64,000 nt of DNA from Escherichia coli. GTDB lineage: Bacteria > Pseudomonadota > Gammaproteobacteria > Enterobacterales > Enterobacteriaceae. The translations under genes were made by a program, and so were the position numbers. The DNA is taken from the NCBI RefSeq assembly GCF_003018115.1, contig NZ_CP027457.1, one strand, 5' to 3'. The notes under the pieces were generated by a model that saw nothing but the letters and a program-made list of their open reading frames with translations, did no database searches and was not told where the DNA came from. How positions within the stretch are numbered: position 1 is the first letter of the stretch; every line of letters begins with the position of its first letter. This document shows, piece by piece, positions 1 to 64,000 of this stretch.

Positions 1-513
1 CGTCGCTTGGCAAAACTGCCAAAACCGGTGATCTGTGCAGTCAATGGCGTGGCGGCAGGGGCTGGCGCAACACTGGCACTGGGTTGCGACATCGTTATTG
101 CTGCCCGTTCAGCAAAATTCGTCATGGCTTTTAGTAAGTTAGGCTTAGTACCCGATTGCGGTGGAACCTGGTTACTGCCACGCGTTGCTGGGCGAGCGCG
201 CGCCATGGGGCTGGCACTGCTGGGGAATCAACTGAGTGCTGAACAGGCGCACGAATGGGGGATGATCTGGCAGGTTGTTGATGATGAAACGCTGGCAGAT
301 ACCGCGCAACAGCTGGCGCGGCATCTGGCGACACAACCGACATTTGGTCTTGGACTTATCAAGCAAGCGATAAATAGCGCTGAAACCAATACGCTTGATA
401 CGCAACTGGATCTGGAACGCGACTATCAGCGACTTGCCGGACGGAGCGCAGATTATCGTGAAGGTGTCAGTGCGTTCCTGGCTAAACGCTCACCGCAGTT
501 CACGGGGAAATAG
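1..513 (+). CDS. paaG: 1,2-epoxyphenylacetyl-CoA isomerase (enoyl-CoA hydratase/isomerase family), 5' end outside window
   Basis: Open frame from window start to TAG at 511-513; C-terminal sequence ...AFLAKRSPQFTGK matches crotonase-fold PaaG; followed 1 nt later by paaH. Confidence 0.85.
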   Translation, partial: RRLAKLPKPVICAVNGVAAGAGATLALGCDIVIAARSAKFVMAFSKLGLVPDCGGTWLLPRVAGRARAMGLALLGNQLSAEQAHEWGMIWQVVDDETLADTAQQLARHLATQPTFGLGLIKQAINSAETNTLDTQLDLERDYQRLAGRSADYREGVSAFLAKRSPQFTGK

Positions 514-514
514 C

Positions 515-1942
515 ATGATGATAAATGTGCAAACTGTGGCAGTGATTGGGAGCGGCACCATGGGGGCAGGCATTGCTGAAGTTGCTGCCAGTCATGGACA
601 CCAGGTTTTACTGTATGACATTTCTGCTGAAGCGCTGACCCGCGCAATCGACGGGATACACGCGCGGCTAAATTCACGCGTGACGCGGGGAAAACTGACT
701 GCTGAAACCTGTGAACGCACATTGAAACGCCTGATCCCGGTGACCGATATTCACGCGCTGGCAGCTGCGAATCTGGTTATTGAAGCGGCGTCTGAACGTC
801 TGGAAGTCAAAAAAGCGCTCTTTGCACAGCTGGCGGAAGTTTGCCCGCCACAAACGCTATTGACCACTAACACTTCGTCAATCTCTATAACCGCGATTGC
901 TGCGGAGGTAAAAAATCCTGAACGTGTTGCGGGGCTGCATTTTTTTAACCCGGCACCGGTGATGAAGTTGGTGGAGGTGGTCAGTGGGCTGGCAACGGCA
1001 GCGGAAGTTGTTGAGCAGTTGTGTGAACTGACATTGAGTTGGGGTAAGCAGCCTGTGCGCTGTCATTCGACTCCTGGATTTATCGTTAACCGTGTTGCGC
1101 GTCCTTATTATTCCGAGGCCTGGCGGGCACTGGAAGAGCAGGTTGCTACACCAGAAGTGATTGACGCTGCACTTCGCGATGGCGCTGGTTTCCCGATGGG
1201 GCCGCTGGAATTAACCGATCTGATTGGTCAGGACGTCAATTTTGCTGTCACCTGTTCGGTGTTTAACGCTTTCTGGCAGGAGCGTCGTTTTTTACCTTCG
1301 CTGGTGCAACAGGAACTGGTGATTGGTGGACGGTTGGGCAAGAAAAGTGGGCTGGGCGTGTACGACTGGCGCGCGGAACGTGAGGCAGTTGTTGGCCTGG
1401 AAGCGGTAAGCGACAGTTTTAGCCCAATGAAAGTAGAAAAGAAAAGTGACGGTGTCACAGAAATTGACGATGTTTTATTGATTGAGACACAAGGCGAGAC
1501 GGCACAGGCGCTGGCAATACGACTGGCACGCCCGGTGGTAGTAGTCGACAAAATGGCGGGCAAGGTGGTGACCATTGCTGCGGCAGCGGTGAACCCGGAC
1601 TCAGCGACCCGCAAGGCCATTTATTACCTGCAACAGCAGGGCAAAACAGTGCTGCAAATTGCAGATTACCCAGGAATGCTGATTTGGCGAACGGTAGCAA
1701 TGATCATCAATGAAGCCCTTGATGCGCTGCAAAAAGGCGTGGCCTCTGAACAGGATATCGATACCGCCATGCGTCTTGGGGTGAATTATCCATATGGCCC
1801 GCTTGCCTGGGGAGCGCAACTTGGCTGGCAGCGAATATTAAGGCTCCTGGAAAATCTACAACATCACTATGGCGAAGAACGCTATCGCCCATGTTCATTG
1901 CTGCGCCAACGGGCGCTTCTGGAGAGCGGTTATGAGTCATAA
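515..1942 (+). CDS. paaH: 3-hydroxyadipyl-CoA dehydrogenase (NAD-binding)
   Basis: ATG at 515 (MMINVQTVAVIGSGTMGAGIAEVAA, Rossmann GxGxxG); the listed ORF start at 395 overlaps paaG and is rejected; 475 aa. Confidence 0.9.
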   Translation: MMINVQTVAVIGSGTMGAGIAEVAASHGHQVLLYDISAEALTRAIDGIHARLNSRVTRGKLTAETCERTLKRLIPVTDIHALAAANLVIEAASERLEVKKALFAQLAEVCPPQTLLTTNTSSISITAIAAEVKNPERVAGLHFFNPAPVMKLVEVVSGLATAAEVVEQLCELTLSWGKQPVRCHSTPGFIVNRVARPYYSEAWRALEEQVATPEVIDAALRDGAGFPMGPLELTDLIGQDVNFAVTCSVFNAFWQERRFLPSLVQQELVIGGRLGKKSGLGVYDWRAEREAVVGLEAVSDSFSPMKVEKKSDGVTEIDDVLLIETQGETAQALAIRLARPVVVVDKMAGKVVTIAAAAVNPDSATRKAIYYLQQQGKTVLQIADYPGMLIWRTVAMIINEALDALQKGVASEQDIDTAMRLGVNYPYGPLAWGAQLGWQRILRLLENLQHHYGEERYRPCSLLRQRALLESGYES

Positions 1943-2354
1943 GGCCTGGCAAAATGCCCATGCAATGTATGAGAACGATGCCTGCGCCAAAGCGCTTGGC
2001 ATCGACATTATCTCAATGGATGAAGGCTTTGCTGTAGTGACCATGACCGTCACTGCACAAATGCTTAATGGTCATCAAAGTTGCCACGGCGGGCAGCTAT
2101 TTTCACTGGCTGATACTGCCTTTGCCTACGCCTGCAATAGCCAGGGGCTGGCAGCCGTCGCTTCTGCCTGCACGATTGATTTTTTGCGTCCAGGCTTTGC
2201 CGGAGACACCTTAACTGCTACTGCGCAGGTACGTCATCAGGGCAAGCAAACCGGTGTTTACGACATCGAAATTGTTAACCAACAACAAAAAACGGTTGCG
2301 CTGTTTCGCGGTAAATCTCACCGCATCGGCGGCACCATTACAGGAGAAGCCTGA
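1932..2354 (+). CDS. paaI: hydroxyphenylacetyl-CoA thioesterase (hotdog fold)
   Basis: Internal ATG of ORF 1869-2354 giving MSHKAWQNAHAMYEND..., 140 aa; overlaps paaH 3' end as in paa operon. Confidence 0.85.
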   Translation: MSHKAWQNAHAMYENDACAKALGIDIISMDEGFAVVTMTVTAQMLNGHQSCHGGQLFSLADTAFAYACNSQGLAAVASACTIDFLRPGFAGDTLTATAQVRHQGKQTGVYDIEIVNQQQKTVALFRGKSHRIGGTITGEA

Positions 2355-3559
2355 TGCGTGAAGCCTTTATTTGTGACGGAATTCGTACGCCAATTGGTCG
2401 CTACGGTGGGGGATTATCAGGTGTTCGGGCTGATGATCTGGCTGCTATCCCTTTGCGGGAACTGCTGGTGCGAAACCCGCGTCTCGATGCGGAATGTATC
2501 GATGATGTGATCCTCGGCTGTGCTAATCAGGCGGGAGAAGATAACCGTAACGTAGCCCGGATGGCGACTTTACTGGCGGGGCTGCCGCAGAGTGTTTCCG
2601 GCACAACCATTAACCGCTTGTGTGGTTCCGGGCTGGACGCACTGGGGTTTGCCGCACGGGCGATTAAAGCGGGCGATGGCGACTTGCTGATCGCCGGTGG
2701 CGTGGAATCAATGTCACGAGCGCCGTTTGTTATGGGCAAGGCAGCCAGTGCATTTTCTCGTCAGGCTGAGATGTTCGATACCACTATTGGCTGGCGATTT
2801 GTGAACCCGCTCATGGCTCAACAATTTGGAACTGACAGCATGCCGGAAACGGCAGAAAATGTAGCTGAACTGTTAAAAATCTCACGAGAAGATCAAGATA
2901 GTTTTGCACTACGCAGTCAGCAACGTACGGCAAAAGCGCAATCCTCAGGCATTCTGGCTGAGGAGATTGTTCCGGTTGTGTTGAAAAACAAGAAAGGTGT
3001 TGTAACAGAAATACAACATGATGAGCATCTGCGCCCGGAAACGACACTGGAACAGTTACGTGGGCTGAAAGCACCGTTTCGTGCCAATGGGGTGATCACC
3101 GCAGGCAATGCCTCCGGGGTGAATGACGGAGCCGCTGCGTTGATTATTGCCAGTGAACAGATGGCAGCAGCGCAAGGACTGACACCGCGAGCGCGTATCG
3201 TAGCCATGGCAACCGCCGGGGTGGAACCGCGCCTGATGGGGCTTGGTCCGGTGCCTGCAACTCGCCGGGTGCTGGAACGCGCGGGGCTGAGTATTCACGA
3301 TATGGACGTGATTGAACTGAACGAAGCATTCGCGGCCCAGGCGTTGGGTGTACTACGCGAATTGGGGCTGCCTGATGATGCCCCACATGTTAACCCCAAC
3401 GGAGGCGCTATCGCCTTAGGCCATCCGTTGGGAATGAGTGGTGCCCGCCTGGCACTGGCTGCCAGCCATGAGCTGCATCGGCGTAACGGTCGTTACGCAT
3501 TGTGCACCATGTGCATCGGTGTCGGTCAGGGCATCGCCATGATTCTGGAGCGTGTTTGA
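2354..3559 (+). CDS. paaJ: 3-oxoadipyl-CoA / 3-oxo-5,6-dehydrosuberyl-CoA thiolase
   Basis: 401-aa ORF; thiolase motifs ([17 protein letters not shown]); ATG overlaps paaI stop (ATGA). Confidence 0.9.
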
Positions 3560-3585
3560 GCATATCAACCTGCGAGTACCCTACA

Positions 3586-4899
3586 ATGATAACCAATACA
3601 AAGCTTGACCCGATTGAAACCGCGTCTGTTGATGAGTTACAGGCGTTGCAAACACAGCGTCTGAAATGGACGCTCAAACACGCGTATGAAAATGTCCCGA
3701 TGTATCGGCGCAAATTCGACGCAGCAGGCGTACATCCTGATGATTTCAGGGAACTTTCAGACCTGCGTAAATTTCCCTGTACCACCAAACAGGATCTGCG
3801 CGACAACTATCCTTTCGACACCTTTGCCGTGCCGATGGAACAAGTGGTGCGCATTCATGCTTCTTCGGGAACCACAGGTAAACCGACAGTTGTCGGCTAT
3901 ACGCAAAACGATATTGATAACTGGGCCAATATTGTAGCGCGTTCGTTGCGTGCGGCGGGTGGCACGCCCAAAGACAAAATTCATGTCGCCTATGGTTACG
4001 GGCTGTTTACTGGTGGGCTGGGTGCGCACTATGGTGCCGAACGTCTGGGCGCTACGGTGATCCCGATGTCTGGCGGGCAGACAGAAAAACAAGCGCAACT
4101 GATCCGCGATTTTCAACCAGATATGATCATGGTTACGCCATCTTATTGCCTTAACCTGATTGAAGAGCTGGAGCGGCAGTTGGGCGGTGATGCCAGCGGT
4201 TGCTCGCTGCGGGTTGGCGTGTTTGGTGCTGAGCCGTGGACACAGGCCATGCGTAAAGAGATTGAACGGCGTCTGGGGATCACCGCACTGGATATTTATG
4301 GCCTGTCAGAAGTGATGGGGCCGGGGGTGGCGATGGAGTGTCTGGAAACTACCGACGGCCCAACTATTTGGGAAGATCATTTCTATCCTGAAATTGTTAA
4401 TCCTCATGACGGCACACCGCTTGCCGATGGCGAACATGGCGAACTGTTATTCACCACGCTGACCAAAGAAGCATTGCCGGTCATTCGTTACCGCACGCGT
4501 GATTTAACCCGACTGTTACCAGGAACGGCGCGGACTATGCGCCGTATGGATCGCATCAGCGGACGTAGCGATGACATGTTGATCATTCGCGGTGTAAATG
4601 TCTTCCCGTCACAACTGGAAGAAGAGATTGTCAAATTTGAACATTTATCGCCGCATTACCAACTGGAGGTGAACCGCCGGGGGCATCTTGATTCACTTTC
4701 TGTGAAAGTGGAGTTGAAAGAAAGTAGCCTGACATTGACGCATGAGCAGCGTTGCCAGGTGTGCCACCAGCTACGCCATCGGATTAAGTCGATGGTGGGG
4801 ATTTCTACCGATGTGATGATCGTTAACTGTGGCAGTATCCCGCGTTCAGAAGGCAAGGCGTGTCGGGTGTTTGATCTGCGCAATATTGTTGGTGCCTGA
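3586..4899 (+). CDS. paaK: phenylacetate-CoA ligase
   Basis: Internal ATG giving MITNTKLDPIETASVDELQALQ..., 437 aa; adenylate-forming motif SSGTTGKPT. Confidence 0.9.
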   Translation: MITNTKLDPIETASVDELQALQTQRLKWTLKHAYENVPMYRRKFDAAGVHPDDFRELSDLRKFPCTTKQDLRDNYPFDTFAVPMEQVVRIHASSGTTGKPTVVGYTQNDIDNWANIVARSLRAAGGTPKDKIHVAYGYGLFTGGLGAHYGAERLGATVIPMSGGQTEKQAQLIRDFQPDMIMVTPSYCLNLIEELERQLGGDASGCSLRVGVFGAEPWTQAMRKEIERRLGITALDIYGLSEVMGPGVAMECLETTDGPTIWEDHFYPEIVNPHDGTPLADGEHGELLFTTLTKEALPVIRYRTRDLTRLLPGTARTMRRMDRISGRSDDMLIIRGVNVFPSQLEEEIVKFEHLSPHYQLEVNRRGHLDSLSVKVELKESSLTLTHEQRCQVCHQLRHRIKSMVGISTDVMIVNCGSIPRSEGKACRVFDLRNIVGA

Positions 4900-4902
4900 C
4901 GT

Positions 4903-4952
4903 GTCGTATGGCCCTGGTGGGGTAAAGCGCCAGGGCCAGAAGTCGATACGAC
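4903..4952. promoter_or_regulatory. interrupted GC-rich stem-loop between paaK and paaX (8-bp core stem GGCCCTGG/CCAGGGCC with flanking GTCGTAT/ATACGAC arms); possible attenuator or REP-like element
   Basis: Inverted repeat read directly from sequence; no U-tract follows, so not a canonical intrinsic terminator. Confidence 0.3.
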
Positions 4953-4999
4953 CTGTGCTATGATTCATAAATCACAACAATAACAACAGACTGAATCGA

Positions 5000-5950
5000 A
5001 TGAGTAAACTTGATACTTTTATCCAACATGCTGTAAACGCTGTTCCGGTCAGTGGCACATCTTTGATCTCCTCTCTGTATGGTGATTCGCTTTCCCATCG
5101 TGGTGGTGAAATCTGGCTGGGTAGTCTGGCGGCTTTGCTGGAAGGGCTGGGATTTGGTGAGCGTTTCGTGCGCACCGCTTTGTTTCGTCTTAATAAAGAA
5201 GGCTGGCTGGATGTTTCCCGCATCGGGCGACGCAGTTTCTATAGCCTCAGTGATAAAGGCTTGCGCCTGACGCGACGGGCAGAAAGTAAAATTTATCGCG
5301 CAGAGCAACCTGCATGGGATGGTAAATGGCTCCTGTTGCTCTCGGAAGGTTTAGATAAAGCGACGCTGGCTGATGTCAAAAAGCAGTTGATCTGGCAAGG
5401 TTTTGGCGCACTGGCACCCAGCCTGATGGCATCGCCGTCGCAAAAACTGGCGGATGTACAGACACTTTTGCATGAAGCGGGTGTGGCGGATAACGTGATT
5501 TGTTTTGAAGCGCAAATACCACTGGCGCTTTCTCGTGCAGCACTGCGTGCCAGAGTGGAAGAGTGCTGGCATTTAACTGAACAAAATGCCATGTACGAAA
5601 CCTTTATTCAGTCATTCCGCCCGCTGATGCCGCTGTTAAAAGAGACGGCAGACGAGTTAACCCCGGAGCGTGCATTTCATATTCAGCTTTTACTGATCCA
5701 TTTTTATCGCCGTGTCGTCCTTAAAGACCCATTGTTGCCGGAGGAGTTGCTTCCGGCTCACTGGGCAGGGCATACGGCGCGTCAGCTGTGTATCAACATT
5801 TATCAGCGCGTAGCGCCTGCTGCTTTAGCGTTCGTTAGTGAAAAAGGTGAAACCTCGGTCGGTGAACTGCCTGCGCCGGGAAGCCTGTATTTTCAACGTT
5901 TTGGCGGCTTGAATATTGAACAGGAGGCGTTATGCCAATTTATCAGATAG
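5000..5950 (+). CDS. paaX: phenylacetyl-CoA-responsive transcriptional repressor of the paa operon
   Basis: 316-aa [22 protein letters not shown]...; position after paaK. Confidence 0.9.
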
Positions 5951-6522
5951 ACGGTCTGACTCCAGTTGTGCCAGAAGAGAGTTTTGTCCATCCGACAGCG
6001 GTATTGATCGGCGATGTTATTCTCGGCAAGGGCGTTTACGTTGGGCCAAATGCCAGTCTGCGTGGCGATTTTGGTCGTATCGTGGTGAAAGATGGTGCGA
6101 ACATTCAGGATAATTGCGTTATGCACGGTTTTCCCGAGCAGGATACTGTCGTTGAAGAAGATGGACATATTGGTCATAGCGCTATCCTTCACGGCTGCAT
6201 TATCCGCCGCAATGCATTAGTGGGAATGAACGCGGTAGTGATGGACGGTGCGGTGATTGGCGAGAACAGCATTGTTGGCGCATCCACATTTGTGAAAGCC
6301 AAAGCAGAAATGCCTGCTAATTACCTGATTGTAGGCAGCCCGGCGAAAGCGATTCGTGAACTTAGTGAGCAGGAGCAGGCATGGAAAAAGCAGGGTACGC
6401 ATGAGTATCAGGTGCTGGTGACACGCTGTAAGCAGACGTTGCATCAAGTTGAGCCATTGCGGGAAGTTGAATCCGGCAGGAAACGCCTGGTATTTGATGA
6501 GAATCTGCGACCAAAACAGTAA
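5932..6522 (+). CDS. paaY: hexapeptide-repeat (gamma-carbonic-anhydrase-like) thioesterase
   Basis: 196-aa [32 protein letters not shown]...; overlaps paaX 3' end. Confidence 0.85.
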
Positions 6523-6564
6523 CGTCCAGATACTGAACATTCTAATTTTTAGCATGTGATCCCT

Positions 6565-6600
6565 AAACCGCAACGCTGATACAGGTTGCGGTTTATTATT
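6565..6600 (+). terminator. rho-independent terminator after paaY (AAACCGCAAC...GTTGCGGTTT then T-rich tract)
   Basis: 10-bp stem with 10-nt loop followed by TATTATT. Confidence 0.5.
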
Positions 6601-6764
6601 GCCGGATGCGGTGCTTGATGCGTCTTTTGCTGCCTAATGTTTTGGTGTCTTTCAGGATAACAGAGCAACTCATCCAGTAATCTTGTTTACGCCTTCGCAT
6701 TATTTATCTCTTTTCGTTTCTATACTGATTTTTCTTAATCCGTTTTATTACAGGGCAGGGTGCG

Positions 6765-7625
6765 ATGAGCAGCAATACATTTACTCTCGGTACTAAATCC
6801 GTTAACCGTCTTGGTTATGGCGCGATGCAACTGGCAGGTCCTGGGGTTTTTGGTCCCCCAAGAGATCGCCACGTCGCTATAACCGTGCTGCGTGAGGCGC
6901 TGGCATTGGGCGTCAATCACATTGATACCAGCGATTTTTATGGTCCGCACGTCACCAATCAGATTATCCGCGAAGCGCTTTATCCTTACTCTGACGACCT
7001 GACAATTGTCACTAAAATTGGTGCGCGGCGTGGAGAGGACGCTTCCTGGTTGCCCGCCTTTTCTTCGGCAGAGCTGCAAAAAGCGGTACACGATAATCTA
7101 CGTAATCTCGGCCTGGACGTACTGGATGTGGTTAACCTGCGCGTGATGATGGGGGATGGTCATGGCCCAGCGGAAGGATCGATTGAAGCCAGCCTGACCG
7201 TGCTGGCAGAGATGCAACAACAAGGCCTGGTAAAACATATTGGCCTGAGCAACGTCACACCGACGCAGGTTGCAGAGGCGCGTAAGATTACCGAAATTGT
7301 CTGTGTGCAAAACGAATACAACATTGCTCATCGTGCTGATGACGCAATGATTGATGCTTTGACCCGCGAAGGTATTGCCTATGTGCCGTTCTTCCCGCTC
7401 GGGGGCTTTACGCCGCTGCAATCCGCCACGCTTTCTGATGTTGCAGCGAGCCTGGGTGCAACACCCATGCAGGTGGCGCTGGCGTGGCTGTTACAACGTT
7501 CACCGAATATTTTGCTGATCCCAGGGACGTCTTCTGTTGCGCATTTACGGGAGAATATGGCTGCTGAAAAATTGCATCTTTCTGAGGATGTGTTGTCTAC
7601 GTTGGATAGTATTTCGCGAGAATAA
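6765..7625 (+). CDS. ydbC: aldo-keto reductase family NAD(P)-dependent oxidoreductase
   Basis: 286-aa ORF; AKR motifs (LGYGAMQL, IDTSDFYGP). Confidence 0.85.
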   Translation: MSSNTFTLGTKSVNRLGYGAMQLAGPGVFGPPRDRHVAITVLREALALGVNHIDTSDFYGPHVTNQIIREALYPYSDDLTIVTKIGARRGEDASWLPAFSSAELQKAVHDNLRNLGLDVLDVVNLRVMMGDGHGPAEGSIEASLTVLAEMQQQGLVKHIGLSNVTPTQVAEARKITEIVCVQNEYNIAHRADDAMIDALTREGIAYVPFFPLGGFTPLQSATLSDVAASLGATPMQVALAWLLQRSPNILLIPGTSSVAHLRENMAAEKLHLSEDVLSTLDSISRE

Positions 7626-7634
7626 CGAATATAC

Positions 7635-7671
7635 AAAAGGGAAAGATGCATTTCCCTTTTGTTTCTTTTTT
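7635..7671 (+). terminator. rho-independent terminator after ydbC (AAAAGGGAAA/TTTCCCTTTT stem then T-run)
   Basis: Hairpin followed by TTTGTTTCTTTTTT. Confidence 0.5.
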
Positions 7672-7688
7672 AATGGCATGGAGTGCAT

Positions 7689-7920
7689 ATGTTTAAGCCC
7701 AGGATTTGCAGCTGGATAGGTTTACTTCTCCTGTTTATGCTGAGTACTTCCAGTACAGGCGGAACTTCGATGTGTTGCAAATGCAGTTGATATTGAACCA
7801 TTTTTTTCTGCGGCTACCGCTGAAGATAAACAACAAGTTGAACAAGCTATCAACAGTAGCGTGAATCTTGTCCCTTCGGTTTATCTGCATCGGACTGGAA
7901 AGTGCATCGTGGCGATTTAG
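7689..7920 (+). pseudogene. decayed ORF remnant: 33-codon signal-peptide-like ORF (MFKPRICSWIGLLLLFMLSTSS...) then protein-like sequence continuing in a second frame (...AEDKQQVEQAINSSVNLVPSVYLHRTGK) before the 7902 ORF
   Basis: Three successive frames each carry short protein-like stretches separated by stops; read directly from sequence. Confidence 0.3.
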
Positions 7921-9362
7921 TGGTAGAAGGTAATATAGAGAGTAATCAAAAATTGATTGTTCTTGGCAATTTGACAGTCAAAGGTAATATTTCCACTTTC
8001 TCTCTTTCTAATCCATGGGTTATTCTCGGTAACGTGACGGCAACGAATATAGTTACGGATTCACCACTGTTAATTACCGGTTCGATAAATGCAAGTGGAC
8101 TGGTATTTATCGACTCATATTACGATAATCCGTCTACGATTAAGGGGAGTATTAATGCGCGTGGGATATTTATCAATGACATAATTGCACCTGTTGTTGC
8201 GTCTTCGACAAATAGTGAATTCATGGTCCGTGCGAGTGACAAAAATGACACTGAAAATGTCAAAAAAGCGCTGATGATAATAAATCCTGATGCATATTAT
8301 TGGGGTCTAATTAATGATGAAGATGCTCTGAAAGAAATTTTTAAGCGAAGCAATATTCGCATGGCAGGGAATGTCTGTAATCAGATGAAAAAAGAAGCGC
8401 TGTTTCGCCCTAAGCCTTCTCCTGAGTTAGTGCAGGAATTGCAAATGCTGGATGAAGGCAACGTTGCTGCATTTGAAGGACGAGATATTGCGACATTTGA
8501 TCTTGCCATAATGCGAACTCTCCCAAGGCTTAAAGGAATTTCAGCTAACCTACGCAAACAACTTATTGTTACATTACGTATTCGTACCTGGTGGGGTATC
8601 GTCATTTGTTTTTCACTGGTGATTTCAGGTCCACGCTGGATGACGTTGACGTTTTTTGCGCTGATAAGTTTTCTGGCATTGAAAGAATATTGTACGCTTA
8701 TATCCGTACATTTTCCGCGTTGGTTATATTTGGTTATTCCTCTTAACTATTTGCTTATCGGTTTTAATTGCTTTGAGCTGTTTCTGTTATTTATACCTTT
8801 GACTGGGTTTCTGATATTAGCCACCTGGCGAGTTTTTGTGGGTGATCCCTCCGGTTTTCTGCATATCGTGAGCGCCATTTTTTGGGGCTGGATAATGACC
8901 GTTTTCGCCTTGAGTCATACCGCCTGGCTATTAATGTTGCCAACCATAAATATCCAGGGCGGGGCGTTACTGGTGTTATTTCTTTTGGCGTTAACCGGGT
9001 CAAACAATATTGCACAGTATTTATGGGGGAAATCCTGCGGCAGAAGAAAAGTGGTCCCCAAAGTCAGCCCGGGAAAAACGCTGGAAGGTCTGGTGGGGGG
9101 CGTCATCACCACCATGATTGCGTCACTGATTATTGGGCCGTTGCTGACACCGCTAAATACATTACAGGCATTATTAGCGGGTTTGTTAATTGGTATTAGT
9201 GGTTTTTGCGGCGATGTAGTGATGTCAGCCATCAAACGAGATATTGGTGTTAAAGATAGTGGAAAACTATTACCAGGACATGGCGGACTCCTTGACAGGA
9301 TTGACTCATTAATTTTCACCGCTACGGTATTTTTTTATTTTATTCGCTACTGCTGTTACTGA
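7902..9362 (+). CDS. ynbB: CdsA-family (CDP-diglyceride synthase-like, YnbB-type) integral membrane protein carrying an unusual soluble N-terminal extension of about 200 aa with G-N-I/V repeats (beta-helix/bactofilin-like)
   Basis: C-terminal half has the phosphatidate cytidylyltransferase signature (PKVSPGKTLEG ... GHGGLLDRIDS) and multiple TM helices; start is uncertain, an internal ATG at 8445 with AGGA 8 nt upstream is an alternative. Confidence 0.6.
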   Translation: MHRGDLVVEGNIESNQKLIVLGNLTVKGNISTFSLSNPWVILGNVTATNIVTDSPLLITGSINASGLVFIDSYYDNPSTIKGSINARGIFINDIIAPVVASSTNSEFMVRASDKNDTENVKKALMIINPDAYYWGLINDEDALKEIFKRSNIRMAGNVCNQMKKEALFRPKPSPELVQELQMLDEGNVAAFEGRDIATFDLAIMRTLPRLKGISANLRKQLIVTLRIRTWWGIVICFSLVISGPRWMTLTFFALISFLALKEYCTLISVHFPRWLYLVIPLNYLLIGFNCFELFLLFIPLTGFLILATWRVFVGDPSGFLHIVSAIFWGWIMTVFALSHTAWLLMLPTINIQGGALLVLFLLALTGSNNIAQYLWGKSCGRRKVVPKVSPGKTLEGLVGGVITTMIASLIIGPLLTPLNTLQALLAGLLIGISGFCGDVVMSAIKRDIGVKDSGKLLPGHGGLLDRIDSLIFTATVFFYFIRYCCY

Positions 9363-9377
9363 AGGAAAATAGAGAAA

Positions 9378-12441
<3,064 letters not shown>

Positions 12442-12450
12442 GTGGATTGA

Positions 12451-12480
12451 GATGTGGACTGAATATCTACAGTCCACATC
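12451..12480. terminator. stem-loop between convergent ynbD and azoR (GATGTGGACTG / CAGTCCACATC)
   Basis: 11-bp perfect inverted repeat with 8-nt loop; weak U-tract. Confidence 0.35.
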
Positions 12481-12494
12481 AAGACCGTGTCCGG

Positions 12495-13109
<615 letters not shown>

Positions 13110-13300
13110 TTATAGATATTTGAATGGGCGATGCCCCGTTGCTTGTTGACACTTTATTCACAATCCTGCCACAGAGATAGCGCAATAAATCGAAGCCTAT
13201 GTTCGAATTTATTGAACAACGCATAGAAAGCTGCGATGTGGTACTCTATATCTATCATTTAAAAGAAAATTAATCAGGCAGCCTACTGCCCACTAACGTT

Positions 13301-16300
13301 ATGACAGAACAACAAAAATTGACCTTTACTGCCTTGCAGCAGCGGCTGGATTCGCTGATGCTGCGTGACAGGCTGCGTTTTTCTCGCCGTCTGCACGGTG
13401 TGAAGAAGGTTAAAAATCCTGATGCACAACAGGCCATTTTCCAGGAGATGGCGAAAGAGATTGACCAGGCGGTAGGGAAAGTCCTGCTACGTGAAGCGGC
13501 ACGTCCGGAAATCACTTATCCGGACAATTTGCCGGTTAGTCAGAAAAAACAGGACATTCTCGAAGCGATTCGTGATCACCAGGTGGTAATCGTCGCCGGG
13601 GAAACGGGTTCTGGTAAAACGACTCAGTTACCGAAAATCTGTATGGAGCTGGGGCGCGGGATTAAAGGGCTGATCGGCCATACCCAGCCGCGTCGCCTGG
13701 CGGCAAGAACGGTGGCGAACCGTATTGCGGAAGAGCTGAAAACGGAGCCGGGCGGTTGCATCGGTTACAAAGTGCGTTTCAGCGATCACGTAAGTGATAA
13801 CACGATGGTCAAGCTGATGACCGACGGTATCCTGCTGGCGGAGATCCAGCAAGACCGCCTGCTGATGCAGTACGACACCATCATTATTGACGAAGCGCAC
13901 GAACGCAGCCTGAATATCGATTTTCTGCTCGGCTATTTGAAAGAGTTGCTGCCGCGGCGTCCTGACCTAAAAATCATTATCACTTCCGCGACTATCGACC
14001 CGGAACGCTTTTCGCGCCACTTTAATAATGCGCCGATTATTGAAGTCTCCGGTCGGACCTATCCGGTGGAAGTGCGCTATCGCCCGATTGTTGAAGAAGC
14101 CGATGACACCGAGCGCGATCAGTTGCAGGCGATTTTTGACGCCGTAGACGAACTAAGCCAGGAAAGCCCCGGCGACATTCTGATCTTTATGAGCGGCGAG
14201 CGGGAAATTCGCGATACCGCCGATGCGCTGAACAAGCTGAACTTACGCCATACCGAAATCTTGCCGCTTTATGCGCGGCTTTCGAATAGCGAACAGAACC
14301 GCGTGTTCCAGTCGCACAGCGGGCGACGCATTGTGCTGGCGACCAACGTCGCGGAAACCTCGCTGACTGTACCGGGGATTAAATACGTTATCGACCCCGG
14401 TACGGCGCGTATCAGCCGCTACAGCTATCGCACCAAAGTGCAGCGTTTGCCGATTGAGCCCATTTCGCAGGCGTCTGCCAATCAGCGTAAAGGCCGCTGT
14501 GGTCGTGTGTCCGAAGGGATCTGTATTCGTCTCTATTCCGAAGACGATTTCCTTTCGCGCCCGGAGTTTACCGATCCGGAGATTCTGCGTACCAACCTGG
14601 CCTCGGTTATTTTGCAGATGACCGCGCTGGGGTTGGGCGATATCGCCGCGTTCCCGTTTGTAGAAGCACCGGATAAACGCAATATCCAGGATGGCGTGCG
14701 TCTGCTCGAAGAGCTGGGCGCGATCACCACGGATGAACAGGCCAGCGCCTATAAACTGACACCGCTCGGTCGCCAGCTCTCGCAGTTGCCTGTCGACCCA
14801 CGTTTGGCGCGTATGGTGCTGGAAGCGCAAAAACATGGCTGCGTGCGTGAGGCGATGATTATCACGTCCGCGCTCTCCATTCAGGATCCGCGCGAGCGTC
14901 CGATGGATAAACAGCAGGCGTCGGACGAAAAACATCGCCGCTTCCACGACAAAGAATCCGACTTCCTCGCGTTTGTAAATCTGTGGAATTATCTTGGCGA
15001 GCAGCAAAAGGCGCTTTCTTCCAACGCCTTCCGTCGCCTGTGTCGTACCGATTATCTCAACTATCTGCGCGTGGGCGAATGGCAGGATATCTACACTCAG
15101 TTGCGCCAGGTGGTGAAAGAGCTTGGCATTCCGGTTAACAGCGAACCGGCGGAGTATCGCGAAATTCACATCGCCTTACTGACCGGTTTGCTTTCCCATA
15201 TCGGCATGAAAGATGCCGATAAACAAGAATATACCGGCGCACGTAACGCGCGTTTCTCCATCTTCCCCGGTTCTGGTTTATTCAAAAAACCGCCGAAATG
15301 GGTAATGGTGGCGGAACTGGTAGAAACCAGCCGCCTGTGGGGACGTATTGCGGCACGCATCGATCCAGAATGGGTGGAACCCGTCGCTCAGCATTTGATT
15401 AAACGTACCTACAGCGAACCGCACTGGGAACGGGCGCAGGGCGCGGTGATGGCAACGGAAAAAGTCACTGTTTATGGTTTGCCGATTGTTGCCGCGCGCA
15501 AGGTCAACTACAGCCAGATCGATCCGGCGTTATGTCGTGAACTCTTTATTCGCCACGCGCTGGTGGAAGGTGACTGGCAGACGCGTCACGCATTCTTTCG
15601 TGAAAACCTGAAACTGCGTGCCGAAGTGGAAGAGCTGGAACACAAATCACGTCGCCGCGATATTCTGGTGGATGACGAAACGCTGTTTGAGTTCTACGAC
15701 CAGCGCATCAGCCACGATGTAATCTCCGCTCGTCACTTCGACAGCTGGTGGAAAAAAGTCAGCCGCGAAACGCCTGATTTGCTCAACTTTGAAAAGAGCA
15801 TGTTGATCAAAGAAGGGGCGGAAAAAATCAGCAAGCTGGATTATCCGAACTTCTGGCATCAGGGCAATCTCAAGCTGCGTTTGAGCTATCAGTTTGAGCC
15901 AGGCGCGGACGCGGACGGTGTGACCGTACATATTCCGCTGCCGTTACTTAACCAGGTTGAGGAAAACGGGTTTGAATGGCAGATCCCCGGTCTGCGCCGC
16001 GAATTGGTGATTGCTCTGATTAAATCGTTGCCGAAACCGGTACGCCGTAATTTTGTGCCTGCACCAAACTACGCCGAAGCGTTTTTAGGCCGCGTCACAC
16101 CGCTGGAGTTACCGTTGCTCGACAGCCTTGAGCGCGAGTTACGGCGGATGACCGGTGTTACCGTTGACCGCGAAGACTGGCACTGGGATCAGGTGCCCGA
16201 TCACCTGAAAATCACCTTCCGCGTGGTGGATGACAAAAACAAGAAGCTAAAAGAAGGGCGCTCTCTACAAGATCTGAAAGATGCGCTGAAAGGCAAAGTG

Positions 16301-17203
16301 CAGGAAACGCTGTCTGCGGTGGCGGATGACGGTATCGAGCAGAGCGGCTTACATATCTGGAGTTTTGGTCAGCTGCCGGAAAGCTACGAACAGAAGCGTG
16401 GCAACTACAAAGTGAAGGCGTGGCCAGCGCTGGTGGATGAGCGCGACAGCGTGGCGATCAAACTGTTTGATAATCCGCTGGAACAAAAGCAGGCAATGTG
16501 GAACGGTCTTCGCCGTCTACTGCTGCTGAATATTCCATCGCCGATCAAGTATTTACATGAGAAGTTACCAAACAAAGCCAAGCTTGGACTGTACTTTAAC
16601 CCGTATGGCAAAGTGCTGGAGCTGATCGACGACTGTATCTCCTGCGGTGTGGATAAATTGATCGACGCCAATGGTGGCCCGGTCTGGACGGAAGAAGGCT
16701 TTGCTGCGCTGCATGAAAAAGTGCGCGCCGAACTGAATGACACGGTGGTGGATATTGCGAAGCAGGTCGAGCAAATCCTTACGGCGGTGTTCAATATCAA
16801 CAAACGCCTGAAGGGGCGGGTGGATATGACGATGGCGCTGGGGCTTTCTGACATTAAAGCGCAGATGGGCGGGCTGGTGTATCGCGGTTTTGTGACTGGT
16901 AACGGCTTCAAACGGCTGGGCGACACGCTGCGTTATTTGCAGGCGATTGAAAAACGGCTGGAAAAACTGGCGGTTGATCCACATCGCGATCGTGCACAGA
17001 TGCTGAAAGTCGAAAACGTCCAGCAGGCGTGGCAGCAATGGATCAACAAACTGCCGCCTGCACGTCGTGAGGATGAAGACGTGAAAGAGATCCGTTGGAT
17101 GATAGAAGAGCTGCGCGTTAGTTACTTCGCTCAACAACTCGGTACACCTTATCCGATTTCAGATAAGCGTATTTTGCAGGCGATGGAGCAGATTAGCGGT
17201 TAA
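13301..17203 (+). CDS. hrpA: ATP-dependent DEAH-box RNA helicase
   Basis: 1300-aa ORF; Walker A GETGSGKT, DEAH box (IIIDEAHERS), helicase-associated domains. Confidence 0.95.
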   Translation: MTEQQKLTFTALQQRLDSLMLRDRLRFSRRLHGVKKVKNPDAQQAIFQEMAKEIDQAVGKVLLREAARPEITYPDNLPVSQKKQDILEAIRDHQVVIVAGETGSGKTTQLPKICMELGRGIKGLIGHTQPRRLAARTVANRIAEELKTEPGGCIGYKVRFSDHVSDNTMVKLMTDGILLAEIQQDRLLMQYDTIIIDEAHERSLNIDFLLGYLKELLPRRPDLKIIITSATIDPERFSRHFNNAPIIEVSGRTYPVEVRYRPIVEEADDTERDQLQAIFDAVDELSQESPGDILIFMSGEREIRDTADALNKLNLRHTEILPLYARLSNSEQNRVFQSHSGRRIVLATNVAETSLTVPGIKYVIDPGTARISRYSYRTKVQRLPIEPISQASANQRKGRCGRVSEGICIRLYSEDDFLSRPEFTDPEILRTNLASVILQMTALGLGDIAAFPFVEAPDKRNIQDGVRLLEELGAITTDEQASAYKLTPLGRQLSQLPVDPRLARMVLEAQKHGCVREAMIITSALSIQDPRERPMDKQQASDEKHRRFHDKESDFLAFVNLWNYLGEQQKALSSNAFRRLCRTDYLNYLRVGEWQDIYTQLRQVVKELGIPVNSEPAEYREIHIALLTGLLSHIGMKDADKQEYTGARNARFSIFPGSGLFKKPPKWVMVAELVETSRLWGRIAARIDPEWVEPVAQHLIKRTYSEPHWERAQGAVMATEKVTVYGLPIVAARKVNYSQIDPALCRELFIRHALVEGDWQTRHAFFRENLKLRAEVEELEHKSRRRDILVDDETLFEFYDQRISHDVISARHFDSWWKKVSRETPDLLNFEKSMLIKEGAEKISKLDYPNFWHQGNLKLRLSYQFEPGADADGVTVHIPLPLLNQVEENGFEWQIPGLRRELVIALIKSLPKPVRRNFVPAPNYAEAFLGRVTPLELPLLDSLERELRRMTGVTVDREDWHWDQVPDHLKITFRVVDDKNKKLKEGRSLQDLKDALKGKVQETLSAVADDGIEQSGLHIWSFGQLPESYEQKRGNYKVKAWPALVDERDSVAIKLFDNPLEQKQAMWNGLRRLLLLNIPSPIKYLHEKLPNKAKLGLYFNPYGKVLELIDDCISCGVDKLIDANGGPVWTEEGFAALHEKVRAELNDTVVDIAKQVEQILTAVFNINKRLKGRVDMTMALGLSDIKAQMGGLVYRGFVTGNGFKRLGDTLRYLQAIEKRLEKLAVDPHRDRAQMLKVENVQQAWQQWINKLPPARREDEDVKEIRWMIEELRVSYFAQQLGTPYPISDKRILQAMEQISG

Positions 17204-17228
17204 CGCGGCTATTTGCCTGATAAATATA

Positions 17229-17262
17229 AAACCCGGTAAGCATTTAGCGCCGGGTTTTTTAT
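17229..17262 (+). terminator. rho-independent terminator after hrpA (ACCCGG...CCGGGT then TTTTTT)
   Basis: Hairpin plus T6 tract. Confidence 0.6.
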
Positions 17263-17474
17263 TAATTCTAAAACGGTAAGGGCAAAAATTCAGGAATTCA
17301 GAAAAATACAATTCTCTGCTGCAAGATGAATAATGTTTATCTACAGCATTTCCTTAAAAGATATGTCAGGCTTGCGGAGTGGCGGTTAAGGAAATACGAC
17401 TTCCTCCTTTCAGAGTGCTCCGCTTCTCACTATTATCTCACGCAGTATTCTTAAGGGAACGATAAGGAGGAACC

Positions 17475-18275
17475 ATGAACATTACCCCGTTTCCGACGCT
17501 TTCGACGGCAACTATAGATGCCATAAATGTTATCGGACAGTGGCTGGCGCAGGATGATTTCTCCGGTGAGGTGCCGTATCAGGCCGATTGCGTCATACTT
17601 GCAGGCAATGCGGTTATGCCGACTATAGATGCGGCATGTAAGATTGCCCGCGATCAGCAAATTCCTTTACTGATTAGTGGTGGTATCGGTCACTCGACAA
17701 CTTTTTTGTATAGCGCCATCGCACAGCATCCGCACTACAACACTATCCGCACCACTGGCAGAGCAGAAGCGACCATCCTGGCGGATATCGCTCATCAGTT
17801 CTGGCACATTCCGCATGAAAAAATCTGGATTGAAGATCAGTCAACAAACTGCGGTGAAAACGCACGCTTTAGCATCGCGCTATTGAATCAGGCCGTAGAA
17901 CGAGTTCATACGGCTATCGTTGTTCAGGACCCCACCATGCAGCGACGCACGATGGCGACGTTCCGCCGTATGACTGGGGACAATCCCGATGCACCACGCT
18001 GGTTAAGTTATCCCGGATTCGTTCCTCAGTTAGGAAATAACGCAGACAGTGTAATCTTTGTTAATCCGTTGCAAGGATTATGGCCGGTTGAGCGTTATCT
18101 CTCACTACTCACTGGCGAGCTGCCGCGTTTACGCGATGATAGCGATGGCTACGGTCCCCGCGGGCGAGATTTTATCGTTCACGTTGATTTTCCGGCAGAA
18201 GTCATTCAGGCATGGCAAACGCTTAAACACGATGCGGTGCTCATCGAGGCGATGGAAAGTCGCTCGTTACGTTAA
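17475..18275 (+). CDS. ydcF: DUF218-family protein
   Basis: 266-aa ORF with GGAGG RBS upstream; synteny between hrpA and aldA. Confidence 0.85.
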
Positions 18276-18471
18276 AAATTGCCCGTTTGTGAACCACTTG
18301 TTTGCAAACGGGCATGACTCCTGACTTTTATTTCTGCCTTTTATTCCTTTTACACTTGTTTTTATGAAGCCCTTCACAGAATTGTCCTTTCACGATGCCG
18401 TCTCTCTGATGATTGATGTTAATTAACAATGTATTCACCGAAAACAAACATATAAATCACAGGAGTCGCCC

Positions 18472-19911
18472 ATGTCAGTACCCGTTCAACATCCTATGTA
18501 TATCGATGGACAGTTTGTTACCTGGCGTGGAGACGCATGGATTGATGTGGTAAACCCTGCTACAGAGGCTGTCATTTCCCGCATACCCGATGGTCAGGCC
18601 GAGGATGCCCGTAAGGCAATCGATGCAGCAGAACGTGCACAACCAGAATGGGAAGCGTTGCCTGCTATTGAACGCGCCAGTTGGTTGCGCAAAATCTCCG
18701 CCGGGATCCGCGAACGCGCCAGTGAAATCAGTGCGCTGATTGTTGAAGAAGGGGGCAAGATCCAGCAGCTGGCTGAAGTCGAAGTGGCTTTTACTGCCGA
18801 CTATATCGATTACATGGCGGAGTGGGCACGGCGTTACGAGGGCGAGATTATTCAAAGCGATCGTCCAGGAGAAAATATTCTTCTGTTTAAACGTGCGCTT
18901 GGTGTGACTACCGGCATTCTGCCGTGGAACTTCCCGTTCTTCCTCATTGCACGCAAAATGGCTCCCGCTCTTTTGACCGGTAATACCATCGTCATTAAAC
19001 CCAGTGAATTTACGCCAAACAATGCGATTGCATTCGCCAAAATCGTCGATGAAATAGGCCTTCCGCGCGGCGTGTTTAACCTTGTACTGGGGCGTGGTGA
19101 AACCGTTGGGCAAGAACTGGCGGGTAACCCAAAGGTCGCAATGGTCAGTATGACAGGCAGCGTCTCTGCAGGTGAGAAGATCATGGCGACTGCGGCGAAA
19201 AACATCACCAAAGTGTGTCTGGAATTGGGTGGTAAAGCACCAGCTATCGTAATGGACGATGCCGATCTTGAACTGGCAGTCAAAGCCATCGTTGATTCAC
19301 GCGTCATTAATAGTGGGCAAGTGTGTAACTGTGCAGAACGTGTTTATGTACAGAAAGGCATTTATGATCAGTTCGTCAATCGGCTGGGTGAAGCGATGCA
19401 GGCGGTTCAATTTGGTAACCCCGCTGAACGCAACGACATTGCGATGGGGCCGTTGATTAACGCCGCGGCGCTGGAAAGGGTCGAGCAAAAAGTGGCGCGC
19501 GCAGTAGAAGAAGGGGCGAGAGTGGCGTTGGGTGGCAAAGCGGTAGAGGGGAAAGGATATTATTATCCGCCGACATTGCTGCTGGATGTTCGCCAGGAAA
19601 TGTCGATTATGCATGAGGAAACCTTTGGCCCGGTGCTGCCAGTTGTCGCATTCGACACGCTGGAAGATGCTATCTCAATGGCTAATGACAGTGATTACGG
19701 CCTGACCTCATCAATCTATACCCAAAATCTGAACGTCGCGATGAAAGCCATTAAAGGGCTGAAGTTTGGTGAAACTTACATCAACCGTGAAAACTTCGAA
19801 GCTATGCAAGGCTTCCACGCCGGATGGCGTAAATCCGGTATTGGCGGCGCAGATGGTAAACATGGTCTGCATGAATATCTGCAGACCCAGGTGGTTTATT
19901 TACAGTCTTAA
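18472..19911 (+). CDS. aldA: lactaldehyde dehydrogenase (NAD-dependent aldehyde dehydrogenase)
   Basis: 479-aa ORF; catalytic Cys motif (GQVCNCAERV), ELGGKAP. Confidence 0.95.
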   Translation: MSVPVQHPMYIDGQFVTWRGDAWIDVVNPATEAVISRIPDGQAEDARKAIDAAERAQPEWEALPAIERASWLRKISAGIRERASEISALIVEEGGKIQQLAEVEVAFTADYIDYMAEWARRYEGEIIQSDRPGENILLFKRALGVTTGILPWNFPFFLIARKMAPALLTGNTIVIKPSEFTPNNAIAFAKIVDEIGLPRGVFNLVLGRGETVGQELAGNPKVAMVSMTGSVSAGEKIMATAAKNITKVCLELGGKAPAIVMDDADLELAVKAIVDSRVINSGQVCNCAERVYVQKGIYDQFVNRLGEAMQAVQFGNPAERNDIAMGPLINAAALERVEQKVARAVEEGARVALGGKAVEGKGYYYPPTLLLDVRQEMSIMHEETFGPVLPVVAFDTLEDAISMANDSDYGLTSSIYTQNLNVAMKAIKGLKFGETYINRENFEAMQGFHAGWRKSGIGGADGKHGLHEYLQTQVVYLQS

Positions 19912-19920
19912 TGAGTGAAA

Positions 19921-19949
19921 GAGGCGGAGGTTTTTTCCTCCGCCTGTGC
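19921..19949. terminator. GC-rich hairpin between convergent aldA and gapC (AGGCGGAGG-TTTTT-CCTCCGCCT)
   Basis: 9-bp stem; probable bidirectional terminator. Confidence 0.4.
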
Positions 19950-19952
19950 GCG

Positions 19953-20954
19953 TCAGAGTTTAGCGAATTTTTCGAGGGTGCGAATAAGCTGCGTGACGAA
20001 GCCATATTCGTTATCGTACCAGGCGACCGTTTTCACCAGTTGTAAATCGCCCACGGCGGTAATTTCCGTTTGCGTGGCATCAAACACCGAACCGAAATGG
20101 CTGCCAATGATATCGGAAGAGACTATTTCTTCATCGGTATAACCAAATGACTCGTTATTGGTGGTTGCTTGTTTAAGTGCGTTATTCACCTCTTCGGCAG
20201 TCACTTTTTTTCCGAGAATCGATACCAGTTCAGTGACCGAACCTGTTTTCACCGGCACGCGTTGCGCATGACCTTTCAGTTTGCCGCTCAGTTCCGGGAT
20301 CACCAGACCAATGGCTTTTGCCGCGCCCGTAGTGTGGGGGATGATATTTTCTGCCGCTGCGCGTGAAGCACGTAAATCTTTACCACGCGGGCCATCCACC
20401 AGTGACTGGGTGCCAGTATAGGCATGAATGGTCGTCATCGTGCCGACTTCTATCCCGAAACTGTCATGCAAGGCTTTGGCCATCGGCGCAAGGCAGTTAG
20501 TGGTGCATGACGCCACGGAAACAATGGTATCGTTGCCATCCAGAGTGTCGTCATTGACGTTATAAACGATAGTTTTCATTTCACCGGCAGGGGCGGAAAT
20601 CAACACCTTCTTCGCGCCAGCATCGAGATGCGCCTGCGATTTCTCGGCGGAGGTATAAAAGCCAGTACATTCGACAATGATTTCTGCACCTTTCGCTTTC
20701 CACGGAATATTTTTAGCCTCTTTTTCGGCGTAAACCGCGATACTTTTCCCATTAACGATAAGTGAATCTTCCGTAAAATCAACGCTCCAGGGGAACGGTC
20801 CGTAGTTTGAATCATGTTTGAGCAGGTAGGCGAGAATTTTTGGAGAAGTGAGATCATTAATAGCGACAACGTCTATGTTGCTTTTGACTTCAAGTAATCG
20901 ACGCAACACCAGTCGACCGATACGACCAAAACCGTTAATACCAACTTTACTCAT
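19953..20954 (-). CDS. gapC: glyceraldehyde-3-phosphate dehydrogenase C, apparently intact
   Basis: Uninterrupted 333-aa ORF with GAPDH motifs ([18 protein letters not shown]). Confidence 0.85.
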
Positions 20955-21142
20955 GGTTTTCTCCTGTCAGGAACGTTCGGATGAAAATTGATCCTTTCCA
21001 GGCTTAGACCAGGATTGTGGGATGGGCAATCTCCATTCTTACAGTGAAACGTAACGTACTGAAAACGGGTGAACAATATTTAATGAAATTTTGAGAAAAG
21101 CCCGTTATGTTAACGGAAAATTATGTTGAAGCAGGAAATGTT

Positions 21143-21673
21143 ATGGAAAATAAATACTCAAGGTTACAAATCGGCATTCACTGGCTGGTCTTTTTGCTGG
21201 TTATCGCAGCGTATTGCGCAATGGAGTTTCGTGGTTTCTTCCCACGTAGCGAACGGCCGCTCATCAACATGATTCATGTTTCCTGTGGCATCTCAATTCT
21301 CGTGCTGATGGTGGTTCGTCTTTTGTTAAGACTGAAATACCCAACCCCGCCGATTATACCTAAGCCGAAACCGATGATGACGGGACTGGCGCATTTGGGA
21401 CATTTGGTGATTTATCTCCTGTTTATTGCGCTGCCAGTGATTGGTTTGGTGATGATGTATAACCGGGGCAACCCGTGGTTTGCGTTTGGTTTGACGATGC
21501 CTTACGCTTCAGAGGCCAATTTCGAACGGGTAGATAGCTTAAAGTCGTGGCATGAAACGCTGGCGAATCTGGGATATTTTGTCATCGGTTTGCACGCTGC
21601 GGCTGCACTGGCACACCACTATTTCTGGAAGGACAACACACTTCTACGCATGATGCCGCGTAAACGTTCCTGA
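21143..21673 (+). CDS. cybB: cytochrome b561
   Basis: Internal ATG giving MENKYSRLQIGIHWLVFLL..., 176 aa, four TM helices with His ligands. Confidence 0.9.
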   Translation: MENKYSRLQIGIHWLVFLLVIAAYCAMEFRGFFPRSERPLINMIHVSCGISILVLMVVRLLLRLKYPTPPIIPKPKPMMTGLAHLGHLVIYLLFIALPVIGLVMMYNRGNPWFAFGLTMPYASEANFERVDSLKSWHETLANLGYFVIGLHAAAALAHHYFWKDNTLLRMMPRKRS

Positions 21674-21683
21674 AGAATATTTA

Positions 21684-21747
21684 AAGAAAACGCCTGTACT
21701 AAAACCGACCCGTGGTACAGGCGAAGAATACGGGTCTACATCGGAAG
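21684..21747 (-). ncRNA. rydC: RydC small regulatory RNA (Hfq-dependent pseudoknot sRNA)
   Basis: Minus strand reads CTTCCGATGTAGACCCGTATTCTTCGCCTGTACCACGGGTCGGTTTTAGTACAGGCGTTTTCTT (64 nt), which matches my recollection of RydC; lies between cybB and ydcA. Confidence 0.65.
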
Positions 21748-21917
21748 CGCCTATTATATTTATTTGTATGACAAATAAAACCATAATCCTTGCCCATACG
21801 TCTATCTGGCTTATTTTTAATCAATTCACCCGATCTTTGATCTCATCAACGGTATCAAAATAAACCAGCGTATAACGTTCAAATCGAACATAAGATTCGA
21901 TAAACCATGGAGGTTAT

Positions 21918-22091
21918 ATGAAAAAACTAGCACTTATTTTGTTTATGGGAACGCTTGTTTCCTTTTATGCCGATGCCGGGCGCAAACCCTGTTCTGGTTC
22001 GAAAGGGGGGATCTCACACTGTACGGCAGGCGGCAAATTTGTCTGTAATGATGGTTCTATTAGTGCATCGAAAAAAACATGCACTAACTGA
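21918..22091 (+). CDS. ydcA: small secreted Cys-rich protein
   Basis: 57-codon ORF (below the ORF-track cutoff) MKKLALILFMGTLVSFYADAGRKPCSG... with GGAGG RBS; signal peptide. Confidence 0.7.
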   Translation: MKKLALILFMGTLVSFYADAGRKPCSGSKGGISHCTAGGKFVCNDGSISASKKTCTN

Positions 22092-22162
22092 AGTGTAAAA
22101 GGGGTGCCATGAGAAAATGAATCTGCTAGTCAGATGCGCGGGGAAAATCCCCGCGCTTGCCC

Positions 22163-22354
<192 letters not shown>

Positions 22355-22370
<16 letters not shown>

Positions 22371-22420
22371 TCGTTGGCCTCGGTTGATAGAAATATCGGT
22401 CGGGGCCTTCGTCTTTCTGA
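22355..22420 (+). ncRNA. sokB: Sok-type antisense RNA to the mokB translation-initiation region (coordinates approximate)
   Basis: Inferred from the hok/sok architecture, where the antitoxin RNA is antisense to the mok start; ends not verifiable from sequence alone. Confidence 0.3.
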
Positions 22421-22644
22421 TTCCCGGTTAGCCTGAAAACAGAAAGTCTCAGGCACCCGCAGGCATCCTATGAGGTTTCCTTAGGGACGAAAATAATCAC
22501 TTCACGAAATTGCGTGCTGTTTTCCAGAATTTTTCGTCATTCGGGTTAGCCAGTTTAGCCATTCGTTACTCTCTTCATTCCAATAGCATTAATTTTCTCT
22601 GCAATAATTGTTGTAAAAATGTGACGCAAAGAGGTTTTTGGTCA

Positions 22645-22671
22645 TAAGTAATTACCGTCAAGTGCCGATGA
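22645..22671 (+). promoter_or_regulatory. sigma28 (FliA) promoter upstream of trg: TAAGTAAT-N11-GCCGATGA
   Basis: Close match to TAAAGTTT-N11-GCCGATAA consensus about 40 bp upstream of the trg ATG; trg is a class 3 flagellar/chemotaxis gene. Confidence 0.5.
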
Positions 22672-22710
22672 CTTTCTATCAGGAGTAAACCTGGACGAGA
22701 GACAACGGTA

Positions 22711-24351
22711 ATGAATACAACTCCCTCACAGCGATTAGGTTTTTTGCATCACATCAGGCTGGTTCCGTTATTTGCCTGCATTCTTGGCGGTATCTTAGTT
22801 CTATTCGCATTAAGTTCTGCTCTGGCTGGCTATTTCCTCTGGCAGGCCGATCGCGATCAGCGTGATGTTACTGCGGAGATTGAGATTCGGACCGGGTTAG
22901 CGAACAGTTCAGATTTTTTGCGTTCAGCCCGGATCAATATGATTCAGGCCGGGGCTGCGAGTCGTATTGCGGAAATGGAAGCAATGAAGCGAAATATTGC
23001 GCAAGCCGAATCGGAGATTAAACAGTCGCAGCAAGGGTATCGTGCTTATCAGAATCGGCCGGTGAAAACACCTGCTGATGAAGCCCTCGACACTGAATTA
23101 AATCAACGCTTTCAGGCTTATATCACGGGTATGCAACCTATGTTGAAATATGCCAAAAATGGCATGTTTGAAGCGATTATCAATCATGAAAGTGAGCAGA
23201 TCCGACCGCTGGATAATGCTTATACCGATATTTTGAACAAAGCCGTTAAGATACGTAGCACCAGAGCCAACCAACTGGCGGAACTGGCCCATCAGCGCAC
23301 CCGCCTGGGTGGGATGTTTATGATTGGCGCGTTTGTGCTTGCCCTGGTCATGACGCTGATAACATTTATGGTGCTACGTCGGATCGTCATTCGTCCACTG
23401 CAACATGCCGCACTACGGATTGAAAAAATCGCCAGTGGCGATCTGACGATGAATGATGAACCGGCGGGTCGTAATGAAATCGGTCGCTTAAGTCGTCATT
23501 TACAGCAAATGCAGCATTCACTGGGGATGACAGTAGGGACTGTTCGACAGGGCGCGGAAGAGATTTATCGTGGCACCAGCGAAATTTCCGCTGGCAATGC
23601 GGACCTTTCATCTCGCACCGAAGAACAAGCGGCGGCTATCGAACAAACTGCCGCCAGCATGGAGCAACTCACTGCGACGGTGAAACAGAATGCGGATAAC
23701 GCGCATCATGCCAGCAAACTGGCGCAAGAGGCTTCTATTAAAGCCAGCGATGGCGGGCAGACGGTTTCCGGGGTAGTAAAAACGATGGGCGCTATCTCCA
23801 CGAGTTCGAAGAAAATTTCTGAGATCACCGCCGTCATCAACAGTATTGCTTTCCAGACGAATATTCTGGCACTGAATGCTGCCGTTGAAGCTGCGCGAGC
23901 GGGTGAGCAAGGGCGTGGATTTGCCGTTGTCGCCAGCGAAGTACGGACACTCGCAAGCCGCAGCGCTCAGGCGGCGAAAGAGATTGAAGGCTTGATCAGT
24001 GAATCAGTCAGGTTAATTGACCTGGGGTCGGATGAGGTGGCAACGGCAGGGAAAACCATGAGCACTATTGTTGATGCCGTCGCGAGTGTCACACATATCA
24101 TGCAGGAAATCGCCGCCGCCTCGGATGAACAAAGTAGAGGCATAACGCAGGTTAGCCAGGCGATTTCTGAAATGGATAAGGTGACGCAACAGAATGCTTC
24201 TCTGGTAGAAGAGGCCTCAGCAGCGGCGGTGTCCCTTGAAGAACAGGCGGCACGATTAACTGAGGCGGTGGACGTATTCCGTCTGAACAAACATTCTGTG
24301 TCGGCAGAACCTCGCGGAGCGGGTGAACAAGTTAGTTTCGCTACGGTGTGA
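22711..24351 (+). CDS. trg: methyl-accepting chemotaxis protein III (ribose/galactose transducer)
   Basis: 546-aa ORF; two TMs, HAMP, conserved MCP signalling domain. Confidence 0.95.
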
Positions 24352-24388
24352 AAATGTTCAAGGAGGGATCGACAGATCCCTTCACCTT

Positions 24389-25312
24389 TCAGAACGGCAT
24401 TGATTTTCGAATAGCGTTAATCATCAACTGGCAACCAGAAGAGAACGTCGCATCTACGCGGGTCAGTATTCCAATCGGTTCGCCTGCACCATGTCCCGGA
24501 ACAGGCAGGGCCACCAGCGTGGCATGACGCAGGTCGTCTTTTACCGCGCCAGAAGGGACAAACCACACGTAGTCGTATTCAACCGTAAGTTGACGAGATA
24601 GCGAAGCAGACAGCGTTTCGATACAACCCGAAGGAATTTTACAGCCCTGGCTCTGCACTAATGCATCTGAATGCTGGCGTGGCGCAGTGCCTTCTGGCGA
24701 TACAACGACCGGCCATTCCAGCACCCGGCTTAGCGTTACGTTCTCCTGAAGTAGCGGGTGATTAGGGCGGACAACCAGCTTCAGCGATTCAAGAAACAGC
24801 AGTTCGTAATTAAGCCCGGTCATCAGTTCAGGATCTGACATCCGACCAATGCCGATATCGATTTCCCCGGTTTTTAAACCCGCCAGAATCATAGGGTTAC
24901 TCATTGTCGCAACTTGCAAGGTCGTCTCTTTTTGTTGCTGATGAAACTGACCTATAACCGAAGGTAATATCCCCAGTGCCGCAGTAGGTAGTGCACCAAC
25001 CCTGACGACATCATTATTAAGACCTTCTTTACGATGAAGCGACTGTCCGGCAGTGTTGATGGCGTCAAGAACTCTGACTGCATGCGTTAAAAATTGTTCG
25101 CCGGGTAAGGTAAGTTGCGCCCCCTGACGGCCACGCTCAAACAAGCGAGCGCCAGTCAGCTGCTCCAGTTCATTCAATGTCTTAGAGAGCGCAGGTTGAC
25201 TCAAATTAAGGGTTTCAGCCGCGCGCCCCAAAGTTCCTTGTTGTGCGACAGCTACGAATGTATGAAGGTGGCGCAAACGGATGCGCTGACTAAACAGACT
25301 ATTTTTTTCCAT
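24389..25312 (-). CDS. ydcI: LysR-family transcriptional regulator
   Basis: Internal ATG giving MEKNSLFSQRIRLRHLHTFVAVAQQGTLGRAAETLNLSQPALSKT... (HTH), 307 aa. Confidence 0.85.
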   Translation of the reverse strand: MEKNSLFSQRIRLRHLHTFVAVAQQGTLGRAAETLNLSQPALSKTLNELEQLTGARLFERGRQGAQLTLPGEQFLTHAVRVLDAINTAGQSLHRKEGLNNDVVRVGALPTAALGILPSVIGQFHQQQKETTLQVATMSNPMILAGLKTGEIDIGIGRMSDPELMTGLNYELLFLESLKLVVRPNHPLLQENVTLSRVLEWPVVVSPEGTAPRQHSDALVQSQGCKIPSGCIETLSASLSRQLTVEYDYVWFVPSGAVKDDLRHATLVALPVPGHGAGEPIGILTRVDATFSSGCQLMINAIRKSMPF

Positions 25313-25528
25313 AAGCGATGTTAAAAACGAAGCGGTGTCGCTGACAAGTGAAGTTGTTTGATTATGATAACTTGATTGCAAAATATTATTAACAATTAAA
25401 GCAATTATGTTACAGCAAAATGGATAATATTGATGTTTTCGCGGCGAGATCACAGTTTGTAAATTCTTCCCGCCAGAGTGAATGCGGTTACCTACACTCC
25501 AGATTACTGACCACTGGAGGCAGACACT

Positions 25529-26550
25529 ATGGCGAACAGCATCACGGCGGATGAGATTCGGGAACAGTTTTCGCAGGCAATGTCAGCCATGTACCAGCAA
25601 GAAGTTCCGCAATATGGCACGCTGCTGGAACTGGTAGCTGATGTGAATCTGGCTGTGCTGGAAAACAATCCTCAACTGCACGAAAAAATGGTAAATGCAG
25701 ACGAGCTGGCGCGACTGAATGTTGAACGTCATGGGGCGATTCGTGTTGGGACTGCACAAGAGCTTGCTACTCTTCGGCGGATGTTTGCCATTATGGGGAT
25801 GTACCCGGTGAGCTATTACGATCTCTCGCAGGCGGGGGTGCCGGTACATTCGACAGCATTTCGGCCCATTGATGATCCTTCTCTGGCGCGTAATCCCTTC
25901 CGCGTTTTTACCTCGTTACTCCGCCTTGAGCTTATCGAGAACGAAATTTTGCGCCAGAAAGCGGCGGAGATTCTGCGTCAGCGCGATATCTTCACCCCAC
26001 GTTGTCGACAACTGTTAGAGGAATATGAGCAGCAGGGCGGTTTTAACGAAACACAGGCACAGGAGTTTGTGCAGGAAGCCCTGGAAACGTTTCGCTGGCA
26101 CCAGTCAGCAACGGTAGATGAAGAAACCTATCGCGCCTTGCACAACGAACATCGGTTGATTGCTGATGTGGTCTGTTTTCCTGGATGCCATATCAACCAC
26201 CTGACGCCACGTACGCTGGATATTGACCGGGTGCAGTCGATGCATGGTTCCGGTACCGTCTGACGCCTTCGGGTGAGGCGCATCGTCAGGCGATTCATCC
26301 TGGAGACGATCCACAGCCCTTAATTGAACGTGGTTGGGTAATGGCGCAACCCATCACCTATGAAGATTTCTTGCCCGTTAGCGCGGCGGGGATCTTCCAG
26401 TCAAATCTGGGTAATGAAACGCAGGCACGCAGCCACGGTAATGCCAGTCGCGAAGCATTTGAGCAGGCGTTGGGTTGTCCGGTTTTGGATGAGTTCCAGC
26501 TTTATCAGGAAGCGGAAGAACGCAGTAAACGTCGCTGTGGTTTGCTTTAA
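25529..26550 (+). pseudogene. ydcJ: DUF1338-family (HglS-like) protein gene, frame-disrupted
   Basis: 244-codon ORF (25529-26263, good RBS) ends in a stop while protein-like sequence continues in frame +1 from 26227 to 26550 (...RYRLTPSGEAHRQ...YEDFLPVSAAGIFQSNLG...). Confidence 0.6.
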
Positions 26551-26774
26551 ATTCTGACCATCCGCCTTTGCAAAAATTTGCCTGATTTTACAAACGAATC
26601 AGGCTCATCCCATCGACATAAAAAAAATGCCGATTTATGCATATTCTCTCAGTTCAACAATTGGATTATTAATAAATATTGTCTAGAGTGAGCGGTCATA
26701 AATAAGCACTTTCTTGCCGCTGAAAACGACCAGCGCGGGACCATTCACAACACCAGAAGGACTCACTTTCAGGT

Positions 26775-28430
26775 ATGGATCGTAGACGATTTATTAAAGG
26801 TTCAATGGCTATGGCCGCCGTGTGCGGTACCAGCGGCATTGCTTCTCTTTTTTCTCAGGCGGCATTCGCGGCAGATTCTGATATTGCCGACGGACAAACC
26901 CAGCGTTTTGACTTCTCCATTCTACAGTCAATGGCGCATGACTTAGCGCAAACAGCGTGGCGTGGTGCGCCTCGTCCGTTACCTGACACGCTGGCGACAA
27001 TGACGCCGCAGGCTTATAACAGTATTCAATACGACGCCGAGAAATCGCTCTGGCATAACGTTGAGAACCGTCAACTGGACGCTCAGTTCTTCCATATGGG
27101 AATGGGATTCCGTCGCCGCGTTCGTATGTTTTCTGTAGATCCAGCAACACATCTGGCGCGTGAAATTCACTTTCGCCCGGAGTTGTTCAAATACAACGAT
27201 GCAGGTGTTGATACCAAACAATTAGAAGGGCAAAGCGATCTCGGCTTTGCCGGTTTTCGCGTGTTTAAAGCCCCCGAACTGGCGCGCCGTGATGTAGTAT
27301 CATTTCTCGGCGCGAGTTATTTCCGCGCCGTTGATGATACATATCAATACGGTTTGTCGGCCCGCGGCCTGGCGATCGACACTTACACCGACAGTAAAGA
27401 AGAGTTCCCCGACTTTACCGCCTTCTGGTTTGATACGGTAAAACCGGGGGCAACTACCTTTACCGTTTATGCGTTGCTCGATAGTGCCAGCATTACTGGT
27501 GCCTATAAGTTCACTATCCATTGTGAGAAAAGTCAGGTGATTATGGATGTGGAAAATCACCTGTATGCGCGCAAAGACATTAAACAGCTGGGCATTGCGC
27601 CGATGACCAGTATGTTCAGCTGCGGTACTAATGAACGTCGGATGTGCGACACCATTCATCCGCAAATTCATGACTCTGATCGTCTGTCCATGTGGCGGGG
27701 CAACGGCGAGTGGATTTGCCGTCCGCTGAATAATCCGCAAAAATTGCAGTTCAATGCTTACACCGACAACAACCCGAAAGGGTTTGGTTTATTGCAACTG
27801 GATCGTGATTTCTCCCATTATCAGGACATTATGGGCTGGTATAACAAACGCCCAAGTCTGTGGGTGGAACCGCGTAACAAGTGGGGTAAGGGCACCATCG
27901 GCCTGATGGAAATCCCAACAACGGGCGAAACGCTGGATAACATTGTCTGCTTCTGGCAGCCAGAAAAAGCTGTAAAGGCGGGTGATGAGTTTGCATTCCA
28001 GTATCGTCTGTACTGGAGTGCGCAACCGCCTGTTCATTGCCCATTAGCGCGCGTTATGGCGACGCGTACCGGCATGGGCGGTTTCCCGGAAGGTTGGGCA
28101 CCAGGTGAACACTATCCCGAAAAATGGGCGCGTCGTTTTGCCGTCGATTTCGTTGGTGGTGATCTGAAAGCTGCCGCACCAAAAGGCATTGAGCCGGTGA
28201 TTACGCTTTCCAGTGGGGAAGCGAAGCAAATCGAAATTCTCTATATTGAACCCATTGATGGTTATCGTATTCAGTTTGACTGGTATCCGACTTCGGACTC
28301 CACTGATCCGGTCGATATGCGGATGTATCTGCGTTGTCAGGGCGACGCTATCAGTGAAACATGGCTGTATCAGTATTTCCCGCCAGCGCCGGATAAACGT
28401 CAGTATGTTGACGACCGCGTGATGAGTTAA
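26775..28430 (+). CDS. opgD: glucans biosynthesis protein D (periplasmic, Tat-exported)
   Basis: 551-aa ORF with twin-arginine signal ([32 protein letters not shown]). Confidence 0.9.
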
Positions 28431-28569
28431 TCGTTTTTTCTTCGGCACCTTCTTCGGGAGGTGCCGTCTGGTTAAACACGATCCCGCTCGCATTTTTCCC
28501 TAAGTTAAATGAGTAATCTGATGGTGTGTATTTCAGATACACCTTGTCAGCCACTAACAGGGAGTGCGT

Positions 28570-28794
28570 ATGTTTCCAGAATATCGAGATTTAATATCCC
28601 GTCTGAAAAACGAAAATCCTCGCTTTATGTCCTTGTTCGATAAACACAATAAACTTGATCATGAAATTGCCAGAAAGGAAGGTTCCGACGGTCGAGGGTA
28701 CAATGCGGAAGTGGTCCGCATGAAAAAACAAAAGCTACAGTTAAAAGATGAGATGCTCAAAATCCTGCAGCAGGAGAGCGTCAAAGAGGTGTAA
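28570..28794 (+). CDS. ydcH: DUF465-family small protein
   Basis: ATG at 28570 giving MFPEYRDLISRLKNENPRF..., 74 aa. Confidence 0.75.
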   Translation: MFPEYRDLISRLKNENPRFMSLFDKHNKLDHEIARKEGSDGRGYNAEVVRMKKQKLQLKDEMLKILQQESVKEV

Positions 28795-28856
28795 ACTTTC
28801 CTAAGCCGCCAGCCAGGCGGCTTTTTTAACAACTGCATGGATTGACTGGAGATAAG

Positions 28857-29393
28857 ATGACTGAAACGATAAAAGTAAGCGAATCACTTGAATTACATGC
28901 TGTTGCAGAAAATCACGTCACTCCTCTTTATCAGTTAATCTGTAAAAATAAAACCTGGTTACAGCAGTCGCTAAACTGGCCGCAGTTCGTTCAGAGTGAA
29001 GAGGACACGCGAAAAACGGTGCAGGGTAATGTGATGTTGCATCAACGCGGCTATGCCAAAATGTTCATGATTTTCAAAGAAGATGAACTTATCGGCGTTA
29101 TCTCGTTTAATCGTATTGAACCACTGAATAAAACCGCTGAAATTGGCTACTGGCTGGACGAATCTCATCAGGGGCAGGGGATCATTTCTCAGGCGCTGCA
29201 GGCATTGATTCATCATTACGCCCAGTCTGGTGAACTTAGACGCTTCGTGATCAAATGTCGGGTGGACAATCCGCAAAGCAACCAGGTCGCTTTGCGCAAT
29301 GGTTTTATCCTTGAAGGTTGCCTGAAACAGGCTGAGTTCCTGAATGATGCCTATGATGATGTGAACTTATACGCGCGTATTATCGATTCATAA
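28857..29393 (+). CDS. rimL: ribosomal-protein-L7/L12 serine N-acetyltransferase (GNAT)
   Basis: ATG at 28857 after GGAG; GNAT fold motifs. Confidence 0.85.
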
Positions 29394-30368
29394 TAACCCT
29401 GCCAGCGGCGTTCGCGTAATGCGCTCCTCGCCGTTAATGACTTTTGGACCACGGACATGAACCGTGTCGCCATCAAAGGCTTCAACGACGGCATGGTCGG
29501 TTAACTCCACATGGTTTTCAATTATCACCGCACCTGTAATACGGCTCTCACCTTGTATTACAACGTGCTCGTCGAGCAGAATCGGTCCACCACGTACCAC
29601 GGCATTTCCGCCAATCAAGACATGATGTTTTAACACACAATTACCTTCCACAATGGCATATTCCGCCACCTGCGAACTGTAATGAATCGTTGGAATGGCA
29701 TCTTCTTCTATGCCAGCTTTCACCTGCGCGTGACCGTAGACTTTAGCGCAATCGCATAGCCAGACGTTGTTCTCTTCATTACCTTCAATACTGGCAAAAT
29801 CAAAAACTTCGGCGCGATGTTCAATAAAAGCATACCGGATGACGGCATCGCCATAAATTTGTGCCTGGTGGACAATACGCGAGGCGCTAACCCTTGCGCG
29901 ATCATAAATTTGTAGCAGGAGTTGATGGTCAGGCGTTAAGCCTTGTGCTGCGACGATCATAGAATGTTGATTAATTAAGGCGTGACCAAATATTCTACAT
30001 TGCCCGCAAACCAGTGAGTCATGAATGGTGACACTGTCACTTATATATGCACCCTGGCTGATTTCACTATTATCGATCCAGACATTATCCGTTGCGTAAA
30101 CCTCTCCCCACAGTACGCTGGTGCCGGTGATGCGCGTATTACCGGAAATCACCGTTCCGCCGAACGCAATAGCATTCTGGTCGTAAATCCAGCAATTTCC
30201 TTCCTGTGCTAACACCGTTTCGCGATCGATCCAGCCGCCAGCGGTTCCTGCTATCACATCGTTAAAATCGCTAATGGCGATAATCTGCCGTAATAACACA
30301 TTTTTTTTAGTGCCATCTTCCTGATAACTAAAGGCTCGCTGTTCTTCACTTAGACGATATTTGCGCAT
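29388..30368 (-). CDS. ydcK: hexapeptide-repeat (left-handed beta-helix) acyltransferase-like protein
   Basis: 326-aa ORF; converges on rimL with a 6-nt overlap. Confidence 0.8.
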
Positions 30369-30491
30369 AGCGTTTTCCCACAGGTGACTTACTATAACCG
30401 TAGCAAATTCTGCGGCTCTGGCTATGCTCGAGAAAATTCCATAAAATGCATTTCAAATATACTTTATAAATTAAACAAAATGAGTAAGAAG

Positions 30492-31484
30492 ATGCAGAGC
30501 GATAAAGTGCTCAATTTGCCGGCAGGCTACTTTGGTATTGTGTTGGGGACGATAGGGATGGGATTTGCCTGGCGCTATGCCAGCCAGGTTTGGCAGGTCA
30601 GCCACTGGTTAGGGGATGGGCTGGTGATTCTGGCGATGATCATCTGGGGATTATTGACTAGCGCATTTATTGCCCGACTCATACGCTTTCCGCATAGCGT
30701 GCTGGCGGAAGTTCGCCATCCAGTGCTGAGCAGTTTTGTGAGTTTGTTTCCGGCAACGACGATGCTGGTGGCGATTGGTTTTGTTCCGTGGTTTCGCCCA
30801 CTGGCGGTGTGCCTGTTCAGTTTTGGTGTCGTGGTTCAGTTGGCTTATGCCGCCTGGCAAACTGCGGGATTATGGCGCGGATCTCACCCTGAAGAAGCTA
30901 CCACGCCTGGACTGTATCTGCCGACAGTTGCCAACAACTTTATCAGCGCAATGGCCTGTGGTGCGTTGGGCTACACCGACGCCGGTCTGGTGTTTTTAGG
31001 CGCAGGCGTTTTCTCATGGCTAAGCCTTGAACCTGTGATCTTGCAGCGTCTGCGCAGTTCGGGAGAATTACCCACGGCACTGCGGACATCACTCGGCATT
31101 CAGCTCGCTCCTGCGCTGGTGGCCTGTAGTGCCTGGCTGAGCGTCAACGGCGGCGAGGGTGACACGCTGGCGAAAATGCTTTTCGGTTATGGGCTGCTGC
31201 AACTGCTGTTTATGCTACGTCTGATGCCATGGTATCTCTCCCAGCCATTTAATGCTTCATTCTGGAGTTTCTCGTTCGGCGTATCTGCACTGGCAACCAC
31301 CGGTTTGCATCTGGGGAGTGGCAGCGATAATGGATTTTTCCATACGCTGGCGGTGCCGCTGTTTATCTTTACCAATTTTATTATTGCAATACTGCTCATC
31401 CGTACTTTTGCGCTTCTGATGCAGGGAAAATTGTTAGTCAGAACTGAGCGCGCCGTTTTAATGAAAGCAGAGGACAAAGAATGA
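30492..31484 (+). CDS. tehA: tellurite-resistance / TDT-family anion channel protein
   Basis: Internal ATG giving [27 protein letters not shown]..., 330 aa, 10 TM. Confidence 0.9.
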
Positions 31485-32074
31485 TCATTCGTGACGAAAA
31501 CTATTTTACTGATAAATATGAATTAACCCGCACACACTCTGAAGTACTGGAAGCGGTGAAAGTGGTTAAACCGGGTAAAACGCTGGATCTGGGCTGTGGC
31601 AATGGTCGTAACAGTCTTTACCTGGCAGCCAATGGTTATGATGTTGACGCATGGGATAAAAATGCCATGAGTATCGCCAACGTCGAGCGCATTAAATCTA
31701 TTGAAAATCTGGATAATTTACACACCCGGGTCGTTGATCTGAATAACCTCACATTTGATGGACAGTACGATTTTATTCTTTCGATTGTGGTACTGATGTT
31801 CCTTGAGGCTAAAACCATCCCAGGGCTGATTGCCAATATGCAACGTTGCACGAAACCTGGTGGTTACAACCTGATTGTGGCGGCGATGGATACCGCTGAT
31901 TATCCATGTACCGTCGGCTTCCCGTTTGCCTTCAAAGAGGGAGAATTACGTCGATATTACGAAGACTGGGAGATGGTGAAATACAATGAGGACGTCGGCG
32001 AGCTGCACCGCACCGACGCCAACGGTAATCGTATTAAACTGCGTTTCGCCACGATGCTGGCACGTAAAAAATGA
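31481..32074 (+). CDS. tehB: SAM-dependent tellurite methyltransferase
   Basis: 197-aa ORF overlapping tehA stop (ATGA); methyltransferase motif [11 protein letters not shown]. Confidence 0.9.
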
Positions 32075-32235
32075 CCCGGTAAGAACAAAGCGCGTGAAAA
32101 TTCCCCACGCTGAGATGGTTTACTGTTCTTCTTTTCGGTAAGCATATTTTTTATCGAAGGGATGTGAAATTAATCACAGTAGTCGAAGTTTTTTAGCAGC
32201 TTAACTTACTGAAATTTAACTACTGATGATTGACT

Positions 32236-32285
32236 TAGCCCCTTTTTCGGCATTGACGATGTCGTCTGAAAAGGGGCTGAAAAAT
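32236..32285. repeat. long inverted repeat upstream of ydcL (AGCCCCTTTT ... AAAAGGGGCT, 10-bp arms with about 20-nt spacer)
   Basis: Read directly from sequence; sits in an AT-rich intergenic region with a TATAAT -10 element at 32353-32358. Confidence 0.3.
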
Positions 32286-32377
32286 TTATTTTCACCAACA
32301 CTTTTTTTTGCCACAACACGAAGCGGCGCTTTTTGCTATAACTTAAAAAGTAATATAATCATCTCAGGAAACTATTC

Positions 32378-33051
32378 ATGCGTACCACATCATTTGCGAA
32401 AGTTGCAGCTTTATGCGGCTTGTTGGCTCTGTCTGGTTGTGCCTCTAAAATCACCCAGCCAGATAAATATTCTGGTTTTTTAAACAATTACTCTGATTTA
32501 AAAGAAACAACCTCGGCTACAGGTAAACCGGTTTTACGTTGGGTAGACCCGAGTTTTGATCAAAGCAAATATGACAGCATCGTCTGGAACCCAATCACTT
32601 ATTATCCGGTACCGAAACCTTCGACCCAGGTAGGGCAGAAAGTTCTGGATAAAATTTTGAACTATACCAACACCGAAATGAAAGAAGCGATAGCGCAGCG
32701 TAAACCACTGGTTACCACCGCTGGGCCGCGTAGTCTGATTTTCCGTGGGGCCATTACCGGTGTAGATACCAGCAAAGAAGGGCTGCAATTCTATGAAGTG
32801 GTTCCTGTTGCATTAGTGGTTGCGGGGACGCAAATGAAATGGCTACAGGCCACCGTACCATGGATACTCGCCTCTATTTTGAAGGTGAGCTGATTGATGC
32901 AGCGACTAATAAACCGGTTATCAAAGTCGTTCGTCAGGGCGAAGGTAAAGACCTGAATAACGAAAGTACGCCAATGGCTTTCGAAAATATTAAACAAGTT
33001 ATTGATGACATGGCGACCGATGCCACCATGTTTGACGTTAACAAAAAGTAG
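32378..33051 (+). pseudogene. ydcL: lipoprotein gene disrupted by a 5-bp tandem duplication (AAATG AAATG)
   Basis: Signal peptide plus lipobox (LALSGC); frame breaks at 32832-32841, so the ORF track splits it into 32378-32893 and 32839-33051; removing one AAATG copy restores one continuous 222-codon frame. Confidence 0.7.
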
Positions 33052-33068
33052 TTCCAGACGCGCCATCG

Positions 33069-33575
33069 TTAGATGGCGCTTTTTATCCGGTGCGCCGTAA
33101 AACCCCATCCTTCAGGGCGGGGATATAAGGCGCGGTTTTCCACCTGACCAGGTGTTTGCTGTTGTTCAATGTATTGGCGGATGACGGATATTGGCGCACC
33201 TCCGCAGCTACTGGCAAAATAGCCAGGACTCCACAAAACGCCTTTGTAGTAATACCTGACTGCAATATCTGGTCGATCTCGTCGCAGTAACCTACCCGAT
33301 ACGCCTTTGAGGCTGTTTACCAGACTGGATATCGCCAGTTTGGGAGGTTAGTTAATTAACAAATGGACGTGATCTGGTTCGCCATCCATTTCAACCAGTT
33401 CAGCTTCAAAATAAGCACATACATTTGAAAAGTAAGTGTGTAGTTTTTCTGTCGCGTCATGGTCAAAAATCTGGCGTCGGTATCTGGTGACAAAGACCAG
33501 GTGAACATGCATCAGGAAAACACAATGCCTTCCACGCCGGATATCGGTTTCTTTTTTCACAGACCAAAGTATCAT
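33069..33575 (-). pseudogene. tnpA: IS200-type HuH single-strand transposase TnpA interrupted by an in-frame TAA
   Basis: Minus strand reads ...MHVHLVFVTRYRRQIF...EPDHVHLLIN*PPKLAISSLVNSLKGVSGRLL...LWSPGYFASSCGGAPISVIRQYIEQQ...; HuH motif lies before and the catalytic-Tyr region after the stop at 33348-33350. Confidence 0.7.
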
Positions 33576-33582
33576 TTGACCT

Positions 33583-34791
33583 GTGAAACGATTACAGGCA
33601 TTTAAATTCCAGTTAAGACCAGGTGGTCAACAGAAGTGTGAAATGAGGCGCTTCGCAGGCGCATGTCGTTTCGTTTTCAATCGTGCTCTGGCACGTCAGA
33701 ATGAGAATCATGAGGCCGGTAATAAATACATCCCTTACGGGAAAATGGCTTCCTGGCTGGTTGAGTGGAAAAATGCCACTGAAACGCAATGGCTTAAAGA
33801 TTCTCCCTCACAGCCATTGCAACAGTCACTGAAAGACCTTGAGCGGGCTTACAAAAACTTCTTCCGGAAGCGGGCTGCTTTTCCCCGATTCAAAAAGCGG
33901 GGACAGAATGATGCATTCCGCTACCCGCAGGGCGTTAAGCTCGATCAGGAAAACAGCCGTATTTTTCTGCCGAAACTGGGCTGGATGCGCTACCGGAATA
34001 GCCGTCAGGTCACGGGTGTTGTGAAAAATGTCACTGTCAGCCAGTCCTGCGGTAAGTGGTACATCAGTATTCAGACAGAAAGTGAAGTATCAACTCCGGT
34101 TCACCCTTCAGCATCAATGATCGGGCTGGATGCTGGCGTGGCTAAACTCGCCACGCTGTCAGATGGCACAGTCTTTGAGCCTGTAAACAGTTTTCAGAAA
34201 AACCAGAAGACGCTGGCGAGACTTCAGCGACAGTTAAGCCGCAAGGTCAAATTCAGCAACAACTGGCAGAAGCAGAAACGCAAAATACAGCGACTGCATT
34301 CCTGTATCGCAAATATCCGCAGGGACTACCTTCACAAAGTCACAACGGCCGTCAGCAAAAACCACGCAATGATAGTCATTGAGGATTTGAAGGTCAGCAA
34401 CATGTCAAAGTCAGCAGCGGGTACGGTCAGCCAGCCGGGGCGCAATGTCCGGGCAAAATCAGGTTTAAACCGTTCGATACTGGATCAGGGCTGGTATGAA
34501 ATGCGCCGCCAGCTTGAGTACAAGCAGCTCTGGCGTGGCGGTCAGGTGCTTGCTGTTCCGCCAGCGTATACAAGCCAGCGTTGCGCGTACTGTGGTCATA
34601 CAGCGAAAGAGAACCGCCTGTCACAAAGTAAATTCAGATGCCATGTATGTGGATATACAGCGAACGCCGATGTAAATGGCGCTCGTAACATTTTAGCGGC
34701 GGGGCACGCCGTTCTTGCCTGTGGAGAGATGGTGCAGTCAGGCCGCCCGTTGAAGCAGGAACCCACCGAAATGATTCAGGCGACAGCCTGA
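33583..34791 (+). CDS. insQ: TnpB (IS605 OrfB family) RuvC-like RNA-guided-nuclease-type transposon protein
   Basis: 402-aa ORF; RuvC-like motifs ([24 protein letters not shown]) and Zn finger CAYCGH...CHVCGY. Confidence 0.85.
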
Positions 34792-34830
34792 ACGTAGCAG
34801 GGATCCACGTCCTTCAGGGCGTGGAGGATG

Positions 34831-36006
34831 TCAATATCGGTTTCTGTCAGCGATTAAATTCAACACCACGTAACAAACGCCTCCGGCAATTAATCCCCAG
34901 AACGCTGAACCAATCCCGACCAGCGTTAATCCACTTGCCGTTACCAGAAATGCCACCACCGCCGCGTCGCGCTCACGCTCATTATGCAGCGCCTGATACA
35001 AACTGCCGCCAATGGTACTTAACAGCGCCAGACCTGCCAGCATCTGGATCCAACTTACGGGCAGGGCAGCCATCATCCCGGTAATGGCACTACCAAACAG
35101 ACCTGCGAGCAAATAGAAAATGCCTGCAACGGCAGCGGCCAGCCAACGTTGATCTTTATCCGGATGCGCTTCCGGGCTTTGGCAAATAGCTGCGGTGATT
35201 GCCGCAATACCGACGGAATAAACGCCGAAAGGGGAAAAAACCAGTGCCAGCAATCCAGTAAATACAATTAATGGCGAAACAGGAGCCGAATATCCGGCTG
35301 CTTTCATTGCTGCGATACCCGGTGCGTTTTGCGATGCCATCGTCACCAGAAAAAGGGGGAGTGCAACGCTCAGGCTGTGAGCAAACGAAAAATCAGGGGT
35401 AATATAAGTGGGGAGAACGGGTTTAAAGACAACATCAGTTGTGACAACGTCACCTTGCGCGATAACGATCACGATCCCAATAATCATCGCGGCAATTACC
35501 GCATAGCGCGGCGCAACGGCCTTGGTTGCCAGCCATACCAGCAACATACTTCCACACAACGTAAATTGACAGTCCAGACTGGCAAACGCCTGTAAACCAA
35601 AGCGTAATAAAATCCCGGCAAGCATTGCCGCCGCAAGCGAGTGCGGAATAATGCGCATCAGACGAGCAAAGAGTCCCGTTATGCCGCAGAGGACTATTAA
35701 CGCGTTGGTGACAATAAAAACGCCGATGGCTTCGTTAAGTGTTAGTCCCTGCAATCCGGTGACCAACAAAGCCGCGCCAGGCGTTGACCATGCGGTGAGA
35801 ACAGGTACGCGATACCATAATGTCAGAGTCAGCGTACTGACGCCCATTGCCAGCCCCAGCGCCGTCATCCAGCCAGAGATTTGTGCAGTGGAGGCTCCGG
35901 CGACAATCGCTGCTTGCCAGATTATTGCCGCTGAACTGGCGTAGCCAATTAATACCGCCAGAAACCCCGCCAGTAGCGTGGGTGGAGGAACAGAAAACAG
36001 ACGCAT
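34831..36006 (-). CDS. ydcO: BenE-family (benzoate transporter-like) inner membrane protein
   Basis: Internal ATG giving MRLFSVPPPTLLAGFLAVLIGYASSAAI..., 391 aa, polytopic. Confidence 0.85.
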   Translation of the reverse strand: MRLFSVPPPTLLAGFLAVLIGYASSAAIIWQAAIVAGASTAQISGWMTALGLAMGVSTLTLTLWYRVPVLTAWSTPGAALLVTGLQGLTLNEAIGVFIVTNALIVLCGITGLFARLMRIIPHSLAAAMLAGILLRFGLQAFASLDCQFTLCGSMLLVWLATKAVAPRYAVIAAMIIGIVIVIAQGDVVTTDVVFKPVLPTYITPDFSFAHSLSVALPLFLVTMASQNAPGIAAMKAAGYSAPVSPLIVFTGLLALVFSPFGVYSVGIAAITAAICQSPEAHPDKDQRWLAAAVAGIFYLLAGLFGSAITGMMAALPVSWIQMLAGLALLSTIGGSLYQALHNERERDAAVVAFLVTASGLTLVGIGSAFWGLIAGGVCYVVLNLIADRNRY

Positions 36007-36097
36007 AGTCACCTCGTGCGTTATAGCGTACAGGCACCGTAGCATTTGTCCGTTATAACGCACAAGTGATAAACTTCCGTTTTGCCGGAGGAGTCGC

Positions 36098-36634
36098 ATG
36101 GAAAATCTCGCTCGCTTTTTATCCACCACACTTAAACAACTACGTCAGCAGCGCGGCTGGAGTCTTTCGCGACTGGCAGAAGCGACGGGCGTTTCTAAAG
36201 CAATGTTAGGACAGATTGAGCGTAATGAGTCCAGCCCGACGGTCGCGACATTATGGAAAATTGCCACTGGGTTGAACGTGCCCTTTTCGACATTTATTTC
36301 TCCGCCACAGTCCGCTACGCCTTCAGTTTATGATCCACAACAGCAGGCGATGGTGATCACTTCGCTGTTTCCTTATGATCCACAACTCTGCTTTGAACAC
36401 TTCTCGATTCAGATGGCACCCGGTGCAATAAGCGAATCGACGCCCCATGAGAAGGGGGTAATCGAACATGTCGTCGTCATTGATGGACAACTTGATCTGT
36501 GCGTTGATGGTGAATGGCAGAGCCTTAATTGTGGGGAAGGCGCTCGATTTGCTGCAGACGTCACGCATATCTATCGTAATGGTGGGGAGCAAATCGTACA
36601 TTTTCATTCCCTCATCCATTACCCGCGCAGTTAA
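36098..36634 (+). CDS. ydcN: XRE-family HTH regulator with C-terminal cupin domain
   Basis: 178-aa ORF; HTH (LSRLAEATGVSKAMLGQIERNESSPTVATL); divergent from ydcO. Confidence 0.85.
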   Translation: MENLARFLSTTLKQLRQQRGWSLSRLAEATGVSKAMLGQIERNESSPTVATLWKIATGLNVPFSTFISPPQSATPSVYDPQQQAMVITSLFPYDPQLCFEHFSIQMAPGAISESTPHEKGVIEHVVVIDGQLDLCVDGEWQSLNCGEGARFAADVTHIYRNGGEQIVHFHSLIHYPRS

Positions 36635-36706
36635 GCGGGAAAACTATTTCGCAACGTCGCGCTTGTGGCTAAAATAGCCGCCATTTTTCAGCTACTGGAT
36701 AAGAAT

Positions 36707-38668
36707 GTGACCGTATCTTCTCATCGACTTGAACTGTTAAGCCCGGCACGCGATGCCGCCATTGCCCGCGAAGCTATTTTGCACGGTGCCGATGCTGTTT
36801 ATATCGGCGGCCCTGGTTTTGGTGCCCGTCATAATGCCAGTAATAGCCTGAAAGATATTGCCGAGCTGGTGCCGTTTGCCCATCGTTATGGTGCAAAAAT
36901 TTTCGTCACGCTTAACACCATTTTGCATGATGATGAGCTGGAACCCGCGCAACGGCTGATTACTGACCTCTACCAGACCGGTGTCGATGCGCTGATTGTT
37001 CAGGATATGGGGATTCTGGAACTTGATATTCCGCCGATTGAACTGCACGCCAGTACGCAGTGCGACATTCGTACAGTAGAAAAAGCGAAGTTCCTCTCTG
37101 ATGTTGGCTTCACGCAGATTGTGCTGGCGCGAGAGCTGAATCTTGAGCAGATCCGCGCGATTCACCAGGCCACGGACGCGACCATTGAATTCTTTATTCA
37201 TGGGGCACTGTGCGTGGCCTATTCGGGTCAGTGCTACATTTCTCATGCGCAAACAGGGCGTAGCGCCAACCGTGGCGATTGCTCGCAGGCGTGCCGTTTG
37301 CCATACACATTGAAAGACGATCAGGGGCGGGTGGTTTCCTATGAAAAACATCTGCTGTCGATGAAAGATAACGATCAAACTGCCAACCTCGGCGCGCTGA
37401 TTGATGCTGGTGTACGCTCCTTCAAGATTGAAGGGCGTTACAAAGATATGAGCTACGTGAAGAATATCACCGCCCATTATCGCCAGATGCTGGATGCCAT
37501 TATTGAAGAACGTGGCGATCTGACGCGCGCTTCATCAGGTCGTACTGAACATTTCTTTGTTCCATCGACGGAAAAGACTTTCCATCGTGGTAGCACAGAT
37601 TATTTTGTGAATGCCCGTAAAGGCGATATTGGCGCGTTCGATTCGCCGAAATTTATCGGCCTGCCGGTGGGTGAAGTATTGAAAGTGGCGAAAGATCATC
37701 TCGATGTTGCCGTTACCGAGCCACTGGCAAATGGCGATGGCCTGAACGTGTTGATTAAACGTGAAGTCGTCGGTTTTCGTGCCAATACGGTCGAGAAAAC
37801 CGGAGAAAATCAGTACCGCGTCTGGCCCAATGAAATGCCAGCAGATTTGCACAAAATTCGCCCGCATCACCCACTAAACCGTAATCTTGATCATAACTGG
37901 CAGCAGGCACTGACAAAAACCTCCAGCGAACGTCGGGTGGCGGTAGACATTGAACTGGGCGGCTGGCAGGAACAACTGATTCTGACCCTCACCAGTGAAG
38001 AGGGGGTCAGCATCACGCATACGCTGGATGGGCAGTTCGACGAAGCCAATAACGCCGAAAAAGCAATGAACAATCTGAAGGATGGTCTGGCAAAACTGGG
38101 GCAAACCATCTATTACGCCCGCGATGTGCAAATTAATTTGCCGGGGGCGCTGTTTGTACCAAACAGTCTGTTAAACCAGTTCCGCCGCGAAGCCGCCGAC
38201 ATGCTGGATGCTGCACGTCTTGCCAGTTACCAGCGCGGCAGCCGTAAACCGGTTGCTGATCCTGCGCCGGTTTATCCGCAAACGCATCTGAGTTTCCTCG
38301 CGAACGTTTACAACCAGAAAGCGCGTGAATTTTATCATCGCTATGGTGTGCAGCTGATTGACGCGGCGTATGAGGCACATGAAGAGAAGGGCGAAGTCCC
38401 GGTGATGATCACCAAGCATTGTCTGCGCTTTGCCTTTAATCTGTGCCCGAAACAGGCGAAAGGCAATATCAAAAGCTGGAAGGCGACGCCAATGCAACTG
38501 GTTAACGGCGATGAAGTATTAACGCTAAAGTTTGATTGCCGCCCATGCGAGATGCACGTCATTGGCAAAATCAAAAATCACATACTGAAAATGCCGTTAC
38601 CGGGAAGCGTAGTGGCATCCGTAAGTCCGGATGAGCTGCTGAAAACATTGCCGAAGCGAAAAGGGTAA
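36707..38668 (+). CDS. rlhA: peptidase U32-family protein (23S rRNA C2501 hydroxylation factor RlhA)
   Basis: GTG start at 36707 giving VTVSSHRLELLSPARD..., 653 aa, by family size; the listed ORF start is 36665. Confidence 0.8.
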   Translation: MTVSSHRLELLSPARDAAIAREAILHGADAVYIGGPGFGARHNASNSLKDIAELVPFAHRYGAKIFVTLNTILHDDELEPAQRLITDLYQTGVDALIVQDMGILELDIPPIELHASTQCDIRTVEKAKFLSDVGFTQIVLARELNLEQIRAIHQATDATIEFFIHGALCVAYSGQCYISHAQTGRSANRGDCSQACRLPYTLKDDQGRVVSYEKHLLSMKDNDQTANLGALIDAGVRSFKIEGRYKDMSYVKNITAHYRQMLDAIIEERGDLTRASSGRTEHFFVPSTEKTFHRGSTDYFVNARKGDIGAFDSPKFIGLPVGEVLKVAKDHLDVAVTEPLANGDGLNVLIKREVVGFRANTVEKTGENQYRVWPNEMPADLHKIRPHHPLNRNLDHNWQQALTKTSSERRVAVDIELGGWQEQLILTLTSEEGVSITHTLDGQFDEANNAEKAMNNLKDGLAKLGQTIYYARDVQINLPGALFVPNSLLNQFRREAADMLDAARLASYQRGSRKPVADPAPVYPQTHLSFLANVYNQKAREFYHRYGVQLIDAAYEAHEEKGEVPVMITKHCLRFAFNLCPKQAKGNIKSWKATPMQLVNGDEVLTLKFDCRPCEMHVIGKIKNHILKMPLPGSVVASVSPDELLKTLPKRKG

Positions 38669-38759
38669 AACGCCAGTTTTCTGGTTACTCACAACTTATT
38701 GAATCTGCATGATATTGCCTGCCGGGTAAGGCGTTACGCCGCATCCGGCATCAAACGAC

Positions 38760-38990
38760 TCAACGTTGTCCCGCTTCTGGTTTGCGCGATTTTTGCCAGT
38801 AAAAATGCTCGCGCAAACCTTCCGCCGACTCTTCCGCCACAGCACGCAATTCATCGCTGTCCGCTTCATGACGCAGCTGATGATCCACATTCTTTACCCA
38901 CACAAATTCATGTCCTTTGTGCCCTGCCATGAGTTGTCCTGAGAACAGCGCACACGTTAATAAGACAACCGATAACGCCTTCGTAAACAT
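38760..38990 (-). CDS. yncJ: DUF2554-family small secreted protein
   Basis: 76-aa ORF with N-terminal signal peptide. Confidence 0.7.
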   Translation of the reverse strand: MFTKALSVVLLTCALFSGQLMAGHKGHEFVWVKNVDHQLRHEADSDELRAVAEESAEGLREHFYWQKSRKPEAGQR

Positions 38991-39211
38991 CCTGCCACCT
39001 TTTTTTTACCTTTTGCCGCTATGATGCCGATCGTTTCTTGAGGTTATTATTCAGTTTTGCAAATTAGCGCAAAGAAATTCTGGAATCTTCCTTCCTGATT
39101 TTGCATTGCATTCTGCCGTTGCGGCAATTTAGTGCTATTTTCGAGCAAATTACACACGGAGGTAAACACTAATGTTTACTTTGTTGATATACTCAGCGGC
39201 AGGGAGGCGAT

Positions 39212-39388
39212 GTGAAACAAAGCGAGTTCAGACGTTGGCTCGAATCTCAGGGCGTCGATGTAGCGAATGGCAGCAACCATTTGAAAGTCAGGTTTCATGG
39301 GATGCGCAGTGTCATGCCGCGTCACCCCTGCGATGAGATTAAAGAACCATTGCGTAAAGCAATCCAGAAACAACTCGGTTTGAGTTAA
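39212..39388 (+). CDS. hicA: HicA mRNA-interferase toxin (type II TA)
   Basis: GTG start after AGGGAGG; 58 aa VKQSEFRRWLESQGVDVANGSNHLKVRFHG...; below the ORF-track cutoff. Confidence 0.85.
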   Translation: MKQSEFRRWLESQGVDVANGSNHLKVRFHGMRSVMPRHPCDEIKEPLRKAIQKQLGLS

Positions 39389-39433
39389 TCGCCAATTAAA
39401 AAGGTTAATGACATGCGAGAGACAGTCGAAATT

Positions 39434-39850
<417 letters not shown>

Positions 39851-39928
39851 TAACAGTTAATGAAAAGTTGTCATTTTTAACAACTGATATAGACTGCCGA
39901 ATCATCTGCACATAATTACGATTCGATA

Positions 39929-41335
39929 ATGAAAAAATATCAGCAGCTTGCAGAACAATTACGCGAGCAGATTGCGTCTGGTATCTGGCAATCCGGCGAT
40001 CGTTTGCCTTCGTTGCGTGACCAGGTGGCGCTTTCTGGCATGAGCTTTATGACTGTCAGCCATGCCTATCAGTTGCTCGAAAGTCAGGGACATATTATCG
40101 CGCGACCGCAGTCGGGTTATTACGTTGCGCCACAGGCAATAAAAATGCCGAAAGCGCCAGTCATTCCAGTCACTCGAGATGAAGCAGTCGATATCAACAC
40201 CTATATTTTTGATATGTTGCAGGCCAGTCGCGATCCGTCGGTAGTTCCGTTTGCCTCGGCCTTTCCCGACCCGCGACTTTTCCCCCTCCAACAACTAAAC
40301 CGCTCGCTGGCGCAGGTAAGCAAAACCGCCACGGCGATGAGCGTGATTGAAAACTTGCCGCCAGGAAACGCAGAACTGCGTCAGGCTATTGCCCGTCGCT
40401 ATGCCTTACAGGGCATCACCATTTCTCCTGATGAAATTGTCATTACTGCCGGGGCGTTAGAGGCATTAAACCTCAGTTTGCAAGCGGTAACTGAACCGGG
40501 CGATTGGGTGATAGTAGAGAATCCTTGTTTCTACGGCGCGTTGCAGGCGCTGGAGCGGCTACGGCTGAAGGCGTTATCGGTGGCGACGGATGTTAAAGAA
40601 GGGATCGATCTTCAGGCGCTGGAACTGGCGTTGCAGGAGTATCCGGTGAAAGCGTGCTGGCTGATGACTAATAGCCAGAATCCACTCGGATTTACCTTAA
40701 CGCCGCAAAAAAAAGCACAACTGGTGGCGTTGCTCAATCAGTACAACGTAGCGCTGATTGAAGATGACGTTTACAGCGAACTTTATTTTGGACGGGAAAA
40801 ACCGCTGCCTGCGAAAGCGTGGGATCGCCACGATGGCGTTTTGCATTGCTCTTCGTTTTCGAAATGTCTGGTGCCTGGTTTTCGTATTGGTTGGGTCGCC
40901 GCCGGAAAACATGCACGTAAAATTCAACGATTGCAGTTGATGAGTACGCTTTCCACCAGCTCACCGATGCAGCTTGCGCTGGTAGATTACCTTTCCACGC
41001 GCCGATACGACGCCCATCTTCGTCGCCTGCGTCGCCAGCTTGCGGAACGTAAACAACGTGCCTGGCAGGCACTGCTGCGTTATCTGCCTGCGGAAGTGAA
41101 AATTCATCATAATGACAGCGGCTATTTTCTCTGGCTGGAGCTCCCCGAACCGTTAGATGCCGGCGAATTAAGCCTGGCGGCACTGACGCATCATATCAGT
41201 ATTGCGCCGGGTAAAATGTTTTCTACCGGTGAAAACTGGTCACGTTTTTTTCGTTTTAATACCGCGTGGCAGTGGGGAGAACGTGAAGAACAGGCGGTAA
41301 AACAATTAGGCAAACTTATTCAAGAACGGCTGTAA
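39929..41335 (+). CDS. ydcR: MocR/GabR-type regulator (GntR HTH fused to PLP aminotransferase-like domain)
   Basis: 468-aa ORF; N-terminal wHTH, C-terminal fold-type I aminotransferase domain. Confidence 0.85.
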   Translation: MKKYQQLAEQLREQIASGIWQSGDRLPSLRDQVALSGMSFMTVSHAYQLLESQGHIIARPQSGYYVAPQAIKMPKAPVIPVTRDEAVDINTYIFDMLQASRDPSVVPFASAFPDPRLFPLQQLNRSLAQVSKTATAMSVIENLPPGNAELRQAIARRYALQGITISPDEIVITAGALEALNLSLQAVTEPGDWVIVENPCFYGALQALERLRLKALSVATDVKEGIDLQALELALQEYPVKACWLMTNSQNPLGFTLTPQKKAQLVALLNQYNVALIEDDVYSELYFGREKPLPAKAWDRHDGVLHCSSFSKCLVPGFRIGWVAAGKHARKIQRLQLMSTLSTSSPMQLALVDYLSTRRYDAHLRRLRRQLAERKQRAWQALLRYLPAEVKIHHNDSGYFLWLELPEPLDAGELSLAALTHHISIAPGKMFSTGENWSRFFRFNTAWQWGEREEQAVKQLGKLIQERL

Positions 41336-41579
41336 TAGCGTTTAATTTAATTCCTCTTAGATTGGGTAATATGAATTTCGAATAGCAGTCATATTTCCTA
41401 ACTCCTTGACTATACTCCAGAAGATAACCTTACAGACGGCATAATGCGCGGTAGCTCACAACCTGATTAAATTTTCTCAGGGGCGAAGGTGTGCCTGCAA
41501 GCCGCCGTCTATGGTTAAACAAGGAGATATTTTTACGGCACGGCGGCTGAACAATTAATTACGACAGGAGTAAGACCTT

Positions 41580-42725
41580 ATGAGCAAGACATTTGCCCGC
41601 AGCAGCCTGTGTGCGCTCAGCATGACAATAATGACCGCTCACGCCGCCGAACCGCCTACCAATTTAGATAAACCGGAAGGGCGACTGGATATTATCGCCT
41701 GGCCGGGATATATCGAACGCGGACAAACTGATAAACAATACGACTGGGTAACGCAATTCGAAAAAGAGACAGGCTGCGCGGTGAATGTTAAAACCGCCGC
41801 GACTTCCGATGAAATGGTCAGTCTGATGACCAAAGGGGGTTACGATCTGGTTACGGCATCCGGCGATGCCTCGCTGCGTTTGATTATGGGTAAACGCGTG
41901 CAGCCGATTAATACCGCCTTGATTACCAACTGGAAAACGCTCGATCCGCGCGTGGTTAAAGGCGACTGGTTTAACGTTGGCGGCAAAGTTTACGGTACAC
42001 CTTACCAATGGGGGCCGAACCTGCTGATGTACAACACTAAAACCTTCCCGACGCCGCCGGATAGCTGGCAAGTGGTTTTTGTTGAGCAAAATCTGCAGGA
42101 CGGCAAGAGCAATAAAGGCCGCGTTCAGGCTTATGATGGCCCTATCTACATTGCGGACGCTGCGTTGTTCGTTAAAGCCACTCAGCCGCAGTTGGGCATC
42201 AGCGATCCGTATCAACTCACCGAAGAACAGTACCAGGCGGTGCTGAAAGTGCTGCGCGCTCAACATAGTTTGATCCATCGCTACTGGCATGACACTACCG
42301 TGCAAATGAGCGATTTCAAAAACGAGGGTGTGGTTGCTTCCAGTGCATGGCCCTATCAGGCCAACGCCTTGAAAGCCGAAGGCCAGCCTGTTGCTACCGT
42401 TTTCCCGAAGGAGGGTGTTACCGGTTGGGCTGATACCACCATGCTGCATAGCGAAGCGAAACATCCGGTTTGCGCCTACAAATGGATGAACTGGTCATTA
42501 ACGCCAAAAGTGCAGGGCGATGTGGCGGCCTGGTTTGGCTCGTTACCGGTAGTGCCGGAAGGGTGTAAAGCCAGTCCGTTATTAGGCGAAAAAGGTTGTG
42601 AAACCAACGGTTTTAACTATTTCGACAAAATCGCCTTCTGGAAAACGCCTATAGCAGAAGGGGGCAAGTTTGTTCCCTACAGTCGCTGGACGCAGGATTA
42701 CATTGCCATTATGGGCGGTCGCTAA
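41580..42725 (+). CDS. ydcS: periplasmic solute-binding protein of ABC transporter (polyamine-type)
   Basis: 381-aa ORF with signal peptide; first gene of a four-gene ABC cluster. Confidence 0.85.
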   Translation: MSKTFARSSLCALSMTIMTAHAAEPPTNLDKPEGRLDIIAWPGYIERGQTDKQYDWVTQFEKETGCAVNVKTAATSDEMVSLMTKGGYDLVTASGDASLRLIMGKRVQPINTALITNWKTLDPRVVKGDWFNVGGKVYGTPYQWGPNLLMYNTKTFPTPPDSWQVVFVEQNLQDGKSNKGRVQAYDGPIYIADAALFVKATQPQLGISDPYQLTEEQYQAVLKVLRAQHSLIHRYWHDTTVQMSDFKNEGVVASSAWPYQANALKAEGQPVATVFPKEGVTGWADTTMLHSEAKHPVCAYKWMNWSLTPKVQGDVAAWFGSLPVVPEGCKASPLLGEKGCETNGFNYFDKIAFWKTPIAEGGKFVPYSRWTQDYIAIMGGR

Positions 42726-42742
42726 CTTCGCTGGGGTGCTTT

Positions 42743-43756
42743 ATGACGTACGCAGTGGAGTTTGACAACGTCTCGCGGTTGTACGGTGACGTGCGCGCAG
42801 TAGATGGCGTCAGTATTGCGATAAAAGATGGTGAGTTCTTCTCTATGCTGGGGCCGTCCGGCTCCGGCAAAACCACCTGCCTGCGCCTGATTGCTGGCTT
42901 CGAACAGCTTTCCGGCGGGGCTATCTCTATCTTTGGTAAACCCGCCAGCAATCTGCCACCGTGGGAGCGGGACGTGAATACTGTCTTTCAGGACTACGCG
43001 CTATTTCCGCATATGTCGATTCTTGACAATGTCGCCTATGGGCTGATGGTCAAAGGCGTGAATAAAAAGCAGCGGCACGCAATGGCGCAAGAGGCGCTGG
43101 AGAAAGTGGCGTTGGGGTTTGTACAGCAACGTAAACCGTCACAACTTTCTGGTGGTCAGCGCCAGCGGGTTGCTATCGCCAGAGCATTGGTGAATGAACC
43201 GCGCGTATTGCTGTTGGATGAACCGCTCGGCGCACTGGATCTCAAATTGCGTGAGCAGATGCAGCTGGAACTGAAAAAACTGCAACAGTCTCTCGGTATC
43301 ACTTTTATCTTCGTTACCCACGATCAGGGCGAAGCATTATCGATGTCCGATCGTGTGGCGGTTTTCAATAATGGACGCATTGAGCAGGTCGATTCCCCGC
43401 GCGATCTCTATATGCGCCCGCGCACGCCGTTTGTTGCCGGGTTCGTTGGTACATCGAATGTTTTTGATGGACTGATGGCAGAGAAACTTTGTGGCATGAC
43501 GGGAAGCTTCGCCCTGCGGCCGGAACATATCCGCCTCAACACCCCTGGTGAACTGCAGGCCAATGGCACGATCCAGGCGGTGCAATATCAGGGCGCGGCA
43601 ACTCGTTTTGAACTGAAATTGAACGGCGGTGAAAAACTGCTGGTGAGTCAGGCCAATATGACAGGCGAAGAACTGCCTGCCACGCTCACGCCCGGACAAC
43701 AGGTGATGGTTTCCTGGTCGCGTGATGTGATGGTGCCGCTGGTTGAGGAGAGGTGA
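42743..43756 (+). CDS. ydcT: ABC transporter ATP-binding protein
   Basis: Walker A GPSGSGKTT, ABC signature LSGGQRQR, Walker B LLLDEP. Confidence 0.9.
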   Translation: MTYAVEFDNVSRLYGDVRAVDGVSIAIKDGEFFSMLGPSGSGKTTCLRLIAGFEQLSGGAISIFGKPASNLPPWERDVNTVFQDYALFPHMSILDNVAYGLMVKGVNKKQRHAMAQEALEKVALGFVQQRKPSQLSGGQRQRVAIARALVNEPRVLLLDEPLGALDLKLREQMQLELKKLQQSLGITFIFVTHDQGEALSMSDRVAVFNNGRIEQVDSPRDLYMRPRTPFVAGFVGTSNVFDGLMAEKLCGMTGSFALRPEHIRLNTPGELQANGTIQAVQYQGAATRFELKLNGGEKLLVSQANMTGEELPATLTPGQQVMVSWSRDVMVPLVEER

Positions 43757-44698
43757 ATGGCGATGAACGTATTGCAATCACCTTCACGTCCAGGTCTGGG
43801 TAAGGTGTCCGGTTTCTTCTGGCGGAATCCGGGGCTGGGGCTGTTTTTGCTGCTGCTTGGCCCGCTAATGTGGTTTGGCATTGTCTATTTCGGCTCGCTG
43901 CTAACGCTGTTATGGCAGGGCTTTTATACCTTTGACGATTTCACCATGTCGGTAACGCCGGAACTGACGCTGGCGAACATCCGTGCGCTGTTTAATCCGG
44001 CGAATTACGACATCATTCTCCGCACGCTGACTATGGCTGTGGCAGTCACTATCGCCAGCGCCATTCTGGCTTTTCCAATGGCGTGGTATATGGCGCGCTA
44101 TACCAGCGGGAAAATGAAAGCGTTTTTTTATATTGCGGTAATGTTGCCGATGTGGGCGAGCTACATTGTTAAAGCCTATGCCTGGACGTTATTGCTGGCA
44201 AAAGATGGCGTGGCTCAGTGGTTTTTACAACATCTTGGGCTGGAACCACTGCTGACAGCGTTCCTTACATTACCTGCGGTGGGCGGCAATACGCTGTCAA
44301 CTTCCGGGCTGGGGCGCTTTCTGGTGTTTCTCTATATCTGGCTGCCGTTCATGATCCTGCCCGTGCAGGCGGCGCTTGAGCGTTTGCCGCCGTCATTGTT
44401 GCAGGCGTCAGCTGATCTCGGCGCACGTCCACGACAAACCTTTCGCTATGTGGTGCTGCCGCTGGCGATCCCGGGTATTGCCGCTGGCTCTATCTTTACC
44501 TTCTCACTCACACTGGGCGATTTTATCGTCCCGCAGCTGGTTGGCCCGCCAGGATATTTTATCGGCAATATGGTTTATTCCCAGCAGGGGGCGATTGGCA
44601 ATATGCCGATGGCGGCGGCATTCACCCTGGTGCCGATTGTTCTTATCGCACTGTACCTGGCGTTCGTGAAACGTCTGGGAGCGTTCGATGCACTCTGA
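43757..44698 (+). CDS. ydcU: ABC transporter permease
   Basis: 313-aa polytopic ORF; ATG overlaps ydcT stop. Confidence 0.85.
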
Positions 44699-45482
44699 AC
44701 GCGCACCGTTTCTCCTCAAACTGGCGGCCTGGGGCGGCGTTGTTTTCCTACATTTTCCCATCCTGATAATCGCCGCCTATGCGTTTAACACTGAAGATGC
44801 GGCATTTAGTTTTCCACCGCAAGGCCTGACGCTGCGCTGGTTTGGCGTGGCAGCACAGCGTAGTGATATTCTTGATTCCGTGACACTGTCACTTAAAGTG
44901 GCAGCGCTGGCGACATTAATCGCGCTGGTGTTAGGGACGCTGGCAGCTGCCGCGCTGTGGCGACGAGACTTTTTCGGCAAAAACGCCATTTCGCTGTTAC
45001 TGCTGCTGCCCATTGCGCTGCCGGGCATTGTCACTGGTCTGGCGTTATTAACCGCCTTTAAAACCATCAATCTGGAGCCGGGATTTTTCACCATCGTGGT
45101 CGGTCATGCGACTTTTTGCGTAGTGGTGGTGTTTAACAATGTCATCGCCCGTTTTCGCCGCACCTCCTGGAGTCTGGTTGAGGCGTCAATGGATCTTGGG
45201 GCCAATGGCTGGCAAACCTTCCGCTACGTAGTGTTGCCGAATCTCAGTTCGGCGTTACTGGCAGGAGGAATGCTGGCGTTTGCCTTGTCGTTCGATGAAA
45301 TCATCGTTACGACCTTTACGGCAGGTCATGAACGAACGTTACCGTTGTGGTTGCTCAATCAGCTTGGGCGACCGCGTGATGTACCGGTAACCAACGTGGT
45401 GGCACTGCTGGTTATGTTGGTAACAACCTTGCCGATCCTGGGGGCCTGGTGGCTAACCCGCGAAGGCGACAATGGTCAATAA
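44688..45482 (+). CDS. ydcV: ABC transporter permease
   Basis: 264-aa polytopic ORF overlapping ydcU 3' end. Confidence 0.85.
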
Positions 45483-45503
45483 CCACTGATACAGGAAAAT
45501 GCT

Positions 45504-46928
45504 ATGCAACATAAGTTACTGATTAACGGAGAACTGGTTAGCGGCGAAGGGGAAAAACAGCCTGTCTATAATCCGGCAACGGGGGACGTTTTACTGGAGA
45601 TTGCCGAGGCATCCGCAGAGCAGGTCGATGCTGCTGTGCGCGCGGCAGATGCAGCATTTGCCGAATGGGGGCAAACCACGCCGAAAGTGCGTGCGGAATG
45701 TCTGCTGAAACTGGCTGATGTTATCGAAGAAAATGGTCAGGTTTTTGCCGAACTGGAGTCCCGTAATTGTGGCAAACCGCTGCATAGTGCGTTCAATGAT
45801 GAAATCCCGGCGATTGTCGATGTTTTTCGCTTTTTCGCGGGTGCGGCGCGCTGTCTGAATGGTCTGGCGGCAGGTGAATATCTTGAAGGTCATACTTCGA
45901 TGATCCGTCGCGATCCGTTGGGGGTCGTGGCTTCTATCGCACCGTGGAATTATCCGCTGATGATGGCAGCGTGGAAACTGGCTCCGGCGCTGGCGGCAGG
46001 GAACTGCGTAGTGCTTAAACCATCAGAAATTACCCCGCTGACCGCGTTGAAGTTGGCGGAGCTGGCGAAAGATATCTTCCCGGCAGGCGTGATTAACGTA
46101 CTGTTTGGCAGAGGCAAAACGGTGGGCGATCCGCTGACCGGACATCCTAAAGTGCGGATGGTGTCGCTGACGGGCTCTATCGCCACCGGCGAGCACATCA
46201 TCAGCCATACCGCGCCCTCCATTAAGCGTACTCATATGGAACTTGGTGGCAAAGCGCCAGTGATTGTTTTTGATGATGCGGATATTGAAGCAGTGGTCGA
46301 AGGTGTACGTACATTTGGCTATTACAATGCCGGACAGGATTGTACTGCGGCTTGTCGGATCTACGCGCAAAAAGGCATTTACGATACGCTGGTGGAAAAA
46401 CTGGGTGCTGCGGTGGCAACGTTAAAATCTGGTGCGCCGGATGACGAGTCTACGGAGCTTGGACCTTTAAGCTCGCTGGCGCATCTCGAACGCGTCAGCA
46501 AGGCAGTAGAAGAGGCGAAAGCGACAGGGCATATCAAAGTGATCACCGGTGGTGAAAAGCGCAAGGGTAATGGCTATTACTATGCGCCGACGCTGCTGGC
46601 TGGCGCATTACAGGACGATGCCATCGTGCAAAAAGAGGTATTTGGTCCAGTAGTGAGTGTTACGCCCTTCGACAACGAAGAACAGGTGGTGAACTGGGCG
46701 AATGACAGCCAGTACGGACTTGCATCTTCGGTATGGACGAAAGATGTGGGCAGGGCGCATCGCGTCAGCGCACGGCTGCAATATGGTTGTACCTGGGTCA
46801 ATACCCATTTTATGCTGGTGAGTGAAATGCCGCACGGTGGGCAGAAACTTTCTGGTTACGGCAAGGATATGTCACTTTATGGGCTGGAGGATTACACCGT
46901 CGTCCGCCACGTCATGGTTAAACATTAA
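45504..46928 (+). CDS. patD: gamma-aminobutyraldehyde dehydrogenase
   Basis: 474-aa aldehyde dehydrogenase (ELGGKAP, catalytic Cys in GQDCTAACR). Confidence 0.9.
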
Positions 46929-46967
46929 GGATAATATTGCAGATCGTAAGAGTATGAGATGATCTTG

Positions 46968-47002
46968 CGTACTGTCAGAGCACTGATTTCTCTGACAGTA
47001 CG
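46968..47002. terminator. 12-bp perfect-stem hairpin between convergent patD and yncL (CGTACTGTCAGA ... TCTGACAGTACG)
   Basis: Read from sequence; lacks a clear U-tract, so function as terminator is tentative. Confidence 0.35.
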
Positions 47003-47024
47003 TGCTGCGTGCAAAATCACTACA

Positions 47025-47120
47025 TCAAATAAACCAGCCAAATCTCATAGAGATAAGAGTAAACAAACCAACAGCAGCAAAGACATTTATCAGTACTACA
47101 GTTCTACTGGAAACATTCAT
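47025..47120 (-). CDS. yncL: small single-TM membrane protein (31 aa)
   Basis: Minus strand reads MNVSSRTVVLINVFAAVGLFTLISMRFGWFI with AGGTGG RBS; below the ORF-track cutoff. Confidence 0.65.
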   Translation of the reverse strand: MNVSSRTVVLINVFAAVGLFTLISMRFGWFI

Positions 47121-47314
47121 TTTTGCCACCTTTTATCATTGCCCCTATGTGTATAGTACGGGTTAAGAAAATCCGCAATAATACTCATTCTGAAGATGGA
47201 TAAGGGCAAGTTGCTGTTTGATGATTTTTTCTCAAACCGGTGAAAAAACTTGATGCACGTCAAAAAATGACGCATATTTGCGCGCGTTTTATTCATCTGG
47301 CTGGACGCCCGTAC

Positions 47315-47488
47315 ATGTCTCTCTATCAACATATGCTTGTTTTTTATGCGGTTATGGCAGCAATCGCATTTCTTATCACCTGGTTTCTTTCTCACGATAA
47401 GAAACGCATCCGTTTCTTAAGCGCCTTTCTGGTGGGGGCAACATGGCCGATGAGTTTCCCGGTGGCGCTGTTGTTTTCACTGTTTTAA
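47315..47488 (+). CDS. ortT: orphan toxin OrtT (TisB-like membrane peptide)
   Basis: 57 aa MSLYQHMLVFYAVMAAIAFLITWFLSHDKKRIRFLSAFLVGATWPMSFPVALLFSLF; hydrophobic. Confidence 0.75.
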   Translation: MSLYQHMLVFYAVMAAIAFLITWFLSHDKKRIRFLSAFLVGATWPMSFPVALLFSLF

Positions 47489-47573
47489 ATCTTACTCACT
47501 GGCTTGACGGCACCACGCAGACTTATATCATTTGGATGAATCGATAAATTTCACAAGTGGCTAAGGAGAAAGT

Positions 47574-47807
47574 ATGTCGCATCTGGATGAAGTCATCGCG
47601 CGCGTGGATGCCGCGATTGAAGAGAGCGTCATTGCCCATATGAACGAATTATTAATCGCCCTGAGCGATGACGCGGAGTTAAGTCGGGAAGATCGCTACA
47701 CCCAGCAGCAGCGTTTGCGCACCGCTATTGCTCATCACGGTCGCAAGCATAAAGAAGATATGGAAGCGCGCCATGAACAGTTAACCAAAGGCGGCACCAT
47801 CCTGTGA
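47574..47807 (+). CDS. ydcY: small conserved protein of unknown function
   Basis: 77-aa ORF with AAGGAG RBS. Confidence 0.7.
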   Translation: MSHLDEVIARVDAAIEESVIAHMNELLIALSDDAELSREDRYTQQQRLRTAIAHHGRKHKEDMEARHEQLTKGGTIL

Positions 47808-48257
47808 TTAAAATGAGCGTCTGGCTACCAACCAGGCGCCAACCACAAGTAAAATTGCGCCACAAATTGGGCCGAACAACGCCCGTAGTGGTACGCCATG
47901 ACTGCGGAAGATATCCAGAACCAGACCGCCAATCAGCTGGCTGGCGACCAGTACTGCAATAGTTGTCGCCGCTCCCACATTCTGATATCCGCTGATACTG
48001 GCGAAGACAAAAAACGATCCCAGCAAGCCAGGTATAAGTGTCCACCAGCGCACGCTGGACACCAGTTCGCCAAACCCCGCCATACCTTGTTTAAACCATA
48101 AAATAGAAACAAAGAGCACAATCCCCACCAGTGAGTTCAGCAACATGGCGATGAGAATGGTAGAGGAGGTCTGGGTGATGCGCACCATCAGCGTGTTCTG
48201 GACTACCAGACCAATTCCGGCGGCAATCAAAAAGGCAAGGGTGAGCGACTGATTCAT
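47808..48257 (-). CDS. ydcZ: DMT-superfamily inner membrane protein
   Basis: 149-aa polytopic ORF; 4-nt overlap with mnaT upstream suggests an operon. Confidence 0.8.
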   Translation of the reverse strand: MNQSLTLAFLIAAGIGLVVQNTLMVRITQTSSTILIAMLLNSLVGIVLFVSILWFKQGMAGFGELVSSVRWWTLIPGLLGSFFVFASISGYQNVGAATTIAVLVASQLIGGLVLDIFRSHGVPLRALFGPICGAILLVVGAWLVARRSF

Positions 48258-48772
48258 CCAATCGCGTCCGGTTCAGTGCGTTCGTCGAGTTGCAACTGCA
48301 TAAATGTCAGATCCAGCCAGCGCCCAAATTTAGTGCCCACCTGCGGCATTTGTGCGGTGACGACAAATCCCAGCGACTGGTGCAGATGCAGCGAGGCCTG
48401 ATTTTGCGATTCGATCCCGGCGACCATGACATGCTTCCCGCAATCCCGCGCTTCATCAATCAATCGGCTTAACAATTTACGCCCCAGACCTTTGCCCTGA
48501 TGATCGGGATGGACATAAACCGAATGTTCCACGGTATGGCGAAAACCATCGAAACTACGCCAGTCGCCAAATGAGGCATATCCCGTCACTACGCCATCTT
48601 CTTCACTTACCAGCACCGGATAACCTGCTATGGTCCGCGCTTCAAACCAGGCAATGCGGTTATCTGCATCAACCGTTTGGTCATTCCAGATAGCCGCCGT
48701 ATACAACACGGCGTGGTTATAAATTTCCGCAATGGCAGCACAATCGGCTTTGCGGGCAAAACGGATGGACAT
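48254..48772 (-). CDS. mnaT: GNAT L-amino-acid N-acyltransferase
   Basis: Internal ATG giving MSIRFARKADCAAIAEIYNHAVLYTAAIW..., 172 aa; GNAT motif (QGKGLGRKLL). Confidence 0.8.
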   Translation of the reverse strand: MSIRFARKADCAAIAEIYNHAVLYTAAIWNDQTVDADNRIAWFEARTIAGYPVLVSEEDGVVTGYASFGDWRSFDGFRHTVEHSVYVHPDHQGKGLGRKLLSRLIDEARDCGKHVMVAGIESQNQASLHLHQSLGFVVTAQMPQVGTKFGRWLDLTFMQLQLDERTEPDAIG

Positions 48773-48952
48773 GTCTGGCCTCGATAAAATAATGATGATG
48801 ATGTTATCAATACTATCGAAAACAGCCCGAAGCAACGGATTCCTCGATGAAATTATTGCGTGTTGCAGAGGGGATGTGACGGCTGCAAACAAAACCAATC
48901 CCGTGAGCCTGCTACTATTGATGGATTCATGCCAAAAGCACAGGAGAGCATT

Positions 48953-49990
48953 ATGGGGCAACAAAAGCAGCGTAATCGACGTTGGGTTCTGGCCTCGCGT
49001 CCACATGGCGCACCGGTTCCGGAGAATTTCCGTCTTGAAGAAGATGATGTCGCCACACCGGGTGAAGGACAGGTGTTACTGCGCACAGTTTATTTGTCCC
49101 TGGACCCGTATATGCGTGGACGTATGAGCGATGAGCCATCTTATTCACCGCCTGTTGATATTGGCGGCGTGATGGTCGGCGGCACGGTGAGCCGTGTTGT
49201 GGAGTCGAATCATCCTGATTATCAGCCTGGCGACTGGGTGCTGGGCTACAGTGGATGGCAGGACTATGACATATCCAGTGGTGATGATCTGGTGAAACTT
49301 GGCGATCATCCGCAAAATCCATCGTGGTCGCTGGGTGTGCTGGGGATGCCAGGCTTTACCGCTTATATGGGGCTGCTGGATATCGGTCAGCCTAAAGAGG
49401 GCGAAACGTTGGTGGTAGCTGCGGCGACAGGTCCTGTGGGAGCAACGGTGGGGCAAATCGGCAAACTTAAAGGTTGCAGGGTGGTGGGGGTTGCCGGTGG
49501 CGCGGAAAAATGCCGCCATGCTATCGAGGTGCTGGGCTTCGATGTTTGTCTTGATCACCACGCGGATGATTTTGCCGAACAACTGGTGAAAGCGTGCCCA
49601 AAAGGTATTGATATCTATTATGAAAACGTGGGCGGTAAGGTATTTGATGCAGTGCTACCATTACTTAATACATCTGCGCGCATTCCCGTTTGTGGCTTAG
49701 TGAGCAGCTATAACGCTACAGAGCTACCACCCGGTCCGGATCGTTTACCCCTGTTGATGGCAACGGTGCTGAAAAAACGTATTCGCTTGCAAGGGTTTAT
49801 TATCGCTCAGGATTATGGTCACCGCATCCATGAGTTTCAGAAGGAGATGGGGCAATGGGTGAAAGAGGATAAAATCCACTACCACGAAGATATTACTGAT
49901 GGTTTAGAGAATGCGCCACAGACGTTTATCGGCCTGCTGAAGGGTAAAAACTTCGGCAAAGTGGTGATCCGCGTCGCGGGTGATGATTAA
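48953..49990 (+). CDS. curA: NADPH-dependent curcumin/enone reductase (MDR superfamily)
   Basis: Internal ATG giving MGQQKQRNRRWVLASRPHGAPVPENF..., 345 aa. Confidence 0.85.
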   Translation: MGQQKQRNRRWVLASRPHGAPVPENFRLEEDDVATPGEGQVLLRTVYLSLDPYMRGRMSDEPSYSPPVDIGGVMVGGTVSRVVESNHPDYQPGDWVLGYSGWQDYDISSGDDLVKLGDHPQNPSWSLGVLGMPGFTAYMGLLDIGQPKEGETLVVAAATGPVGATVGQIGKLKGCRVVGVAGGAEKCRHAIEVLGFDVCLDHHADDFAEQLVKACPKGIDIYYENVGGKVFDAVLPLLNTSARIPVCGLVSSYNATELPPGPDRLPLLMATVLKKRIRLQGFIIAQDYGHRIHEFQKEMGQWVKEDKIHYHEDITDGLENAPQTFIGLLKGKNFGKVVIRVAGDD

Positions 49991-50187
49991 AGTTTCAACG
50001 GCGGCGTAAGCCGCCATAAAAATCCAGGCAAAAAGCTTATTTTCAGCTTTAATTAACTAACCACGTCATTGTTCTGCTGCTAATAACAACAAAGGTGGGT
50101 GGTTTATGATTATTCACTTTAATACACCAGGTGAACTCCTTCTGCCGTGCAGGCAGGGTTGGACAGAAAACACGCGAAGGAATTAAA

Positions 50188-50853
50188 ATGCCTGGAATGG
50201 GAAAAATGAAACATGTCAGTTTGACTCTGCAGGTTGAGAACGACCTGAAACATCAGCTTAGTATTGGCGCATTAAAACCTGGCGCACGCCTGATTACTAA
50301 AAATCTGGCGGAGCAATTAGGTATGAGTATTACACCTGTGCGTGAAGCATTATTACGTCTGGTTTCGGTGAATGCGCTTTCTGTCGCACCTGCACAAGCA
50401 TTTACAGTTCCGGAAGTGGGGAAACGTCAATTAGACGAAATCAATCGGATCCGCTACGAACTGGAATTAATGGCAGTTGCTCTGACTGTTGAAAACCTCA
50501 CCCCGCAAGACCTGGCGGAACTCCAGGAATTGCTCGAGAAATTACAGCAGGCGCAAGAAAAGGGCGACATGGAACAAATCATTAATGTAAACAGGCTATT
50601 TCGCTTAGCGATTTATCATCGCTCAAATATGCCCATCCTGTGTGAGATGATTGAGCAACTGTGGGTCAGGATGGGGCCTGGTTTACATTATCTCTATGAA
50701 GCGATTAATCCAGCGGAATTACGGGAGCATATAGAAAACTATCATCTGTTACTCGCTGCGTTAAAAGCAAAAGACAAAGAGGGATGCAGACATTGTCTTG
50801 CTGAAATTATGCAACAAAATATTGCTATTTTATACCAGCAATACAATCGTTAA
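50188..50853 (+). CDS. mcbR: GntR/FadR-family transcriptional regulator
   Basis: Internal ATG giving MPGMGKMKHVSL..., 221 aa; N-terminal wHTH. Confidence 0.8.
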   Translation: MPGMGKMKHVSLTLQVENDLKHQLSIGALKPGARLITKNLAEQLGMSITPVREALLRLVSVNALSVAPAQAFTVPEVGKRQLDEINRIRYELELMAVALTVENLTPQDLAELQELLEKLQQAQEKGDMEQIINVNRLFRLAIYHRSNMPILCEMIEQLWVRMGPGLHYLYEAINPAELREHIENYHLLLAALKAKDKEGCRHCLAEIMQQNIAILYQQYNR

Positions 50854-50858
50854 AGTAA

Positions 50859-50880
50859 ATGCCCGGCAAATACCGGGCAT
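50859..50880. terminator. hairpin between convergent mcbR and yncD (GCCCGG-CAAATA-CCGGGC), U-tract on the yncD side
   Basis: Read from sequence. Confidence 0.45.
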
Positions 50881-50888
50881 CAAGGTAA

Positions 50889-52991
50889 TTACTCAAATCT
50901 CCACGCAATATTCATGCCGACACCATAATTTCGTCCGGGCGAAGGTTCGTAATATCGCCCGTTTGACTCATTGACAATGACAGAACCAACGTATTCTTTA
51001 TCGAATAAATTATCGACACGACCAAATAAATCCACAGTTAAATTGTGGTAATTGTATTTATACCCGGTGAATAAGCCGACGAGAGTATAAGACGGCGCTT
51101 TTGCCGTATTTTCATCATCTGCCATAATATCGCCCATATAACGCGCTTCCGTGCCTGCATACCAACCATCTTCCGGTACATAACCTATCGACGCAAAGCC
51201 CATATTACGGGCGATCCCTGGCATCCGATTACCGTTACAATCCTGTTCATTGCAAACATTGCTGCGATAGGTCGCATCAAGCCAGGTCCAGGACGCGTTT
51301 ACGCGAAAATCTCCTGCGAAACGTTGATCCCATGCCAGTTCAGCGCCTTGACGACGGGTCTTTCCGGCATTTTTGTAAGTCGTACGCCCACCGCTACTGC
51401 TATCGACAACAATTTCATCATCAGTGTCGGTCTGAAACAATGCGAGACTAAGCAGCCCATCACCAATACGCGTTTTACTGCCGATCTCAATTGTATCGTT
51501 GGTGGATGGTTTTAAACCAAAGTTCATACCGCTTTGCCCATCAGCACGATAAGACAGCTCATTAATCGTCGGCGTTTCAAAACCTCGCCCGGCTGCCAGA
51601 TAGATATTCCAGGCATCGGTCATTGCATATTTTAACGAACCGGCAGGTAGCCATTTATGATAACTGGCATCACCGCTGTCATCGCCGTTACCCGGAGTAA
51701 CGTAATGGTCGTTGGAATCAAACCACACGGAGCTGTAGCGCACGCCAGCATCCAGCGACAGTTTTTCGCTCAGCTGCCACTGCGTCTGTAAATAGGGATC
51801 GATGTTCCACATCAGATTGCGTTCGTCGCGACGCAACTCACCTTTTTGCCCGTACTCCGGCATGCCGCTATTCAGGCGGAAGTTATTGTAGCCCTTGCGG
51901 TTTTCACTCATGTTTTCGTAGTTCAGGCCGGTAGTGAACGTGACCGGAACGCCCAGTTCACCACGGTGTGTCCAGCGGCTGTCTATCCCCTGGTAATGGC
52001 GTTGCAGGGTAATCACGCCGCCCGCATGTGACGGGTTAAGTTGTGGTGCCATGGGTATTGACTGGTACTGGGTCGTTTCTCGCTCTCCGGCATACATCAT
52101 CACACTCATATCATCTTGCGCGCTCAGGCTACGTTCATAGCGCAACCCAGCCTGAGTTTGCTTGATGGTTTTTCGCGTGTCGTACTGTTCAGCGCGTGGC
52201 GCGTGTTGCGGATTCGCCTTCCATTCTGCTTCGGTTAGCCCACCTGGGTCATCTGCTTTGATATCCACGCTATTGAAAATCAGGCTTACTTTGCTGGCGT
52301 CATCAATGCGTACGCCCAGTTTGGCATTGGCTAAATTTTTCTGTGCGCCGCTATGGTCACGATAGCCGTGGGTCGTAAAACGCGTGGTTGAGACGGTGTA
52401 ATCGACATCGCCGGGCTGTGTGCCGTCGCCCGTTGCACCCGTTGCTTTGAGCCCATAGCGCCAGCTGCCAAAACTGCCGTAGTAACTGCTGGCTTCAATG
52501 GTTGGTGGCTGTTGCCCGGTCTGGGTGGTGACATTCATTACACCGCCAGACGCGTTGCCATACAGGGCAGAGAAGGGGCCACGCAGCACTTCCACATTTT
52601 GCACACTGCTTAAATCGATGTTGGATGTTTGCCCTTGCCCGTCGGGCATGGTAGCGGGAATACCGTCCACATACAGGCGAATACCGCGAATTCCGTAAGT
52701 GGAGCGGGAGCCAAATCCGCGAATCGACAGCTGTAAATCTTGCGCATAGTTCTGCCGATTTTGTACCTGCAAACCAGGCACGCTGGTCAGTGATTCGGAC
52801 AAGTTAATGCGCGGTGTTGCCAGGCGCATCTCCTCGCCATCCACCACGCTTACTGCTGCTGGGGTATCCAGTTCTGAAACCACCTGCGGTGCGGCACTGA
52901 CAATCATGGTCTGTTCATCAGCGGCAAAAACAACGGGGGAAAGGGCAAGTAGTGCGGGCAAAACGGTCTGTCGGACGGAAAAAATCTTCAT
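50889..52991 (-). CDS. yncD: TonB-dependent outer-membrane receptor
   Basis: 700-aa ORF; signal peptide, plug, C-terminal beta-barrel ending ...NIAWRFE (terminal aromatic). Confidence 0.9.
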   Translation of the reverse strand: MKIFSVRQTVLPALLALSPVVFAADEQTMIVSAAPQVVSELDTPAAVSVVDGEEMRLATPRINLSESLTSVPGLQVQNRQNYAQDLQLSIRGFGSRSTYGIRGIRLYVDGIPATMPDGQGQTSNIDLSSVQNVEVLRGPFSALYGNASGGVMNVTTQTGQQPPTIEASSYYGSFGSWRYGLKATGATGDGTQPGDVDYTVSTTRFTTHGYRDHSGAQKNLANAKLGVRIDDASKVSLIFNSVDIKADDPGGLTEAEWKANPQHAPRAEQYDTRKTIKQTQAGLRYERSLSAQDDMSVMMYAGERETTQYQSIPMAPQLNPSHAGGVITLQRHYQGIDSRWTHRGELGVPVTFTTGLNYENMSENRKGYNNFRLNSGMPEYGQKGELRRDERNLMWNIDPYLQTQWQLSEKLSLDAGVRYSSVWFDSNDHYVTPGNGDDSGDASYHKWLPAGSLKYAMTDAWNIYLAAGRGFETPTINELSYRADGQSGMNFGLKPSTNDTIEIGSKTRIGDGLLSLALFQTDTDDEIVVDSSSGGRTTYKNAGKTRRQGAELAWDQRFAGDFRVNASWTWLDATYRSNVCNEQDCNGNRMPGIARNMGFASIGYVPEDGWYAGTEARYMGDIMADDENTAKAPSYTLVGLFTGYKYNYHNLTVDLFGRVDNLFDKEYVGSVIVNESNGRYYEPSPGRNYGVGMNIAWRFE

Positions 52992-53127
52992 GAAAAAAGC
53001 CAGGTTAAGAATGGGAAAACGCCGTTATGGTAATGAAATTGTAAATTTATGGAAAACGAAACGGCACGATACGTTAAGTAATTGAGAAAATTGTAGTCGT
53101 AACGGCAAGAAATGCTCCACATTTGAG

Positions 53128-53146
53128 AAAATAATGATTACCATTC
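53128..53146 (+). promoter_or_regulatory. Fur-box-like site (AAAATAATGATTACCATTC) in the yncD-yncE divergent intergenic region
   Basis: About 15 of 19 matches to GATAATGATAATCATTATC; adjacent to a TonB-dependent receptor gene. Confidence 0.35.
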
Positions 53147-53232
53147 CCATTTATAACAAGAGCGTAACGATGATTACGCTTAGCGAAGCATTGTGAAGCA
53201 GCAAAAATATCGGTTCATCAAAGGGAGTCGTC

Positions 53233-54294
53233 ATGCATTTACGTCATCTGTTTTCATCGCGCCTGCGTGGTTCATTACTGTTAGGTTCATTGCTTGTTGC
53301 TTCATCATTCAGTACGCAGGCCGCAGAAGAAATGCTGCGTAAAGCGGTAGGTAAAGGTGCCTACGAAATGGCTTATAGCCAGCAAGAAAACGCACTGTGG
53401 CTCGCCACTTCGCAAAGCCGCAAACTGGATAAAGGTGGCGTGGTTTATCGTCTTGATCCGGTCACTCTGGAAGTGACGCAGGCGATCCATAACGATCTCA
53501 AGCCGTTTGGTGCCACCATCAATAACACGACTCAGACGTTGTGGTTTGGTAACACCGTAAACAGCGCGGTCACGGCGATAGATGCCAAAACGGGCGAAGT
53601 GAAAGGCCGTCTGGTGCTGGATGATCGTAAGCGCACGGAAGAGGTGCGCCCGCTGCAACCGCGTGAGCTGGTAGCTGATGATGCCACGAACACCGTTTAC
53701 ATCAGTGGTATTGGTAAAGAGAGCGTGATTTGGGTCGTTGATGGCGAGAATATCAAACTGAAAACCGCCATCCAGAACACCGGTAAAATGAGTACCGGTC
53801 TGGCGCTGGATAGCAAAGGCAAACGTCTTTACACCACTAACGCTGACGGCGAATTGATTACCATCGACACCGCCGACAATAAAATCCTCAGCCGTAAAAA
53901 GCTGCTGGATGACGGCAAAGAGCACTTCTTTATCAACATTAGCCTTGATACCGCCAGGCAGCGTGCATTTATCACCGATTCTAAAGCCGCAGAAGTGTTA
54001 GTGGTCGATACCCGTAATGGCAATATTCTGGCGAAGGTTGCGGCACCGGAATCACTGGCTGTGCTGTTTAACCCAGCGCGTAATGAAGCCTACGTAACGC
54101 ATCGTCAGGCAGGTAAAGTCAGTGTGATTGACGCGAAAAGCTATAAAGTGGTGAAAACGTTCGATACGCCGACTCATCCGAACAGCCTGGCGCTGTCTGC
54201 CGATGGCAAAACGCTGTATGTCAGTGTAAAACAAAAATCCACTAAACAGCAGGAAGCTACCCAGCCGGACGATGTGATTCGTATTGCGCTGTAA
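53233..54294 (+). CDS. yncE: seven-bladed beta-propeller periplasmic protein (YncE family)
   Basis: 353-aa ORF with signal peptide. Confidence 0.85.
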   Translation: MHLRHLFSSRLRGSLLLGSLLVASSFSTQAAEEMLRKAVGKGAYEMAYSQQENALWLATSQSRKLDKGGVVYRLDPVTLEVTQAIHNDLKPFGATINNTTQTLWFGNTVNSAVTAIDAKTGEVKGRLVLDDRKRTEEVRPLQPRELVADDATNTVYISGIGKESVIWVVDGENIKLKTAIQNTGKMSTGLALDSKGKRLYTTNADGELITIDTADNKILSRKKLLDDGKEHFFINISLDTARQRAFITDSKAAEVLVVDTRNGNILAKVAAPESLAVLFNPARNEAYVTHRQAGKVSVIDAKSYKVVKTFDTPTHPNSLALSADGKTLYVSVKQKSTKQQEATQPDDVIRIAL

Positions 54295-54375
54295 TAGATT
54301 TGGCGAGGGTGAAAACGGAGAGACTTGCCTGACTTTTTTCACGCCGTATCCGGCACTTTCGTCAGTAATCTGAAT

Positions 54376-54403
54376 TTGCCCGGCACGTAGCCGGGCAATT
54401 TTG
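54376..54403. terminator. bidirectional terminator between yncE and ansP (TTGCCCGGC-ACGTA-GCCGGGCAA then TTTTG)
   Basis: 9-bp stem then T-tract. Confidence 0.5.
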
Positions 54404-54406
54404 CAA

Positions 54407-55906
54407 TTAACTCGCCGTTTCAGGCTTAAACACAATTTCCTGTTTTTCTTCATCTTCCTCGACGACTGGCGCAGTGCTGTGAATTTCGGCAACGCGTTTG
54501 CGCACACCAAACCAACCCACAACCAGCAGAAGGCCAATAATCGGCAGCGAAGCAATGGTATAAGTCCCGTTCGGGTAATCGAACGCCATCAGCACCAGTA
54601 CGCTCAGCAAAAACAATAACGTCAGCCAGGAAGTGAAGGGGGCACCGGGGAGTTTAAAACTGACATCTGCCGCTTTACCTTCTTTAATAGCCTTACGCAG
54701 ACGCATCTGGCAAACGATGATAAACGCCCATGAAGCGATGATTCCCAGCGACGCGAAGTTCAACACAATCTCAAATACGCGTGACGGCACCAGATAGTTG
54801 AGGAATACGCCGACGACATACACAACCAGTGTCGCCAGAATCCCGGCATACGGCACATGCTGACGGCTCATTTTCGCCATAAAACTCGGTGCGGAACCGC
54901 CCATCGCCATTGAGCGCAGAATACGCCCGGTGCAGTACAGGCCTGAGTTCAGGCTGGAGAGTGCAGCGGTCAGCACCACAATATTCATAATGCTGCCGAT
55001 ATACGGCACGCCAAGTTTAGAGAAGAAAGTCACAAAAGGACTCTGCCCGGCCTGGTATGCATTCCACGGCAGCAATAGCACCAGCAGAACCACCGAACCC
55101 ACATAGAACAGACCGATACGCCAAATAACACTGTTGATCGCTTTCGGCACCATCGTCTGTGGATCTTTACATTCACCAGCCGCAGTACCTACCAGTTCAA
55201 TCGATGCAAAGGCAAAAACCACCCCCTGGATAAGCACCAGTGCAGGCAGCAGCCCGTGCGGGAAGAAACCGCCATTATCGGTAATTAAATGGAACCCTGT
55301 GGTATTACCATCCAGCGGCTGACCACTACCGAGGAACACCGTACCCACCACCAGGAAGATCACAATAGCGAGCACTTTAATGAGTGCAAACCAGAACTCC
55401 ATCTCTGCGAACCATTTCACACCGATCATGTTCATGGTGCCTACGATGGTCAGCGCAGCGAGCGCAAAGACCCACTGCGGCACGTCGCCAAACGCCCCCC
55501 AGTAATGCATATACAGCGCTACAGCGGTGATATCGACAATCCCCGTCATCGCCCAGTTGATGAAATACATCCAGCCAGCAACATAAGCGGCTTTCTCACC
55601 CAAAAACTCACGGGCATAAGAGACAAAACTGCCACTGGAAGGGCGGTGTAACACCAGCTCACCCAATGCACGTAGAATAAAAAATGAAAACAGGCCGCAG
55701 ATCAAATAGACCAGTGCCAGTGCGGGCCCCGCCATTTGCAGTCGGGCTCCTGCACCTAAAAACAAGCCGGTGCCAATCGCGCCGCCAATGGCGATCATCT
55801 GTACCTGGCGATTGCCCATCGCTTTGTGATACCCCTCTTCGTGGGCATTAAGCCAGCGGCGTTTCGCGGCGTGTTGATCTGAAGTGTCGGTGTCGTGTTT
55901 ACTCAT
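54407..55906 (-). CDS. ansP: L-asparagine permease (APC family)
   Basis: Internal ATG giving MSKHDTDTSDQHAAKRRWLNAHEEGYHKAMGNRQVQMIAIGGAIGTG..., 499 aa. Confidence 0.9.
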   Translation of the reverse strand: MSKHDTDTSDQHAAKRRWLNAHEEGYHKAMGNRQVQMIAIGGAIGTGLFLGAGARLQMAGPALALVYLICGLFSFFILRALGELVLHRPSSGSFVSYAREFLGEKAAYVAGWMYFINWAMTGIVDITAVALYMHYWGAFGDVPQWVFALAALTIVGTMNMIGVKWFAEMEFWFALIKVLAIVIFLVVGTVFLGSGQPLDGNTTGFHLITDNGGFFPHGLLPALVLIQGVVFAFASIELVGTAAGECKDPQTMVPKAINSVIWRIGLFYVGSVVLLVLLLPWNAYQAGQSPFVTFFSKLGVPYIGSIMNIVVLTAALSSLNSGLYCTGRILRSMAMGGSAPSFMAKMSRQHVPYAGILATLVVYVVGVFLNYLVPSRVFEIVLNFASLGIIASWAFIIVCQMRLRKAIKEGKAADVSFKLPGAPFTSWLTLLFLLSVLVLMAFDYPNGTYTIASLPIIGLLLVVGWFGVRKRVAEIHSTAPVVEEDEEKQEIVFKPETAS

Positions 55907-56172
55907 TGCTCTCCCTGATTGCTTTAATGAAAAAGTCATATAAGTTGCCATGAACAATGTTTATTCATCCTGGCGATGATAGTTATCACCATTATTCTTT
56001 ATGGGTATAAAACTATCGGCGCAGCATCCTACCCGTTATCGATAAACGATGCAAAACATCCCCTTACAATCCTGAAGGGGAATAATACAACTGACGAAAA
56101 AATGACAAATCCTTTTGCTGGTTAACCTGTGTACTGTCCTACACTTAATCTTTAAAAGATTGTGAGGGGCAT

Positions 56173-56790
56173 ATGATTAAGGTGTATGGCGTACCCGGAT
56201 GGGGCTCTACAATCAGTGAGCTGATGCTAACACTGGCTGATATTCCTTATCAGTTCTTTGATGTCAGTGGTTTTGACCACGAGGGAACTTCACGCGAGTT
56301 ATTGAAAACCCTGAACCCGTTGTGTCAGATTCCGACACTGGCGCTGGAAAATGACGAGATTATGACGGAGACAGCGGCGATTGCATTGATGGTTCTCGAT
56401 CGTCGCCCGGACCTTGCGCCACCGGTTGGGCGCGCCGAACGTCAGCTGTTTCAACGGCTATTGGTCTGGCTGGTTGCTAATGTCTATCCAACATTCACTT
56501 TCGCCGATTACCCTGAGCGTTGGGCTCCTGACGCACCTGAACAGTTAAAGAAGAATGTTATTGAATATCGAAAATCGCTTTATATCTGGTTGAATTCGCA
56601 GCTCACTGCTGAACCTTATGCGTTTGGTGAGCAACTAACGCTGGTGGACTGTTATCTTTGCACTATGCGCACATGGGGGCCTGGGCATGAATGGTTTCAG
56701 GATAATGCCACGAATATCAGTGCGATTGCTGATGCTGTATGTCAGTTACCGAAATTACAAGAAGTATTAAAAAGGAATGAAATTATTTGA
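56173..56790 (+). CDS. yncG: glutathione S-transferase homologue
   Basis: 205-aa ORF with thioredoxin-like N-domain. Confidence 0.8.
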   Translation: MIKVYGVPGWGSTISELMLTLADIPYQFFDVSGFDHEGTSRELLKTLNPLCQIPTLALENDEIMTETAAIALMVLDRRPDLAPPVGRAERQLFQRLLVWLVANVYPTFTFADYPERWAPDAPEQLKKNVIEYRKSLYIWLNSQLTAEPYAFGEQLTLVDCYLCTMRTWGPGHEWFQDNATNISAIADAVCQLPKLQEVLKRNEII

Positions 56791-56865
56791 GTGGGATACC
56801 AGAAGATTATGTTATTTATTATTCAGTAACTTTATCCACAATGATGGGCGTAATTAATTAAATTC

Positions 56866-57078
56866 ATGGTATGTTTTTTAATTTATATCACTCTCCTTTT
56901 CATTCAGCGTGTCTATTTCATTTCCTCTGAAAAGAAACTAACTATTCACATTGTGCAGATGGTTCAGTTGTTATCACAGGCATTCTATAATCTCAAAATG
57001 TTTTTAATGATGGATATGCTCGGAGTTGGAGATGCAATTAATATTAATACAAATAAAAATATCCGGCAGGTATGCTAA
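56866..57078 (+). CDS. yncH: small hydrophobic protein in AT-rich tract
   Basis: 70-aa ORF; weak coding signal, assignment mainly by position. Confidence 0.5.
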   Translation: MVCFLIYITLLFIQRVYFISSEKKLTIHIVQMVQLLSQAFYNLKMFLMMDMLGVGDAININTNKNIRQVC

Positions 57079-57897
57079 AAGGATAAATGGCGTTCTCTGT
57101 ATTTATTCGCAATTATCTGTAGGACAAATATGGAGAGCTTGATGAGTCAGAGCTAAAACAGCAATTGATTAATAAACATGTTGATTTATTCAAGAAAATG
57201 GATGTATTTTAAATGTTGATTCTTAATATAACCTAATCAATAGATTATCAAGTGAGAGCTACACATTATTGGAGGGGCAGGGGAAAACACCATTTTGGGA
57301 ACAATGCATCAGGTACTCTTACCACTGAAGCAAGATCATCCGGCACCAGGTGGTGGTGCAGTGCTTTGGAAATGGTCCCCTCGGGGGAGTTGTCATTATT
57401 TTCTATGCTATTTGCTTATTATATTCATCAGGTGAATTTAATAAATTCCTAATTTGAAATATCCACTATTAAGCTAGTGTTTAACGACGTTAAGATGGCA
57501 ATGTGCAGATCATGTTATCAGGGTGGGGCGGTAGCGTATATTCCTTATACAAACCATCATTCATTTCAATGATTGTTATTGAATTATTTATTGTTGTGAA
57601 TAAAAAGACATTATGAATATTGGTTTGACTTTGCATATCAGGTTTTTTATTACTCGCTGTAATGTACGAGCCTGTCGTGAATAACGTCGAGAACCCATCC
57701 GTTGCGTTTGTGATTATTTTGTTGACTAAACAGACACCCGTTTCTCTGAAGTAAAATCCCAGACTAAATCATCACATAACCATGACATTTTTCTGATATT
57801 CCCCGGTAACGCCAGATGTCGACTCGCTTATCTCATCCGCCCGACATGTTGTACATGCAATATGTGCGGATTATTATTCATTTTCACGGAGGTTGCT

Positions 57898-60006
57898 ATG
57901 TCAACCGGATTACGTTTCACACTGGAAGTGGACGGCCTGCCACCGGACGCTTTTGCGGTGGTTTCCTTTCATCTCACCCAGTCACTCTCTTCACTCTTTT
58001 CCCTCGATCTCTCCCTGGTCAGCCAGCAGTTTCTCTCCCTTGAATTTGCGCAGGTGCTGGACAAAATGGCCTACCTGACAATATGGCAGGGTGATGATGT
58101 ACAGCGCCGGGTGAAAGGTGTGGTGACCTGGTTTGAACTGGGGGAGAACGACAAAAACCAGATGCTGTACAGCATGAAGGTGCACCCGCCGCTGTGGCGT
58201 GCCGGTCTGCGCCAGAACTTCCGTATCTTCCAGAACGAGGACATCAAAAGCATCCTCGGCACGATATTGCAGGAAAACGGGGTGACCGAGTGGAGTCCGC
58301 TGTTCAGTGAACCGCATCCTTCCCGTGAGTTTTGTGTCCAGTACGGTGAGACTGATTACGATTTCCTGTGCCGGATGGCGGCGGAGGAAGGCATCTTCTT
58401 TTATGAGGAGCATGCTTACAAAAGTACCGACCAGAGCCTGGTGCTGTGCGACACGGTCCGCCATCTGCCCGAATCTTTTGAAATCCCCTGGAACCCGAAC
58501 CCCCGTACCGAGGTGAGCACCCTCTGCATCAGCCAGTTTCGCTACAGCGCACAAATCCGCCCTTCTTCCGTGGTGACCAAAGACTACACCTTTAAACGCC
58601 CCGGCTGGGCAGGACGTTTTGATCAGGAAGGCCAGCACCAGGATTACCAGCGCACGCAGTATGAGGTGTATGACTACCCCGGACGTTTCAAGGGCGCCCA
58701 CGGGCAGAACTTTGCCCGCTGGCAGATGGAGGGCTGGCGAAACAATGCAGAAACCGCGCGGGGAATGAGTCGCTCGCCGGAGATATGGCCGGGACGGCGA
58801 ATTGTGCTGACGGGGCATCCGCAGGCGAACCTGAACCGGGAATGGCAGGTGGTGGCGAGCGATCTTCACGGCGAACAGCCGCAGGCGGTACCGGGACGCA
58901 GGGGTTCAGGCACCACGCTGGATAACCATTTTGCGGTAATACCGGCAGACCGGACATGGCGACCACAGCCGTTGCTGAAACCGCTGGTGGATGGCCCGCA
59001 GAGCGCCGTCGTGACGGGACCGGCAGGCGAGGAAATCTTCTGCGACGAACATGGTCGCGTGCGGGTGAAATTTAACTGGGACCGCTATAACCCGTCAAAC
59101 CAGGACAGTTCATGCTGGATCCGTGTGGCACAGGCGTGGGCAGGCACCGGCTTTGGCAACCTGGCGATACCGCGTGTGGGTCAGGAGGTGATTGTGGACT
59201 TCCTCAACGGCGATCCGGACCAGCCGATTATTATGGGGCGTACCTACCACCAGGAAAACCGCACACCCGGCAGCCTGCCGGGGACGAAGACGCAGATGAC
59301 CATTCGTTCGAAAACCTATAAGGGCAGCGGGTTTAATGAACTGAAGTTTGACGATGCGACAGGGAAAGAACAGGTCTACATCCACGCGCAGAAGAACATG
59401 AACACCGAGGTGCTGAATAACCGCACCACGGATGTGATAAACAACCATGCTGAGACCATTGGCAACAATCAGATGATTGCGGTTACCAACAATCAGATAC
59501 AGACGGTGGGCGTTAACCAGATAGAGACGGTGGGCAGTAACCAGATCATTAACGTGGGTTCTGTTCAGGTGGAAACGATTGGACTTGTTCGTGCGCTGAC
59601 CGTGGGCGTGGCGTACCAGACGACGGTAGGTGGCATTATGAACACTTCGGTGGCTCTGATGCAGTCCTCGCAGATCGGTTTGCATAAATCGTTGAGGGTC
59701 GGGCTGGGTTATGACGTCAAAGTCGGAAATAACGTTACCTTCACCGTTGGTAAAACGAAAAAGGATGATACCGGGCAGACCGCGATTTACTCCGCCGGTG
59801 AGCATCTGGAGCTCTGCTGTGGTAAGGCAAAGCTGGTGCTGACAAAGGACGGTCAAATTTTTCTCAACGGCACAAAAATTCATTTGCAGGGTAAGGAGCA
59901 GGTTAATGGTGACTCACTGTTGATTAACTGGAACTGTGCAGCCTCGAAATCCCCACCGAAGACCCCTGATGAAAAGCAGGATACGCCGGATATGAGAGAG
60001 TACTGA
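57898..60006 (+). CDS. vgrG: VgrG-family protein (T6SS spike, gp27/gp5-like) with Val-Gly repeat C-terminal region
   Basis: ATG at 57898 after GGAGG; MSTGLRFTLEVDGLPPDAF...; VG-rich repeats (NNQMIAVTNNQIQTVGVNQIETVGSNQIINVGSVQVETIG); high GC. Confidence 0.85.
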   Translation: MSTGLRFTLEVDGLPPDAFAVVSFHLTQSLSSLFSLDLSLVSQQFLSLEFAQVLDKMAYLTIWQGDDVQRRVKGVVTWFELGENDKNQMLYSMKVHPPLWRAGLRQNFRIFQNEDIKSILGTILQENGVTEWSPLFSEPHPSREFCVQYGETDYDFLCRMAAEEGIFFYEEHAYKSTDQSLVLCDTVRHLPESFEIPWNPNPRTEVSTLCISQFRYSAQIRPSSVVTKDYTFKRPGWAGRFDQEGQHQDYQRTQYEVYDYPGRFKGAHGQNFARWQMEGWRNNAETARGMSRSPEIWPGRRIVLTGHPQANLNREWQVVASDLHGEQPQAVPGRRGSGTTLDNHFAVIPADRTWRPQPLLKPLVDGPQSAVVTGPAGEEIFCDEHGRVRVKFNWDRYNPSNQDSSCWIRVAQAWAGTGFGNLAIPRVGQEVIVDFLNGDPDQPIIMGRTYHQENRTPGSLPGTKTQMTIRSKTYKGSGFNELKFDDATGKEQVYIHAQKNMNTEVLNNRTTDVINNHAETIGNNQMIAVTNNQIQTVGVNQIETVGSNQIINVGSVQVETIGLVRALTVGVAYQTTVGGIMNTSVALMQSSQIGLHKSLRVGLGYDVKVGNNVTFTVGKTKKDDTGQTAIYSAGEHLELCCGKAKLVLTKDGQIFLNGTKIHLQGKEQVNGDSLLINWNCAASKSPPKTPDEKQDTPDMREY

Positions 60007-60073
60007 TCCCGTACCTGTTCGATATTCATTAACAAACCAGCATTAAAAATAAACAGAAGAAGGAATTTGAATC

Positions 60074-63000
60074 ATGAGCGGAAAACCAGCGGCGCGTCAG
60101 GGAGATATGACTCAGTATGGCGGTCCCATTGTCCAGGGTTCGGCAGGTGTAAGAATTGGCGCGCCAACTGGCGTGGCGTGCTCGGTGTGTCCGGGCGGGA
60201 TGACCTCGGGCAACCCGGTGAACCCGCTGCTCGGTGCAAAAGTACAGCCCGGCGAGACGGACCTTGCGCTGCCCGGCCCGCTGCCGTTCATTCTCTCCCG
60301 CACCTACAGCAGCTACCGGACCCGGACGCCTGCACCGGTGGGCGTTTTCGGCCCCGGCTGGAAAGCGCCTTCTGATATCCGCTTACAGCTACGTGATGAC
60401 GGACTGATACTCAACGACAACGGCGGGCGGAGCATTCACTTTGAGCCGCTGCTGCCAGGGGAGGCGGTGTACAGCCGCAGCGAGTCCCTGTGGCTGGTGC
60501 GCGGTGGTAAGGCAGCACAGCCGGACGGCCATACGCTGGCACGGCTGTGGGCGTCGCTGCCGCCGGATATCCGGTTAAGCCCGCATCTTTACCTGGCGAC
60601 CAACAGCGCACAGGGGCCGTGGTGGATACTGGGGTGGTCTGAGCGGGTGCCGGGTGCTGAGGACGTACTGCCAGCGCCGCTGCCGCCGTACCGGGTGCTT
60701 ACCGGGATGGCGGACCGCTTCGGGCGGACGCTGACGTACCGGCGTGACGGACGGTGCCGGGCGTGAGTTCCGTCTGGTGCTGACCACACAGGCGCAGCGG
60801 GCGGAAGAGGCCCGGCAGCAGGCGGTCGTCGCCGGAGCAAAACGACCGGACATTCCTGATTCACTGCCGGAGAGCACAGAGTACGGCCCCGACAGGGGTA
60901 TCCGTCTTTCAGCGGTGTGGCTGATGCACGACCCGGCATACCCGGAGAATCTGCCCGGTGCGCCACTGGCGCGGTACACGTATACGGAAGCCGGTGAACT
61001 GCTGGCGGTATATGACCGCAGCAATACGCAGGTGCGTGCTTTCACGTATGACCCGCAGCACCCGGGCCGGATGGTGGCGCACCGTTACGCGGGAAGGCCG
61101 GAGATGCGCTACCGCTACGACGATACGGGGCGGGTGGTGGAGCAACTGAACCCGGCAGGGTTAAGCTACCGCTATCTTTATGAGCAGGACCGCATCACCG
61201 TCACCGACAGCCTGAACCGGCGTGAGGTGCTGCATACAGAAGGCGGGGCCGGGCTGAAGCGGGTGGTGAAAAAAGAACTGGCGGACGGCAGCGTCACGCG
61301 CAGCGGGTATGACCCGGTGGGGCGGCTTACGGCGCAGACGGACGCGGCGGGACGGCGGACAGAGTACGGTCTGAATGTGGTGTCAGTCGACATCACGGAT
61401 ATCACCACGCCGGACGGGCGGGAGACGAAATTTTACTATAACGACGGGAACCAGTTAACGGCAGTGGTGTACCCGGACGGGCTGGAGAGCAGCCGGGCAT
61501 ATGATGAGCTGGACAGGCTGGTAACGGAGACATCGCGCAGCGGGGAGACAGTACGCTACCGCTATGATGATGCGCACAGTGAATTACCGGCCACAACAAC
61601 AGATGCGACGGGCAGCACCCGGCAGATGACGTGGAGCCGCTACGGTCAGTTGCTGGCGTTCACCGACTGCTCGGGCTACCAGACCCGCTATGAATACGAC
61701 CGCTTCGGCCAGATGACGGCGGTCCACCGCGAGGAAGGCATCAGCCTTTACCGCCGCTATGACAACCGTGGCCGGTTAATCTCGGTGAAAGACGCACAGG
61801 GCCATGAAACGCGGTATGAATACAACGCCGCAGGCGACCTGACTGCCCTCATTACCCCGGACGGCAACCGGAGCGAGACACAGTACGATGCGTGGGGAAA
61901 GGCGGTCAGCACCACGCAGGGCGGGCTGACGCGCAGTATGGAATACGACCTTGCCGGACGCATCACCACGCTGACCAACGAGAACGGCAGCCGGAGTGAG
62001 TTTACCTACGATGCGCTTGACCGGCTGGTACAGCAGCGCGGCTTTGACGGGCGGACGCAACGTTACCACTATGACCTGACCGGAAAACTCACGCAGAGTG
62101 AAGATGAGGGGCTTGTCACCCTCTGGCACTACGACGAATCGGACCGCCTCACTCACCGCACGGTGAACGGCGAACCGGCAGAGCAGTGGCAGTATGATGG
62201 CCACGGCTGGCTGACAGAAATCAGCCACCTGAGCGAAGGCCATCAGGTGGCGGTGCATTACGGTTATGATGATAAGGGCCGCCTGGCCGGGGAGCGCCAG
62301 ACGGTGCATAACCCGGAGACGGGGGAACTGCTGTGGCAGCATGAGACAGAGCACGCATACAACGAACAGGGGCTGGCAAACCGCGTCACGCCGGACGGCC
62401 TGCCGCGGGTGGAGTGGCTGACCTACGGCAGCGGTTATCTTGCGGGGATGAAGCTGGGCGGGACACCTCTGGTCGAGTATACGCGGGACCGCCTGCACCG
62501 GGAAACTGCGCGCAGCTTTGGTAACGGAACGGGCAGTACAGCCGCATATGAACTGACCAGCACTTACACCCCCGCAGGCCGGTTACAGAGCCAGCACCTG
62601 AACAGCCTGATGTATGACCGTGACTACGTGTGGAATGACAACGGCGACCTGGTGCGCATCAGCGGCCCGCGACAGACGCGGGAATACGGCTACAGCGCCA
62701 CGGGCAGGCTGGAGAGCGTGCGCACCCTCGCACCGGACCTGGACATCCGCATCCCGTATGCCACCGACCCGGCGGGAAACCGGCTGCCGGACCCGGAGCT
62801 ACACCCGGACAGCACGCTCACGGCGTGGCCGGATAACCGCATCGCGGAGGATGCGCACTATGTTTACCACTATGATGAATACGGCAGGCTGACGGAGAAG
62901 ACGGACCGCATCCCGGCGGGTGTGATACGGACGGACGACGAGCGGACCCACCACTACCACTACGACAGCCAGCACCGTCTGGTGTTCTACACGCGGATAC

Positions 63001-64000
63001 AGCATGGCGAGCCGCAGGTGGAGAGCCGCTACCTCTGTGACCCGCTGGGACGGCGAATGGCGAAACGGGTATGGCGGCGGGAGCGTGACCTGACAGGATG
63101 GATGTCGCTGTCGCGTAAACCGGAGGTGACGTGGTATGGCTGGGACGGAGACAGGCTGACGACGGTACAGACAGACCAGACCCGTATCCAGACGGTCTAC
63201 CAGCCGGGGAGCTTCACGCCGCTCATCCGTATCGAGACAGAGAACGGCGAACGGGAGAAAATGCAGCGCCGCAGCCTAGCGGAGAAGTTACAGTCGGAAG
63301 GGAGTGAGGACGGTCACGGTGTGGTGTTCCCGGCTGAGCTGGTGAGGATGCTGGACAGGCTGGAGGAAGAAATCCGGGCAGGCCGCGTGAGCAGTGAAAG
63401 CCGGGCGTGGCTTGCGCAGTGCGGGCTGACGGTGGAGCAACTGGCCAGACAGGTGGAGCCGGAATACACACCGGCGCGAAAAGTTCATCTTTATCACTGC
63501 GACCACCGGGGCCTGCCGCTGGCGCTCATCAGCGAAGACGGCAATACGGCGTGGCGCGGGGAGTATGATGAATGGGGCAACCAGCTTAATGAGGAGAACC
63601 CGCATCATGTGTATCAGCCATACCGCCTGCCGGGGCAGCAGTATGATGAGGAGTCGGGGCTGTACTATAACCGCAACCGGTACTATGATCCGTTGCAGGG
63701 GAGGTATATTACCCAGGATCCGATTGGGCCAGTGGGGGGGTGGAATCCCTATAGTTATGTGCTTAATAATCCAGCCCAGTTTATTGACCCAACAGGTTTA
63801 ACTCAAGAGGACAATTGGACCTATGGTGAGGTAGGTAATAGCTGTGTTACGAGTCAACGCGATTTTACTCCCCCGCCCGGACTTGCGGATATGAAAGCCA
63901 GCATTGGCGCTGCCTGCTCAAGAAACAATGCTTCCAGAAACTGCCACCCCGTAGATGGTAGTAATGCTTCTGCACCATCGGATAAAGCCGCATGGGAAAA
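60074..64000 (+). pseudogene. rhsE: Rhs-family polymorphic toxin gene (PAAR-like N-domain, YD-repeat core, start of C-terminal toxin), interrupted by a frame change near 60732-60766; 3' end beyond window
   Basis: N-terminal 230-codon ORF 60074-60766 (MSGKPAARQGDMTQYGGPIVQGSAGVRIGAPTGVACSVCPGG...); core continues in frame +1 from 60735 ([25 protein letters not shown]...) with YD repeats to a DPxGL core end at 63786-63800, then a divergent lower-GC C-terminal region. Confidence 0.7.

Follow-up and report, generated by a model that had tools for sequence, protein, structure and literature searches.

An IS609 element fixed between ydcL and ydcO in Escherichia coli combines a disabled tnpA with an intact tnpB and a predicted right-end omega-RNA

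The stretch of Escherichia coli DNA analysed here (the window, 64,000 nucleotides) carries, between ydcL and ydcO, an element that its sequence identifies as IS609, a mobile element of E. coli already catalogued. A large part of E. coli carries IS609 fixed at this junction, the transposase gene tnpA of the copy is dead, its nuclease gene tnpB is intact, and its right end encodes a covarying RNA predicted to be the omega-RNA with which TnpB would act. Taken as a whole, we put the probability of this reading at roughly 85%. The locus itself was already known: public genomes carry IS609/insQ in their annotation, RefSeq naming the nuclease gene insQ, with the product 'RNA-guided endonuclease InsQ/TnpB family protein', and flagging tnpA as a pseudogene for its internal stop. 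The finding holds but is an ordinary one. It adds little to a catalogued element of a family in which TnpB and omega-RNA function was worked out. What is useful are the exact parameters of the allele (the predicted TAM TTAT, a 16-nt guide, the scaffold limits and the helices), a right end shown to be complete, and the repeated independent loss of tnpA with retention of tnpB at one orthologous locus.

The ends of the element were set by the empty site of E. coli Nissle 1917 (GCGCTTTTTAT joined directly to TATCGGTTTCTGT), and identical ends were found in two independent insertions at other loci (copies L003 and L004). The element and its insertion site comprise:

33087-34834, plus strand: IS609 copy (IS200/IS605 family), 1748 bp, delimited by empty-site comparison and independent insertions
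33060-33079, plus strand: intrinsic terminator stem-loop of ydcL, from a terminator scan, unchanged in the Nissle 1917 empty site
33083-33086, plus strand: TTAT, IS target and left cleavage site (CL), also the predicted TnpB TAM, in the context TTTAT (33082-33086)
34831-34834, plus strand: TCAA, right cleavage site (CR) and last 4 nt of the IS, where conservation among the relatives stops

Assignment to the IS200/IS605 family, as made in the original prediction, is borne out by the TnpA and TnpB profile matches, the ends, the target and the near identity to IS609. The extent then proposed (33052-34830) had to be corrected: positions 33052-33086 are the ydcL terminator and the target TTTAT, and the right end is 4 nt longer, running to ...GTCAA. 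The terminator is host DNA outside the IS, and the target motif comes from its T-run. Placement between ydcL and ydcO was right and can be given more precisely, with the insertion point falling inside the ydcO stop codon; the present ydcO stop TGA is formed by minus-strand 34831-34833. The copy lies 3' of TTAT with no target duplication when the Nissle empty site (TTTAT/TATCGG) is compared with the occupied one, and terminal inverted repeats are absent from it (33087-34834). TTAT stands directly 5' of the left end in three independent insertions (window, L003 and L004) and in eight relatives (L006, L010, L012, L013, L029, L032, L044 and L046), while relative L011 has TTAC, not TTAT, before its left end.

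Over 33000-34900 the window is 100% identical to the IS609 region of strain F9792, and IS609 in a laboratory-derived strain is 99.2% identical to the window copy. The K-12-type IS609 at ydcL-ydcO (insP'/insQ) shares its locus, organisation and ends. Copies at other loci show 97.8-98.7% identity; among them L003 (97.8% nucleotide identity, 38/1753 nt different) is an IS609 with an intact TnpA of 143 aa, its tnpA being named 'IS200/IS605-like element IS609 family transposase' by RefSeq.

Each end of the element contains an imperfect hairpin, and the coordinates originally claimed for the two structures and their common TCCTTCAGGGCG proved exact:

33103-33122, plus strand: left imperfect palindrome IPL, CCCCATCC-TTCA-GGGCGGGG, by sequence reading and repeat comparison
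34805-34824, plus strand: right imperfect palindrome IPR, CCACGTCC-TTCA-GGGCGTGG, on the same basis
33099-33102, plus strand: AAAA, 4 nt 5' of the left hairpin foot, at the IS608 GL position, read from the sequence, with putative pairing to TTAT

IPL and IPR are direct repeats on the same strand (86% identical), and the 12-mer TCCTTCAGGGCG, with at most one mismatch, is found in the 64 kb window only at the two element ends (0.29 occurrences expected). An A.C mismatch arises in IPL from A33107, which is G in L003, L004 and L073, and 5' of the right hairpin the window copy has GGAT where the consensus is GAAT. IPR probably also serves as the last hairpin of the predicted omega-RNA, with a UUCA tetraloop.

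The arrangement resembles that of IS608 from Helicobacter pylori. Each encodes a Y1 HUH TnpA, has its subterminal imperfect palindromes on a single strand and inserts 3' of a tetranucleotide that is not duplicated; in each the TCAA right cleavage site ends 10 nt beyond the right hairpin (here the IPR foot), and the 4 nt on the 5' side of either hairpin foot are the guide position (PMC3201880). They differ in the target and left guide, which are TTAT and AAAA in the window IS609 whereas IS608 has CL = TTAC and GL = AAAG (PMC3201880), in the distance between left cleavage site and hairpin foot (16 nt against 19), and in gene orientation, tnpA and tnpB being divergent in the window copy and co-directional in IS608.

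33069-33575, minus strand: tnpA pseudogene (Y1 HUH transposase), by NCBIfam NF033573, structure matches and the RefSeq 'internal stop'

The tnpA product scores 143.7 bits against NF033573 (cut-off 55) and matches the IS608 and ISDra2 TnpA structures with E values of 1e-17 to 1e-19. The gene starts at ATG 33575-33573, divergently from tnpB, and 7 nt separate this ATG from the tnpB GTG (33583). The nonsense interruption that had been proposed is there, as an in-frame TAA at codon 76 (33348-33350), where the intact copy has Tyr. The natural stop is lost as well: codon 144 (33144-33146) is CAG, the intact copy having TAG, so that the reading frame runs on to 33069. The HUH motif (H69/H71, 33363-33371) and the catalytic Tyr135 codon (33171-33173) both lie in conserved columns. 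As the gene is broken between HUH motif and catalytic tyrosine, the window copy cannot self-mobilise.

33583-34791, plus strand: tnpB (insQ), 402 aa, GTG start, intact, by ISDra2 TnpB structures, NF040570 and Pfam

The 402-aa TnpB is intact and has the RuvC-like residues and zinc finger ascribed to it. Its RuvC triad is D183 (34129-34131), E267 (34381-34383) and D363 (34669-34671), and the zinc finger CxxC...CxxC is formed by C334/C337/C353/C356 (34582-34650). The protein scores 379.6 bits against NF040570 'guided_TnpB' (cut-off 100) and has the Pfam architecture HTH_OrfB_IS605 (PF12323), OrfB_IS605 (PF01385) and Cas12f1-like_TNB (PF07282). Comparison with structures of ISDra2 TnpB from Deinococcus radiodurans gave an E value of 8e-55 with an alignment over residues 3-376, in which the D/E/D columns are aligned and D191/E278/D361 of ISDra2 correspond to D183/E267/D363 of the window protein; D191 was shown to be essential in ISDra2 TnpB (PMC8612924). 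An IS609 TnpB ortholog, 84% identical, was purified and assayed with a TTAT-flanked target, going by supplementary Table S2 of PMC12781874. Upstream of the GTG start no obvious Shine-Dalgarno sequence was seen, and a promoter scan of the plus strand found no sigma-70-like promoter for tnpB or the omega-RNA. The promoter null is uninformative, since omega-RNA can arise from the tnpB mRNA, processed by TnpB itself (PMC10278001).

The 3' end of tnpB and the right end of the element are predicted to encode the following RNA:

34688-34834, plus strand: predicted omega-RNA scaffold, ~147 nt, from a 29-relative alignment, RNAalifold and pair counts
34688-93/34826-31, plus strand: predicted scaffold helix H1 (RNAalifold)
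34696-701/34707-12, plus strand: predicted scaffold helix H2 (RNAalifold)
34718-22/34755-59, plus strand: predicted scaffold helix H3 (RNAalifold)
34726-33/34742-48, plus strand: predicted scaffold helix H4 (RNAalifold)
34771-81/34786-95, plus strand: predicted scaffold helices H5/6, across the tnpB stop, also in per-sequence folds
34804-12/34817-25, plus strand: predicted scaffold helix H7 (RNAalifold)
34835-34850, plus strand: predicted 16-nt omega-RNA guide, TATCGGTTTCTGTCAG, host flank, by the ISDra2 rule (PMC8612924)

The relatives used for covariation (n=29 aligned) were taken from a scan of viral contigs, because a protein word-index search had given only near-identical E. coli proteins with no diversity for this purpose. 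Conservation among these 29 relatives ends exactly at ...GTCAA (34834). The scaffold contains 43 pairs, 94.9% of them paired across the relatives and 17 changed on both sides; none of 500 shuffles was as good, and slid controls gave 37-49%. Synonymous change in tnpB falls to 0.04-0.13 in codons 380-402, the last ~23 of the gene. The boundary in conservation, the covarying structure and the synonymous collapse argue that an omega-RNA scaffold is present and untruncated. A truncated right end was looked for, and the right end was found to be full length: it closes with the TCAA shared by all relatives, and the scaffold is conserved in structure. Of the earlier assignment of an omega-RNA to about 34650-34830, the placement over the 3' end of tnpB plus the right end therefore stands, and the limits are replaced by our estimate of 34688-34834 for the scaffold and 34835-34850 for the guide.

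Folded alone, the window sequence is unconvincing by itself (z = -1.8), and helix H4 has one A.C mismatch in the window copy (34727/34747). For an ISDra2-type pseudoknot RNAalifold gave only the nested long-range helix H1, with no two-sided changes; H1 is backed by one-sided wobble changes and is only a candidate for the pseudoknot. At gathering threshold no Rfam family was found anywhere in the element. Sub-threshold scores were obtained for HgcC (RF00062, 22.2 vs 50 bits), sot0042 (RF02656, 17.0 vs 88) and RAGATH-18 (RF03064, 25.4 vs 44.9), the likeness being limited to the UUCA hairpin and one internal stem, and scores so far under the thresholds mean that the window RNA is not a member of the HgcC and sot0042 families. 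The 3' hairpin of both the sotRNA and HgcC models (RF02656, RF00062) matches the UUCA right-end hairpin of the window; PMC4615843 describes a UUCA tetraloop motif for tnpB 3' RNAs and reports tnpB 3'-end transcripts in E. coli K-12 from RNA-seq mining.

The best characterised parallel to this RNA is the omega-RNA (reRNA) of ISDra2. As in ISDra2, the predicted RNA overlaps both the 3' end of tnpB and the right end, and takes the flank as guide, with a terminal tetraloop hairpin placed ~20 nt ahead of it (PMC8612924, PMC10097598). The TAM would be TTAT in the window IS609 and is TTGAT in ISDra2, and the window helices are predicted by covariation whereas those of ISDra2 are solved, with a pseudoknot. 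In ISDra2 the guide is made up of the ~16 nt that flank the right end (PMC8612924). The corresponding 16 nt of the window occur once in it and are antisense to the final ydcO codons, and in the Nissle empty allele TTAT is followed by these 16 nt, identical except for a single mismatch at position 14. A 12-nt repeat, ATATCGGTTTCT (33541-33552 and 34834-34845), was considered as an internal guide target and set aside as probable chance, ~0.1 occurrences being expected and the internal copy having no TAM.

A mechanism may be proposed by analogy with work on ISDra2 and Geobacillus, in which TnpB, the omega-RNA and the donor joint have been described (PMC8612924, PMC10055086). TnpB would bind an omega-RNA composed of the tnpB 3' end, the right end and ~16 nt of flank (TATCGGTTTCTGTCAG), and the complex would cut TTAT-TATCGGTTTCTGTCAG, the sequence of the ydcL-ydcO allele that is empty or from which the element has been excised. 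An occupied locus would escape cutting, since its flank follows ...GTCAA and not TTAT. With tnpA dead in cis, TnpB activity would matter only together with TnpA from another IS609 copy, or when an empty allele enters by recombination.

To see how far the copy is representative, we turn to its distribution. Full-length IS609 is present in ~4,300 of 5,426 complete E. coli genomes, and the locus copy was found in 16 of 30 evenly spaced E. coli records. In the 14 sampled copies at ydcL-ydcO tnpB is intact throughout and tnpA is dead in every one, through three nonsense alleles: Y76* in the window, L96* in K-12-like copies and E62* in others. This combination of three tnpA nonsense alleles with tnpB intact in 14/14 locus copies is a mildly new point. 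Y76* as the ancestral lesion at the locus was ruled out, as other copies have Tyr there and different stops. Close relatives of the window copy (TnpB 93-95% identical) are tnpB-only elements of the IS1341 type, whose left end immediately precedes tnpB; unlike them, the window copy retains a tnpA remnant.

Tentatively, these alleles could reflect an old, fixed ydcL-ydcO IS609 in which tnpA was lost separately in at least three lineages (Y76*, E62* and L96*) while nuclease and scaffold were kept by selection. If so, TnpB and its omega-RNA would pay off independently of their own transposase, for instance as a homing 'drive' against empty alleles (TTAT+TATCGGTTTCTGT(C/T)AG), which it would cut once recombination or conjugation had brought them in, or else through partnership with TnpA in trans or a host-level role. 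The loss of tnpA with retention of tnpB, together with natural empty alleles, makes E. coli convenient for studying TnpB once the transposase is gone.

A rival explanation, unlikely in our estimation, is that the element is an inert relic in decay whose TnpB and omega-RNA are no longer expressed or active, the intact ORF reflecting too little time or occasional gene conversion by active copies. That tnpA is dead in all sampled copies at ydcL-ydcO is in keeping with such decay, but the disabling lesions are unevenly placed: among the 14 copies (three tnpA-allele clades) there are none in 1209 bp of tnpB and five distinct ones in ~500 bp of tnpA, and the chance of all five landing in tnpA at equal rates is ~0.002. 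The segregating sites of tnpB (18 synonymous, 28 nonsynonymous) show a synonymous excess over the neutral 22% (p=0.0075) that tnpA does not (p=0.50), although the synonymous:nonsynonymous ratios of the two genes do not differ significantly (Fisher p=0.29) and the pairwise pN/pS of tnpB, ~0.2-0.6, is far from strong constraint. Sequence variation thus suggests only moderate constraint on tnpB. The gene conversion called upon by a relic would be unavailable in a K-12-like laboratory strain, whose record has a single matching place and hence no second copy. The lack of a plus-strand promoter match, the GTG start of tnpB, the copies at another locus in which tnpB is frameshifted or shortened (L080 and L079), and the inactivity of HpyTnpB from the related IS608 in a comparable assay (PMC10055086) are further points in favour of a relic; against them, the catalytic residues are all retained, as is the scaffold.

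TldR proteins are domesticated, nuclease-dead TnpB that have lost the RuvC catalytic residues. Recruitment of TnpB/omega-RNA, or of the right-end RNA alone, for a host function such as ydcO antisense control or TldR-like RNA-guided repression is very improbable, for although a large fraction of E. coli has the copy fixed at a single locus (those same 16 of 30 records), tnpB was kept after repeated tnpA loss, and the guide is antisense to the 3' end of ydcO, whose stop codon the IS supplies, the window TnpB keeps all three RuvC residues, the antisense geometry is an automatic consequence of the insertion site, and natural empty-site strains exist in which ydcO is still intact.

The element lying between ydcL and ydcO is a copy of IS609/insQ, 1748 bp in length (33087-34834), that entered 3' of TTAT without duplicating its target. 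These ends were deduced from the empty site of strain Nissle 1917, where GCGCTTTTTAT is joined directly to TATCGGTTTCTGT (the occupied site of the window reads ...TTTAT, CCGGTGCG...GGATGTCAA, then TATCGGTTTCTGT), and from two insertions elsewhere, one in a TetR gene (L003) and one in a DUF3251 gene (L004), whose ends are identical to those of the window copy and which both have TTTAT in front. When 5,426 complete E. coli genomes were searched by megablast with 33000-34900 as the query, 4,310 carried the full-length element, strain F9792 matched at 100%, and some genomes had an empty site; copies at other loci aligned only over query positions 83-1836. The original prediction of an IS200/IS605 element at 33052-34830 was right as to its presence, but its start took in the ydcL terminator and its end fell 4 nt short. 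The features concerned are:

33060-33079: ydcL terminator, outside the element (terminator scan)
33103-33122: left hairpin, CCCCATCC-TTCA-GGGCGGGG
33575 down to 33069, minus strand: tnpA, a broken ORF with an in-frame TAA at 33348-33350
33583-34791, plus strand: tnpB, 402 aa, GTG start
34805-34824: right hairpin, CCACGTCC-TTCA-GGGCGTGG
34831-34837, minus strand: 3' end of ydcO, with its TGA stop located in the IS right end

The insertion point falls within the ydcO stop codon. The minus-strand end of ydcO is ...CGA TAA at the empty site versus ...CGA TAT TGA at the occupied one, so YdcO gains one Tyr and its stop is now a TGA from the IS TCAA. The last ydcO codons are antisense to the predicted omega-RNA guide.

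The nonsense codon proposed for tnpA was seen, although the divergent orientation of tnpA and tnpB, with start codons 7 nt apart (reading of 32400-35400 and ORF listing), had not been mentioned. With codon 76 repaired, TnpA scores 143.7 bits against the NCBIfam model "IS200/IS605 family transposase" (cut-off 55) and aligns to the solved IS608 and ISDra2 TnpA structures (E 1e-17 to 1e-19), its conserved columns holding the HUH motif (H69/H71) and the catalytic Y135 (in RQYIEQQ). The TAA lies between this motif and the catalytic tyrosine, hence an active TnpA enzyme cannot be made from the window copy. In L003, whose intact TnpA of 143 aa is annotated "IS609 family transposase", codon 76 encodes Tyr and a TAG follows ...QQQTPG; this natural stop is CAG in the window, so that the tnpA frame continues across the left hairpin as far as 33069. 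The divergent tnpA ATG and tnpB GTG are spanned by a 14-nt inverted repeat (TTTCACAGACCAAA / TTTGACCTGTGAAA, 33555-33588, 86% complementary, 6-nt spacer), which could occlude either start, and a -10-like TATCAT is found at 33570-33575, 7 nt upstream of the GTG.

The two related subterminal hairpins were confirmed by sequence reading and by a search of the 64-kb window, in which their shared 12-mer TCCTTCAGGGCG, with one mismatch allowed, occurs solely at these two places (0.29 expected). In IS608, the left hairpin foot has the left cleavage site TTAC 19 nt to its 5' side and the right foot has the right cleavage site TCAA 10 nt to its 3' side; each foot is directly preceded by a DNA guide of 4 nt, AAAG in the case of the left one (PMC3201880). 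The window element likewise terminates in TCAA exactly 10 nt past the right foot, whereas its TTAT is 16 nt from the left foot and its left guide position reads AAAA. From TTAC/AAAG to TTAT/AAAA, C would become T and G would become A at the same position, in keeping with the pairing rule. The right guide position is GGAT in the window copy (34801-34804) and GAAT in most relatives. The left hairpin of the window copy departs from the family consensus by an A.C mismatch at 33107.

The ORF listing, structure alignment and Pfam bear out a TnpB of 402 aa with RuvC residues and a zinc finger (C334/C337/C353/C356). The protein contains the HTH_OrfB_IS605, OrfB_IS605 and Cas12f1-like TNB zinc ribbon domains and scores 379.6 bits against the NCBIfam model "guided_TnpB" (cut-off 100). 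Among natural proteins of solved structure, ISDra2 TnpB (8h1j/8exa; E 8e-55, residues 3-376) is its best match, and D183, E267 and D363 align with the RuvC residues of ISDra2, of which D191 was found essential (PMC8612924).

No Rfam family reached its gathering threshold in the element region. A permissive scan of the right end gave weak matches to HgcC (34728-34844), sot0042 (34664-34825) and RAGATH-18 (34718-34761); HgcC and sot0042 are RNAs overlapping tnpB 3' ends that have a UUCA-tetraloop hairpin in common (PMC4615843). The RAGATH-18 match (25.4 bits, threshold 44.9) overlies helices H3/H4 of the predicted omega-RNA scaffold, and there may be a relationship between this motif and TnpB guide RNAs.

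The TnpB protein retrieved 61 loci from IMG/VR, at 30-97% identity; 29 distinct elements were then aligned over their last ~165 nt. Conservation stops precisely at ...GGAGGATGTCAA in all 29, the next base being already divergent; the right end of the window copy is therefore complete, and the truncation that the original prediction had set as a test is answered by this alignment, in which the scaffold is kept. The predicted structure of 43 pairs combines the RNAalifold consensus with a hairpin spanning the tnpB stop codon, taken from per-sequence folds. In the 29 relatives, the very sequences from which part of the structure was derived, 94.9% of cells are paired and 17 pairs are altered on both sides. 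These values were not attained in any of 500 shuffles, and sliding the partners by 1-3 columns left only 37-49% of cells pairing. Two-sided changes occur in H2 (34696-701/34707-12), H4, H5/6 (34771-81/34786-95) and the right hairpin H7, while those in H1 (34688-93/34826-31) are one-sided only and wobble-compatible. As H2-H6 lie outside the TnpA-bound hairpin, they indicate an RNA rather than a DNA transposition signal. When 24 tnpB genes were aligned by codon, the synonymous-difference fraction was 0.25-0.45 over most of the gene and dropped to 0.04-0.13 in codons 380-402 (about 34720-34791), as would be expected of an overlapping RNA. Covariation, synonymous constraint and the conserved end thus support the proposed omega-RNA region at the tnpB 3' end and right end, as a predicted scaffold. 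The single-sequence fold of the window was unconvincing (z = -1.8). For the ISDra2 omega-RNA, the minimal scaffold measures 116 nt, the tetraloop lies at -20 to -17 and the guide is 16 nt long (PMC10097598); the layout predicted here is similar, with the tetraloop at -22 to -19 and no counterpart assigned to the ISDra2-type pseudoknot. Helix H4 of the window copy has an A.C mismatch (34727/34747) off the family consensus, which is back to A-U in L068 and L069, two other ydcL-ydcO copies, via C-to-T at 34747.

By the ISDra2 rule that the guide is the right-end flank (PMC8612924), the predicted guide is TATCGGTTTCTGTCAG (34835-34850), unique in the window. The predicted TAM is TTAT, the IS target, which stands in front of the left end in the window, L003, L004 and 8 relatives (TTAC in the relative L011) and is the motif in an assay of an IS609 TnpB ortholog (PMC12781874) 84% identical to the window TnpB. 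The target would be the donor joint or empty allele, TTAT followed by TATCGG...; the Nissle empty allele has a single mismatch to the predicted guide, at position 14. The occupied locus would be spared, with ...GTCAA standing where the TAM would be. A retention/homing mechanism of this kind, demonstrated for Geobacillus elements (PMC10055086), can be inferred for the window copy. The 12-mer ATATCGGTTTCT is found twice without mismatch, once within the IS in the tnpA 5' region (33541-33552) and once at the right-end/flank junction (34834-34845), where it takes in nt 1-11 of the predicted guide; the internal copy has no TTAT in front, and chance alone would give ~0.1 such repeats.

Thirteen further ydcL-ydcO copies were fetched, giving 14 with that of the window. 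tnpB is intact (402 aa) in all 14, and tnpA is dead in all 14 via three different nonsense codons: Y76* (the window, L072 and L073), E62* (L066-L069) and L96* (7/14, including a K-12-like laboratory strain). Some copies also have 1-bp and 5-bp tnpA deletions, and the natural tnpA stop is lost in every one. These differing lesions imply that tnpA was struck independently several times post-fixation and tnpB was not; were the 5 distinct disabling lesions spread at random over tnpA plus tnpB, all of them would fall in tnpA with a probability of about 0.002. In tnpB, 18 segregating sites are synonymous and 28 nonsynonymous (p = 0.0075 versus the neutral 22%); those in tnpA, 6:16 plus 3 nonsense, are compatible with neutrality, although the two ratios do not differ significantly over the 14 copies (p = 0.29). 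With a pairwise pN/pS of 0.2-0.6, constraint on tnpB is moderate. At the ytfB/TetR locus, that of L003, tnpB is frameshifted in L080 and shortened (398 aa) in L079, and both have the stop-loss form of TnpA without nonsense codons. L004 carries the window's Y76* plus stop-loss allele despite sitting elsewhere in the genome, suggestive of gene conversion or of mobilisation in trans. In four IMG/VR prophage-like contigs (L006, L010, L011 and L012; TnpB 93-95% identical) tnpA is wholly absent, and the left end, tnpB and right end are kept; there (about 1370-1510) TTAT (TTAC in L011) and the left hairpin are followed, after about 30 nt, by an ATG-initiated tnpB.

All the defining features of an IS200/IS605 element that can be tested in silico were found, as were those of a TnpB/omega-RNA unit, here a predicted one. 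The IS609/insQ finding is correct and already known: RefSeq labels the locus "RNA-guided endonuclease InsQ/TnpB family protein" beside a tnpA pseudogene, whose internal stop is flagged there, a survey found over 90% of E. coli genomes to contain TnpB elements of the IS605 group (PMC9956272), and RNAs over the tnpB 3' end were reported in 2015 for E. coli K-12 (PMC4615843). It may be worth pursuing that tnpA was lost repeatedly and independently at one orthologous locus while tnpB and its predicted RNA were kept, and the natural empty alleles in E. coli are a means to test the role of TnpB without its transposase.

In ydcL, a 5-bp tandem duplication at 32827-32840 (GCAAATGAAATGG versus GCAAATGG) breaks the gene into two ORFs, 32378-32893 and 32839-33051. 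Neither the otherwise identical F9792 nor any of the 13 other sampled genomes has it; it reflects a sequencing error or else a frameshift peculiar to this strain. Two RNAs above Rfam gathering thresholds are ordinary E. coli features:

21684-21747, minus strand: RydC sRNA
22307-22458, minus strand: sok antitoxin RNA

Follow-up and report, generated by a model that had tools for sequence, protein, structure and literature searches.

An ochre codon in place of Tyr76 interrupts tnpA of the IS609 copy located between ydcL and ydcO in Escherichia coli, in which tnpB is intact

The 64-kb stretch of Escherichia coli DNA analyzed here, referred to as the window, includes the region tehA-tehB-ydcL-[IS]-ydcO-sutR, and the insertion sequence found there carries a complete tnpB next to a tnpA frame that is cut by a TAA codon. 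The locus raises the question of how the transposase gene was lost, whether the element can still move, and why a copy that keeps tnpB is so widespread at this site. A first-pass annotation made from the sequence alone had named the element IS609, and had proposed that a single in-frame nonsense codon leaves it probably immobile unless the codon is read through or suppressed, a condition that could explain a fixed copy that still keeps TnpB.

The boundaries of the element were defined by alignment with strain MS7163, where this site is empty, and by comparison of five independent insertion sites. The left junction consists of CTTTTTAT followed by CCGGTG, and the right junction of GGATGTCAA followed by TATCGG. 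In the empty site CTTTTTAT is joined directly to TATCGG, and removal of the segment CCGG...GTCAA from the occupied site restores the empty site exactly. The right end terminates in TCAA at all five loci examined, and neither terminal inverted repeats nor a target duplication were found in IS609 in the empty-site alignment or at the insertion loci. Both ends fold on the same strand, with a TTCA loop in each. The name IS609 is upheld by 97.8% identity to the O157:H7 copy to which RefSeq gives this name, taken here as a proxy for the ISfinder reference. The features that define the element are the following.

33087..34834, plus strand: complete IS609 copy, 1748 bp, IS200/IS605 family, between ydcL and ydcO (empty-site alignment)
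33083..33086, plus strand: TTAT target site, abutting the left end (seen at 5/5 distinct insertion loci examined)
33092..33133, plus strand: left-end subterminal hairpin, with the inner stem-loop CCCCATCC-TTCA-GGGCGGGG (DNA fold)
34804..34834, plus strand: right end, with a hairpin at 34804..34825, CCACGTCC-TTCA-GGGCGTGG, and the terminal TCAA at 34831..34834 (DNA fold)

All the defining features of the IS200/IS605 family that can be tested are present, i.e., a Y1 HUH TnpA, an accessory tnpB with a RuvC-like domain and a zinc ribbon, the ends, the target, and the hairpins. The genes tnpA (minus strand) and tnpB (plus strand) point away from each other, their start codons being separated by 7 bp, and TTAT would be the expected TAM of TnpB. 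The left-end hairpin of the window copy folds with -10.5 kcal/mol (z = -1.3), that of the O157:H7 copy with -18.6 kcal/mol (z = -4.1), and two stem pairs are broken in the window copy (A at 33107, which is G in O157, and A at 33128, which is C in O157). This cis site is eroding along with tnpA.

The insertion lies inside the stop codon of ydcO (34831..34836): the empty site reads AAC CGA TAA and the occupied one AAC CGA TA-T TGA, where the hyphen marks the junction, and ydcO consequently gains one Tyr and ends on a TGA supplied by the right end of the IS. Read on the other strand, the ydcO stop codon region yields the TTAT target, and this target is also part of the T-run of the ydcL/ydcO intergenic terminator, whose hairpin GCGCCATCGTTAGATGGCGC and T-run directly precede IS609 (33060..33086). 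Within ydcL a 5-bp tandem duplication was observed at 32832..32841 (AAATGAAATG versus AAATG in strain F9792), which shifts the frame and splits the gene of a 222-aa lipoprotein into two ORFs, 32378..32893 and 32839..33051. A 30-mer across this duplication was found in 0 of 5426 complete E. coli genomes, and the duplication is either a private mutation or a sequence error.

The tnpA frame starts at the ATG at 33575 and runs for 75 codons ending in EPDHVHLLIN before it reaches the TAA; the minus strand around this point reads GAA CCA GAT CAC GTC CAT TTG TTA ATT AAC TAA CCT CCC AAA CTG. Beyond the TAA the same frame is open for 92 more codons, PPKLAISSLVNSLKG...VIRQYIEQQ...SAI, up to a TAA at 33071..33069, which lies in the loop of the terminator hairpin. 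No frameshift was found in the window tnpA by translation across the stop. The following features are referred to below.

33069..33575, minus strand: tnpA pseudogene (translation; Pfam Y1_Tnp)
33147..33575, minus strand: homologous part of tnpA, 143 codons
33363..33371, minus strand: HUH motif, H69-V70-H71 (sequence; alignment to solved TnpA structures)
33348..33350, minus strand: TAA nonsense codon, Tyr76 to stop (window sequence and translation)
33171..33173, minus strand: catalytic tyrosine codon Y135, 3' of the stop (aligned with ISHp608 TnpA residue 127)
33144..33146, minus strand: lost natural stop, CAG at codon 144, which is TAG in the intact 143-aa O157:H7 TnpA (alignment)

When the Tyr is restored, the TnpA amino acid sequence matches the Pfam Y1_Tnp model from end to end (1-121 of 121, E = 8.9e-41), and since this match spans the stop the two halves must be one gene cut by one codon rather than two ORFs juxtaposed by chance. 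TnpA also matches the solved structure of ISHp608, 2a6m (E = 2.4e-18), whose residue 127 we take to be the catalytic Tyr. The TAA is located six codons past the HUH motif and 59 codons before Tyr135. Translation and the Y1_Tnp match therefore agree with the first-pass annotation that an in-frame TAA, with no frameshift, separates the HUH motif from the catalytic tyrosine region. The description of this stop as single holds insofar as it is the only internal one in the window tnpA, but the natural stop of the gene is gone as well. Strain F9792 is a 100% match to the window across the whole element, and its identical sequence is called by RefSeq a tnpA pseudogene with an "internal stop". The Tyr76 TAA in IS609 tnpA is thus already recorded in public annotation, and it is a case of ordinary transposase decay.

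The ancestral sense codon, whose identification the first-pass annotation had suggested as a check, could be established by comparison. TAT is found at codon 76 of MG1655 as well as of the intact copy from O157:H7, and Tyr occupies this position in all the homologues listed, including those from Salmonella, Morganella, Proteus, and Klebsiella, within the sequence HLLINYPPKL (INYPPK). The TAA in the window thus derives from TAT by a change of Tyr76 to ochre. To count the alleles in 5426 complete E. coli genomes we used 30-base megablast queries centered on the variable base, so that each 28-base seed must include this base. TAA at codon 76 was found in 1023 of the 5426 genomes (1103 places), among them O26, O104:H4, and similar strains, and TAT in 4890 (8130 places). 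The presence of the identical 30-mer in 1023 genomes indicates that TAA is an inherited polymorphism and not a read error. A sequencing or assembly error that hides a sense codon could produce just such a one-base difference, but these complete genomes were sequenced independently, F9792 matches the element in full, and the TAA allele has its own linked variants and a nested sublineage with a 5-bp deletion; the chance of an error is negligible, and for the allele as such the raw-read check proposed in the first-pass annotation is superfluous.

The full ydcL-IS-ydcO arrangement is present in 4310 of the 5426 genomes, and the Y76* codon is not the only lesion that tnpA carries there. Besides the window, 13 copies at ydcL/ydcO were read, and in 13/13 tnpA is annotated as a pseudogene. 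The alleles found were the following.

Y76* alone: window and F9792; part of the 1023 genomes
Y76* with a 5-bp deletion (33460..33464): AST81, CUVET23, and 10159; 672 genomes
L96* (TTA to TGA, 33288..33290), K-12 type: MG1655, CX12, and WG5; 2600 genomes
E62* (33390..33392): Ec-042; 719 genomes
E62* with a 1-bp deletion: four further strains; within the 719 genomes

The insertion is common to lineages that carry TAT at codon 76 and must be older than the TAA, which consequently is not the reason for the fixation of the element, contrary to the possibility raised in the first-pass annotation. The TAA may nonetheless help the copy to persist, self-excision being impossible.

The natural stop is lost in all the sampled ydcL/ydcO copies and in several copies at other loci. 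CAG at codon 144 was considered as the ancestral state and rejected, since in other genera the homologous proteins are 138-146 aa long. As a result of the stop loss, the tnpA frame leaves the element via its left end and gains a tail specific for each locus; run-on variants of 168, 204, 213, and 222 aa were found among public proteins. Public data still contain an uninterrupted 168-aa TnpA (P0001) whose ydcL-side tail is the same, and its existence indicates that the loss of the natural stop preceded the nonsense mutations.

To compare the two genes of the element, polymorphisms were counted in 16 copies, consisting of 13 from ydcL/ydcO, two from yedK, and one from ytfB.

tnpA: 5 synonymous, 13 missense, 3 nonsense, 2 frameshifts; pN/pS about 0.95
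tnpB: 25 synonymous, 30 missense, 0 nonsense, 0 frameshifts; pN/pS about 0.34

Disruptive changes as opposed to all others are distributed unequally between tnpA and tnpB (Fisher p = 0.0016). If tnpB were disrupted at the per-base rate of tnpA it should have about 14 hits, and the Poisson probability of finding none is about 8e-7. The contrast between the two genes in nonsynonymous and synonymous changes has the expected direction but is not significant (Fisher p = 0.12). The ratio found for tnpA indicates that this gene evolves neutrally.

Other readings of the stop must be weighed against simple decay. The TAA could be a site of programmed recoding, where readthrough or suppression would yield a little full-length TnpA and rare transposition, and such a reading could draw on the frame 3' of the TAA, which is still open with no second internal lesion in the window copy, and on the occurrence of TAA alleles at more than one locus. 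However, the codon is Tyr in every relative, 672 of the 1023 TAA genomes carry a frameshift upstream of the TAA, the sister lineages have stops at other codons, and tnpA has a pN/pS close to that of a neutral sequence. Moreover, UAA is the least leaky stop codon in E. coli, and we know of no ochre suppressor in wild strains of this species. We consider the readthrough or suppression that the first-pass annotation had allowed for to be highly improbable, although the sequence alone would be compatible with a low level of natural UAA readthrough. In IS608 TnpA each active site combines the HUH motif of one subunit with the Tyr from its partner, and the assembly of active sites in trans across the dimer invites the thought that an HUH fragment and a separately translated Tyr fragment could reassemble into a two-piece transposase. 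A short ORF with a TTG start does exist 3' of the stop (33069..33236), but it begins at codon 114 and residues 76-113 of what is a single domain would be absent. There is no start codon close behind the TAA, and both the neutral ratio and the frameshifts argue against selection on the frame; we give this reading practically no credence.

A more serious alternative is that the nonsense alleles were favored by selection, TnpA being silenced, which would put an end to damage by excision and insertion, and TnpB kept for the benefit of the host or the element. The three nonsense alleles sum to 4342 genome counts, in which a genome with two alleles is counted twice, a number near that of the 4310 occupied ydcL/ydcO sites, and tnpB is undisrupted in 20/20 copies read, with a low pN/pS. 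Against it, the uninterrupted 168-aa version with the ydcL-side tail persists, clonal inheritance within phylogroups can account for the high frequency, and the independent events are few. Selection for the stops is in our opinion unlikely, although less so than the two preceding readings.

We regard as very probable that one TAT-to-TAA mutation pseudogenised tnpA in an old, vertically inherited copy of IS609 that is now non-autonomous. A single T-to-A transversion changed Tyr76 to ochre in the IS609 tnpA at the ydcL/ydcO junction. The predicted 75-residue product would retain the HUH motif without the rest of the single-domain fold and Tyr135, and such a truncated TnpA should provide no active transposase, leaving the copy non-autonomous. 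In this view, tnpA has decayed neutrally here in several independent events, the TAA among them. With its ends and tnpB retained, the element could be moved in trans by an intact IS609 TnpA from another copy.

The distribution of the alleles bears on this last point. The claim that the element is immobile stands as far as the lack of its own transposase is concerned, but two further sites on the chromosome were found to carry the same TAA allele. In strains C21 and JNEC-KY176 a TAA allele with the 5-bp deletion adjoins yedK (L005/L006, 1534..3280), and this copy differs from the ydcL/ydcO copy of AST81 at only three positions. In strain 48956 a TAA allele without the 5-bp deletion splits a DUF3251 gene near nrdR (L017, 401..2154). 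The copies at both sites have proper TTAT/TCAA junctions, as does a copy of the E62* allele with the 1-bp deletion located near yidH (L020), and every dead tnpA allele occupies more places than genomes. In 1410 genomes the allele present has the natural TAG stop, as in the intact 143-aa form, and the gene is annotated as intact in O157:H7-type strains. The presence of the same TAA allele at other sites is most simply read as mobilization in trans by an intact IS609 TnpA. Gene conversion between IS609 copies, or recurrent mutation, could also have generated TAA alleles elsewhere without transposition. The weakened left-end hairpin may make the window copy a poor substrate even in trans.

No second IS609 or other Y1 transposase was found within the 64-kb window. 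Plasmid-borne TAA copies were considered as proof of mobility and discarded, the only PLSDB match being a 4.8-Mb record that is evidently a chromosome filed as a plasmid. K-12 has a single IS609 copy, with a dead tnpA, and in K-12 mutation-accumulation lines IS609 accounted for 0 of 758 new insertions (PMC5009759). The published view is that most tnpB elements have no tnpA, are non-autonomous, and move in trans (bioRxiv 10.1101/2023.03.14.532601), and the distribution of the dead alleles fits this view. Further variants of the element were also seen: at the ytfB site of some strains (L018, L019) tnpB is four codons shorter (Q399*), and in the same strains tnpA has no internal stops but has lost its natural stop. 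Among the matches listed are copies (hits H30-H33) in which both the left end and the tnpA 3' half are missing.

The observation that the element keeps TnpB was confirmed, as the tnpB ORF of the window copy is intact. The features of this side of the element are as follows.

33583..34791, plus strand: tnpB (insQ), 402 aa, intact (Pfam and alignment with ISDra2 TnpB)
34728..34850, plus strand: presumed omega-RNA region, 3' end of tnpB and right end (inferred from the family)
34835 onwards, plus strand: presumed guide template in the flank, TATCGGTTTCTGTCAG (inferred from the family)

The protein includes the Pfam domains HTH_OrfB_IS605 (PF12323), OrfB_IS605 (PF01385), and Cas12f1-like_TNB (PF07282), and shows homology to ISDra2 TnpB with E = 8.8e-55. 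In the alignment with ISDra2 TnpB, its residues D183, E267, and D363 fall on residues 191, 278, and 361, which we take to be the RuvC catalytic residues, and both CxxC pairs are present. TnpB may function as an RNA-guided nuclease. At the 3' end of tnpB and the right end no Rfam match reached the gathering score of a curated omega-RNA family; the segment 34718..34844 gave matches below this score to HgcC (22.2 bits versus 50, E = 0.021) and RAGATH-18 (25.4 bits versus 44.9, E = 0.067). The presumed guide, where it follows TTAT, matches only the empty ydcL/ydcO allele of other E. coli strains. Because tnpA was knocked out at least three times and the 2.8-fold longer tnpB was not once disrupted, it is conceivable, but in our judgment doubtful, that tnpB/insQ of this fixed copy is under selection independently of its own transposase. 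If this were true, TnpB could serve as a drive, cutting empty alleles that are incoming or recombinant and maintaining the insertion in the population; co-option of TnpB by the host would be the alternative.

In this family tnpA is as a rule lost while tnpB is kept, and the finding itself is for this reason of little consequence; although Y76* differs from the K-12 lesion, the phenomenon, the element, and the site are already known. Its interest lies in that one insertion, present in about 80% of E. coli genomes, offers a clean and datable example of tnpA decay. The record comprises three independent nonsense alleles, nested frameshifts, the loss of the natural stop, and the erosion of a hairpin, with tnpB intact, and the contrast between the two genes can be used to ask whether selection keeps TnpB after the transposase is lost.

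Comparison with known systems places the window copy at an early point of this process. The IS609 of O157:H7, located next to ytfB, is the same element over the 1748 bp, and its 143-aa TnpA (WP_000604943.1) is annotated as "IS200/IS605-like element IS609 family transposase". Both copies have divergent tnpA and tnpB, the TTAT target, and the TCAA right end, but they differ at codon 76 (TAT in O157:H7, TAA in the window copy), at codon 144 (TAG versus CAG), and in the left hairpin, which is fully paired in O157:H7 and has two broken pairs in the window copy. In MG1655 the same IS609 insertion occupies this position, with 99.1% identity to the window copy and an intact insQ. Its tnpA, presumably the pseudogene named insP in K-12, is likewise annotated as a pseudogene with an internal stop, although with TAT at codon 76 it was killed instead by the TTA to TGA change at codon 96. 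IS608 of Helicobacter pylori and ISDra2 of Deinococcus radiodurans also have a Y1 HUH TnpA with the catalytic Tyr on a C-terminal helix, subterminal hairpins, no target duplication, and insertion 3' of a short motif, and the window TnpB is related to the RNA-guided nuclease of ISDra2. The right end of IS608 is TCAA, as in IS609. The window element differs from these two in its divergent genes, in its target, which is TTAT and not TTAC or TTGAT, and in its dead transposase gene. It resembles the tnpB-only IS200/IS605 elements and the PATEs in that ends and tnpB are kept and movement would need a foreign transposase (10.1101/2023.03.14.532601). Unlike them, it has a tnpA remnant that is nearly full length, and it represents an early stage of decay rather than a deletion derivative.

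Follow-up and report, generated by a model that had tools for sequence, protein, structure and literature searches.

The closest described system to the locus considered here is the orphan toxin OrtT of Escherichia coli K-12, the product of ortT (ydcX), as characterized by Islam, Benedik and Wood in 2015. OrtT causes membrane damage and a drop in ATP, and its toxicity is lost when the ATG start codon is changed to ACG (PMC4344625). No antitoxin was found for it in a genomic library of 2.9-fold coverage, neither GhoS nor YdcY neutralises it, and in a clone carrying both of the spacers that flank ortT the toxicity was not reduced (PMC4344625). The same authors reported that ortT is induced by SHX, mupirocin, and trimethoprim, which they credited to predicted sigma-E and sigma-H promoters, and recorded a two-fold induction by heat (PMC4344625). 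OrtT shares a number of features with GhoT, the toxin of the type V GhoT/GhoS system, namely a length of 57 aa, membership of the family PF10753, and the residue Phe38, which is needed for toxicity and conserved in OrtT. The genetic organization of the two differs, with ghoS lying directly upstream of ghoT in K-12, whereas ortT is adjoined by yncL and a DUF2526 gene instead.

The divergently transcribed neighbour, yncL, has also been studied by experiment. YncL is a small membrane protein in the work of Hemm et al. of 2008 and 2010, as cited in PMC12542507, where the 2010 study is also quoted for higher YncL levels upon heat shock and in minimal medium. In E. coli the protein has been shown to be present and active, and it is described as a stress and stationary-phase protein which, when made, causes partial membrane depolarisation and nucleoid condensation (PMC12542507); it is cleaved in vivo by RseP (PMC10470546). 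In Salmonella, in which the gene is known as STnc1110, a yncL-lacZ translational fusion is expressed and depends on sigma-S (PMC5437024). The region between the two genes is, in addition, bound by FNR in vivo: Myers et al. found a strong "yncL/ydcX" FNR peak by both ChIP-seq and ChIP-chip, in all data sets (PMC3688515), with a PWM score of 14.54 for the site (PMC3688515 Tables S5 and S6). This peak belongs to Category 5 of that 2013 study, which comprises FNR-bound sites with no expression phenotype, and in glucose minimal medium the expression of ydcX was neither FNR- nor O2-dependent (PMC3688515 Table S9). The FNR target was listed there as "Indistinguishable", with other regulators and start sites given as none known, and the ydcX data are found in the supplements, the main text being without ydcX (PMC3688515).

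The locus analysed here lies in a stretch of 64,000 nucleotides of E. coli DNA (contig NZ_CP027457.1), referred to below as the window, to which all coordinates refer. Its RefSeq gene order is patD, yncL, ortT, and ydcY, and the interval of interest (47025-47488) runs exactly from the stop codon of yncL through the stop codon of ortT. E. coli F9792 is 100% identical to the window over positions 46850-47650, and this segment is carried by 5415 of the 5426 complete E. coli genomes. The upstream neighbour, patD, encodes gamma-aminobutyraldehyde dehydrogenase (45504-46928, plus strand; an open reading frame annotated by RefSeq and matching the equivalog TIGR03374 at 1036 bits) and is convergent with yncL. 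Downstream of ortT lies ydcY (DUF2526; 47574-47807, plus strand; annotated by RefSeq, Pfam PF10735, E=1e-46), which possesses a promoter-like site of its own at 47504-47531, as indicated by a promoter scan, as well as a strong Shine-Dalgarno sequence (SD) with an anti-SD duplex of -9.1 kcal/mol; ydcZ and mnaT, both on the minus strand in the RefSeq annotation, follow further downstream. The GC content is 0.36-0.38 over approximately 47000-47300, compared with approximately 0.52-0.58 in the flanking genes. An Rfam scan of 46700-47900, with E values up to 1, returned zero matches and hence no known sRNA or riboswitch.

The minus-strand gene is yncL (47025-47120), encoding a 31-aa peptide with the sequence MNVSSRTVVLINVFAAVGLFTLISMRFGWFI, which is annotated by RefSeq and matches the NCBIfam equivalog NF000537 over residues 1-30 of 30 with 72.5 bits (cutoff 35), while PF28073 (YncL) is attached to its homologues in precomputed annotations. 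It is 97% identical to the K-12 peptide, from which it differs by one substitution, and it is the same gene as that represented by NF000537, PF28073, and Salmonella STnc1110, with no difference. The peptide conforms to the family pattern of 30-31 aa, one transmembrane segment, and MNVSS...RFGWF ends: its hydrophobic core spans residues 7-25, with R6 and R26 at the edges of this single segment, and M1, V3, S4, S5, I11, N12, R26, F27, G28, and F30 are invariant in an alignment of the peptides. The ATG is served by a good SD, AAGGTGG (47126-47132, minus strand), which is located 5 nt ahead of it and forms an anti-SD duplex of -7.2 kcal/mol; CCACC, on the opposite strand, is conserved in the spacer alignment described below.

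The plus-strand gene, ortT (47315-47488), is annotated by RefSeq and encodes a 57-aa, two-TM, GhoT-like orphan toxin, 100% identical to OrtT of K-12 and 63% identical, without gaps, to K-12 GhoT, which is likewise 57 aa long. The Pfam model PF10753 (Toxin_GhoT_OrtT) recognises the protein with 96.9 bits (cutoff 22.1, E=8.3e-28), and residues 4-57 align with positions 1-55 of the 55-position model. The protein has a hydrophobic window at residues 5-27, a charged loop from H27 to R33, and F38; the second transmembrane segment, at residues 34-54, is a prediction cited in PMC4344625, and this stretch stays below KD 1.6 in a 15-residue hydropathy window. The comparison with the K-12 gene shows that nothing differs: the neighbours are again yncL and ydcY, and the spacers again measure 194 bp upstream and 85 bp downstream. 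The genes adjoining ortT are the divergent yncL and ydcY, with no ghoS-type endoribonuclease gene among them, and because of this OrtT is to be regarded as a member of the GhoT/OrtT family that stands outside any type V system; for a type I arrangement at ortT, no support came from the Rfam scan described above or from the published clone of both flanking spacers (PMC4344625). Its ribosome-binding signal is a weak SD-like GGA (47303-47305, plus strand), situated 9 nt ahead of the ATG and conserved in the spacer alignment described below, with an anti-SD duplex of only -3.3 kcal/mol.

For the assessment of conservation, 80 OrtT loci were fetched, with one genome per species, and the counts given here are over 81 sequences. 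The 57-codon frame of ortT is intact in all 81, with a pN/pS of 0.18, and yncL (a 31-codon ORF compared in 25 sequences) has a pN/pS of 0.19 with 9, 6, and 27 variable sites at the first, second, and third codon positions, and third-position variation is dominant. By these measures, yncL and ortT are under purifying selection across genera. The ortT start codon is TTG in seven Kosakonia copies.

Both genes are thus already annotated, have curated families, and have already been studied by experiment, and most of what had been proposed for them from the letters of the sequence alone agrees with this record. The original prediction of a 31-aa, single-TM peptide on the minus strand (yncL) and of a 57-aa orphan toxin on the plus strand (OrtT), both in an AT-rich context, is borne out by the RefSeq annotation, the family matches, and the base composition described above. 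It had further held that both genes are lost or mis-called by a length-filtered ORF track, and such is the case: the mechanical ORF list carries yncL only as a 34-aa GTG ORF (47025-47129), which falls under the default 60-aa filter, and ortT as an 82-aa GTG ORF (47240-47488). The two experimental checks that it suggested, a translation signal for either frame and the toxicity of ortT, are answered by the literature, in which translation of both genes is documented (PMC4344625, PMC5437024, PMC12542507) and OrtT is toxic as a protein (PMC4344625).

In an alignment of Escherichia, Citrobacter, Salmonella, Intestinirhabdus, and Pluralibacter, the spacer between yncL and ortT resolves into two conserved islands with approximately 70 variable bases between them, and each island resembles a promoter for the gene nearest to it. 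The candidate yncL promoter (47150-47178, minus strand), read on the minus strand, consists of a -35 element TTGCGG (47178-47173), a 17-nt spacer, and a -10 element TATACA (47155-47150) preceded by a C at -13 (47156). These blocks are invariant or near-invariant across Escherichia, Citrobacter, Salmonella, and Intestinirhabdus, and also at a divergent locus, L090. The -10 element with its C at -13 would be of the sigma-S type, in agreement with the sigma-S dependence reported for Salmonella. The heptamer TACTCAT at 47183-47189, considered as a NarL site, was dropped, being unconserved in the alignment.

The candidate ortT core promoter (47250-47286, plus strand), proposed from conservation and spacing, comprises a -35 element TTGATG (47250-47255), a 17-nt spacer, a -10 element CATATT (47273-47278), and a GC-rich discriminator GCGCGCG (47280-47286), all within the island AAAACTTGATGCACGTCAAAAAATGACGCATATTTGCGCGCG. 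This block is near-invariant well beyond the genera that have yncL, in the midst of variable intergenic sequence. Promoters with a GC-rich discriminator are, as a rule, expected to be under negative stringent control. The ortT discriminator is, in this respect, awkward to set beside the published induction of ortT under stringent conditions (PMC4344625). The block also resembles a sigma-32 promoter, in the form CTTGATG-14-aCgCATaT; this likeness fits the sigma-H promoter predicted for ortT and its two-fold induction by heat (PMC4344625). Both promoter assignments are proposals drawn from consensus fit and conservation, and so are the transcription start sites that they imply, which would lie near 47285 on the plus strand for ortT and near 47143 on the minus strand for yncL. 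A sigma-70 consensus scan, at its thresholds, called neither of the two small-gene promoters, and the output of the promoter and terminator scans consisted of the ydcY promoter-like site, one site in the hairpin described below, and two weak terminator-like matches, one within ortT and one within its promoter, in numbers such as arise by chance.

The 3' end of yncL is followed by a stem-loop (46968-47002, minus strand), which starts 23 nt and ends 57 nt past the stop codon, and in which 46968-46980 pairs with 46990-47002 in 13 perfect pairs around a 9-nt loop, with one additional G-U pair in the plus-strand RNA. It folds with -21.6 to -22.5 kcal/mol (z -4.1 to -4.5; none of 200 shuffled sequences was as stable), and a strong stem-loop is present approximately 20-35 nt after every yncL copy examined. 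When 23 distinct 3' regions were aligned, 84% of the cells were paired, compared with 35-52% with the partners slid, and seven of the 15 pairs were altered on both sides, as with U-A in Escherichia against G-C in Citrobacter; because the pairing exceeds that of the slid controls and changes occur on both sides, the covariation indicates that the structure is under selection. The hairpin, moreover, travels with yncL. The interval that separates yncL from patD contains an insert of 0.3-2.8 kb in several Citrobacter species and, in some strains of E. coli, an inserted gene for a CatB-related acetyltransferase; in both instances the hairpin remains beside yncL, and it is therefore not a patD element. 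Most probably it forms the 3' end of the yncL mRNA or its terminator, while it can also arise in RNA that reads through from patD.

The original prediction had described this element as a 12-bp hairpin that suggests tight transcriptional insulation; its coordinates were exact and its stem one pair short, and the function attributed to it has fared less well. The view that the hairpin is an intrinsic terminator acting in both directions, by which patD is tightly insulated from the spacer with the small genes, would find encouragement in the strong and symmetric stem, which folds equally well from both strands and stands between convergent genes, in its conservation with compensatory changes, and in the hairpins of Salmonella and Pluralibacter, which bear the T-runs typical of intrinsic terminators. 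Of the hallmarks of such a terminator, however, the E. coli hairpin has the stable stem-loop and lacks the U-tract: on inspection of the sequence, neither strand has a U-tract behind the stem in E. coli or in Citrobacter, and a terminator consensus scan does not call the hairpin. In addition, ExcludonFinder reports that the convergent transcripts of patD and yncL overlap in at least 50% of 58 MG1655 transcriptomes (PMC12288877), and the association of the hairpin with yncL across inserts of up to 2.8 kb would not be looked for in an element that serves to insulate patD. Since E. coli has no U-tract and published transcripts overlap, tight insulation is unsupported, and we regard the bidirectional terminator as doubtful in comparison with a 3'-end element belonging to yncL.

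The -35 element of the candidate ortT promoter coincides with an FNR box, TTGATGCACGTCAA (47250-47263), which matches TTGAT-N4-ATCAA at nine of ten positions and is the sole match to the FNR consensus in the 64-kb window. In 65 of the 81 loci the pattern TTGA-N6-TCA precedes the ortT ATG by 61-67 nt; the box is a perfect consensus in 25 of them, and 63 of these 65 box-bearing loci have CATAnT after a spacer of exactly 17 nt. The occupancy of the box in vivo is known not only from the peak of Myers et al. but also from the FNR ChIP-chip study of Grainger et al., which reported the very same motif for a peak at ydcX (PMC1802558). Because the box keeps a fixed distance from ortT also in genera without yncL, the comparison of genomes points to ortT, and not yncL, as the target of FNR, and thereby favours one of the two genes that the Category 5 study had left "Indistinguishable" (PMC3688515).

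With CATATT as the -10 element, the centre of the box falls near -29, at which position bound FNR would occlude RNA polymerase, and repression is therefore the more likely effect of FNR at the ortT promoter. In CFT073 lacking NO detoxification and grown anaerobically with nitrate, ydcX is up 11.85-fold, together with cyoA-D and sdhD (PMC5320621); this rise is consistent with a relief of FNR repression by NO, and co-activation by NarL/NarP and FNR would fit it equally. We tentatively suggest, as a possible mode of control for which the odds are short of favourable, that holo-FNR on the box and -35 element silences ortT anaerobically and that stress sigma factors gain access to the promoter once the FNR cluster is lost to O2 or NO.

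Most near-consensus FNR boxes that overlap a -35 element are class II activating sites, and the ortT box is a near-consensus one in just this position, so that FNR could conversely serve as a class II activator of ortT, with the box centred at -41.5. The rise of ydcX in CFT073, in which fdnG rose as well under anaerobic nitrate conditions (PMC5320621), would likewise suit activation by FNR together with NarL/NarP, which is Category 3 of Myers et al. Such an arrangement would, however, set the start at approximately 47298 and need a -10 element near 47286-47291, where the sequence, GTTTTA, is poor and unconserved, and no convincing conserved class II -10 element was found 29.5 nt from the centre of the FNR box among the ortT upstream regions. 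It is CATATT, at exactly 17 nt, that is near-invariant, with the box centre near -29 and the occlusion of RNA polymerase that this entails, and wild-type expression is no higher anaerobically (PMC3688515). Activation from this site is accordingly unlikely in our estimation, and repression remains the reading that we prefer.

The divergent layout of the two genes raises the question of whether YncL and OrtT form a functional pair, in which YncL would, for example, act in the membrane to modulate OrtT or to counteract it, and which would explain the fixed arrangement. The start codons of the two genes are 194 nt apart here, and the ATG-to-ATG distance is 190-198 nt in Escherichia, Citrobacter, Salmonella, and Intestinirhabdus and 177 nt in Pluralibacter, and still 191 nt in the divergent lineage L090, in which YncL is only approximately 45% identical; this spacing is kept, in contrast to the two outer flanks, which are variable. 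YncL and OrtT alike affect the membrane potential (PMC12542507, PMC4344625), and the "UTR" clone of Islam et al. held only the first codons of yncL, so that YncL itself lay outside that assay (PMC4344625). Nevertheless, most of the genera sampled, including Enterobacter, Lelliottia, Leclercia, Kosakonia, Pantoea, and others, carry ortT with no adjacent yncL, and a profile search of representatives places YncL-family peptides at unrelated loci too, as in Lelliottia sp. WAP21, which has a YncL-family gene on the contig of ortT at a distance of approximately 540 kb. The library screen for an antitoxin mentioned above also came up empty (PMC4344625), and the conserved blocks of the spacer are two separate promoters with variable sequence between them. 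A constant linkage of yncL and ortT was thus rejected, ortT being often without yncL nearby and YncL-family members being found elsewhere. The linkage is lineage-specific and the promoters are separate; a functional pairing of YncL and OrtT is very unlikely.

That the true products are 82 aa from GTG 47240 (ortT) and 34 aa from GTG 47129 (yncL) is scarcely credible, even though neither extended frame is interrupted in this window, given that the ortT extension spans the ortT promoter, has no SD at its GTG (anti-SD +0.6 kcal/mol), and is interrupted by a stop codon within 25 codons upstream of the ATG in 63 of 81 loci, which makes the 82-aa ORF an artefact, that the GTG of the 34-aa ORF (47129-47127) sits inside the very SD that serves the yncL ATG, that the family models cover the short forms alone, and that mutation of the ortT ATG abolishes toxicity (PMC4344625). 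Both extended ORFs were rejected on these grounds, and the short starts, ATG 47120 for yncL on the minus strand and ATG 47315 for ortT on the plus strand, are the real ones; the same conclusion on the yncL start site has been published for Salmonella (PMC5437024).

Taken as a whole, the locus consists of two known genes for small inner-membrane proteins, which are very probably transcribed separately and divergently under the control outlined above. On the yncL side, transcription would begin at a sigma-S-type promoter, TTGCGG-17-cTATACA, translation proceeds from the good SD, and the mRNA would end at the conserved stem-loop. On the ortT side, control would be exercised at the level of expression, through a weak SD and through the promoter TTGATG-17-CATATT, which is deeply conserved and followed by a GC-rich discriminator, and whose -35 element would lie within the near-consensus box that FNR occupies in vivo.

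As both genes are annotated, family-modelled, and experimentally studied, the value of the locus for genome scanning is small, and its use is rather that of a control case: length-filtered ORF tracks drop or mis-start true small membrane proteins, and a careful reading recovers them. What is new here is the conservation of the ortT promoter and FNR box across genera, the covariation of the yncL hairpin together with a footprint of the sigma-S type, and the existence of unlinked members of the YncL family. The conserved FNR box offers a concrete and cheaply testable hypothesis for the silencing of a toxin that has no antitoxin. If the hypothesis is true, the yncL/ydcX FNR peak would represent a switch that acts directly on a toxin which depolarises the membrane, and that is conserved among the Enterobacteriaceae, and a sensor of O2 and NO at the promoter would explain why ortT has no antitoxin.

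Upstream of ortT (47315-47488, plus strand), which encodes a 57-aa GhoT-like orphan toxin, the promoter carries a near-consensus FNR box, TTGATGCACGTCAA (47250-47263), that overlaps the -35 element and at which FNR binding has been seen in published ChIP data (PMC1802558, PMC3688515). The distance between this box and ortT is fixed in 65 of the 81 loci compared, and these include genera that lack yncL, the gene for a 31-aa single-TM protein on the opposite strand. Within the same promoter block, our scan returned a weak terminator-like element on the minus strand (47270-47287), in which a T-run comes after a stem of 5 bp (ACGCG...TGCGT); the same bases form a small palindrome, CGCA-TAT-TGCG. 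This arrangement may be due to chance, or the palindrome may be part of the reason why conservation of the block exceeds the needs of a -10 hexamer.

On the other side of ortT, ydcY is preceded by a good sigma-70-like site (TTGACG-16-TATCAT, 47504-47531; 10/12 matches) and by a strong Shine-Dalgarno (SD) sequence, in keeping with the literature, which states that ydcY and ortT do not form an operon; the ydcY-ydcZ-mnaT block lies downstream of ortT in Escherichia only. As for the yncL-ortT spacer, the RefSeq locus tags on its two sides leave out one number in each of the two strains compared (loci L001 and L084; RS08185 to RS08195 in one, RS20930 to RS20920 in the other), which suggests that a gene call was once placed there and later withdrawn. 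The current RefSeq tables of these two loci show no feature between the genes.

The junction between patD and yncL contains a CatB-related O-acetyltransferase gene in some E. coli strains (in Combat13F7, L084:2396-3205, with its breakpoint near window position 46919) and an insertion of 0.3-2.8 kb in several Citrobacter species; in every one of these cases the hairpin that follows the yncL stop codon (46968-47002) remains beside yncL. Separately, one cluster representative (P0001, 82 aa) is a YncL that has lost its stop codon, its frame crossing the hairpin region and then running on antisense to the end of patD.

The yncL mRNA (47025-47143) was linked to the sRNA RprA in TRIC-seq and RIL-seq maps (bioRxiv 10.1101/2025.09.11.675593), was linked to KilS in another RNA-RNA interaction map (PMC8175672), and was raised about two-fold anaerobically in an hns stpA mutant (Myers 2013, Table S11; PMC3688515). 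Peptides of the YncL family (30 aa; precomputed Pfam PF28073) also occur at loci unrelated to ortT (positions 2501-2593 of L085, L086-L088 and L089). In one context the neighbours are thrS and a YniD-like small ORF; in another, near YoaK, a Transgly_assoc gene stands on one side and a CSS-motif EAL gene on the other; in the third the peptide gene separates an MCP gene from a GGDEF-EAL gene. In two of the three contexts the peptide is thus a neighbour of c-di-GMP enzymes.

The ortT 5' region, approximately 90 nt upstream of the gene, is different in Kosakonia (L017, L018, L019, L025, L034, L036, L037) and in Phytobacter and relatives (L051, L057, L059, L060, L064). No FNR box is present in this region, a strong SD (AGGAG) precedes ortT in both groups, and the Kosakonia copies start with TTG; judged from these sequence features, control of the OrtT toxin is predicted to be rewired in the Kosakonia/Phytobacter clade.

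Follow-up and report, generated by a model that had tools for sequence, protein, structure and literature searches.

We conclude that the 19-bp sequence at positions 53130-53148 of the window (the whole 64,000-nucleotide stretch of Escherichia coli DNA that was analysed) is very probably the Fur operator of the yncE promoter, at which bound Fur would occlude RNA polymerase, with the small RNA RyhB as a second layer of control. The yncE Fur box is real, functional and conserved. It is also already known: reports of it go back to 2003, and several genome-wide binding studies have confirmed it. It carries little weight as a discovery, yncE having long been counted in the Fur regulon of E. coli. 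What is added here is the correct register of the box, its overlap with the promoter, its footprint across genera, and the observation that the box follows yncE rather than the neighbouring gene pqqU across the Enterobacteriaceae.

The window contains the divergent pqqU(yncD)/yncE pair of E. coli, with a gap of 241 bp between the two genes as judged from the list of open reading frames and the annotation. The gene controlled by the box, yncE (53233-54294, + strand; a 353-aa ORF), is annotated as encoding a periplasmic 7-bladed beta-propeller protein. Its divergent neighbour, pqqU (50889-52991, - strand; a 700-aa ORF), encodes a TonB-dependent PQQ transporter according to the annotation and its published function. 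An 801-bp query spanning the gap matched 5411 of 5426 complete E. coli genomes, in which the two genes are annotated as "TonB-dependent receptor PqqU" and "YncE family / 7-bladed beta-propeller protein", and the gene order in the K-12 record (mcbR, pqqU, yncE, ansP) is the same as here. The 61-bp segment carrying the promoter and the box (53105-53165) is present in 5410 of the 5426 genomes, with at least 99% identity in 3932 of those. Between the window and MG1655, the intergenic region differs at three positions (53026, 53057 and 53068), all of them outside the box. The box is that of yncE in E. coli K-12 (b1452), at the same locus and with the same sequence; apart from the window's origin in another E. 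coli lineage, there is no difference of substance.

The first-pass annotation had likened the 19-mer AAAATAATGATTACCATTC to the 19-bp Fur consensus. This sequence occurs exactly at 53128-53146, inside the pqqU/yncE gap, but in that register only 6/19 positions agree with the consensus GATAATGATAATCATTATC, and the register was rejected in favour of a better one lying 2 bp to the right. The quoted stretch covers 17 of the 19 positions of this box, AATAATGATTACCATTCCC (53130-53148), which matches the consensus at 14/19 positions on the + strand and at 15/19 on the - strand, and is the single best match to the Fur consensus on both strands of the entire 64-kb window. The claimed likeness was, thus, genuine, and its coordinates were 2 bp out of register.

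Dinucleotide-shuffled versions of the window yielded 0.18 matches of at least 15/19 per 64 kb. As 15% of the shuffled 64-kb sequences held one or more such matches, the motif score alone is not decisive. When the 241-bp intergenic region was shuffled, a score of 15/19 was reached in 10 of 5000 trials. Measured with the same yardstick, the established Fur-controlled intergenic regions of K-12 scored 13 (fepA-fes), 16 (fepD-entS), 15 (fepB-entC) and 16 (ryhB) out of 19, and the 15/19 of the present box falls within this 13-16 range of accepted Fur sites. The hexamer and 7-1-7 motif models placed the site at the same location as the 19-mer model, and neither of the two detected a second strong Fur site in the pqqU/yncE gap. 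Shifted, overlapping registers were observed around the box at 53124, 53127 and 53136, as is usual for Fur sites. The resemblance is therefore genuine, is of the kind seen at accepted Fur boxes, and goes beyond chance at this position.

Other Fur-like sequences were also noted. Two further 19-mers in the window, at 55978-55996 and 56805-56823, score 14/19; the annotated start of ansP is ∼70 bp downstream of one of them, and the other is between yncG and yncH. These are likely to be chance matches in AT-rich spacers. Expression of ansP in the Δfur background is down by 1.39 log2 in MG1655 and unchanged in W3110. In E. coli, the sequence ATGATTAC occurs twice in this region, at 53134-53141 within the Fur box and at 53171-53178 within the loop and 3' arm of the leader hairpin described below; the second copy is not kept as a Fur-like sequence in other genera.

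The box corresponds to 1524918-1524936 in W3110 and to 1523204-1523222 in NC_000913.3, that is, to 1521227-1521245 in the older coordinates if the shift between the two numberings is 1977 bp, which we take to be the case and which is consistent with the W3110 result. Published Fur ChIP-exo peaks for yncE lie at 1521238-1521250 in MG1655 and at 1524928-1524940 in W3110 (Gao et al. 2023, PMC10164565). The MG1655 peak table of that study appears to use the old coordinates, and its gene columns appear to be displaced by one row, judging from the rows for adhP, yddA and ydcM. Both peaks span -93 to -80 relative to the yncE ATG; they overlap the right half of the box, and their centres lie a few bp rightward of its own.

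Expression data from the same study showed that yncE is derepressed in Δfur derivatives of 8 out of 9 strains, by 3.1-8.1 log2: 3.10 in MG1655, 8.14 in W3110, and 5.30, 5.51, 5.22, 4.20, 3.65 and 5.07 in the others (PMC10164565). Iron limitation is reported to induce yncE 16-fold, of which ∼3-fold comes from RyhB, and a fur mutant makes the YncE protein in excess. Binding of Fur upstream of yncE has been published, as has the detection of a Fur box in the yncE promoter by a weight matrix; yncE belongs to the Fur-1 and Fur-2 iModulons, and to CFT073's direct Fur regulon, with conserved sites. The yncE Fur box is credited to McHugh et al. 2003 in passages of two later papers (as cited in PMC8896160 and PMC4666370), and the Fur ChIP-exo or ChIP-seq studies covering it are PMC4676285, PMC10164565 and PMC7157518. 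Our literature search found no footprint, EMSA, Fur titration or point-mutation data on the yncE box, and yncE is not mentioned in the Fur information-theory paper of Chen 2007. Mapped onto the present sequence, the published data show that Fur occupies the box and that yncE expression depends on Fur and on iron. The yncE half of the iron-responsive control that had been proposed for both genes is, hence, borne out.

MG1655 has a second Fur ChIP-exo peak nearby, at 1520944-1520980 in the old coordinates, which maps to ∼52847-52883 of the window, in the 5' coding region of pqqU. The sequence there is GC-rich and without a Fur-like motif, the nearest weak motif being at 52893-52911 (13/19), and the source table flags this peak as not associated with regulation.

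We scanned for YncE in one genome per species and obtained 80 loci from ∼25 enterobacterial genera. Genera having the box core include Escherichia, Salmonella, Citrobacter, Enterobacter, Klebsiella, Raoultella, Kluyvera and Atlantibacter. The core TAATGATT was found no more than 220 bp upstream of the yncE ATG in 78 of the 79 loci having any upstream sequence; locus L043, which has none, was left out of the count, and the one exception, L064, has only 79 bp upstream. The longer core, TAATGATT..ATTC.CA, is invariant in all 78 testable loci, ∼100 bp upstream of yncE. In 75 loci the 19-mer starts between -97 and -107 of the ATG; in the other three, whose leaders are shortened, it starts at -58 or -62. 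Intergenic regions were aligned in two sets, of 17 and of 64 sequences; leaving aside the ribosome-binding site, conservation within the gap is highest at TAATGATTAyyATTCnCA and the block GCTCCACATT just upstream of it.

In nine Citrobacter loci (L008, L009, L011, L013, L016, L018, L019, L023 and L077), the 3 kb upstream of yncE contain no homologue of pqqU. All of these loci keep the box, at -100 to -103, and besides the box they keep the -35 block. At L011, a same-strand ORF for a curA-like reductase (1666-2736 of that locus) directly precedes yncE. As the box is retained at yncE in these loci that lack pqqU, it belongs to yncE.

We next consider how the box is placed relative to the yncE promoter. 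The putative -35 element is TCCACA (53116-53121, + strand; 4/6), which lies within the conserved block GCTCCACATT and is more than 90% conserved across genera. The putative -10 element, TACCAT (53139-53144, + strand), is in the right half of the Fur box, at a spacing of 17 bp; its TAyyAT pattern is conserved, other genera having TACTAT or TATTAT, with T, A, A and T kept at the key positions. The probable transcription start is A53149 (+ strand). In the 17-genus alignment, both this base and the preceding C53148 are invariant, and the 5' primer of a published pXG10-yncE GFP fusion to the yncE 5' region begins exactly at A53149. From these features we infer a sigma-70 promoter for yncE with +1 near 53149. 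The hexamers are weak, with 8/12 matches in all, and a sigma-70 scan with a threshold of 9 called no + strand promoter for yncE because of this weakness. An alternative -10, TATAAC at 53152-57, was rejected for lack of conservation and because no -35 lies at a suitable distance from it.

With +1 at 53149, the Fur box would span approximately -20 to -2 of the promoter. A Fur box placed over the promoter spacer and the -10 is the standard arrangement for promoter occlusion. The coincidence of the putative -10 with the right half of the box also raises the question whether the block is conserved merely as a promoter (the -10 plus its spacer), or as the site of some other regulator, its likeness to a Fur box being coincidental; MarA, for example, is also given as a regulator of yncE in a published table. 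However, the invariant TAATGATT (53132-53139) sits in the promoter spacer, outside any hexamer. Spacer sequence is not constrained by a promoter alone, and yet it is invariant here, which argues for a bound protein. That the protein is something other than Fur is contradicted by the ChIP-exo peaks of Fur on this block in two strains and by the large Fur-dependent changes of yncE in eight strains. We therefore regard a coincidental likeness as highly improbable, and read the block as a Fur operator placed over the yncE promoter.

The leader of yncE contains a 7-bp hairpin on the + strand at 53161-53180, in which AGCGTAA (53161-53167) pairs with TTACGCT (53174-53180) around the loop CGATGA. Its covariation is very strong: among 73 distinct sequences, 94.9% of the hairpin cells were paired, against 34-53% in slid controls, and 122 cells were changed on both sides, a result that none of the 500 shuffles reached. 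All seven pairs covary, and the loop is conserved as C(C/G)ATGA. The hairpin has 63 G.U cells against 13 A.C cells. As G.U is far above A.C, it is the + strand RNA that folds, and this in turn supports a yncE start upstream of 53161. Taken as a whole, the yncE leader has no exceptional stability (z +1.2); the hairpin alone stands out. A search of the leader against Rfam gave no family, all matches having E>2. The hairpin could stabilise the 5' end of the mRNA or take part in control by RyhB/Hfq.

Downstream of the hairpin, at 53184-53201 (+ strand), is a conserved block, CGAAGCATTGTGAAGCAG (consensus GGAAGCnATGTGAAGCAG), that is complementary to the RyhB core, ∼nt 41-58 of the RNA, with which it has a predicted duplex. 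Activation of yncE by RyhB has been reported from ribosome profiling, reporter fusions and RIL-seq. The block is the likely pairing site for this activation. The full-length RyhB duplex has a predicted energy of -41.2 kcal/mol, which is uninformative since 9.6% of shuffles are as good, and the core-only duplex of -23.1 kcal/mol is equalled by 6.5% of background windows. As these energies are not significant against background, the case for pairing rests on the conservation and on the published data.

The three loci with shortened leaders, where the box is at -58 or -62, are L029 (Pseudescherichia vulneris), L035 (Escherichia sp. ESNIH1) and L037 (UBA7338). The aligned Pseudescherichia leader (L029) has neither the hairpin nor the RyhB-complementary block, and amounts to a natural deletion of the leader; L035 and L037 were left out of the alignment over this stretch.

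These observations suggest the following model for yncE, in which occlusion, like the exact promoter elements and the start site, is read from sequence features. When iron is sufficient, dimers of Fe2+-Fur would occupy the 19-bp box. With the spacer, the -10 and the bases up to the start covered, RNA polymerase would be excluded and yncE would be off. Upon a drop in iron, Fur would leave and yncE would be transcribed. Low iron would also allow synthesis of the Fur-repressed sRNA RyhB, which would pair with the yncE leader and raise yncE further, so that Fur and RyhB together would make up a coherent two-layer iron response. In this respect yncE resembles cirA, with which it is grouped in the literature: both combine transcriptional repression by Fur with post-transcriptional activation by the Fur-repressed RyhB. 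The mechanism at cirA has been worked out experimentally, whereas at yncE both the site of pairing (53184-53201) and the part played by the hairpin are our predictions. YncE is a vaccine antigen and a serodiagnostic antigen, and tight iron control by Fur and RyhB bears on when it is expressed in the host.

The second half of the proposal, iron-responsive control of pqqU by the same box, is not supported as a general rule. In Δfur MG1655, pqqU is unchanged (log2 fold change 0.12, p 0.39), and the gene is missing from the Fur regulon in seven of nine strains. The literature describes YncD/PqqU as regulated by neither Fur nor iron, as taking no part in iron uptake and as an importer of PQQ (Grinter & Lithgow 2020; Hantke & Friz 2022), and a 2025 paper on PqqU contains nothing on Fur control. 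Yet fur deletion raises pqqU by 2.95 log2 in W3110 (p 2.7e-51) and by 2.02 log2 in strain 042, and the W3110 ChIP-exo peak is assigned to both yncE and pqqU (PMC10164565). This published response of pqqU in two strains conflicts with the textbook statement, and the box might then be a bidirectional operator that also represses pqqU, a reading that we consider unlikely.

The putative pqqU promoter, judged from its sequence, consists of a -35 TTTCCA (53055-53050) and a -10 TACCAT (53032-53027) on the - strand, separated by a 17-bp spacer. The blocks conserved on the pqqU side of the gap among 64 loci (53027-33, 53037-44, 53049-55 and 53073-77) fit such a - strand promoter. The Fur box lies at least 75 bp from its -35, and neither overlaps nor abuts this putative promoter, which speaks against direct control of pqqU, as does the persistence of the box in the Citrobacter loci without pqqU. 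Repression could possibly come about by other routes, namely Fur spreading from the main box towards the pqqU promoter, a weak secondary site, or a roadblock to a pqqU-directed transcript starting in the yncE leader. With regard to a secondary site, the putative pqqU promoter is overlapped by a 19-mer that weakly resembles a Fur box (53029-53047; 11/19). With regard to a roadblock, the scan called a single promoter-like site, on the - strand (TTCACA at 53197 and AATCAT at 53170), and the box would be downstream of its start; however, such a match is at the level of shuffled sequence, with 1 found against 1.0 expected.

The two K-12 strains differ in the wild type also. In W3110, where repression of yncE is tight (∼18 units), pqqU stands at 4-5 units, while in MG1655 yncE is leaky (∼300 units) and pqqU is already at its Δfur level (∼32 units). 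This pattern fits a repression of pqqU that is lost first as Fur occupancy falls. The intergenic regions of MG1655 and W3110 are identical; the difference in the pqqU response is therefore physiological and not encoded in cis. Derepression of pqqU could also be indirect, for example, through supercoiling coupling from the very active divergent yncE promoter. The W3110/MG1655 pattern is equally compatible with secondary repression at high occupancy and with an indirect effect. It is, thus, a doubtful though conceivable proposition that the yncE box, perhaps with weak flanking sites, exerts a threshold-type repression on pqqU that shows only when Fur occupancy is high, which would be so in W3110 and 042 but not in the data sets for MG1655. 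If true, threshold repression would link the import of PQQ, a redox cofactor, to iron status, against the current view of PqqU as Fur-independent.

The enterobactin operators (fepA-fes, fepD-entS and fepB-entC) offer a comparison with the pqqU/yncE gap, since they also have a Fur box of similar score in the gap shared by a divergent pair. Fur strongly represses both operons of each enterobactin pair in all strains. At pqqU/yncE, in contrast, yncE alone is consistently repressed and pqqU responds in two of the nine strains; unlike the setting of the enterobactin cluster, pqqU transports PQQ rather than iron.

A further feature, just upstream of the putative pqqU promoter, is an imperfect palindrome at 53058-53077, GAAACG-N8-CGTTAA (consensus TTAACn-N8-CGTTAA). 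It is a candidate site for a regulator of pqqU.

Follow-up and report, generated by a model that had tools for sequence, protein, structure and literature searches.

In the stretch of Escherichia coli DNA analysed here (64,000 nucleotides, hereafter the window), a 1.1-kb spacer separates yncG from a vgrG-rhs module. Is this spacer the debris of an island insertion, a home for small proteins or a small RNA, or a part of the module that follows it? The genes and signals that frame it are:

54407-55957, minus strand: ansP
56173-56790: yncG
56788-56790, plus strand: yncG stop codon, the left edge of the variable island relative to class B (PAAR-VgrG-M35) strains
56866-57078, plus strand: yncH, 70 codons, Pfam DUF5445
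57888-57900, plus strand: Shine-Dalgarno GGAGG and vgrG start codon
57898-60006: vgrG, with its ATG at 57898; tssI is annotated from the same base
From 60074: rhs gene

The downstream genes are made up as a T6SS auxiliary module, in which a VgrG with gpD, gp5 OB and gp5_C domains (Pfam Phage_GPD, Phage_base_V and Gp5_trimer_C) is followed by an Rhs protein with an N-terminal DUF6531 region. The rhs frame is apparently broken near 60735-60766.

The initial annotation described the spacer as strongly AT-rich, and its GC content of 35.3% (56800-57897) is indeed the minimum of the window, compared with 50.7% for the window, 47.2% for yncG, 55.5% for vgrG and 62.3% for the rhs part. All windows of 1098 nt with a GC content below 38% fall at 56800-57897, so that the spacer is the AT extreme of the 64 kb, and this AT-richness is beyond chance.

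It is argued below that the spacer probably serves vgrG-rhsE, a T6SS auxiliary operon, as its non-coding 5′ region and is composed of two parts with different histories. The first (56791-57416) would be locus-specific, nearly neutral AT-rich filler, and the second (57417-57897) would belong to the vgrG-rhs module and begin with a 124-bp left-end element that holds a 37-bp core. The anatomy, distribution and conservation contrast of these parts come from the present analysis, while binding by H-NS and RNA polymerase is taken from the literature on the K-12 orthologue.

Locus classes and island boundary

A search of 54400-57900 against all complete E. coli genomes divided 5420 genomes into three locus classes. 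Class A (3565 genomes) has the arrangement of the window or a deletion derivative of it; the spacer (56800-57897) is 100% identical in strain F9792 and is present at a coverage of at least 80% in 3539 of 5426 complete genomes. In class B (e.g., F11) the match ends at 56788 (query position 2389) and is followed by approximately 540 bp and then by a PAAR-VgrG-M35 peptidase set. In class C (e.g., the ST131 strain 81009) the match extends only to about 56056-56068, leaving a degenerate yncG remnant, and an ISAs1 element adjoins yddH. A further arrangement, type 3, breaks from the window at the same place (about 56056-56068) and has the order yncG remnant, unannotated 176-aa ORF, hypothetical gene, vgrG, DcrB-like gene and Rhs.

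The locus thus shows the presence/absence polymorphism and the sharp homology break beside a conserved neighbor that mark a genomic island. Comparison with other E. coli loci, as the initial annotation had recommended, places its boundary relative to class B at 56788, where F11 and other B2-type strains lose homology exactly at the yncG stop; the suggestion that the spacer lies inside a variable island is thereby borne out. Because several cargo arrangements occur there, the interval between ansP/yncG and yddH is a T6SS cargo hotspot with the whole spacer in its variable part. Direct repeats were not found at the boundary: each locus has the core and left-end element a single time, and they do not recur at its far end. 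The annotations of the loci compared contain neither an integrase nor a tRNA, and ISAs1 elements are the only mobility genes there.

Some strains carry the spacer in truncated form. K-12 matches the window to 57830 and resumes at about 62214:

57830-57831: left end of the K-12 deletion, which removes vgrG and the 5′ 2.1 kb of rhsE

The deletion in FORC_081 starts from 57810, and in TW11681 the spacer continues to 57667 and then meets an ISAs1 element. Judged from these alignments, spacer-bearing strains without vgrG are secondary deletions. The spacer was not encountered as a conserved, syntenic region independent of the module, since all spacer-carrying genomes examined have vgrG-rhsE or a deletion remnant of it.

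The left segment and its reading frames

The left half of the spacer holds three reading frames:

56791-57416, no strand: left segment, single-copy, locus-specific AT-rich filler, 34.8% GC
57087-57212, plus strand: 41-codon frame with ATG at 57087, an in-frame TAG at 57120-57122 and TAA at 57210
57252-57452, plus strand: 66-codon ORF, a mechanical ORF with a GTG start, over a 50%-GC patch

Of 5426 genomes, 3596 carry this segment, with 96-100% identity to the window; it is confined to this locus and is nowhere duplicated. The reading frames and the peptide-like fragment were all found where the initial annotation had placed them, the GTG-started 66-codon ORF included; its wording might imply that this ORF is yncH, which is instead the separate 70-codon ORF.

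Do these frames encode proteins? One alternative holds that the spacer is a coding region for genuine small proteins, YncH and one of 41 aa, the latter a recent pseudogene in this strain. The yncH product matches PF17520 over profile positions 1-52 of 52 (E = 1.3e-39; 134.2 bits with a cut-off of 25). Nearly every class-A genome has yncH among its annotated genes, and Pfam DUF5445 is defined by it; its frame is open in the class-A genomes examined, and it was among the hits of an oxidant-resistance overexpression screen (PMC8228696). However, a search of 1.84 billion proteins returned only 12 YncH representatives, those examined all coming from this locus and several being fragments or frameshifted versions; two apparently divergent hits (P0012 and P0009) look frameshifted or error-prone and were not used as evidence. 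Relative to a divergent metagenome contig that is 77% identical across the spacer (L018), yncH substitutions are spread evenly over the three codon positions (14/17/15), and among 20 class-A sequences the changes number 3/4/4 in yncH as against 8/6/59 in vgrG. There is no third-position excess, nor is the frame kept in the divergent contig, where yncH has deletions of 15 nt and 4 nt and a changed C-terminus. YncH is therefore without sign of protein-level constraint.

The second frame fares similarly. The peptide-like fragment, YGELDESELKQQLINKHVDLFKKMDVF, occupies 57129-57209 with its stop at 57210-57212 and corresponds to the last 27 codons of the 41-codon frame. Intact variants of 41 and 49 codons exist, with TAT (P0001) or CAG (P0002) at the TAG codon of the 41-codon frame, and AAGGA lies 3-4 nt before the ATG, which would favor a recently lost protein. 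Against this, the TAG form is found in 3281 complete genomes, TAT in 5 and the CAG haplotype in 0; the divergent contig has lost the start codon and carries a 14-nt deletion; and here, too, substitutions fall evenly over the codon positions. A search for homologs of the fragment returned variants of the same locus only. The 66-codon ORF is crossed by a common 1-nt indel polymorphism at about 57341, with an extra G in O157:H7 and in three further loci (L022, L023, and L012).

Searches of Pfam and NCBIfam with seven small frames gave a single match, yncH to DUF5445. Among 1000 dinucleotide-shuffled versions of the spacer, 46% held an ORF of 70 codons or more and 57% one of 66 or more; the ORF lengths in the spacer are thus those expected by chance. 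Taken with the absence of any homolog outside the locus, these results make the small-protein alternative quite improbable. The term gene remnants in the initial annotation is also too strong, as none of the three frames has a homolog elsewhere or a coding pattern of substitution; judged from sequence, they would be better termed chance or long-dead frames. In the reading preferred here, yncH, the TAG-interrupted 41-codon frame and the 66-codon ORF would accordingly be by-products of composition or long-dead frames and not working genes.

Could the 50%-GC patch at 57252-57410 instead specify a small RNA, or terminate the transcripts of yncG-yncH? Local GC reaches 50%, and a terminator-like hairpin, TCCCCTCGGGGGA, is found at 57376-57388. 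However, the T-run after the hairpin is poor, Rfam covariance models gave no match at E ≤ 1 on either strand of 55800-58200, folding of the patch gave no structure signal (z = −0.85 on the plus strand and 0.03 on the minus strand), and the patch, where the 1-nt indel polymorphism noted above is found, ranks with the more variable stretches of the spacer. A small RNA or terminator at this position is very hard to credit.

The right segment accompanies vgrG

The right part of the spacer, which begins at about 57393-57417 and ends at 57897, is duplicated elsewhere: downstream of cusS, a copy with approximately 80% identity immediately precedes the vgrG of a vgrG-Eag-Rhs module. Beyond the left-end element, this part consists of:

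57541-57897, plus strand: rest of the vgrG leader, about 78-80% identical to the 5′ region of the cusS-locus vgrG

The leaders at the two loci differ by indels of 1, 3, 4, and 8 nt, which mark the right part as non-coding. Two metagenome contigs (L037 and L125) have cusS-locus modules with an A-type leader, and two class-A leaders at the rhsE locus (L074 and L075) carry imported divergent tracts, from which it follows that leaders recombine between loci.

The two halves also differ in their variability. Among four class-A strains, 4.2% of sites vary in yncG and 4.0% in the left part, as against 1.5% (7/481) with no indels in the right part (1.4% in 57541-57897 alone); the 5′ end of vgrG varies at 7.3% of sites, and 14 of its 16 changes affect the third position of a codon. 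A set of 20 unique class-A sequences allowed 19 comparisons with the window, and in 16 of them the right 481 bp had diverged less than the left 626 bp.

These observations bear on the junction-debris view of the initial annotation when it is extended to all 1.1 kb, which would then be a relic of island insertion without function. Several points favor it: the tract is AT-rich, Rfam matches and RNA structure signals are absent, its promoter-like sites are not above chance (see below), the left part evolves like neutral DNA, and K-12, FORC_081, and TW11681 have lost some of the right part by deletion with no evident ill effect. The description suits the left half. It does not suit the right 481 bp, which accompanies vgrG to a second chromosomal site, stays nearer to the window than its left neighbor in most comparisons, includes a core in which 20 sequences show no segregating site, and lies in a spacer bound in vitro by sigma-70 holoenzyme. 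As an account of the whole spacer, debris is considered unlikely.

Constraint on the leader itself should not be overstated. Between loci the leader is approximately 80% identical, below the figure of approximately 90% for four-fold sites of vgrG. Gene conversion of vgrG is the most likely reason that the leader is less conserved than the synonymous sites of the gene; nonetheless, the comparison weakens the case for constraint on the leader.

A conserved core and its ISAs1 joints

The right segment, in which the left-end element comes before the leader, contains the following features:

57417-57540, plus strand: left-end element, 124 bp, common to the T6SS cargo islands examined in E. coli
57434-57448: perfect palindrome GAATTTAATAAATTC, read from the sequence
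57481-57493: palindrome TTAACGACGTTAA, its AACGTT center kept in paralogs
57503-57539, plus strand: 37-bp core, GTGCAGAT-N5-YATCAGGG-N4-GCGGTAGCGTAT

The left-end element has alignable counterparts in the cusS-locus module (L006) and in the type-3 island (L007, L009, and L019), and a truncated copy is present in class C (L005 and L008). The first palindrome has at most one change in the cusS and type-3 copies and overlaps a two-mismatch match to TCGATAAATT, which we take to be a high-affinity H-NS motif. There are three such two-mismatch matches in the 1.1-kb spacer and 80 in the 64 kb, which is not a meaningful enrichment.

Within the element, the core stands out. It is 95-100% identical in class A, cusS, type-3a, and class B and 87-89% identical in type-3b, and has no segregating sites among 20 class-A sequences, while its flanks show 60-80% identity or cannot be aligned across contexts. 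The core or a remnant of it is found in 5291 of 5426 genomes, and the cargo sets that it accompanies are vgrG-rhsE, vgrG-Eag-Rhs, 176-aa ORF-vgrG-DcrB-Rhs, and PAAR-vgrG-M35. A search with an exact 20-mer of the core in one genome per species gave a single match, an E. coli-like contig binned as Citrobacter, and at that sampling there is no evidence of the core outside E. coli.

ISAs1-family (H-rpt) joints lie within about 20 bp of the 3′ end of the core in three arrangements. In class C, the joint reads ...GATAT|CAGGG and belongs to a 1291-bp IS with identified terminal repeats; in class B, an IS left-end remnant begins 5 nt past GCGTAT; and at loci of the L059 type another ISAs1 member directly follows GCGTAT. 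With such joints nearby, the sharp edges of the core may reflect IS-linked rearrangement and short recombination tracts and not selection.

What, then, is the core? An ISAs1 terminal repeat was considered and rejected, CAGGG being all that the two have in common. A conserved micro-ORF across the core (MCRSCYQGGAVAY...) was likewise discarded: S-C becomes L-R in type-3b, the start and C-terminus differ in each context, and the changes are three synonymous to three non-synonymous. Folding of the core region gave no RNA structure signal (z = +0.83). Compared by eye, none of the consensus sites of Fur, sigma-54, CRP, ArcA, IHF, CsrA, or XerCD/dif fits it, to our knowledge. The core could act in cis as an element specific to the T6SS cargo islands of E. 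coli, either as a shared operator or promoter through which otherwise unrelated cargo sets are co-regulated or as a preferred joint for ISAs1-mediated replacement of cargo, but this is a tentative proposal about which we are more doubtful than confident. Short recombination or gene-conversion tracts carried with IS insertions explain the core equally well, and the core might have a regulatory role.

Promoter-like sites, H-NS and PhoB

In the reading preferred here, 57417-57897 would carry the 5′ leader of vgrG and the promoter or promoters presumably used for its transcription. The candidate sites in this region are:

57515-57542, plus strand: promoter-like site P1, TTATCA-16-TATATT, a consensus match only
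57625-57653, plus strand: predicted promoter P2, TTGACT-17-TATTAC, in the RpoD genomic SELEX table (PMC3946193)
57850-57877, plus strand: promoter-like site P3, TGTACA-16-TATTAT
57781-57798, minus strand: PhoB-box-like motif TATCAGAAAAATGTCATG, at a ChIP-seq peak (PMC10294691)

The consensus scan found three promoter-like sites where 5.7 were expected from shuffles. P1 is the only one kept in the cusS paralog, although its −10 hexamer is not kept in the type-3 and class B copies. The spacer of P2 varies in length (9 nt in the cusS-locus copy L006 and about 21 nt in L037), and that of P3 is interrupted in L006 by an 8-nt deletion. In what is probably a part of one Cappable-seq supplement, matching by coordinate prefix gave no hit.

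Published work on K-12 provides evidence of binding. The RpoD holoenzyme binds the yncH>rhsE spacer in vitro in genomic SELEX (Shimada et al., 2014), and the table of SELEX sites in that study also marks the spacer “HNS” (PMC3946193). ChIP-seq of PhoB gave a weak peak (score 1) centered at MG1655 position 1527862, about 57788 in the window, at a site flagged as inside an H-NS ChIP-seq region (Fitzgerald et al., 2023; PMC10294691). A functional PhoB site was rejected on the grounds of this score and of a motif that is not conserved in the cusS paralog, in agreement with the view of that study that such sites are inert (PMC10294691). The H-NS data that the initial annotation had proposed to check thus exist in print for the K-12 orthologue (PMC3946193, PMC10294691), and the spacer also has the composition of an H-NS-bound region, with an AT content well above average over several hundred bp. 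H-NS would therefore be expected to coat the whole AT-rich tract and probably holds the operon quiet.

A TraDIS study classed yncH and ydcD as “essential only by TraDIS” (PMC5821084). This would be consistent with an insertion-cold, H-NS-covered region, an interpretation that is ours and is not stated in PMC5821084.

Implications

The region is the already charted yncH-rhsE intergenic region, and only the conserved core and its IS joints are mildly new. Several practical points follow from the analysis. YncH (DUF5445) and the neighboring frames look like artefacts of composition or dead frames and should not be propagated as families without protein evidence. The left boundaries of the T6SS effector hotspot between ansP/yncG and yddH are now fixed, and about 480 bp of leader travels with vgrG. 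Should the core prove to be a regulatory site, it would help to explain how T6SS cargo modules at dispersed sites are activated jointly with the secretion apparatus.

Comparison with known systems

The yncH-rhsE intergenic region of K-12 (b1455-b1456) is the same DNA, 99.8% identical over 56800-57830 and with the same neighbors, ansP, yncG, and yncH. It differs in lacking 57831 to about 62213, i.e., the last 67 bp of the leader, vgrG, and the 5′ 2.1 kb of rhsE, all of which the window retains. The DUF5445 family is essentially confined to one locus and lacks a signature of coding constraint, and the ORF in the window matches its full 52-position profile. H-rpt/ISAs1 elements, which are associated with Rhs loci, join this locus near the core and also flank deletions of the module; the spacer of the window is itself without IS sequence.

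The spacer also resembles xenogeneic silencing systems, in which an AT-rich tract likewise lies upstream of GC-rich foreign cargo, with H-NS occupancy (here in the K-12 orthologue) and a promoter that is recognized by sigma-70 alone in vitro. It differs in that it is not enriched in the presumed high-affinity H-NS motif.

The closest counterpart within E. coli is the vgrG-Eag(DcrB-like)-Rhs module of the cusS locus. As in the window, vgrG is directly preceded by the left-end element and leader; the two vgrG genes have the same ribosome-binding site and first codons, and nucleotide identity over their N-terminal 500 codons is 96-97%. The leader is only approximately 80% identical to that of the window, and P2 and P3 are disrupted in it by indels of 1-8 nt. 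Unlike the window, the cusS-locus module has an Eag chaperone gene and a different Rhs, and no yncH-like segment precedes it.

Divergent haplotypes of the locus

In type-3 and class C strains, yncG is decayed and highly divergent (about 68% identity across a 100-nt stretch), with a 3' end that is still recognisable (L007 5592-6000 for type-3; L008 2581-3000 for class C). In consequence, the locus contains anciently diverged haplotypes, beyond mere presence or absence. A divergent lineage of the spacer, with 77% identity, is found on a 525-nt metagenome contig (L018), where three frames have been fused by indels into a 130-codon ORF (P0015), and long ORFs are thus easily gained and lost in this AT-rich spacer DNA. 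A contig labelled as a Citrobacter sp. MAG (L011) bears the yncG pseudogene, spacer and core of the E. coli class B type; it probably comes from E. coli and was placed in a Citrobacter MAG during binning.

Rearrangement of the vgrG-rhs module

Relative to the window, K-12 carries a 4.4-kb deletion from 57831 to about 62213 (junction at L001 5031/5032), which removes the final 67 bp of the leader, the entire vgrG and the initial 2.1 kb of rhs, and accounts for the truncated rhsE of this strain. The deletion in FORC_081 begins at 57810 and resembles that of K-12 but is independent of it. Three different arrangements place ISAs1/H-rpt elements no more than about 20 bp from the 3' end of the 37-bp core (57503-57539), and elements of this kind flank deletions of the entire vgrG-rhs module as well. 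The positions concerned are:

L008, 3101-4391
L003, about 11615-11800
L059, from about 6199
L145, about 5870

The 3' end of the core looks like a hot spot of IS insertion or rearrangement.

Over the N-terminal 500 codons, the vgrG paralogues of the rhsE and cusS loci share 96-97% identity (window 57898-59400 vs. L006 7454-8950). This equals the similarity seen between orthologues of different strains (92-97%) and suggests that vgrG copies have undergone gene conversion. In their C-terminal 200 codons, the two paralogues are unrelated.

The rhs region of the window (60074-64000) contains two frames:

60074 to 60764-60766, rhs frame, from start to stop
60735 to window end (64000), second open frame

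The rhs gene thus appears to be frameshifted around 60735-60766, either as a pseudogene or through a sequencing error.

Promoter-like and PhoB-like sites in the leader

Three sites in the leader were compared with the paralogous cusS-locus leaders:

57625-57653, promoter-like site P2
57781-57798, minus strand, PhoB-box-like sequence
57850-57877, promoter-like site P3

Indels alter the -35/-10 spacers of both P2 and P3 in the paralogous leaders, with 8-nt deletions in L006 and a different T-tract length in L037 and L125. The PhoB-box-like sequence, which is not kept in the cusS-locus leader, coincides in position with a weak PhoB ChIP-seq peak of K-12 (PMC10294691).

Follow-up and report, generated by a model that had tools for sequence, protein, structure and literature searches.

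A private 38-bp deletion splits the rhs gene of a probable RhsE/vgrE orphan locus in Escherichia coli

Orphan vgrG-effector islands that are served in trans by a distant type VI secretion system (T6SS) are a well-established concept, and the name 'Vgr' itself derives from Rhs-linked Vgr genes of the RhsE/vgrE kind. Characterised VgrG–Rhs systems available for comparison are Tse5 of P. aeruginosa (8cp6), the RhsA-VgrG1 pair of P. protegens (7q5p; PMC8765631), the Tre23 Rhs protein of Photorhabdus (7q97; PMC8636562), TseI of Aeromonas (PMC7170923) and Rhs1/Rhs2 of Serratia (PMC4924876). The RhsE/vgrE orphan locus of E. coli is in the literature already (PMC12981562, PMC7216683), and the module described here is a known one: the old vgrG–rhsE 'orphan' T6SS cargo locus.

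The stretch of E. coli DNA analysed (64 kb, called the window from here on) ends within this module, which very probably represents the RhsE element / vgrE orphan locus, a T6SS auxiliary module between yncH and pptA, with a decayed rhs gene. The left junction of the site can be read within the window and its right side from contigs that are 99.97-100% identical. Positions 1-6522 of the window correspond to paaH-paaY and positions 6536-57000 are collinear with the annotated housekeeping genes pdxI...ansP-yncG-yncH of E. coli 2824; an earlier note on this DNA had seen only housekeeping genes upstream of the module and this holds for all 57 kb, as no T6SS core genes were found in the entire 64-kb window. 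The last of the upstream genes, yncH (56866..57078, plus strand; DUF5445, 70 aa), was identified in the ORF list. RhsE has it as its conserved neighbour on the left, and E. coli 2824, TB06051, F9792 and K-12 all have yncH annotated at this position. It is followed by an intergenic leader that is AT-rich by composition (57079..57897; GC about 0.29-0.41); homology to K-12, which has no vgrG and a truncated rhsE, reaches 57830, 68 bp short of the vgrG start. The layout of the left junction is identical to K-12, 2824, TB06051 and F9792. The locus has the organisation of an auxiliary vgrG island: vgrG immediately precedes an effector gene, and no tss structural genes are present at the site.

The GC content is 0.353 at positions 56800-57897, compared with 0.555 in vgrG, 0.63 in the rhs core and 0.501 at positions 1-56800 of the window; the module is thus indeed more GC-rich than its left flank. 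The composition of the module is atypical. The horizontal acquisition that had been proposed for it is neither novel nor recent: of 5426 complete E. coli genomes, about half (2585) have the yncG-vgrG-rhs arrangement at a coverage of at least 80%. Even the best copies in complete genomes reach no more than 94-96% identity to the vgrG/rhs allele of the window. A promoter/terminator consensus scan of positions 56700-60200 returned counts not above those of shuffled sequence, including promoter-like hexamers at 57515-57542 and 57850-57877, and no RNA family was found when positions 55900-64000 were scanned with Rfam.

The T6SS spike gene vgrG (historically vgrE; 57898..60006, plus strand) is intact: the reading frame starts with MSTGLRF at 57898, stops at 60006 and encodes 702 amino acids with no internal stops. 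Profile, Pfam and PDB matches agree on its identity. The protein scores 625.8 bits with TIGR03361 (cutoff 186.35; profile positions 1-512 of 513) and 447.6 bits with TIGR01646, and has the Pfam domains Phage_GPD (1e-74), Phage_base_V (8e-15) and Gp5_trimer_C (6e-26); gp27-like hub, gp5 OB fold and gp5 C-terminal beta-helix domains are therefore combined in one uninterrupted protein. Matches in the PDB are VgrG1 (7q5p, E 1e-100) and 4mtk (E 4e-96), and 14 further contigs code for exactly this VgrG protein. As noted earlier, rhs follows vgrG after 67 bp: the spacer (60007..60073) has exactly this length, and the same spacing is found in the contigs L010-L016.

The start of rhs is at 60074 (MSGKPAARQGD...), and the gene matches the NCBIfam RHS_core family (reference NF041261, RHS element core protein), YD repeats and the Rhs-associated core. 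The earlier note had described one gene and missed its split: there is no continuous reading frame from the docking region through the shell to the toxin. The 5' fragment (60074..60766, plus strand), which covers RHS_core profile positions 1-226, ends after 230 codons at a premature TGA (60764-60766) caused by a frameshift, and the rest of the gene is found in a different frame from 60735 onwards, with an overlap of 32 nucleotides between the two frames (60735-60766). This remainder (60735..63800, plus strand; RHS_core profile positions 235-1261) has no start codon of its own; its frame stays open to the end of the window, over at least 1088 codons. The remainder encodes the YD-repeat shell and the Rhs-associated core: RHS_core scores 2143 bits (cutoff 2000), there are five YD_repeat_2x stretches, TIGR03696 matches amino acids 944-1022 with 90 bits, and the core ends with the expected PxxxxDPxGL signature (DPIGP...DPTGL at 63717-63800).

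The fragment upstream of the frameshift consists of a PAAR-like N-terminus (amino acids 1-47), the conserved PVNP autocleavage-site motif at amino acid 48 and a DUF6531 domain (amino acids 46-123, Pfam E 3.5e-19). The PAAR-like N-domain of the earlier note rests on these approximately 47 residues: they contain a literal P-A-A-R, and 47 amino acids precede the PVNP motif, as in Tse5, but the Pfam PAAR_motif matches amino acids 2-29 with E values of only 0.07 and 0.67, below significance, and the match to the PAAR-like CIS tip protein 9rce_c is marginal (E 0.19). Amino acids 48-169 align to the Tse5 chain 8cp6_B, which begins at PVNPMLG (E 5e-17).

Alignments to intact alleles place the lesion at 60738..60747 (plus strand): this deletion junction is the single surviving copy of a 10-bp repeat, ACCGGCGTGA, preceded by ACGT and followed by CGG. 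Intact alleles have two copies of ACCGGCGTGA, 38 bp apart, and encode ...YRREAAGDLAGEITGVTDG... at this site; in the near-identical contig L010, the copies are at positions 12841 and 12879. When the 38 nucleotides were removed from L010 in silico, the window was reproduced over 16,103 nucleotides except for 2 SNPs. The 38 bases are present in each of the seven near-identical draft E. coli contigs (99.97-100% identity over up to 16.1 kb), whose rhs is intact and codes for 1404 amino acids. All best matches among the 5426 complete genomes span 639 nucleotides for 601 query nucleotides and have thus kept the 38 nucleotides too; no complete E. coli genome without them was found among the top matches. 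The exact 48-nucleotide deletion junction is absent from GTDB species representatives, and an exact look-up of the 230-aa Rhs stub as a called product found none on record. Across genomes, the locus is found at the same site in E. coli relatives; the deletion is known from this one sequence only.

The 38-bp deletion, which shifts the frame of rhs after codon 224, probably arose by replication slippage between the two 10-bp direct repeats. The predicted product is a stub of 230 codons, the last six out of frame, which would have the VgrG-docking end but neither shell nor toxin. The stub contains neither shell nor toxin, and the part that encodes them lacks a start codon; the cargo is therefore very likely inactive, and next to its intact vgrG the module is best read as a very recently decayed remnant, with the loss of function deduced from the reading frames. 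For the cargo of this window, the frameshift therefore largely settles whether the module is a remnant or delivered in trans, a choice which the earlier note had left open. With its Rhs toxin gene broken by a private 38-base deletion, the locus is therefore an ordinary one that is already decaying.

The near-identity to contigs with intact rhs means that the deletion is either extremely recent or not real. The 38-bp gap could have been introduced by sequencing, assembly or clone propagation, with the true module being intact and fired in trans by a distant T6SS; we consider this unlikely. It would fit with the intact 1404-aa rhs in all seven of the otherwise 99.97-100% identical contigs and with the difference of only 2 SNPs, besides the deletion, between the window and L010 in 16.1 kb of sequence. 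However, a clean 38-bp loss with a 10-bp direct repeat at its borders is what slippage or microhomology deletions leave behind. Errors of assemblers or base calling are typically indels of 1-2 nucleotides or repeat collapses, and a repeat-bounded loss of 38 bp is atypical of them. Misassembly of the region as a whole is contradicted by the collinearity of the seven independent draft contigs at 99.97-100%. Moreover, rhs genes at RhsE and its sister loci are repeatedly broken in related strains (PMC12981562).

If the deletion is real, the split gene might nevertheless work, either because the stub docks on VgrG together with a separate shell-plus-toxin fragment or by a programmed +1 frameshift within 60735-60766. 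The overlap of the two frames and the absence of further lesions in vgrG and in the toxin-encoding part would be compatible with this, but the downstream frame has no evident start and RHS_core profile positions 227-234 are lost through the missing segment and the change of frame. Characterised Rhs effectors are secreted only if, before autocleavage, the shell and the N-terminal docking region form one covalent chain. The arrangement was found in no relative and the site is therefore not a conserved recoding site; a programmed frameshift was rejected on these grounds and a functional split rhs is very improbable overall. A recently inactivated rhs next to an intact vgrG remains the preferred reading.

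The window ends inside rhs, and the region to its right was read from L010, a near-identical contig with readable sequence there, which matches the last 3.26 kb at 100% identity. In L010, the toxin tail is followed by a 207-aa ORF (the immunity candidate), ISEc1, pptA, yddH, nhoA, yddE and narI, and the same right flank is found in annotated genomes: a complete T6SS locus immediately beyond the window end, which would mean that the module is no orphan, was rejected from the near-identical contigs and has hardly any probability left. With housekeeping genes upstream and ISEc1/pptA on the right, the description of the module as vgrG-Rhs cargo at a distance from T6SS structural genes is supported.

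The polymorphic C-terminal toxin domain is cut by the window end, which leaves the first 66 of its 149 codons (63801..64000, plus strand); these are 100% identical to the contigs L010, L012, L015 and L016 and 99.75% to L001/L002. The GC content drops to 0.505 at the toxin start. The full Cys-rich domain of 149 amino acids, most of which is beyond the window, was read from L010, and the toxin variant is common to the strains 2824, TB06051 and F9792. The candidate immunity gene, seen in near-identical contigs, is an ORF with a signal peptide 50 bp downstream of rhs. Pfam searches with the toxin tip and all 44 members of the toxin family returned no match even at E <= 10, and there was no Pfam match for the candidate immunity protein either. 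A search of PDB sequences with the toxin-family profile returned only chance-level matches at E > 0.1 (picornavirus VP4 and T4 lysozyme), which were rejected. Fold comparison gave a weak SleB-like fold, with all fold scores below the usual significance limits; no sequence-profile match to the SleB/CwlJ (Hydrolase_2) family was found, in Pfam or among PDB sequences. Tentatively, the domain may belong to an undescribed family of periplasm-acting peptidoglycan glycosidases with a remote SleB/lytic-transglycosylase-like fold. It forms the C-terminal tips of Rhs proteins and also those of proteins whose N-terminal parts are unrelated, and would be neutralised by a signal-peptide immunity protein without known family.

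How an intact copy of the module would be loaded and delivered can be inferred from the characterised VgrG-Rhs systems. The short Rhs N-terminus would sit on the tip of the VgrG trimer and the YD-repeat shell would encapsulate the 149-aa toxin, with autocleavage at the PVNP and DPxGL motifs setting the toxin free; neighbouring bacteria would be hit by the loaded spike, fired by a T6SS whose genes are located elsewhere. A candidate for this machine is the T6SS cluster adjoining aspV/yafT in related E. coli genomes. Among genomes with the same YafT protein, the aspV cluster is intact in some and deleted in others, and none of these genomes coincide with L010-L016. The complete genome closest to the window is F9792, with 99.6-99.9% identity in the flanks; all that is left of its aspV T6SS cluster is hcp, a frameshifted vasL and a C-terminal fragment of tssM fused to an rhs fragment. 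The same genome has a 2.5-kb deletion that fuses vgrG to rhs, and its second orphan locus, vgrG-eagR-rhs on the cusS side, is frameshifted. The clone of the window split from F9792 before the vgrG-rhs deletion of F9792 occurred.

For annotators, the analysis provides a correction: rhs of this sequence is to be read as a pseudogene, probably split by a 38-bp slippage deletion, and not as a deliverable effector. It is a further example of the fast erosion of T6SS cargo modules, with a nearest complete relative that has lost most of its aspV T6SS machine. As a textbook RhsE/vgrE element, the locus has little discovery value; its only mildly new item is the 149-aa C-terminal toxin, and the unclassified toxin–immunity pair is a modest lead for the cataloguing of toxin domains.

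The locus shares with the described RhsE locus the left neighbours yncG-yncH, pptA on the right in relatives, and the gene order of vgrG, 67-bp spacer, rhs, small downstream ORF, ISEc1/H-repeat and orphan rhs tips (PMC12981562, PMC7216683). It also shares the proneness to decay, as RhsE is fragmented in EHEC, truncated in K-12 and deletion-fused in F9792; its 38-bp deletion at 60738-60747 is private to this sequence. Unlike the orphan locus of F9792 on the cusS side, there is no Eag/DUF1795 chaperone gene between vgrG and rhs. Of the characterised systems, the VgrG is homologous to P. protegens VgrG1 (7q5p) and to 4mtk, and the Rhs segment of amino acids 48-169, with its PVNP motif, has its homologue in the first part of the Tse5 cage. 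For the toxin, SleB/CwlJ cell-wall hydrolases (lytic transglycosylase-like) and T6SS peptidoglycan glycosidase effectors are candidate analogues, with no match at the level of sequence. Like the characterised VgrG-PAAR/Rhs pairs, the module has a YD shell, a C-terminal DPxGL cleavage motif and a polymorphic toxin tip; it differs from them in the small size of its PAAR-like piece (only about 47 amino acids, below Pfam significance) and in its frameshifted rhs.

The vgrG-rhs module (57898-64000) is an already familiar element, disrupted in the window by a private frameshift. Its first gene, vgrG (57898-60006, plus strand), has 702 codons in the ORF list and its translation starts with MSTGLRF; an alternative in-frame ATG at 57862, 36 nt upstream, is unused in annotated relatives. 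The product matches TIGR03361 (625.8 bits, cutoff 186 bits) and TIGR01646 (447.6 bits) of NCBIfam, has the Pfam domains Phage_GPD, Phage_base_V and Gp5_trimer_C and is, by these profiles, unambiguously a VgrG. The second gene begins after a spacer of 67 bp (60007-60073, from the ORF coordinates) at 60074 with MSGKPAARQGD: for its product, NCBIfam gives the Rhs element core protein, YD repeats and the Rhs-associated core, and Pfam a DUF6531 domain at aa 46-123. ORF coordinates and profile matches thus agree with the earlier note, which had described a VgrG spike gene followed 67 bp later by an Rhs gene; what the note overlooked is that the Rhs gene is no longer a single reading frame.

The frame opened at 60074 ends with a stop at 60764-60766 after 230 codons, and the other 1088 rhs codons lie in a different frame, open from 60735 to the end of the window; this 230-codon stub covers positions 1-226 of the RHS_core profile (NCBIfam) and the downstream piece positions 235-1261. 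Aligned to E. coli strain 2824, the window lacks 38 nt at 60737. The intact allele reads ...ACGT ACCGGCGTGA GGCCGCCGGTGACCTGGCCGGGGAAATC ACCGGCGTGA CGG..., with ACCGGCGTGA being a 10-bp direct repeat whose copies are 38 bp apart; the single surviving copy in the window is at 60738-60747. At the protein level, the loss replaces a 26-residue segment by 11 residues and a stop. What the stub keeps is the PAAR-like end of about 47 aa and the plug region; shell and toxin are gone from it, and the frame that encodes them lacks a start. The earlier note had left open whether the module is a remnant or is delivered in trans. The frameshift settles the matter for the cargo, which is broken; any use of the still-intact VgrG would depend on a T6SS elsewhere. 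The observation made at the time was real but incomplete, and its interpretation right in part.

The 38-nt deletion is not shared with relatives. Among 5426 complete E. coli genomes, all top matches to 60500-61100 keep the 38 nt (639 nt for the 601-nt query), the junction was not found in GTDB species representatives, and exact look-up found no product on record identical to the 230-aa stub. Exact look-up of the VgrG protein returned 14 contigs; the seven readable ones, all drafts (L010-L016), match the window at 99.97-100% identity over as much as 16.1 kb, and each of them keeps the 38 nt and encodes an intact Rhs of 1404 aa. When the 38 nt are removed in silico from L010, it equals the window over 16,103 nt except for two SNPs. 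With the 38 nt present in all relatives compared, the lesion is private to the window sequence and very recent. The clean loss between direct repeats resembles replication slippage; that a gap seen in the window only is an artefact is improbable. The comparison across E. coli genomes that had been proposed thus finds the lesion only here and the element widespread, with yncG-yncH-vgrG-RHS covered to at least 80% in 2585 of the 5426 genomes.

The surroundings are ordinary E. coli chromosome: paaH-paaI-paaJ-paaK-paaX-paaY (1-6522) are followed by pdxI to hrpA, aldA, trg, opgD, tehAB, ydcR-V, patD, curA, mcbR, pqqU, yncE, ansP, yncG and yncH, and the stretch from pdxI to yncH is collinear with annotated strain 2824. 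In line with the earlier note, there are no tss genes within the 64-kb window; nor was a T6SS locus found just past the matching stretch in the near-identical contig L010. In L010, the right side has the remainder of the toxin tip (the C-terminal domain of Rhs), a 207-aa ORF (candidate immunity gene), ISEc1, pptA, yddH, nhoA, yddE and narI, a flank also present in annotated genomes; L011 has extra rhs fragments instead. K-12 homology ends at 57830 and restarts at 62221, indicating that the K-12 'rhsE' pseudogene is the same element, which there has lost vgrG and the 5' 2.1 kb of rhs by deletion but kept the AT-rich leader. The contrast in composition noted earlier is confirmed, with a GC content of 0.555 in vgrG and 0.63 in the rhs core against 0.353 in the left flank (56800-57897); it is 0.501 in 1-56800 and 0.505 in the last 200 nt of the window, at the onset of the toxin tip.

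Several other differences were seen along the window. PaaY directly precedes pdxI (ydbC; 6522-6765), and the autotransporter gene ydbA, which K-12 and strain 2824 have at this position, is missing, as it is from the ETEC strain F9792. Compared with strain 2824 and K-12, window 7902-9362 has a 2.3-kb deletion (junction near 8567/8568) that took out the whole of ynbA together with the 3' end of ydbD and the 5' end of ynbB. What is left forms a 486-aa fusion ORF with a C-terminal match to phosphatidate cytidylyltransferase; since F9792 has this lesion too (annotated as two pseudogenes), it is a lineage marker. Within ansP (minus strand), 54501-55500 has 85-93% identity to strain 2824, with flanks at 96-100%, and looks like a recombined allele. 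A 402-aa ORF (33583-34791) is collinear with insQ (IS200/IS605 TnpB-type RNA-guided endonuclease); strain 2824 has an annotated frameshift in this gene, which appears open in the window.

The closest complete genomes are ETEC O169:H41 strains such as F9792, with 99.8-99.9% identity over 30000-54000 and 99.6% over 50001-58608; they have the older ydbD-ynbB deletion in common with the window. The vgrG-rhs locus of F9792 (L004 8317-12140) has its own 2.5-kb deletion, independent of the window lesion, with a 7-bp overlap where vgrG nt 1-711 now meet the 3' part of rhs; the window clone diverged from F9792 before this deletion arose. The locus keeps the same downstream 197-aa ORF (WP_223718882.1), with a second full-length RHS gene further downstream. 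The sole other vgrG homologue of F9792 is in a cusS-side orphan locus with a frameshifted PAAR/RHS gene. Of the T6SS main cluster at aspV/yafT (L009 12172-16584), F9792 has only hcp, a frameshifted vasL and a C-terminal tssM fragment that is fused head-to-head with an rhs fragment, beside a small ORF and ISEc1. Where YafT is identical, other genomes have either this stump or intact hcp-vasL-tssM-vasJ-vasI-clpV (L018, L020, L021, L024-L026). On whether the window VgrG is used, the closest complete genomes give circumstantial evidence, and the overall pattern is lineage-wide erosion.

The rhs 3' part (61131-64000) is only 95% identical to F9792 (L004 9021-11890), with flanks at 99.6%, and 60500-61100 is matched best by rhs genes located elsewhere on the chromosome in O121/O103 strains. 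This is consistent with rhs paralogues being mosaic and undergoing gene conversion.

The toxin tip is Cys-rich and has 149 aa, 66 of them within the window (from 63801) and continuing in L010 (15930-16391); the downstream 207-aa ORF (L010 16442-17065) has a signal-peptide-like N-terminus (MKRFFITCCVMTLFLFVKCKAAC). Pfam has no family for either. An exhaustive phmmer search found the domain in 75 representative clusters at 50% identity; in the 45 examined it is at or near the C-terminus, except for three proteins in which a tail of about 120 residues follows it. Its N-terminal contexts vary, with Rhs fragments among them, as well as signal peptides and the kind of Cys-containing regions typical of other polymorphic toxins. 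G9, S34, C85 and C91 are invariant, and at least 90% of members share E10, C39, C48, C97, W65, N67 and D76. The AlphaFold (AF2) model is confident (pLDDT 92), with weak fold resemblance to SleB. Contexts, conserved residues, model and the signal-peptide-like ORF together suggest, tentatively and with rather less than even confidence, a periplasm-acting peptidoglycan glycosidase.

How an intact copy would work can be proposed from characterised homologues. The N-terminal 47 aa of Rhs are a putative VgrG-capping piece; 'PAAR-like' is a fair label for it, albeit unproven, with the Pfam PAAR model short of significance (E 0.07). DPIGP...DPTGL (63717-63800) would be the site of C-terminal aspartyl autocleavage, by which the toxin is released within the shell. 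Tse5 of P. aeruginosa aligns with Rhs aa 48-169 (8cp6_B, E 5e-17), and its solved chain starts exactly at PVNPMLG; the window counterpart, PVNPLLG at aa 48, is by analogy the candidate N-terminal autocleavage site. The solved structures nearest to VgrG are VgrG1 of P. protegens (7q5p, E 1e-100) and of P. aeruginosa (4mtk, E 4e-96), whereas EAEC Sci-1 VgrG (6sjl) is far more remote (87 bits). The window vgrG-rhs locus lacks an Eag/DUF1795 chaperone gene, which the cusS-side locus of F9792 has.
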